From Selaginella moellendorffii (taxonomy: Eukaryota; Plantae; Lycopodiophyta): 31,542 bases of DNA. A program made the position numbers and the translations under genes. The DNA is taken from contig NW_003314337.1 of NCBI RefSeq assembly GCF_000143415.4, forward strand, positions 340,354 through 371,895. The letters run 5' to 3'. The notes below the pieces were generated by a model. The model worked only from the letters and a program-made list of their open reading frames with translations, did not search any database and was not told the origin of the DNA. Position 1 is the stretch's first letter. Each line of letters starts with the position of its first letter. Of the stretch, positions 1 through 31,542 are shown one piece after another.

Positions 1-783
1 TTGCCACCAGTTTCACCATCTATGCTTGGGTTACTACAAGCAAAAGCTTTGTTAGCTTCTTCTCAGAGATGAAAGAAAAACTCAAGCTACCTTCTGCAGT
101 TGCATAGAGAAAAAGGACAAAGCACATGTCATACAAATGGTAGATAGCTTAAAAAAATAAAAAGTTAGAATTTATGCTCCCAATGATAAATTAAATGACG
201 ATATTAAAAACTTTCAAAATAACCTTAATAAATTCAAATAATACAGATTTTTAATTATTGATAATATAGCTGCTGAATAGTTATATTACTATTACAGTAA
301 TATTAATGACATGCTTTCGAAATTGGGATTAGAGCAGTAACAAAACAAAATGGAATTTTGTCATGCATGATGACATTTTAACAATTTTATGACAATACAG
401 GTTTACTTCGTCTTTTAAGCAAAGAAACTCTAATATATCATTCACCACTATAGTGTTCAGAAAATACTCATAATGTCACTATTAATAACTAATTCTTAGT
501 CTTCAAGATTAGCATGTTAAATATAATATAAATCCCAGCTGAAATTATGTTTCTCTTTTATAATTTACCTTAAAAATAGATTTTATATTTTATCTAGATA
601 ATGGTATTCTATAGTATTAATAAAGCGAAAAATTTCTTACAACTAGAAGAAAGCAGTAGTTCTTGCAATATAGAATTTCCTTTTAATTATTCATGGATAT
701 AGTAGTATATTAGATTAAATTTTAGAATTTTTAGTATTATGTTCTTTGATATCTAGGTTTCAAAAATATAATTTCTTATAAAG

Positions 784-1545
784 GAGAATCATAAAGTAGA
801 GTTGATAAGATGTGAAAAAAACAGTTTACTCATAAATGATAAGATTGATAAAAAAAATTATATTTTCTGGAAATGCAAATACAAAACAATTAACTTTATG
901 TATATTATTATATTCACAATATTAATATATTTTCATAAAAACAATATCATATATAAAGTATATTAATATTATTATGTACACGGTCATGTGTTAATCTATG
1001 TTTTTAATAAATAACTTAATATTTTTATAATTTAATTATGTTTACAATCGATGTTCCACATGATCTCATTTCCTGAAAGTTTTCCATGCTTAAAAACAGT
1101 TATATAGAGAACTTTCAAAAGTAATTTGATCTTATTGATAATATTATTGATATATATTGATAATCTTATTGATAATACAAGAGAATCATCAAGTAGAGTC
1201 AATAAAGTGAAAATAATAACCCTTTAATTACAAATGATAAGTTTGATAAAAAAGTATATTTTTTAAAAATGCAAATACAAAAGAAATCAACCTTATGTAT
1301 ATAATATGTCCATAATGATATTATATTATTATAAATTTATTATCATAAATAAAATATGATAATACTATTATGTATATAATAATGTTCTACATCTATGTTT
1401 TTAAATAATAAGTTAATAATATAAAATGTAATTATGTTTATAATTGGTGTTCAGTTTTCATAATATTTTAGACTCATATGATCTCATTGCTTGAAAGTTT
1501 TTCATGCTTAAAAAAAGTTATATGAGAACTTTTATAAGCAGTTTT
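784..1545. repeat. Diverged AT-rich tandem duplication, two ~350-400 bp units (~784-1130 and ~1181-1545)
   Basis: Colinear shared blocks: gagaatcat..aagtagagt (784/1181), aaatgcaaatacaaaa (871/1267), and tgatctcatt.c.tgaaagtttt.catgcttaaaaa.agttata (1061/1479). Confidence 0.8.
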
Positions 1546-2124
1546 ATGTTTTTCATACACTTATTTATACATATTAAATACTTTTATACATTTATACATT
1601 ATATTTAATGTGAAAATTATGGTATGATATGCACTGGTTGATGTAACCATAAATAATTCACTAACTCTCATTTTCTTCAGTGAAAATCTTTAATATTGAC
1701 AGGGATTCATGGATTTGTATTGCAATTTATTTTTCTTTCATGTGCATTAATTTAAAAAGTTAAAAAATATACCTTTTGCAATTACTCTTTTGAAGAGTTA
1801 TTTATCATAATAAGGTAAAACTTTTGGCATTTGAAAGATGAGGAAATAAAGGAAAAAGAAATAAGAAAACTAAATAGCTAGGTAAAACTGAAAGTAATGA
1901 CATCTAATTATGATGAGTATGTAATTGTGTATTAAAATTTCATTATATTATTTAGTGTCAGTAATTTATTATTCAGATTCACTAACTAATTTTAATGACA
2001 CTTCAAGAATTAACAAACTCCAGCTCTACAATTTCCATTTCTTTGTGTACATTAAGTTCACTACTTTTTTGTTAGTTACTGTGACAAACTTTGGACATTC
2101 ATTTTTGATAGATAGCAATGGGTT

Positions 2125-2982
2125 NNNNNNNNNNNNNNNNNNNNNNNNNNNNNNNNNNNNNNNNNNNNNNNNNNNNNNNNNNNNNNNNNNNNNNNNNNNN
2201 NNNNNNNNNNNNNNNNNNNNNNNNNNNNNNNNNNNNNNNNNNNNNNNNNNNNNNNNNNNNNNNNNNNNNNNNNNNNNNNNNNNNNNNNNNNNNNNNNNNN
2301 NNNNNNNNNNNNNNNNNNNNNNNNNNNNNNNNNNNNNNNNNNNNNNNNNNNNNNNNNNNNNNNNNNNNNNNNNNNNNNNNNNNNNNNNNNNNNNNNNNNN
2401 NNNNNNNNNNNNNNNNNNNNNNNNNNNNNNNNNNNNNNNNNNNNNNNNNNNNNNNNNNNNNNNNNNNNNNNNNNNNNNNNNNNNNNNNNNNNNNNNNNNN
2501 NNNNNNNNNNNNNNNNNNNNNNNNNNNNNNNNNNNNNNNNNNNNNNNNNNNNNNNNNNNNNNNNNNNNNNNNNNNNNNNNNNNNNNNNNNNNNNNNNNNN
2601 NNNNNNNNNNNNNNNNNNNNNNNNNNNNNNNNNNNNNNNNNNNNNNNNNNNNNNNNNNNNNNNNNNNNNNNNNNNNNNNNNNNNNNNNNNNNNNNNNNNN
2701 NNNNNNNNNNNNNNNNNNNNNNNNNNNNNNNNNNNNNNNNNNNNNNNNNNNNNNNNNNNNNNNNNNNNNNNNNNNNNNNNNNNNNNNNNNNNNNNNNNNN
2801 NNNNNNNNNNNNNNNNNNNNNNNNNNNNNNNNNNNNNNNNNNNNNNNNNNNNNNNNNNNNNNNNNNNNNNNNNNNNNNNNNNNNNNNNNNNNNNNNNNNN
2901 NNNNNNNNNNNNNNNNNNNNNNNNNNNNNNNNNNNNNNNNNNNNNNNNNNNNNNNNNNNNNNNNNNNNNNNNNNNNNNNNNN
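2125..2982. other. Assembly gap (858 N)
   Basis: Run of n. Confidence 1.
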
Positions 2983-4781
2983 AGGGGAAGATAGGATCTT
3001 TATTTAATTATCATTAAATTTGAATTTGATTTTTTTTACATTTATATAATAATAACATAATCTAACATAGAAAATAAATCATTGTATATATATTGGAGAC
3101 AACAATAAAACTCATGTAAAGCTGCTGGTAGATTACAGTAATATTATGAGCAAGAAGACTAATTGAAAATATAAAAGGGTTTGTTATTTTTGAGATATTA
3201 TTAAAAAATGAATTTGATATTTTTATGTGTATGAGATCACTTATACCATATTAGTTAGCATGTCATAAATGAGACATGAATACATAAATTTTATCATAAA
3301 GCATTAGTACAGATTTTTCTTAATGCAAACATTATATCTCTCATATAATTATTATCTTTGGATGTACCTCTTTTCACACCGCTAATTTAGTGTGAATATC
3401 TAGATAGATTTACTTATGTCTATTTTTAAATGTAAAACCAGACACATAATAAATATTCTATTATACTTTAGAAAACTATGAAAGTTAGAGGCATCATTAG
3501 AGTTGAGATAAAATAAATTTAGCTCAGTATGCAATTAAAATTAAAATTTCTCCAAACTAACTTATTATTTTTTGGTAGTCTATAATTCTTCAGTTTTGTG
3601 AACTCAATTACTTTTAAAGCATGGCAGAAATCTTGTTTATGTTTTTAGGGTTTTGTACCTTTCAAAAAATATTCAAATTCAAATTGAATGATGATTAAAA
3701 ATGACCTTATTTTCCCCAACACCTTGAATACAATCAAAATTTCTAACATTGTAAAATTAGAAAAGAAGATCTATTTATCTTGGGTATGCTATATCTCCCA
3801 GCAGAGCTGGGATCTCTGCTAGTATCCTATAATAGAATTCCTTAAAAGAAATATTTCAAATCAATTAAACTAATAAGGTTTCAACTACTTGTACTTCTTA
3901 AGGTGTGCTCCATTACTATATTAGCTTGTGTAGAAGGTGTTAGAGCACTTTTGACATGAAAAAACTTTAAACAAACAAGAAAAAAATAGTGTTATCTTAT
4001 GGAGTATGATGGTCTTGCATACCAATTTCTTATATACATTATAATGATGAAGTTTAAGATAACCATGTCTATTATATAATAGACTAGAGCTTTTATATAG
4101 TGCTCATGGATGCAAGTGCTTTAGTAGAAGCTCTTAACTAAGCTTTAGTAGCTAAAAACATTGTGTGATTCTTATTGAAATTATTCTAATTTTTTACTCA
4201 AGAGTTGCATATGTGGAGAGTGCTCTCTAAGGACTTTATTATAATTATCAAGTAAGATACTGAAAAGTAATGCCAAAAGTCCAAGTACAACCCATCAAAT
4301 TATTTGGAGTGAGAGAAAGCTAAAACCCTAGAGTTGCACACCTAGAGCATGTGTCTCAAAGTGAAGATGAACTAGATTCATGTGATAATCCTCTTTCAAA
4401 TTTATTCATGCATGGTAAATATATTTTATATTAGATTACTAACTAAGAATATATCTGGATATTCCAGATATATTCGTTACACTCCTATAGGTTTTCTAAA
4501 ATAAAAAAATTGAAAAATTAAAAAATAATTAAGAATGAGAAAATCCAACACCCGTCTTATGAATTATGAAGAAATCAATTTTGCACTAAGTTTCTCTTTC
4601 TAGGTGTTTAATATAGCTAGTAACAGACTTCTTGAAACAATTATCTTGTCTATGGAGTAAGATACTATGATTATATGTAAAATTACAAAGTGGCTACTGC
4701 TTGCAGGTGGAACTTATAACTCACTTGTTGTCCTTCCATTCAAACTTGTTAGAGACTTGTGTTACAAGAGAAAAAAGATGA

Positions 4782-4956
<175 letters not shown>

Positions 4957-6359
4957 AGTGTGGTGTGGCCAAAAAATTTCATAAGTATGAAAGCCTATGA
5001 ACAAAAGAAGTTAATAGAGGCATCTTATGGAGGTAGGCTTGTGGCAAAGGTCTCAACCCCATGTATAAGAATATGTTTATGGAGAAGAAGTCATTTAGAT
5101 CATCAAGAAGAAGCTAGATCTTCCAAGATTGGCATAAAGATTGATCTCTTTTGTTCATAGGCTTTTCATACTTAATGAAATTTTTTCCTCTTTGCCATAT
5201 CAGTTTTTCTCTTGCCACATAAGCATCTATGTTGCAAACTAGAATGAGTTTTATCTAGAGGCCCCCGCACAAGGCAATAGAGAATCTTTGTATTTCTTCA
5301 AGGAACCTTGTAGTTATTTCTGACTTTTTAAATATAAACTTTAGCAAAAAAAGGCCATAAATTGATGATTTCACTTCCTAAATGTTAATGATGCCATATG
5401 CCAACTTAAACAAGTTGAGATTGTTATGGAAATCAAATTCCACCTACAAAAAAAATTTTGAACTGAAAAGAGAAGTATTAAAAGCATGATAAACCTTAAC
5501 TTTTTAACATTGAATAAAATCTCAATTCCACACATATAGTACATCAAGAAGAAAAGTCCAAAAATATTGATGTTACTGAGCCTCTTACTTAGTCCAATGG
5601 ATTGAATTTTTTGTTATTTTCTTGAATCCACATTTCTAGGATTTTGGAAGAAAAAAACAAAAAACTCAATTGATCCTAAACAAGAAGAGAAGTCTATACT
5701 AAAACTTATTACTTTGATCATTAGGATTTACATCTCATTTCTTCTCAAAACTTATAAGAGACAAATAAAAAATTTGATTAATAAATTTATAGGATCTAAG
5801 AAGAAAAAAAGAGTTGAAAGAGAGGAGAAGGTGAGGGAGTGTAACACATTGTGGTTTTCACCTTTTATCTTATGGTGATTTATCATAGAATAACCATGAA
5901 GTGAAATTTAAACCCTTTATATACTATATGTCACATATCACATACCATATGCCATATGTCCTAAGGATAGTGGTGTAGAGTTTCAAGGCCTTGAGCCACT
6001 AAATGAAGGAATGAAGCCAACTTCTAAGCATGGAGCCAAGGAGTAATGGAATAGGAGCATGGAGTGACTCCCAAGTGTTCAGCCTAAGGAGTGAAGGGAC
6101 AAAAGCACATAGTGACTTGAAATAGACCTAAAGTATCCAGTGTCCCAATGCCAAAACCAACACACAAAATGGAGCCAAACGGAGTCTAGCATTATTTCAA
6201 TATACTGGTGGCTTAACGCAAAGATATGAGTACTCCACTAACATAGTATGGAATTTGGGTTTAAACTCAAGCCAAATGCAAAACAAAGATAGGCACACAA
6301 GCGGGAGCTAGATTATGCCTCAGGTTGGTCGGGCATGCCAGACCTACCCACTATCCTTA

Positions 6360-7812
6360 TGTAAGCAACTAAATTTTCCATTTTACTTTAATCACTTAAC
6401 CACACTTCTAACCACTTGGAAGAGTTTCATTCACAACCTCTATAAGTCCTATTCCAAACTTGGGGCTTGCTAACCCCGAGAATGGCATCTATGCCATTTA
6501 ACCTTTGCACTTGGTCCTAGTGCTCCACGTGTTCGATCCCATAACCAACACCCAAAGGTACCATCAACATATCAGCCTGTTATACTAAGGCCATGCTCAT
6601 TCACATTTGTCACACTGGTGATCCAACACCACCTACATCATAGTCCCGTCTTTAAAAAATTGGGCCATCCATCCATGAGTGATCATCCTAGATCCACCCC
6701 TTAGCATCTTTAGGATGCCCACAAACATAGGGAACAACTTTCCTCAATATCCCTTTTTCGGTCCCTACTAAGTCCCTTTCTATCCATGGCTATGTTTGCT
6801 AACACTGCCACTAAGTCAAGGTGCATAGGCCAAACCACTAAGTCCCACTGTCCTCTGGAATTTCCTCACCATATGATTGTATCCTTGGTCACTACACTAG
6901 AGGAGTGCTCCTCTTCCTTTTTACAGTCTGCAGCCATGGGGCTAGAGTGAGGCTCTGTTGAGCCACACCAAGGTATCTAAGTAGTAGTGCCACCCACGTT
7001 TGGACTAGGAGCATCGACCATTCAATCTCCCGGGGGAACTAGAGTTGGCTCTTGAACACTTCATCAAATTACAAGAAGGTTATGCCCACATGTTGGGTGA
7101 TAATATATCCATTGAGGAGTCTAAAGTTAGAGTGAATATAGACAAACAAATGGGGGGTCACACTAGCCTTTTCTAGCCAAACTGGCTCCACAAATGTCTA
7201 ACCCCCCCACACTCTCCTTACTATATTTTTGGAACCCCCTACAACCCCCCCTTCCCCCCCCCCCCCCCCCTCCCCCCTTCGGGGGGATGATCGCTTTGGG
7301 CTTTCACCCAACCCAACAACCTATATTAGTAATATTTGGACTCAGACTTGGACTTAGATTCTGACTCGTTCTTAGTCTCAATTGGTCTTAGTTCCACCTC
7401 AGACTCCATCTCGGACTCCATCTCGGGTCCATCTCAAACTCCATTTTAGACTCCATCTCAAGTCCATCTCAGACTCCATCTCGGGGTCCATCTTAGACTC
7501 CATCTTAGACTCCATCTCGAACTTTATCTTAGGTCCATTTTGGACTCCATCTCAGATTTATCTCGGGCTCCATCTTGGACTCTTTTATGTGTCATGTGTT
7601 GGTCTTGTTGTGTCCCTTTTCTAGAAACTCATTTATTGCTCACTTTATACTCATTCCTTCAGCACTTTGTTGAGAATTCCACTTCCGCTCTTGACCTTTC
7701 AAGTCAGAGCTTTTAATCCTAACGTATTACACTTGTTTGGCTTCCACTTCGGCCACTACCATGTGGCACCCTTTTGGCTCCACTTTTGGGGCTCTAGGAT
7801 TTGTGTTTCACA
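6360..7812 (-). mobile_element. Solo LTR, family A (older, diverged copy)
   Basis: Reverse complement of the family A LTR, with termini tgtaagcaac...gtttcaca. TSD cctta (6355-6359) / cccta (7813-7817). The empty site atccttactata is visible in the partner B LTR at ~27944. Confidence 0.9.
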
Positions 7813-7990
7813 CCCTACTATACATTTGGAACCCCCCCTTGAGGAATACATACTTTGGGCTTTCACCCTTAGCCACCCTTAATACCAGGAGTTAGTCTCT
7901 AGGGCAAGCTTGAAACTTACTAAATATGAAATATCCCTAGATTGTGAATTTAGACACTAGAGGAACACTATTGTGTTTAGGATAATTTCT

Positions 7991-8171
7991 ACACTTTCCA
8001 TAAATAGCATTTAGGACTGGAATAAGACTTATACAAAAGATATGATAGTGAGGGTGTTTAGCAAATTCCATAGATATGCCAAATGAGCAAATTTAGACAC
8101 TTTCCATAAATAGCATTTAGGACTGGAATAAGACTTATACAAAAGATATGATAGTGAGGGTGTTTAGCAAA
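7991..8171 (+). repeat. Identical 75-bp direct repeat (7991-8065, 8097-8171)
   Basis: acactttccataaatagc...gggtgtttagcaaa occurs twice with a 31-bp spacer. The partner LTR has a single copy (~28191-28265). Confidence 0.95.
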
Positions 8172-8699
8172 AACAGTAAGGTATCATTCAATGTTATTGA
8201 GGAACTAATCTCAATATACAAGGGTTTTTGTCAAGCTAGTGCAAGACAAAGCAAAAGAGAACTAAAAACTAATAAACTAGGCTTAGCACCTGTACTTAGC
8301 CAAATAAATATAAGGTAGAAACTTCCTATATGTTTTTAGCTAAGCATATTTGGCTTGGAACACTTGAACAAGAGGGGCTGGTAAAAGGAATCAGCAATAC
8401 CAACCTTTTGCTGTCATGGTAGTAAGGAGTGGTAATGCAAAAAGCCAAAAGCCATCAAAGAAAACAATTAACCATCATGAAAGATTATTAATCATTCTAT
8501 CAAAAGAGAGATGCATAATCATCGTCGAAGAAGAAACCTACCATCTTGAAGAATGACAAATCATTCTTATAACAACAATAATCAAGCAAAACCTTTTGAC
8601 AAGGATAATCAACTATTCTAGATGATAGTTAATCATCACTAATGATTGCTAGATGCAAATGCTAACTTCAGCATCGAAGCTAATGAGCCAGAATGCCTT

Positions 8700-9060
8700 C
8701 CCCAACAACTTCTAACAAATGGAAAAATGAGTATAAAACTCAAAGAACTAAAAACTTGAAGAAGCCTATAACCAAGTTTTGCTTGATAATAATCACAAGT
8801 CTTAGATGAACTAACTTTAATGGTAAAGAAGAAATCATAGTATAACCCATAATATCCTCTTTAACATATCCATAAGCTAAACTTCATAATGCCAAAGCTA
8901 ATAAAGAGCATTTCTGCATCAATCCAAAATTTAAGCATAACAAAGCTATGCTTAACAAGTGATCACTAAATCAATCCTTCATAAATCCATCTTTTATAGC
9001 AAAATGTAATTCACTTTATAATAAGCACAAGAATCATCAATAATCAATATATCCCTAACT
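8700..9060 (-). pseudogene. Highly decayed copia-type reverse transcriptase relic
   Basis: Frameshifted fragments resemble RLVAKGF..GID and FLYGDLKEEIYM. LAYGYVKEDIM reads on the minus strand at 8848-8880. Confidence 0.35.
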
Positions 9061-9742
9061 CAAATCTAACAAAGGATCAATATCTTCAATATCAACCACT
9101 AACTCACTATCATTAGCATAGTCCACGACTGAATCACTTTTCAAGAAAATGCTCAAAATTTAACCCTGACTAAGCAGTCTCATCTAAAGTATAGCTAACT
9201 CAATTTGCCACTCAGTTCATTTGAATGTCAATATAGCTGCTAATTAACAAATGCACAGATGCCAATAACATAAAGCTATAGCCAAATCATTAACATTATC
9301 TGCATCAAGGCTAATGAAATTTAATATCAATTATATGGAGAGATATTTCATTTCATTTGAATCTCAACATCAACAATATTAACGACAAGGCATCACTTCA
9401 ATGCCATCAACACTATAACAAAGCTAATAGAAAGCAAGAATGAATCATCATTCAAAACTCTCTAGCAACCAATTTAACCAAAGTTGAAAATACTATACTT
9501 AGTATTTGAGATTATTTCTTCAACAATACTCAACTATAGATAACACATCATCAATGAGTGAATCACCACATTTAAGATTTAATGTAATCCAACATCACAG
9601 ATTAAACGCAACCAAATGATATTGACAAACATGGAATTGATATGCTAACATAGAAAAACCATGTAAGTGTAACAACATGATCCGCCACACCATCCAATAA
9701 AACAAGCTCATCATTGATAAATTTTTATTGAGTGAAGCAAGT

Positions 9743-10791
9743 TGTAAGGAACCAACTCCCTGAGGTGTCGTAGGCTAAAGGATCCCCGAAAGTATGACCG
9801 AAATGACAAAGAGTTCATCAGATGGGACCGAGTCGAAGATCGAGTCCAAGACCGACTCTGAGACCGAGTTCAAGATAGAGTCCGGGATCGAGTTTGAGGC
9901 CGAATCGGAGACCGAGTTCGAGACCGAGTTTGAGACAAAGTCCGAGATCCGAATCGGACCCAAGACCGAGTCTGAGGTCGAGTCCGAAGTCGAGTCTGAG
10001 ATTGGGTCCGAGATCAAGTATGAGATCGAGTCCGAAACCAAATCCGAAGTCAGGTCCGAGATCAAGTCCGAGTCCGAGGCCGAGGGATAATGAGGTCCAA
10101 GAACCAGTCTTGAAGGAACTCTCCAGTGGTGCTTCCAAATTGACTTGAGGTTGAGACTGGGGCCGAGGGGCCTTGGGTGGGAGTGAGCATGGACTCGGGT
10201 GGTGCTGGAGGGGCCACCCAAGGAAGTGCTCAAGAGCAACTCCCACTCCCAAAGGGAAACCAATTGCGGTGCTCCCGGCTTATGTGGAGTGGTACCCCAT
10301 TTGAGTACCTTATGGCTCATTGGTCCTCGCCCTTCCTAGGGGCTTGGGCCTTCCCTTCGGGATGGAAGTGGGGGGCTAGAGGTACCTATACCGGGCCATT
10401 AGGCCACGGTGTTTCTCCCTGGTGTCCCGAAGCAAGTGTTGCACCCAAGGCTTGGGATTTAGAGGGTCCCATGATTAAGTCTTGTTGTACCAAGAGGTGT
10501 TAGGAACTTGGAGGCTTGGTGTGCTTGGCTACTTGTGCCTGTGGAGAGTGTAGCTGAACCTTAAGTCCAGTGTAACCCGGGGAGGGGGATTGGGAGAGAT
10601 TTGGGAATCTGTGGATGGATGGCTAACGTTCCGTTGCTTGTGCAGTGAGTAGTTGAAATCAAGTAAGACAAAGTAGGAGCTGGTACAATAGGCGGGAACC
10701 TTGGCGAGGGAACTTAGCAAAAGCCAAGGCAGTGTTGGTCAGATAGACGAGGTAAGCTGGCAAATTGAAAAGGAAAAATTTGTGACTTACA
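9743..10791 (+). mobile_element. Solo LTR, family C (1049 bp)
   Basis: Termini tgtaag...cttaca form a 6-bp inverted repeat. Perfect TSD caagt (9738-9742, 10792-10796). GC-rich against AT-rich flanks. The 3' end ggaaaaatttgtgacttaca resembles the family A end ggaaaatttagtcgcttaca, which is the basis for the strand call. Confidence 0.9.
9826..10085 (+). repeat. Degenerate hexamer array (CCGAGA/CCGAGT-like) in family C LTR
   Basis: 6-bp periodic gaccgagt/gtccgaga units; source of the ES/ET-rich ORFs. Confidence 0.85.
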
Positions 10792-10799
10792 CAAGTGTT

Positions 10800-13026
10800 A
10801 ACAGTCTTTGATGAAGTCTACAAGAAATCATTAGCTACAAAGCAACTAATAATCACTCTTCAACTTACCTTTACAAGACCTAAACACTAAACTCATATCA
10901 CCAAGTTATATACTTGTTCAACATGAACGTAATACCCTAGATATGAGATATAGGAACATGGACAAGCACAAATTAAATGACCACTTGAATCCAATCAAAT
11001 TACAATAAGTTCACCAACATGTATAGCCAATAGTTCTAAGCATGCCTTGAAGAGGCTAGCTATGCATGATCAACACTTAGTCAAAACTAAGGTGAAGACT
11101 ATGAGATGGACTTATATCATCATACAACTGTGAGACACAAAATCTCTAGGCCCCAAAGTGGAGCCGGAAGGGCGCCATGTGGTAGTGGCCGAAGCAAAAG
11201 CCAAACTAGCGTAACACGTTTGGACTAAAAACTCCGACTTGAAAGGTCGAGAGCGGGAGTGGAACTCCCAACAAAGTGCTCGAGGAATGAGCATGAAGCG
11301 AGCAATAAGCGAGGCTCTAAAAAGGGACCCAAAAGGACCAACACACGACACATGGAAGTGTTCGAGATGGAGACCGAGACTGAAACCGAAACCGAGACCG
11401 AAAGCCCAAAGCGTTCGTCTCCCAGACCCTGGGGGGTTTAATGAGCTCCAAAAGTATAGTAGGGGGAGGACTGCAGTGGAGCTAGTTTTGCCAGGAAAGG
11501 CCAATTTGGCCCAGGAAGGCTATACCCAGTGTTGGGTGATGAACTGCCCACTGGGAAGTCCAAAGCTAGAGTGAATACGGCAACTTGGTGAAGTGTTCAA
11601 GAGCCGGCTCTAGTTCCCTCGGGAGATCGATTGGTCGATGCTCCCAGTCCAAGTGTGGGTGGCACTACCTACTTGGATACCTGGTGTGGCTCAACGGAAC
11701 CTCGCTCTAAGCCCACGGCTAGAGCACCCAAAGGTGGAAGGTAGGGAGAGTACCCATGAGGCTCGCATAAGGCCACAGTGTTCCGAAGTGTTGCCCCAAG
11801 GTCCCAGACTGTGAAAAGGAAGTGGAGCCGTCCTATAGTATAGAGACCAGAGATATAGTCATGTGAAGAGGAAGTCCCAGAGGACCGTGGGACTTAGTGG
11901 TCAGGCTTGTAGGCCTTGATCCAGTGGCAGTGTGGGCGAACACAGCCATGGGCAGAAAAGGACTTGATGGGGACCGAAAAGGGGATATTGGGGAAGGCTA
12001 TCCCCCATGTCTATGGGCATCCTAAGGGTGCCAAGGAGTGGATTTGGGATGATCACTCATGGACGGATGGCCTAGTCTTTGAGAGACAGGACTGTGATGT
12101 AGGTGGTGTTAGACCACCGATGTGACCAAGGTGAATGGGCATGGCCTTAGCGTAACGGGTTGATATATCAGTTGTACCTTGGGGTGTGGGTCATGGGATC
12201 GGACACATGGAGCACTTGGACCAAGTGCAAAAGTTAAGTTGCGGGGATGCCATTCTCGGGGTTAGCAAGCCCAAGTCCAAAATAGAACTTATGGAGGTTG
12301 TGAGTGAGACTCCTCCATGTTTGGAGGTGTGGTTAAGTGACTAAAGTAGAATGGAAGAATTAGTCCCTTACAACAACCTCCTTATAGACAAAGTTATAGT
12401 ACAAGTATTAACATTTTAAACTTAAACAATTAAGTTGGACATCACTATCCTCAGCCCAAATGTAGAGCTACCAAAACCAAATCAAGATCACTAAGAGCTC
12501 ATTATTCTTATAGAGTTTAACAAAATGCAAAGTGCAACCTGGCACCAAGCACAATGCTATAGAAAAAAAGGCATAAAGATCACCTTTCTAGAAAAGTGTA
12601 ACAATCATTTTATTATACTAACTCTAGACTTTATCCAATTTAATTGTTTTAGCCCCAAAAGTTAACATCCCTTTTGGGCCATATCATACAAATTATTTAC
12701 TAAGGTTTAAGTTAATTAAAGTTAACTCTAACCCTTTCACTAGTTTGTATTGGCTTACAAAAACAGAATGTTTTCGAGTAAAATCAACTATTGGAAAAGC
12801 TTAAGAAAATTTATGAAAATTTTCCCATCCTAGAAAACAATGACTCTTAGTCTAGAAATGCAAACTTTCAAAACTCAACCAACTTCTTTTTACTAACAAC
12901 TTCACATAGGTTCACCTCAACACTAATTATCATAACCTAGCAGTATGTCTAAGCATTAAATATCATTGCCTATATATTTGATATCCAACATCGACATCTG
13001 CAAAAATACAAAATGAACATCTAAAA
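10800..13026 (-). pseudogene. Highly decayed copia-type integrase region relic (split by solo LTR 11129-12372)
   Basis: YVHVEQV at ~10911-10931 resembles post-integrase AYVHVP. An FSRK-like fragment lies near 12585-12600. No open frame. Confidence 0.3.
11129..12372 (+). mobile_element. Solo LTR, family A (1244 bp, almost no minisatellite)
   Basis: Termini tgtgagacac...cccttaca. Perfect TSD acaac (11124-11128, 12373-12377). Colinear with 17969-19836 apart from the array. Confidence 0.95.
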
Positions 13027-13031
13027 CTCGA

Positions 13032-13226
13032 TGTAAACTCCTGAGTTTGGACTTCCCGGGAGGTCATCTAGCCCAGTATTATTCTAACCCAAGGACGCTT
13101 AACCCCAAATATTCCAAGACCTTTAACCGATTGGAAAACGGGGTGCACTCTTGTTCATGGGCCCTTTCCCTCTATATTTGAACCCCAATGGATCGTTTCT
13201 CGAGTTGTTCTCTTTGGTTGCTTACA
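13032..13226 (-). repeat. Cassandra 3' LTR (195 bp)
   Basis: tgtaaac...gcttaca. About 15 substitutions versus the reconstructed partner LTR (by eye), no indels. Confidence 0.93.
13049..13103 (-). promoter_or_regulatory. 5S rRNA-derived Pol III internal promoter segment (A-box, IE, C-box)
   Basis: Minus strand GTTAAGCGTCCTTGGGTTAGAATAATACTGGGCTAGATGACCTCCCGGGAAGTCC aligns ungapped, 45/55, to the angiosperm 5S segment as I recall it (GTTAAGCGTGCTTGGGCGAGAGTAGTACTAGGATGGGTGACCTCCTGGGAAGTCC). Confidence 0.9.
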
Positions 13227-13241
13227 ATCCACCACGCTTCC
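13227..13241 (-). promoter_or_regulatory. Polypurine tract of Cassandra
   Basis: Minus strand ggaagcgtggtggat directly before the 3' LTR TGT. Confidence 0.75.
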
Positions 13242-13417
13242 CTACAAGTTCACGCCCTCGTGAATGGAAGCTGAGAGCCACAGCTCTCCCGAGAGCCCCG
13301 CTCTCTTGACACCCTACCCCTTGGGTCGAGCTCAGCGGGAACAAACTGGACCAGCCAAATGTCAATCAACATGTGGTGTGATTCCCTTAGCCAACCAACA
13401 GAGTCGGACCCGAGACC

Positions 13418-13429
13418 GCTTCGATACCA
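13418..13429 (-). promoter_or_regulatory. Second (internal) tRNA-iMet-type PBS
   Basis: Minus strand tggtatcgaagc. It is preceded by tt and a 6-bp LTR-end remnant (plus strand tgcaag, 13432-13437). 13294-13437 duplicates 17796-17938. Confidence 0.85.
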
Positions 13430-13438
13430 AATGCAAGT

Positions 13439-14703
13439 TCACCACGTCCTTGGTGCCCTTTGCACCAAAGTGTTCAAGTTAGATATGCCGAGCTTTCACT
13501 CTAAGCAATCTAACCGTGCATCACGACTCCGAGGCATCCCTCGTTTGGTGGTGTGCCCAAACCAGTCTCCTCACTGAGAGTCCATGACCACCGAAATATG
13601 AATATCCTCATATTCCAAACCATCACCACGCCCTAGTGATTTGGGACTCGAACCCAAGCACTAGAGGGTCGGGACTCGAACCCAACCTCCATATATGCAT
13701 CTACGGACGGCATCACCCAGGATGCCTGGCGTGACTCCCCACACCGGTGCACCAACTTATACTCAAAGCGCGCTATAGATCACAGCTTAGGAACCTAGTT
13801 CCTCCACACTGCCAAGTCCTCTCACTTGACAAGTTGGTGATCATGCATGGACTCCTCCATGCTTGGCCCCATGGCCCACCCTTTTTGAAGTTATCACCTT
13901 CAACTAGGGTATTTGTTCCCCTAACTTGCCAATCTCGCTTGGCAAGTCCTCCGACCTCTGTAACATGGTTCTTGCACAAGCGTGAAAACCCTTGATCATC
14001 GACTTTCGTTCAAAACCCTCTCTTTGAACACTTAGGAACTACTTCCCTAACCTTGATAGCCTTGCCTCATGGCAAGCTTCAAGACCATGCTTCTGCTGCG
14101 CCACTCTGATTTTGCGCGTTCCTTGAACCATTTACGCTTGGCCTTTCTAGGTACTAAGCTACCTAGAATCGTCTTTAGGAACCTTGAAGGAACTCTGTCC
14201 CTTAGCTTGCTAAGGCTTCCCTTTTTGCAAGCTTTCCAATTACCATATAGTCTAACATGGACAATTCCATATTTTAGACTCTCCATAATATCACGGTTGC
14301 TAGCGACAACACCCTCGAGCCCCCACTTGATTCTCCACTCCCAGCTGGCATAACCAACCTTAGTTATGCCCTTCAATTCCTATGGTTCGGTTCTATCCCC
14401 TTACTTCTTGCTTTTGGCTTCACACCTTTCCTTCGGTCATTCTCCTCCAGACCAAGAGGATAGCTTTGCACTTTCTAACATGCATTAGCAAGTATTCTTA
14501 GGGATGAACCTACCCGATAGCCTAGGGAGTGGTTCCTCCATCCAGGTATGCTCACCCTATAATCCCACACACCGGGATTACGTTGTTGCTTATGGGCTTT
14601 TACATGCCCATTACTAGCCTTGCCAAAATTCCATTTTTGGCTTTGTCCAATTCGAGTAGATGGTCTTCTCCTGTCTCCACCACCTTGGACATTTGGATAG
14701 CAC
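13439..14703 (-). mobile_element. Cargo segment: middle internal region of family A LARD
   Basis: Reverse complement of ~21367-22628. The paired ORFs 14069..14353(+) / 21722..21997(-) and 13747..13995(+) / 22071..22319(-) are near-identical. Confidence 0.93.
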
Positions 14704-16323
14704 TAATTTTTCCATTCTACTTTAGTCACTTAACCACACCTTCAACCACTTGGAGGAGTCTCACTCACAACCTCCTTAAGTCCAATTCAGGACTTGGGAC
14801 TTGCTAGCCCCGAGAATGGCATCCATGCCACTCATCCCTTGCACTTAGTCCAGGTGCTCCACGTGTCCAGTCCCAAGACTAACACCCCAAGGTACCACCG
14901 ACCTACTAGCCCGTTACGCTAAGGCCATGCCCCTTTACCTTGGTCATACCGGTAGTCTAACACCACCTGCATCACAATCCCATCTCTCAAGGACTGGACC
15001 ATCCGTGGGCCATGAGTGATCATTCCAGATCCACTCCTTAGCATCCTTAGGATGCCCACAGACATGGGGAATAGCCTTCCCCAATATCTCTTTTCTGGTC
15101 CCCACCAAGTCCCTTTCTGCCCATGGCCGTGTTCACCAACACTACCACTGGATCGAGGCCCACAGGCCCGACCACTAAGTCCCACGATCCTCTAGGACTT
15201 CCTCACCACACGACTGTGTCCTTGGTCACTACCCCAGAGGACTACTCCTCTTCCTTTCCACAGTCTGGACCTTTGGGACAACATTTCGGAACACCGTGGC
15301 CTTACGCGAGCCACTTGGGTACTCTCCTCACCTTTCGCCTTTAGGTGCTCTAGGCATGGGCTTAGAGCGAGGTTCCGTTGAGCCACGCCTAGTATCCAAG
15401 TAGGTACTGCCACCCACACTTGGACTGGGAGCATCGGCCAGTCGATCTCCTGGGGGAACTAGAGCCGGCTCTTGAACACTTCACCAAGCTACCCCGCTTG
15501 TCGGTCCGTATTCACTCTAGTCTTGGACTTCCCAGTGGTCAGTTCATCACCCAACACTGGGTCTGGCCTTCCTGGGCCAAACTGGCTCCACTGCAGTCCT
15601 CCCCCTTACTATACTTTTAGAGCTCACCAAACCCCCCATGGTCTAGGAGACAAACGCTTTGGGCTTTCACCCTCTCAGACTCGAACTCGAACTCGGACTC
15701 GGACTCGGACTCGGACTCGGACTCGGGCTCCGTCTCGGCCTCCGCCTCGGTCTCGGTCTCGGTCCCGGTCTCGGTCTCGGTCTCGGTCCCGGTCCCGGTC
15801 CCGGTCTCGGTTCGGTCTTGGTCCCGGTCTCGGTCTCGACCTCGGACTTCATCTCGGGTCCTTCTCGGACTCCATCTCGGATTCCATCTTGGGTCCATCT
15901 CGGACTCCATCTCGGACTCTGTCTCGGTCCATCTCGGACTCCATCTCGAGCTGCATCTCGGGTCCATCTTGGACTCCATCTCGGGTCCATCTTGGACTCC
16001 ATCTCGGACTCCGTCTCGGTCCATCTCAAACTCCATCTCGGACTCCACTTCGGACTCCATCTTGGACTCCATCTCGGACTCCACCTCGGACACTTCCATG
16101 TGTCATGTGTTGGTCCTTTTTGGGTCCCTTTTTGGAGCCTCGCTTATTGCTCGCTTCGTGCTTGTTCCTCGAGCCCTTGTTGGGAGTTCCACTCTCGCTC
16201 TCGACCTTTCAAGTCAGAGCTTTTAGTCCAAACGTGTTACGCTCGTTTGGCTTTCGCTTCTGCCACTACCATGTGGCACCCTTTCCAGCTCCACTTTGGG
16301 GCCTAGGGATTTTGTGTCTCACA
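14703..16323 (-). repeat. Cargo segment: family A LTR lacking its terminal ~6 bp (cttaca)
   Basis: Reverse complement of 17969-19830. Intact tgtgagacac end at 16323 next to the PPT (16324-16337). Array at ~15677-16092. Confidence 0.93.
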
Positions 16324-17490
16324 ACTCCACCACCTATAGACGAAGTTCGATGTCCTCATCGAACGGTAAACCCTTTTTATAAAGTAACACCCGCAGATAT
16401 TACCATTCCCATCCTTGGCACTCGGCCAATATTTGTCTATGGTTTGACCCTGAAGGCTCACCATGCCTTGTCCATCCTCTAAGGAGGATAGTCTCTCCAA
16501 CTTAGAGACTGATTGGACCACTTGTGGTGGTTCTTTGTGTTTATTGGTTTAGTTCTCGCTAAACTTGTTAGAGACACCGTCTCTATCTCAATCCCACTAC
16601 TCCATCTTGAGTAGTCTCAATTTTCATCGATATAACCTTTGCACTTTGGAATGTTTACTTTTGACTTCTTGAAGTCAATTTTCCTAGGTGTCTTCGACAC
16701 CTTGCATTGCACATATTGTGCAAGTCCACTTCCCTATCCTAGGAAATTCTTTACTTGAGGGCACCATCATCCTCTTTTCTATTTTGTGCCACCTTTGGCA
16801 CTACGTTCCAATTATCATCATTTGTGCCAGGGCTGTCCACGGCCCTATCCTTTGGCTACTTTGCCGCTCTTCACTTGGAGCTTTTACTTCGCCAAATTGG
16901 AGCATTTGGGAATCTATCCTTGGAAGTCCACTTTCTTTTCCGCAATCCGTTAGCATCAAACACATTTATGTTCCTTGGCTAACTTTGCCATTTGGATTCC
17001 TTCCCATGATTCCCATGGCTCTTTTCTTGGCCACTAGTCTTTTGCTCCTATCCTTGATTGTTGCACTCAGCAACATAGGATCACTACCTCCATTTTTGAG
17101 GTTTCTTTTCGGTTCCATAGCAAACACTTTGCTTTGCCAAGTCCAGAGGGTGTTCACCCCTAATACGTCTCTTTAACATTTTCTATCAGGGGCTCTATAC
17201 ACGGCCCAACTTTTTGAGACCTTCCCTTGGATCTTTTATAGAGACTACTTTCTTCGGACTTACTATGCCATAGCAGTGACATAGCTCATTTCCCATAGGT
17301 GCTCTTCCCACTTGGTCACCTTAACCAAGCCACACCATTATCAATAGGTCAAATCAACACTTTGAACTAGGAATCATATCCCTTAACCCAAACAAAGACC
17401 TTGTCCTTGTTTAGCCACAAAATCACCGAGTGATCTCATCTTGACCCCTTAATAGGTCTAACAATAAGAATTAGGTCTTCCAGACCCTTC
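16324..17490 (-). mobile_element. Cargo segment: 3' internal region and PPT of family A LARD
   Basis: Reverse complement of ~22738-23885. Confidence 0.9.
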
Positions 17491-17497
17491 TAAGTTG

Positions 17498-17786
17498 TCT
17501 GTCCACGAGTGGTCATCCCAGATCCACTCCTTAGCATCCTTAGGATGCCCACAGCCATGGGGAATAGCCTTCCCCAACATATCTTTGTCAGTTCCTACCA
17601 AGTCCCTTTTTCGTCCATGGCCATGTTCACCAACACTGCCACTAGATCAAGGCCCGCAGGCTCGGCTACTAAGTCCCATTGTCCTCTGGGACTTCCTCAC
17701 CATGTGACCATATCCGTAGTCACTACACTAGAGGACTGCTCCTCCTCCTTACACCCATTTGGGACTTCGGGACAACATTTCGGAAC
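17498..17786 (-). repeat. Cargo segment: internal fragment of a family A LTR
   Basis: Reverse complement of ~19239-19524 (also matches ~15005-15292). Confidence 0.9.
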
Positions 17787-17918
17787 CCTGCAAGTGCCTC
17801 GCTCTCTTGACACCCTACCCCTCGGGTCGAGCCCAGCAGGAGCAAACTGGACCAGCCAGATGTCAATCAATATGTGGTGCGATTCCACTATCCAACCAAT
17901 AGAGTCGGACCCGAGACC

Positions 17919-17930
17919 GTTCCGATACCA
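17919..17930 (-). promoter_or_regulatory. tRNA-iMet-type PBS of Cassandra
   Basis: Minus strand tggtatcggaac, 2 nt from the LTR end at 17933. Confidence 0.85.
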
Positions 17931-17932
17931 AA

Positions 17933-17968
17933 TGTAAGCTCCTGAGTTTGGACTTCCCGAGAGGTCAC
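17933..17968 (-). repeat. Cassandra 5' LTR, left part (3' portion of the 5S domain)
   Basis: tgtaagctcctgagtttggacttcccgagaggtcac matches 13032-13067. Confidence 0.92.
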
Positions 17969-18690
17969 TGTGAGACACAAAATCCCTAGGCCCCAAAGTG
18001 GAGCCGGAAAGGGTGCCACGTGGTAGTGGCTGAAGCGAGAGCCAAACGAGCGTAACACGTTTGGACCAAAAGCTCCGACTTGAAAAGTCAAGAGCGGGAG
18101 TGGAACTCCCAAAGAAGTGCTCGAGGAACGAGCACGAAGCGAGCAAAAAGCGAGGCTCCAAAAAGGGACCCAAAAGGACCAACACATGACACGTGGGAGT
18201 GTCCGAGATGGACTCGAGTTGGAGTCCGAAGTGGAGTCCGAGATGGACCTGAGTTGGAGTCCGAAGTGGAGTCCGAGATGGACTCGAGTTGGAGTCCGAA
18301 GTGGAGTCCGAAATGGACCCGAGTTGGAGTCCGAAGTGGAGTCCGAGATGGACCCGAGTTGAAGTCCGAAGTGGAGTCCGAGATGGACCCGAGATGGAGT
18401 CCGAGATGGAGTCCGAAGTGGAGTCCGAGGTGGACCCGAGATGGACCCGAGTTGGAGTCCGAAGTGGAGTCCGAGATGGACCCGAGATGGAGTCCGAGAT
18501 GGAGTCCGAGATGGAGTCCGAGGTGGACCCGAGATGGACCCGAAATGGAGTCCAAGATGGAGTCCGAGATGGACCCGAGATGGAGTCCAAGATGGAGTCT
18601 GAGATGGACCCGAGATGGACCCGAGATGGAGTCCGAGATGGAGTCCGAGATGGAGTCCGAGATGGAGTCCGAAGTCGAGACCGAGACCGG

Positions 18691-18722
<32 letters not shown>

Positions 18723-19836
18723 TCGGGACCGAGACCGAGACCGAGGCCGAGGCCGAGACCGAGCCCGAGCCCGAGTCTGAGTCCGAATCCGAGTCCGAGT
18801 CCGAGTCCGAGTCCGAGTCCGAGTCCGAGTCCGGAGCCTGAGAGGGTGAAAGCCCAAAGCGTTCATCTCCCAGACCCTGGGGGGTTTGGTGAGCTCCAAA
18901 AGTATAGTAAGGGGGAGGACTGCAGTGGAGCCAGTTTGGCCAGGAAAGGCCAGTTTGGCCCAGGAAGGCCAGACCCAGTGTTGGGTGATGAACTGACCAC
19001 TGGGAAGTCCAAGACTAGAGTGAATACGACAAGCGGGGTAACTTGGTGAAGTGTTCAAGAGCCGGCTCTAGTTCCCCCGGGAGATCAACTGGCCGATGCT
19101 CCCAGTCCAAGTGTGGGTGGCACTACCTACTTGGATACCAGGCATGGCTCAACGGAACCTCGCTCTAAGCCCATGGCTAGAGCACCTAAAGGCGAAAGGC
19201 GGGGAGAGTACCCAGGTGGCTCGCGTAAGGCCACGGTGTTCTGAAATGTTGTCCCAAAAGCCTAGACTGTGGAAAGGAAGAGGAGCAGTCCTCTGGGGTA
19301 GTGACCAAGGACACAGTCGTGTGGTGAGGAAGTCCCAGAGGACCATGGGACTTAGTGGTCGGGCCTATGGGCCTCGATCCAGTGGCAGTGTTGGTAAACA
19401 CGGCCAGGGGCAGAAAGGGACTTGGTAGGAACTGACAAAGGGACTTTGGGGAAGGCGATTCCCCAGGTCTGTGGGCATCCTAAGGATGCTAAGGAGTGGA
19501 TCTAGGATGACCACTCGTGAACAGATGGCCCAGTCTTGGAGAGACGGGATGGTGATGCAAGTGGTATTGGACCACTAGTGCAGCAAAGGTGAATGGGCAT
19601 GGCCTTAGCGTAACGGGCCGAGATGTCAGTGGTACCTTTGGGTGTCGGTCTTCGGACCGGACACGTGGAGCACTTGGACCAGGTGCAAGTGTTGAGTGGC
19701 ATGGATGCCATTCTTGGGGCTAGCAAGTCTTGCCAAGTCCTGAATTGGACTAATGGAGGTTGTGAATGAGACTCCTCCAAATGGTCGGAGGTGTGGTTAA
19801 GTGACTAAAGTAGAATGGAAAATTTAGTCGCTTACA
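17969..19836 (+). repeat. Family A 5' LTR (1868 bp)
   Basis: tgtgagacac...gtcgcttaca. Outside the array it differs from the 3' LTR by about 11 transitions and 2 small indels (by eye). Confidence 0.96.
18201..18836 (+). repeat. Compound LTR minisatellite: 11/12-mers (TGGACCCGAGA/T, TGGAGTCCGAGA, TGGAGTCCGAAG), then hexamers CCGAGA and CCGAGT
   Basis: Read directly from the sequence. Confidence 0.95.
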
Positions 19837-19839
19837 ACT

Positions 19840-19851
19840 TGGTATCAGAGC
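19840..19851 (+). promoter_or_regulatory. PBS complementary to tRNA-iMet 3' end
   Basis: tggtatcagagc, the canonical plant iMet PBS, 3 nt after the LTR. Confidence 0.95.
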
Positions 19852-20129
19852 TGTTCCTTAGTCCGACTTTTATTGGCGCTCAAGTATATCACCATTGATA
19901 TTGGCATCGGAAGGTCCTAGGAGTGGTCCTATCCTTGAGGAGTAGCACGTCGAGAGGACATGGCTCTCCACTCGAGTTCATGCATGAACTTGGGCGTGAT
20001 GTGGTGGATAAAAAAAAGGGGCCAATAAGGGAACGACTTTGGGATCTTGGGAACAGTATATGGTTTTCCTCAAAGAGTTGGGGATGTGATCCAGATGAGC
20101 GTTTGACTTAGCAAACTGGCTAGTGTAGT

Positions 20130-22000
20130 TGTGGTAAACAACTACAGTTGGGATCACGGGAAAGATAAAGACTCCAAAGCAATAAAGGAGTCACAAGATT
20201 TTCCTCATATAGTTGAGGTTGGTGCTCATGAATGTGAGACCAGAAGTAATGACCGTGGGAGGTCAAATACGGAAGAGGACTCAAGTCCTTGAAAAGGTAG
20301 CCGGGGCTACCTCTAATAAATGCTGGAACAACCCCAGGTGTTGGGGGTGTATTAAGTGGATGAGTTGGTGTTCTCATCACATGGACAAGTAGTCCTAAGG
20401 GGCAAAGGTTGCCCCCAGAGAACAAAATCAAGTGTCGGAGTAACACTTGTGAAAATAGTCCTTTTGAGTAGGACAGGAATGCAAGAAGTGTATTCCAGTG
20501 AGCTAGTGCCTCACAAGTAGGACCTTACGGGTCTGTGGATTAACCAAGTCCAAAACTGCTGGATGACTCAAGTAGAGTCAACGGATGGTCCTAAAAGGAC
20601 TGATGGAAGCATTTGGACTGAGGTGTGTTGTACCCCACAAAGGATGGGGGGGGATCATAGGATCCAAGGATGAGAACAGAGGGTATCTCATCGATGGCAA
20701 AATATGCCATGCTAAAATTATGGGAAAGGTGTTCCCAGAAGAAAACAACTTTGACATAAAGTTGTGTGTGACCTCTATGGTGCAATGCTAACGGATGGTT
20801 GGCATGAGAAAGAGCGGTGTTGGTCTTGGCAAAGACTTAGACACGAAGGGGAAATGTCATAGAGGTAGGCTCGTGGAGCCGATGGTGTGGAGACACCAAA
20901 TGTGCCAAGGTGTGATACCTTGAGGCTATGTTGGTGGGTTCATGAGAACCCCTTGCCAAAGGAATCCCAATGGAAATGGGAATAGCATAGCCTAAGCTGC
21001 AGAGCATGCAGTTGGAGTGTGGTGACCCAGATAATGATGGAGGTGTGAAAGCACCAAGCAATGAGTTGTAGGACTTGACAACTATGAGGTAACTAAGCAA
21101 GAGGTGCAAAATAACTGGTTAAACAGGTAGAAGGTAGCTACCCAAGACTTCTTAATAGCATAGGGAAGTTGGATATACCCTTACGGGGGATAAGTTGCTT
21201 GTGTTGCGATATAGTAAGTTAATGTCATAAAAGGAAATACTCATTGTCAAGAAAGCCATCATTGGGACACCCGAACACTCTAGAACACCAGAAGGTGGTG
21301 TTTGATGTCGCGAGGGCAATGGATAAAGCCCAAGGGACTAAGTCCCTAGCGAATGATGGATAGAAGGTGCTATCCAAATGTCCAAGGTTGCGGAGACAGG
21401 AGAGGACTGTCTACCCGAGTTGGATAAAGCTAAAAATGGAATTTTGGCAAGGCTAGTGATGGGCATGTAAAGGCCCATAAGCAACAATGTAATCCCAGTG
21501 TGTGGGATTATAAGGTGAGCATACCCGGGTTGAGGAACCACTCCCTAGGCTATTGGGTAGGTTCATCCCTAAGAATCTTGCTAAAGCATGATAGAAAGTG
21601 CAAAGCTATCCTCCTAGTCTAGAGGAGAATGACCAAAGGAAAGGTGTGAAGCCAAAAAGCAAGAAGGGGATAAAACCGAACCGTAGGAATCAAAGGGCAT
21701 AACCAAGGTTGGTTATGCCAGCTAGGAGTGGAGAATCAAGTGGGGGCTCGAGAGTGTTGCCGCTAGCAACCGTGATGCCATGGAGAGTCTAAAATATGGA
21801 ATTGTCCATGTTAGACTATGTGGCATTTGGAAGGCTTGCAAAACGGGAGGCCTTAGCAAGCTGAGGGACAGAGTTCCTTCAAGGTTCCCAAAGACGATTC
21901 TAGGTAGCTTAGTACCTAGAAAGGCCAAGTGTAAATGGTTCATGCAACGTGCGAAATCAGAGTGGCACAGCAAAAGCGTGGTCTTGAAGCTTGCCATGAG
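20130..22000 (+). pseudogene. Heavily decayed Ty3/gypsy gag-PR-RT relic
   Basis: Frameshifted fragments in gypsy order: RGLKS (~20275, gag-like), LD*GV (~20614, protease LDSGA-like), KYSLSR (~21235, RT KYPLPR-like), LVMG (~21453, LVMPFG-like). Confidence 0.45.
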
Positions 22001-22320
22001 GCAAGGCTATCAAGGTTAGGGGAGTAGTTCCCGAGTATTCAAAGAGGGGGCTTTGAACGAAAGTCGATGGTCAAGGACTTTCACGCTTATGCAGGAACCA
22101 TGTTACAGTGGTCGGAGGACTTGCCAAGCGAGATTGGCACGTCGGGGGAACAAATACCCTAGTTGAAGGTGATAACTTCAAAAAGGGTGGGCCATGGGGC
22201 CGAGCATGGAGGAGTCCATGCATGATCACAGACGTGTCAAGTGAGAGGACTTGGTAGTGTGGAGGAACTAGGTTCCTAAGCTGTGATCTGTAGCGCGCTT
22301 TAAAAATAAATTGGTGCACC

Positions 22321-22433
22321 GGCGTGGGGAGTCACGCCAGGCATCTTGTGTGATGCCGTCCGTAGATGTATATACGGAGGTTGGGTTCGAGTCCCGACCC
22401 TCTAGTGCTTGGGTTCGGGTCCCAAATCACTAG
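22321..22433 (+). other. Cluster of four hairpins, two with tRNA T-loop / Pol III B-box sequence
   Basis: ggcgtg-N6-cacgcc; ggcatc-N6-gatgcc; gttggg-ttcgagt-cccgac; ctagtgcttggg-ttcgggt-cccaaatcactag. Second copy at ~13632-13746 (minus). Confidence 0.55.
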
Positions 22434-23871
22434 GGCGTGGTGATGGTTTGGAATATGAGGACACTCATATTTCGGTGGTCATGGACTCTCAGTGGGGAGA
22501 CTGGTTTGGGCACACTGCCAAGCGAGGGATGCCTCGGAGTCGTGATGCACGGTTAGATTGCTTAGTGTGAAAGCTCGGCATATCTAACTTGAACGCTTTG
22601 GTGCAAGTGGCACCAAGGACGTGGTGAGTGAGATGGGGACACCTAATCTCAGTTGCTATGGACCCTTGGCCGGAAGGGCTGGCTTGGGTGCACCGCCAAG
22701 TGTGGGGGATGCCCCCGGGGTCGTAGTTAACAAGTTAAAGGTCTGGAAGACCTAGTACCTATTGACAAACCTGTTAAGGTGCCGAGGTGAGATCACTAGG
22801 TGATCTTGTGGCTAAATAAGGACAAGGTTCTTATTTGGGTTAAGGAATAAGGTTCCTAGTTCAAAGTGTTGATTTGAACTATTGATGATGGTGTGGCTTG
22901 GTCAAGGTGACCAAGTGGGAAAAGCACCTTAGGGAAATGAGCTATGTCATTGCGATGGCATAGTGTGTCCAAGGAAAGTAGTCTCTAAAGAGACCCATGA
23001 GAGGGTCACAAAGTTGGGCCGAGGATAGAGCCCACAGCAGAAGATGCTAAAAGAGACTTACTAGGGGTGAACACCCTAGTCTTGGCAAAGCAGAGCCTTT
23101 GCTATGGAATCAAAAGAATACCTCAAGGAGGGAGGTAGAGATTCGATGTTGCTCGGTGCAACAATCAACGGATAGAAGCAAAAGATGAGTGGCCAAGATA
23201 GGGCCGTGGAATCCCTGGGAAGGAATCCAAGTGACAAAGTTAGGCGAGGAACATTAATGTGTTGGACACTAACAAATTGTGGGAAAGGAAGTGTGTTTCC
23301 AAGGATGGATTCCGAATTGCTCCGATTTGGCGAAAGTGGAAGCTCCAAGGGAGGGAGCGGTAAGGTAGCCAAATGATAGGGCCATGAACAGCCCTAGCAC
23401 AAAGTATGATAACTGGAACTTTGGCACGAAATAGAAGAGAGGATGATGGTGCCCTCGAGTAGAGAACTTCCTAGGATGGGAAGTGGAGTTGCACAAAAGG
23501 TGCAAGGCAAGGTGTCGGAGACACCTAGGAAATTGACTCCAAGGAGTCAAAATTCAAAGTTCCAAAGTGCAGAGGTTATATCGATGGAAATTGAGACTAC
23601 TCGAGAAGGAGTAGTGGGATTGACTTAGAGAAGGGTCTCTAAGAGGTTTAGCGAGAACTAAACCAATAAAAGGAGAGAACCATTACATGTGGTCCAATCA
23701 GTCTCTAAGTTGGAAAGACTACGCTCCTTAAAGGATGGAAAAGGCATGGTGAGCCTTTGGTGTCAAACCATAGACAAAGATTGGCTAGGTGCCAAGGATG
23801 GAAATGGTAACACGTGTGGGTGTTACTTTATGAAAGGGTTTACCGTTCGATGAGGACATCGAACTTCGTCT

Positions 23872-23885
23872 ATGGGTGGTGGAGT
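23872..23885 (+). promoter_or_regulatory. Polypurine tract of family A
   Basis: atgggtggtggagt directly before the 3' LTR. Confidence 0.85.
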
Positions 23886-24701
23886 TGTGAGACACAAAAT
23901 CCCTAGGCCCCAAAGTGGAGCCGGAAAGGGTGCCACGTGGTAGTAGCTGAAGCAAGAGCCAAACGAGCGTAACACGTTTGGACCAAAAGCTCCGACTTGA
24001 AAAGTCAAGAGTGGGAGTGGAACTCCCAAAGAAGTGCTCGAGGAACGAGCACGAAGCGAGCAAAAAGCGAGGCTCCAAAAAGGGACCCAAAAGGACCAAC
24101 ACATGACACGTGGGAGTGTCCGAGATGGACTCGAGTTGGAGTCCGAAGTGGAGTCCGAGATGGACCCGAGTTGGAGTCCGAAGTGGAGTCCGAGATGGAC
24201 TCGAGTTGGAGTCCGAAGTGGAGTCCGAGATGGACCCGAGTTGGAGTCCGAAGTGGAGTCCGAGATGGACTCGAGTTGGAGTCCGAAGTGGAGTCCGAGA
24301 TGGACCCGAGTTAGAGTCCGAAGTGGAGTCCGAGATGGACCCGAGTTGAAGTCCGAAGTGGAGTCCGAGATGGAGTCCGAAGTGGAGTCCGAGGTGGACC
24401 CGAGATGGACCCGAGATGGAGTCCGAAGTGGAGTCCGAGGTGGACCCGAGATGGACCCGAGTTGGAGTCCGAAGTGGAGTCCGAGATGGAGTCCGAGATG
24501 GAGTCCGAGATGGAGTCCGAGGTGGACCCGAGATGGACCCAAAATGGAGTCCGAGATGGAGTCCGAGATGGACCCGAGATGGAGTCCAAGATGGACCCGA
24601 GATGGACCCGAGATGGAGTCCGAGATGGAGTCCGAGATGGAGTCCGAGATGGAGTCCGAGATGGAGTCCGAGATGGAGTCCGAAGTCGAGACCGAGACCG
24701 G

Positions 24702-24733
<32 letters not shown>

Positions 24734-25884
24734 TCGGGACCGAGACCGAGACCGAGGCCGAGGCCGAGACCGAGCCCGAGCCCGAGTCTGAGTCCGAATC
24801 CGAGTCCGAGTCCGAGTCCGAGTCCGAGTCCGAGTCCGAGTCCGGAGCCTGAGAGGGTGAAAGCCCAAAGCGTTCGTCTCCCAGACCCTGGGGGGTTTGG
24901 TGAGCTCCAAAAGTATAGTAAGGGGGAGGACTGCAGTGGAGCCAGTTTGGCCANNNNNNNNNNNNNNNNNNNNNNNNNNNNNNNNNNNNNNNNNNNNNNN
25001 NNNNNNNNNNNNNNNNNNNNNNNNNNNNNNNNNNNNNNNNNNNNNNNNNNNNNTCCAAGACTAGAGTGAATACAGACCGACAAGCGGGGTAGCTTGGTGA
25101 AGTGTTCAAGAGCCGGCTCTAGTTCCCCCGGGAGATCGACTGGCCGATGCTCCCAGTCCAAGTGTGGGTGGCACTACCTACTTGGATACCAGGCATGGCT
25201 CAACGGAACCTCACTCTAAGCCCATGGCTAGAGCACCTAAAGGCGAAAGGCGGGGAGAGTACCCAGGTGGCTCGCGTAAGGCCACGGTGTTCCGAAATGT
25301 TGTCCCAAAAGCCTAGACTGTGGAAAGGAAGAGGAGCAGTCCTCTGGGGTAGTGACCAAGGACACAGTCGTGTGGTGAGGAAGTCCCAGAGGACCATGGG
25401 ACTTAGTGGTCGGGCCTATGGGCCTTGATCCAGTGGCAGTGTTGGTAAACACGGCCAGGGGCAGAAAGGGACTTGGTAGGAACTGACAAAGGGACTTTGG
25501 GGAAGGCGATTCCCTAGGTCTGTGGGCATCCTAAGGATGCTAAGGAGTGGATCTAGGATGACCACTCGTGAACAGATGGCCCAGTCTTGGAGAGACGGGA
25601 TGGTGATGCAAGTGGTATTGGACCACTAGTGCAGCAAAGGTGAATGGGCATGGCCTTAGCGTAACGGGCCGAGATGTCAGTGGTACCTTTGGGTGTCAGT
25701 CTTCGGACCGGACACGTGGAGCACTTGGACCAGGTGCAAGTGTTGAGTGGCATGGATGCCATTCTTGGGGCTAGCAAGTCCCAAGTCCTGAATTGGACTA
25801 ATGGAGGTTGTGAATGAGACTCCTCCAAATGGTCGGAGGTGTGGTTAAGTGGCTAAAGTAGAATGGAAAATTTAGTCGCTTACA
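23886..25884 (+). repeat. Family A 3' LTR (contains a 100-N gap; array ~24118-24847)
   Basis: Direct repeat of 17969-19836. Confidence 0.96.
24954..25053. other. Assembly gap (100 N placeholder; about 65 bp in the 5' LTR)
   Basis: Flanks map to ~18942 and ~19008 of the 5' LTR. Confidence 0.95.
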
Positions 25885-25889
25885 GTCAC

Positions 25890-26048
25890 CCAGCCTAGTA
25901 CTATTCTAACCCAAGGACACTTAACCCCAAATATCCCAAGACCCTTAACCGATTGGAAAAGGGGGTGCACTCTTGTTCATGGGCCCTTTCCCTTTATATT
26001 TGAACCCCAATGGATCATCTCTCGAATCGTTCTCTTTGGTTGCTTACA
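25890..26048 (-). repeat. Cassandra 5' LTR, right part (A-box/IE at 25890-25925)
   Basis: Matches 13068-13226; followed by TSD ctcga. Confidence 0.92.
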
Positions 26049-26119
26049 CTCGATCATGAAGACCATATCTTTAGATATCCACATTGCACTAACACTTTTC
26101 TTCAACCACTTTCAAGATC

Positions 26120-26900
26120 TAATGTAAAGCCAAAACACAAATAAGAAAAATAATATGGAAAATTAAGGTTTAAGAAGAATTCTTCATCACTTGAAATAAC
26201 AATGCCACTTCCACTAACACAAGTGCTTGCAATGTCAATACCTCAACCTCACATCTCCTTCATTCAACAATCTACTTCAAGTGCTAATGGATACACCGAC
26301 CAAGCTATAGCAAATGACTATTATAACCTTTTTTCAATACCTTAATAGACAAACCCTTAAGGAAACAAAGTACTAATTTAAACTTAGCATAATGGATCAC
26401 CATTGAGAATCCAGTCAAAGCTACTATAATGCTACTATGTGCAAATAGATTAGCTTCTCTATTAACCACTTTGGGCTTGATCATTATTTAACCAAGAGAC
26501 TTCATAAACATATTGTTCATTATCACATGGATATGATACAAAATCACAATGACTTGATCATCAATTGAGCAACACCACAAATAACACCTATATTATTACT
26601 TCAAAGGTTTATGTGGGTATTAAGTGTTAACTCAATTTGACAAAATACAACATAAATACCATACCCTACCAATAGAGATTTACAACATCTAACACCATTA
26701 ACTTTTATTTAAAATATGGACAAGCTTATGCCACTCCCTTTCCAACCAAACTCAAAACTAATCCAACAACAAACTATTCAAGGAGCAATAGCAAAGTTCC
26801 CTAAAAAAAAATTGATCATTGTAACCCAAACCTTCCAATAGCAAGCCTAGACAAAATGGTTTAACATTTCACCACTATCCATTCTATGACTCACCACTTA
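26120..26900 (-). pseudogene. Decayed copia-type gag/protease relic
   Basis: Minus strand MDSGEMLNHF (26853-26882, gag UBN2-like), then DWILNG (~26399-26416, WILDSG-like). Confidence 0.4.
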
Positions 26901-27444
26901 TAAGACCATCAACATTAAGATAGGGAGTCTTAATTGCATAATATGAATATGGGTAATGAGTTATACCTCATTGCGAATTATCTCTCTAAGAAGAGAAAAT
27001 GATTTACATGTTTGATCCTTCATCCCTAACAACTCTTTTTTCAAACTTAACTTGACTAAACCTCAAGTTTGTATTAGCACTACCTTTAATCCAATCTAAG
27101 AAAAGTTTATGAGAGAGCACAACAATGACTACTTGAACTAATAGACTAATCCCTATAGTGTTGATAATCCACTTATAATCATGCCTAAGAAGGATCTACT
27201 AGTGATGTGCTAAACAATTACAAACTAGCATGTTCACCACTCATAGCAAACCCCAGGGTGCTAACTCAAAGTGTAATCTTGAGTTGTTAATGCACTTCAC
27301 TCACAAGCCCAAGTGTAAACTTGTGCAAACTAGTATATCTTTATTCATCCTATGAGCCCAAGAGCAAGCTCATATTATATGGTACAAAAAAAAGGAAACC
27401 AAAGTCCATAGTCAAGGAATGAATGTGAAGTCATAACACCCAAA

Positions 27445-28566
27445 TGTATCACACGTGGTTTTTACCCTTTATCCTATGGTGATTTACCATAGGATAACCA
27501 TGAAACAAAACCTAAACCTTTATGTGCCATGTGTCACAGCCATATGCCACATGCCATATATCCTAAAGATAATGGTGTGAAACCCGAGTTTTAGGGTCTT
27601 GGGCCATTGAATGAAGGAACAGAGCTAAACTCCTAAGCATGGAGCCAAGGGGTAATGAAATCGGAGCATAGAGTGACTTTTTAACATTCAGCTCAAGGAG
27701 TGAAAGGATAGGAGCACAAAGCAACTTGGAACAGTCCTAGAGTATCTAGCATCCCAATGCTAGGACTAGCACGCAAAACGGAGCTAAATAAAATTTGACA
27801 CTATTTCAGTATATCGATGGCCTAACGTGAGGATATGGGTACTCCACCAGGCTTAGACCTAATCCGGACACAAAACAAGGACAGGCACGCAAGCGGGAGA
27901 TAAATTATGCCTCAGGTTGGTTAACATGCCTAACCTACCCATTATCCTTACTATATATTTAGAACCCCCCACAACCTCTTACCACCCCCCTCCCCCCTTT
28001 TCTCTTGAGGAACACACACTTTAGGCTTTCACCCTTAGCCACCATTAATACCAGGAATTAGCCTCTAGGACAAGCTTGAAATTTATTAAATATGGAATAT
28101 CCCTAAATTGTGAATTTGGATATGGGATAAACACTATTGTGTTCAGGACAATCTCTACATTCCGTAGATATGCCAAATGAGCAAATTTAGACACTTTCCA
28201 TAAATAACATTTAGAACCAGAATGAGACTCATACAAAAGGTATAATAGTGAGGGTGTTTAGCAAACATGGTAAGCTATCATCTAATGTTATTAAGGGATT
28301 AGTCTCAATATGTGAGGTTCTTGTCAAGCCAATGCAAGACAAAACAAAAGAGAACTGAATATACTCAGCTAGAAACACATAGAAGTTCCTACCTTTTGTC
28401 AAGTGCTAAGTACAAGTGCTAAGCCCAATTTATTAACACTTAAACAAGAGGGGCTGATAAAAGGAACTAGCAATACCGACCTCCTACCGTCGTAGTAGTA
28501 AGGAAAGAATATCTAAAAGAACAAGCCGACAGGTAACTTTCGATACCCAAAATCACATTCGAAACA
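27445..28566 (-). repeat. LTR family B, right copy (similarity to the left copy clear to ~28510)
   Basis: Colinear with 5840-6359 plus 7818-8445. Confidence 0.8.
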
Positions 28567-28571
28567 GAGAG

Positions 28572-28807
28572 AGTCCAAATATATAATAGGGATAGTGGTC
28601 TAAAGTATAACTAACTACCTAAGACATTAATTTAGCTCTCACTAGGTTATGTTGCTCCTTGTTCTATGTCTAATTTGGGTTTAAGCCCAAGTTTCATTCT
28701 ACTTTAGTTGATGGGTACCAACTCATAAAGGATTTTGAGTGTGTATTAGACTCTTGTTTCGTATTGTAATAAGCTTGGAGTTTGGTTTCAAATTTAGATG
28801 TGTTACA
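28572..28807 (+). repeat. 3' end of a plus-strand LTR related to family B, in inverted orientation
   Basis: Ends tgtgttaca. Its reverse complement aligns with ~6225-6359 plus 7818-7831 (e.g. ccactatcc.ta.tata.atttgga). Followed by degenerate PBS tagtatcaaagg (28810-28821). Confidence 0.7.
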
Positions 28808-29373
28808 TTTAGTATCAAAGGTATTGCCTCAATAATTCTTATTCAACTTTTATCGAAATTTTTGACTTTAATTGCATATGCAAAGATTTTCTTAGTAAAT
28901 CCAAAACAACCCGTGTAAGATTAGTTGGATTGCAGCATTTGGTAAGATGTTCATTTATTGTTAGAGGCATATATATAGCTAGTGAGATGGCCAAATGGAA
29001 TTGAGTTGATGACACTTAAACCTCTAGAAGAGTGAATCAAGAAGAGGAAACTCCTACTAGAAATGCTACAAAAAAAGTTGAGCCTGAGTCAAAAAAGGAA
29101 GAGTTTTGACTTGAAGTTACACCACTATAGTGTAGGCTCAAAATATTGAAATTGAGAATTTGCAAAAAGAAGTTCACAAATTACAAAAGAACAAGAAGAG
29201 GAAGAAAGAAGTTGAGGCAACTAAAATAGCTAAAATTAACCAACTAGACTCTTTTTTAAGTTTTGAGAATAATGAATTTTTAGACTCCTTTTTAAGTTTT
29301 AAGGATAATGAAGTTTTGTAACTGCCCCTAGTTGCATGTGTTTCAAAATTTAAGCCCTTGAAGGTAGAGGTAT

Positions 29374-29786
29374 ATGGAAGACTAGGTCTATGATATGAAA
29401 AAGTATTTCATAGCAGTAGATAAATGATCGATGAAGGTTATATACATACAATCCTTTCTCATATATCATACCAAAATTTAGTAGTGCTAAATGTGGTGAA
29501 AAGGGATAAACTAAAAGTTGGACTAAAATGTGATCTCATATAATAAGGAATCCTTGTTGGATATCTTGGTCTCAAACTTTCAGCAAGCTGTGATAGTTAA
29601 AGTAGCATAGGGATTTTATGCATTATGTTAATATGTTTGCTCATGAGCATATTATGATTGCAAATATAAGTAATGAAGATGTTTAGAATTATTTTTTGGA
29701 AGGTTTAAATTCACTTTCTCACAATGAGATTTTAAAGTTTAACCCAAAGATATATCTAGAGTGTAAGGAGGTAGCACAAAAAGTTG
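29374..29786 (+). pseudogene. Ty3/gypsy Retrotrans_gag-like pseudogene
   Basis: MED*VYDMKKYF ... DFMHYVNMFAHEHIMIANISNEDV*NYFLEGLNSLSHNEILKFNPKIYLECKEVAQKV, downstream of an LTR end and PBS. Confidence 0.7.
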
Positions 29787-31542
29787 TTTTCAATCACTCA
29801 CTCATGGAATAGTATCAACAACCACATATTGGAACCTTGGGACAAGAATAAGAATTTTAGGAATAAACAAGGTAAATAAAAATAGAGGGTGGAAAGGAAA
29901 TTTTGCTTTAGAGGCTCATAAGTAATGATTATCAATTTAAATAGTATTATATATGGTGATTTAATACCAAATTTAAGCTTCTAAATTTAGACTTCCCAAG
30001 AGTTAACTAACATAGTACTACTCAAACTCCCCATCTAAATTCATATAATCCTTTAATACATTTTGTATTAAAGAGATCTCAAGTCCAACTTTGACTAAAT
30101 TTATTTTACCTTGCTTCTACTTGGAGATGGTACTAATAAATTTAAATACTTTACCTTTCCTTGTTTCAATGAAGGGAATTACATTATATGTTGAGATTTT
30201 CTATATTCAAAAGTTTATAAAATGTAAGCATGATAGTTTAGTTAATGGGGTACCCACCTCCTTCCATAGTTCTAACAATATTAGAGTTCAGTTCCAAATT
30301 TAGGTGTTAAAAGAGAAGTTAAATACTTTTTACATATATCATAATTGTTATCATTACATTTTCTACATTTTCAGGATCCTAGAAGAAAATAAAATAATTG
30401 AATTGATTAATCTCCCAGGTAAAAAGAAAAGATAAAATTAAAAAAATTTATTTATATTATATTATTTGACATTGTTATCTTCTTCTTCTTGAAACCTAGA
30501 AAAAATGAGAAAATAAAAAACTCAATTAATTGATTTAAAGAGAGTTAAAATCCTAAAAAATTTGAGTTTTTATTGATTTGATTTTTCCAAATTCAGAAAA
30601 GAAAGGGGATAAGAAGTTTTTCATTTAAAAGATTATTCAATCACATTTTTTTTTTCATTCCAGAATTTTTTGGAATTTAAAGACAAGAAACAAAGAGATC
30701 ATAGTGTACCCATGGAAAAACTCTAACTAAATGCACTAAGCACAAGAGGAATTGTACCACATGCCATAAATGTCATACACTCACATTGATGGAGGTGAGG
30801 GGCACTTTTGATTATCCTTGAAGAGTGTTTGAATTTGGGATTTTAGTTTAAATTTAACTTTTGCATAATCTAAATCTAGTTTTTTTTCCATTTCCTCTCT
30901 TGTATTCTTTCCTTTCGGGATTTTGGTTTAAATGTAACTTTTGCATTGTCTAAATCTCCCTTTCCTTCTAGCTTTTTTCATTTCTTTTCTTTTGCTCTTT
31001 CCTTTTCATTCATCTTTATGGTAGAGTAGCAATCTCCTCCTCCTTTGACTCTGGAGTAACAGTTGATGCAATTGCTCGATACTATATGATTGTAGTTGAA
31101 CAACCAAACTCAGTTGATTGGGGATGATATGTACCACTAATTCAATCACTTCATGGCAATAGCCACATATCATTCTTGGGATGATGCTCGAAATTTGCAT
31201 GAGTTTCCCATATGTTTCCAAAGGACAGCATTACAGTGGTATAATGGTTTAAGCACAGCCACTCATGTGGATTAGAGTATTCTCCTAGATGTCTTGAAAT
31301 GTATATTTGAACATCTAATGATTGTGATAATACCTTTCAATAATTGCATCATCTTTGTTAAGGGCTATTTGAGTTAGTGATGCAATTTTGTGTTTGTTTT
31401 CAAAGCTTCTTGCTTCATGTGGAGCCAAATATGTTACAGTGGATCAAGTTGGGAATGTTGTGGCTAACACTTCATCAAAATCTTGTAAGACTTGTGCATA
31501 CATTTGTTCTAGCCACCTTTGATAATGCTCTTCACTTGGCAC

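What the first reader, a model, noticed from the sequence alone, without database searches (positions are those of the whole stretch)
13032..17968. Giant chimeric Cassandra: 5S-promoter TRIM termini enclosing ~4.35 kb of another retroelement family
Seen: two 195-bp 5S-domain LTRs share one TSD (CTCGA). Between them on the minus strand are PBS, a short internal domain, 4.35 kb of family-A LARD sequence (13439-17786), a 6-bp LTR-end remnant, a second PBS, a full ~205-bp internal domain and the PPT. The cargo has no TSD and no intact pair of element ends, so it is not an ordinary nested insertion. Known: Cassandra TRIMs are sub-kilobase, non-coding and can form tandem arrays; a single unit here would be ~595 bp. 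Inference: a tandem Cassandra had its middle LTR and PPT replaced by LARD sequence of the same sense. This is what template switching between co-packaged RNAs would give, making Cassandra a cargo-carrying vector.
Basis: partly seen in the sequence, partly recalled or inferred. Interest (0 to 1): 0.88.

Follow-up and report, generated by a model that had tools for sequence, protein, structure and literature searches.

The report
Cassandra-LARD chimeric retrotransposon insertion fossil
One old insertion in the spikemoss genome has the ends of a tiny gene-less 5S-type retrotransposon around 4.35 kb of a large gene-less one. It most likely records two element RNAs copied together, but nothing shows that it ever moved again as a cargo carrier.

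Summary
The anatomy is real, with one correction. The Cassandra-type element (minus strand) spans 13032-26048, not 13032-17968. Its 5' LTR is split after 36 nt by a younger, intact 7.9-kb family-A element (17969-25884, TSD GTCAC). The shared TSD CTCGA lies at 13027-13031 and 26049-26053.

Between two copies of PBS plus interior lie 4.35 kb of non-coding family-A sequence, all in the Cassandra sense. It is a circular permutation of one A unit. In sense order it reads: a 289-nt LTR piece, the 3' interior, one whole LTR lacking its last 8 nt, then the mid interior. About 100 nt are missing at the opening point and about 1.5 kb including the A PBS are deleted.

My best reading (about 0.55) is a single aberrant reverse transcription. 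In that reading the cDNA left a Cassandra RNA 7-9 nt past its PBS, copied A RNA round through the normal R-mediated transfer, and returned to a Cassandra interior. The chimeric cDNA was then integrated once.

The main rival (about 0.3) is DNA-level capture of circular or extrachromosomal A DNA in a tandem Cassandra.

The "cargo-carrying vector" claim has no support. No second copy could be tested, and majority A copies continue canonically at three junctions.

Earlier scan notes report at least seven similar Cassandra chimeras elsewhere in this genome.

The parts
13027..13031 (.). Target-site duplication CTCGA, left copy
   Evidence: Identical 5-mer at 26049-26053.
13032..13226 (-). Cassandra-type 3' LTR (195 bp; TG..CA ends). 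The 5S-like segment is at 13035-13122.
   Evidence: Rfam 5S_rRNA 23.7 bits, E 0.014, below the gathering score. 92.3% identical to the rejoined 5' LTR, K2P 0.083.
13227..13429 (-). Full Cassandra interior: PPT 13227-13242, interior, PBS2 13418-13429 (sense TGGTATCGAAGC)
   Evidence: Homologous to the post-PBS leader of family A.
13430..13438 (-). Spacer TT plus a 7-nt stub (sense ACTTGCA) resembling the Cassandra U5 end. Junction J1 lies at 13438/13439.
   Evidence: The spacer and PBS are Cassandra-type, not A-type. There is a 2-nt microhomology (GA) with A.
13439..14703 (-). Cargo segment 4: family-A interior, equivalent to 21367-22627 of the nested reference copy
   Evidence: 92.3% over 1265 nt. 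K2P 0.078.
14699..16323 (-). Cargo segment 3: one complete family-A LTR lacking its last 8 nt. Junction J2 at 14699-14703 joins it to the interior, with the A PBS and about 1.5 kb missing.
   Evidence: Microhomology GT/GCT at J2. In other copies the LTR end and PBS follow canonically (loose ends at 14702).
16324..17498 (-). Cargo segment 2: family-A 3' interior up to its PPT, equivalent to reference 22730-23885
   Evidence: 86% identity, K2P 0.156.
17498..17786 (-). Cargo segment 1: 289-nt internal fragment of a more divergent family-A LTR (reference 25289-25576). J3 lies at about 17498 and J4 at 17787-17795.
   Evidence: 85% identical to the reference LTR and 83.5% to the cargo's own LTR.
17789..17795 (-). 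Second copy of the 7-mer (sense ACTTGCA) at junction J4
   Evidence: Unexplained. A shared 7-mer in +-15-nt windows is expected about 5% of the time.
17796..17932 (-). Short Cassandra interior (about 120 nt, no PPT), PBS1 17919-17930, spacer TT 17931-17932
17933..17968 (-). Last 36 nt of the Cassandra 5' LTR
17969..25884 (+). Later nested intact family-A LARD-like element: LTRs 17969-19836 and 23886-25884, PBS at 19840, 4.05-kb non-coding interior, TSD GTCAC 17964-68 / 25885-89
   Evidence: No Pfam match in any ORF tested. Antisense to Cassandra.
25890..26048 (-). First 159 nt of the Cassandra 5' LTR
   Evidence: 92% identical to 13063-13226.
26049..26053 (.). Target-site duplication CTCGA, right copy

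Best explanation
This is a fossil of one aberrant reverse-transcription cycle in a virus-like particle that held both Cassandra-type and family-A (LARD-like) RNAs. The steps below are inferred from the anatomy.

1. Minus-strand cDNA started normally on a Cassandra RNA.
2. It switched into an A RNA at the position equivalent to 22627 and copied toward the 5' end. The 1.5 kb holding the A PBS was either skipped or already absent in the source.
3. It made the ordinary R-mediated transfer to an A 3' end. That rebuilt one complete A LTR. It then copied the 3' interior back to position 22730, about 100 nt from where it had entered.
4. It switched onto 289 nt of a second, more divergent A LTR, and then back into a Cassandra interior down to its PBS.
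5. Normal plus-strand transfer made two Cassandra LTRs, and integrase inserted the roughly 5.1-kb chimera once (TSD CTCGA).

Later a young A element landed in the 5' LTR.

Shown: the anatomy, the junctions, the single TSD, the same-sense orientation and the permutation. Inferred: the RNA-level route.
For: - One 5-bp TSD surrounds everything, and both flanks are AT-rich.
- The outer LTRs are 92.3% alike, as expected of a pair made in one cycle.
- All four cargo segments are in the Cassandra sense, whereas the integrase-made nested A element is antisense.
- J1 lies 7-9 nt upstream of a Cassandra PBS. This is where a template trimmed after strong-stop synthesis ends.
- The cargo is a circular permutation of a single A unit with one uninterrupted LTR in the middle. 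Its entry and exit points are only about 100 nt apart on a roughly 4-kb interior, a chance of about 2% for independent breakpoints.
- Those two points flank the most stable fold of the A interior: -98 kcal/mol, z -5.3, top 2 of 35 windows by energy.
- Junctions carry only 1-3 nt of microhomology.
- The Cassandra interior is homologous to the A leader and both use an iMet-type PBS, so a shared replication machinery is plausible.
- Complex elements with a single TSD have been attributed to template switching (PMC1950507). TRIMs that captured spliced exons are known (PMC4717578).
- Earlier scan notes, not checked by me, list at least seven Cassandra x LARD or chromovirus chimeras in this genome, mostly joined at the PBS.
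Against: - The route needs four or five non-homologous switches in one cycle, or a pre-deleted A source.
- The cargo is not uniform relative to the one reference copy. The LTR and mid interior are 91-96% identical to it, but the 3' interior is 81-90%. Under this model the 3' interior should share its source with U3.
- The same 7-mer sits at both ends of the cargo, which this model does not predict.
- No independent read or contig bridging any junction was listed, and no second copy was found.
- It rests on a single locus.
Confidence: 0.55

Rival explanations
1. DNA-level origin after integration. An ordinary tandem Cassandra (three LTRs, two interiors, one TSD) suffered a break in or near its middle LTR. 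Extrachromosomal family-A DNA then filled the gap: a linearised one-LTR circle plus a 289-bp LTR piece. Alternatively a circular A molecule entered by a single crossover at a 7-nt microhomology. Either way almost the whole middle LTR and the PPT were replaced.
For: - Three-LTR Cassandra and TRIM arrays with TSDs are common: 13% of intact copies in pear (PMC4079214) and widespread tandem-arrayed TRIMs (PMC4717578).
- A circle broken at one point also explains the circular permutation with a small loss at the opening point.
- The cargo is flanked by the same 7-mer, sense ACTTGCA, at 13432-38 and 17789-95. This is what single-crossover entry of a circle gives.
- A patchwork filler with 1-3 nt microhomologies is typical of end joining.
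- The mosaic divergence of the cargo fits several DNA pieces.
Against: - The two cargo pieces must both lie in the Cassandra sense by chance, about 1 in 4.
- The deletion must stop 7 nt short of the LTR/PBS boundary by chance, roughly 3% for a 600-bp unit.
- No trace of the middle LTR's 5' part remains.
- A shared 7-mer near two junctions is expected about 5% of the time.
- Recurrent PBS-centred Cassandra chimeras elsewhere in the genome point to reverse transcription, though these are unchecked notes.
Confidence: 0.3
2. Ordinary nesting followed by decay. One or two family-A elements (or a tandem A) were integrated into the middle LTR of a tandem Cassandra. At least four later deletions then removed the A termini, their TSD, most of the middle LTR, and parts of A.
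For: - Nesting is frequent here. An intact A sits in the 5' LTR at 17969-25884, and contig joints show another Cassandra inside an A LTR elsewhere.
- Illegitimate recombination is common in plant LTR elements (PMC13570524).
Against: - It needs at least four independent deletions plus a tandem or double A.
- It leaves unexplained why the two interior breakpoints (22627 and 22730) are only 100 nt apart and in permuted order.
- No A terminus and no 5-bp TSD survives.
Confidence: 0.08
3. Assembly artefact. The junctions were made by mis-joining reads of repeated families.
For: - The region consists of very high-copy repeats.
- No listed contig of four public runs bridges J1-J4. Two contigs of run X7 stop exactly at 13437/13438, but each has 12 mismatches and so comes from paralogues.
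Against: - The junctions share only 1-3 nt between partners, so an assembler had no repeat overlap to mis-join on.
- The structure is coherent: one TSD, paired LTRs, and the same sense throughout.
- The output lists only a tiny sample of the pieces laid.
Confidence: 0.04

Closest known systems
Template-switch 'complex' LTR retrotransposon insertions (Sabot & Schulman 2007, PMC1950507)
   Same: One 5-bp TSD around the whole structure, similar outer LTRs, and two interiors in one insertion. The proposed origin is aberrant strand transfer between co-packaged RNAs.
   Different: Those complexes join two copies of one family and keep a complete third LTR. Here the middle Cassandra LTR is reduced to 7 nt, and 4.35 kb of a different, non-coding family in permuted order sits in its place.
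Tandemly arrayed TRIMs and multi-LTR Cassandra (Gao 2016, PMC4717578; Yin 2014, PMC4079214; Kalendar 2020, PMC7215508)
   Same: Cassandra-type ends, a duplicated PBS-interior module, and flanking TSDs.
   Different: There is no middle LTR and no second PPT. The size is 5.1 kb without the later nest, against less than 1 kb per unit. The host is a lycophyte.
TRIM- and LTR-mediated sequence capture (Katydid-At1, cited in PMC4717578; GmaRetroS15 in PMC4717578; Bs1 of maize, cited there)
   Same: Foreign sequence of RNA origin lies between TRIM LTRs, with a 5-bp TSD.
   Different: The captured sequence there is spliced host-gene exons of a few hundred bp, and most captors have several copies. Here the cargo is another retroelement, in kb-scale permuted form, and only one copy is known.
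Other Cassandra x LARD or chromovirus chimeras noted by this scan in the same genome (s1-402654, s1-432119, s1-433142, s1-434229, s1-344386, s1-368670, s1-395586)
   Same: The same two kinds of partner. In s1-402654 the cargo is also circularly permuted. Each is a single insertion.
   Different: Those are described as joined exactly at the shared PBS. Here the joins lie 7-9 nt inside U5 and in mid-interior, with an internal deletion and an extra LTR fragment. I could not see their sequences.

Membership tests
Cassandra (5S-carrying TRIM) | TRIM architecture: short LTRs with TG..CA ends, an iMet-type PBS, a PPT, a short non-coding interior, and a unit under 1 kb | tested here: met
   195-bp LTRs, a PBS reading TGGTATCG.., a PPT at 13227-42 and an interior of about 205 nt. 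A plain unit would be about 595-600 bp.
Cassandra (5S-carrying TRIM) | 5S rRNA-derived segment with pol III control boxes in each LTR | tested here: inconclusive
   Rfam 5S_rRNA scores 23.7 bits, E 0.014, at 13035-13122 (-). This is below the gathering score of 38, and model positions 22-57 are absent. The C-box-like part is well conserved.
Cassandra (5S-carrying TRIM) | Sequence homology to described Cassandra elements of ferns and seed plants | not testable with these tools
   No plant repeat library or Cassandra reference sequence was on hand. The papers read report TRIMs in S. moellendorffii but no 5S-bearing one (PMC4717578), and Kalendar 2020 does not mention Selaginella.
Cassandra (5S-carrying TRIM) | 5-bp target-site duplication | tested here: met
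   CTCGA at 13027-31 and 26049-53.
LARD (large retrotransposon derivative), for family A | Long LTRs, a multi-kb interior without gag or pol, a PBS and a PPT | tested here: met
   In the nested copy the LTRs are 1.87 and 2.0 kb and the interior is 4.05 kb. The longest sense ORF in the interior is 79 aa. None of the 20 ORFs tested matched a Pfam retroelement domain; the one hit, RNHCP in a cargo ORF, is below threshold. The PBS reads TGGTATCAGAGC.
LARD (large retrotransposon derivative), for family A | Structured interior RNA | tested here: met
   33 of 35 windows of 220 nt fold with z below -1.2, and the lowest is -5.7. Conservation across copies was not tested.
Template-switch complex element / three-LTR tandem (L3I2) | A complete internal (third) LTR shared by two interiors | tested here: not met
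   Only a 7-nt U5-like stub is left at 13432-38. The first interior has no PPT and no LTR start after it.
Template-switch complex element / three-LTR tandem (L3I2) | A single flanking TSD and similar outer LTRs | tested here: met
   CTCGA on both sides, and outer LTRs 92.3% identical.
Mobile cargo-carrying element ('vector') | Two or more copies with identical internal junctions but different flanks and TSDs | tested here: inconclusive
   No plant genome could be searched. Only Logan contigs of four runs could be laid, and none listed bridges a junction. Majority A copies continue canonically at J1, J2 and J3. Searches by sequence in scan notes and by ORFs across J1 and J4 were blank.

The most novel reading that the evidence does not exclude
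The chimera was itself mobile. In this reading, Cassandra termini with PBS and PPT were enough to carry 4.35 kb of foreign retroelement sequence through further rounds of retrotransposition. Together with the other chimeras in this genome, that would make 5S-type TRIMs regular shuttles of LARD or chromovirus sequence, and a direct handle on the unknown helper of Cassandra.
Probability: 0.07. Interest if true: 0.7.

Novelty: new variant of a known kind. Interest (0 to 1): 0.4.

Why it matters
If the RNA-level reading is right, this locus is physical evidence that a 5S-type TRIM and a LARD family were packaged and reverse-transcribed in the same particles in a lycophyte. That bears on the old question of who mobilises Cassandra.

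The locus also preserves an unusually detailed trace of forced copy-choice. The trace has a U5 stub at the end of a trimmed template, an R-mediated transfer that rebuilt a whole LTR, and an exit near the entry point.

On its own it is one decayed, non-coding insertion with no sign of further activity. Its value lies mainly in a genome-wide census together with the other chimeras.

Tried and rejected
- **Rfam at gathering threshold over the whole window:** no hit. Only a sub-threshold 5S match appeared in a local search.
- **Public reads:** the single search gave only Logan contigs. Three runs are from one sample and one run is tiny. Laying them gave hundreds of thousands of short unitigs of the repeat families. 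No listed piece bridges J1-J4, and depth is unusable as copy number.
- A word search for similar wording was also blank.
- **ORF trick, using ORFs that span a junction to find other loci:** the protein search for the J4-spanning ORF found nothing. Exact look-ups of the J1- and J4-spanning ORFs found no record. These blanks prove nothing.
- **TATA-box search in the A LTR:** I wanted to test whether the 5' end of the LTR fragment coincides with the A transcription start. No TATA motif was found, so the idea is untestable here.
- **Flank test:** a sensitive self-search of the two flanks found no paralogous empty site in the window.
- **The 7-mer at both cargo ends as a significant signal:** downgraded after the chance estimate of about 5%.
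- **Two papers that could not be read because they are not held:** Kalendar 2008 and Maiwald 2021.


Full report
**What is there**

Self-comparison of the window and direct reading show a Cassandra-type TRIM on the minus strand.

- Its 3' LTR is 13032-13226 (195 bp).
- Its 5' LTR is in two pieces, 17933-17968 (36 nt) and 25890-26048 (159 nt).
- Between the pieces sits an intact family-A element, 17969-25884, on the plus strand. That element has TG..CA ends, LTRs at 17969-19836 and 23886-25884, and TSD GTCAC at 17964-68 and 25885-89.
- The rejoined 5' LTR is 92.3% identical to the 3' LTR (K2P 0.083).
- CTCGA flanks the whole structure at 13027-31 and 26049-53.
- Both outer flanks are 30-32% GC against 46-56% inside.

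The finding's end coordinate, 17968, is the break point in the 5' LTR.

The 5S label rests on a weak match. Rfam finds nothing at gathering threshold. A local search gives 5S_rRNA at 13035-13122 (-) with 23.7 bits, E 0.014, and model positions 22-57 missing.

**Order of parts between the LTRs (minus strand, 5' to 3')**

1. Spacer TT and PBS1 (17919-30).
2. A short interior of about 120 nt.
3. Junction J4 (17787-95).
4. The cargo (17786 down to 13439).
5. Junction J1.
6. A 7-nt stub (sense ACTTGCA, 13432-38) that resembles the Cassandra U5 end.
7. Spacer TT and PBS2 (13418-29).
8. The full interior of about 205 nt, ending with the PPT (13227-42).

The two PBS-interior copies are 88.6% identical over 149 nt, and 14 of the 17 differences are transitions. 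At several of these sites the contigs of public runs carry the letter of the other copy. Much of the difference is therefore later decay. The interior is a diverged homologue of the post-PBS leader of family A, as an earlier scan note said.

**The cargo**

I mapped the cargo against the nested reference copy. All four segments lie in the Cassandra sense. In sense order they are:

| Segment | Window coordinates | Equivalent in reference copy | Identity |
|---|---|---|---|
| 289-nt internal LTR fragment | 17786-17498 | 25289-25576 | 85% |
| 3' interior up to the A PPT | 17498-16324 | 22730-23885 | 86% |
| One uninterrupted A LTR lacking its last 8 nt | 16323-14699 | whole LTR | mostly 91-96% |
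| Mid interior | 14703-13439 | 21367-22627 | 92-93% |

- The A PBS and the first 1.5 kb of interior (reference 19829-21366) are absent.
- The junctions have 1-3 nt of microhomology.
- The cargo is therefore a circular permutation of one A unit, opened between 22627 and 22730. About 100 nt are lost there and an extra LTR fragment is added.
- Family A qualifies as LARD-like. The longest sense ORF in the interior is 79 aa. Twenty ORFs were tested and none matched a Pfam retroelement domain. The interior RNA folds far better than shuffles in nearly every window.

**Independent data**

- The only public runs offered were Logan contigs. Laid at 90% likeness they gave a flood of short unitigs.
- The loose ends are useful. 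At 13438 other copies continue with normal A interior. At 14702 they continue with the normal A LTR end and PBS. At 17507 they continue with normal A LTR sequence. So J1, J2 and J3 are not the family's usual form.
- No listed contig bridges any junction, and depth cannot be read as copy number. The assembly is therefore not independently verified, and the copy number of the chimera is unknown.
- A mis-join is unlikely all the same, because the partners share no overlap at the junctions.
- Attempts to reach other loci through junction-spanning ORFs and scan-note sequence search were blank.

**Mechanism**

The best fit is one aberrant reverse transcription, inferred as follows.

1. A minus-strand cDNA copied a Cassandra RNA through its PBS and 7-9 nt into U5. 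This is where a template trimmed after strong-stop synthesis ends.
2. The cDNA switched into an A RNA at 22627 and copied toward the 5' end.
3. It made the usual R-mediated transfer to an A 3' end, which explains the single complete LTR in the middle.
4. It copied back to 22730.
5. It left for a second A RNA and then for a Cassandra interior, and finished at PBS1.
6. Plus-strand transfer and integration followed.

This one process accounts for:

- the single TSD;
- the duplicated PBS-interior;
- the U5 stub;
- the uniform sense orientation;
- the permutation;
- the closeness of the entry and exit points, about 2% by chance. This is expected if the already copied part of the template had been degraded, or if the very stable fold at 22570-22790 stalls the enzyme (-98 kcal/mol, z -5.3).

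The mechanism is in line with the template-switch model for complex elements with one TSD (PMC1950507). It also agrees with RNA-level capture by TRIMs (PMC4717578) and with the scan's earlier notes of at least seven Cassandra chimeras in this genome, which I did not check.

**Weak points and rivals**

- Four or five non-homologous switches in one cycle are many.
- The 3' interior is more diverged from the reference than the adjoining U3. This hints at a mosaic of sources.
- The same 7-mer stands at both ends of the cargo (13432-38 and 17789-95). A flanking direct repeat together with a permuted insert is what single-crossover entry of a circular molecule gives. It also resembles a motif next to the Cassandra PPT (13243-49). 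The chance expectation is about 5%, so it decides nothing.
- A DNA-level origin remains a serious rival. It would be a tandem Cassandra, a form common in other plants (PMC4079214, PMC4717578), whose middle LTR was replaced by captured extrachromosomal A DNA.
- Nesting followed by four or more deletions is unparsimonious.

**The vector claim**

Nothing supports it. No second copy is known. The element is old, with 8% LTR divergence. The cargo also holds four T4 runs in sense that would hinder transcription from a 5S-type pol III promoter. Cassandra elements are thought to be limited in length for that reason (PMC10886601).

**Verdict**

The structure is real and neatly readable. It is most likely a recombinant cDNA fossil. 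That makes it a new variant of known template-switch chimeras, not a new kind of element, and it has not been shown to be a carrier.

Noticed in passing
window 17969-25884: A young, intact family-A LARD-like element (7,916 bp) lies inside the C-box-like part of the Cassandra 5' LTR. Its LTRs are 98-99% identical outside their repeat arrays. It has TSD GTCAC and is antisense to Cassandra. Both LTRs carry arrays of 12- and 35-nt repeats (18166-18480, 24118-24850).
   Followed up: partly
window 19837-23885: Almost the whole non-coding interior of family A folds much better than dinucleotide shuffles (z from -2 to -5.7 in most 220-nt windows). The most stable stretch is 22477-22806.
   Followed up: partly
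window 13227-13429 versus 19837-20010: The Cassandra interior aligns with the PBS-proximal leader of family A. The two non-autonomous families may share descent or replication signals.
   Followed up: partly
window 16221-16224 (joints in public contigs): Contig joints 13226|16221 and 16224|17932 look like the two ends of another Cassandra copy inserted in a family-A LTR somewhere else in the genome.
   Followed up: no
window 11127-12374 and 6360-7812: There are two further family-A-like LTRs without a partner. One (+ strand, 85-91% identical to the reference LTR) lies just left of the Cassandra target site. The other (- strand, about 80% identical) splits a different repeat, 5840-6359 plus 7838-8263, that recurs at 27445-28356.
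   Followed up: no
window 13265-17751 (table 3): At dozens of sites the window has T or A where most genomic copies have C or G. This is the pattern of C-to-T decay expected of an old, methylated repeat copy.
   Followed up: no
window 4786-4955: A short tandem array with a 6-nt register, about 99% self-identical.
   Followed up: no
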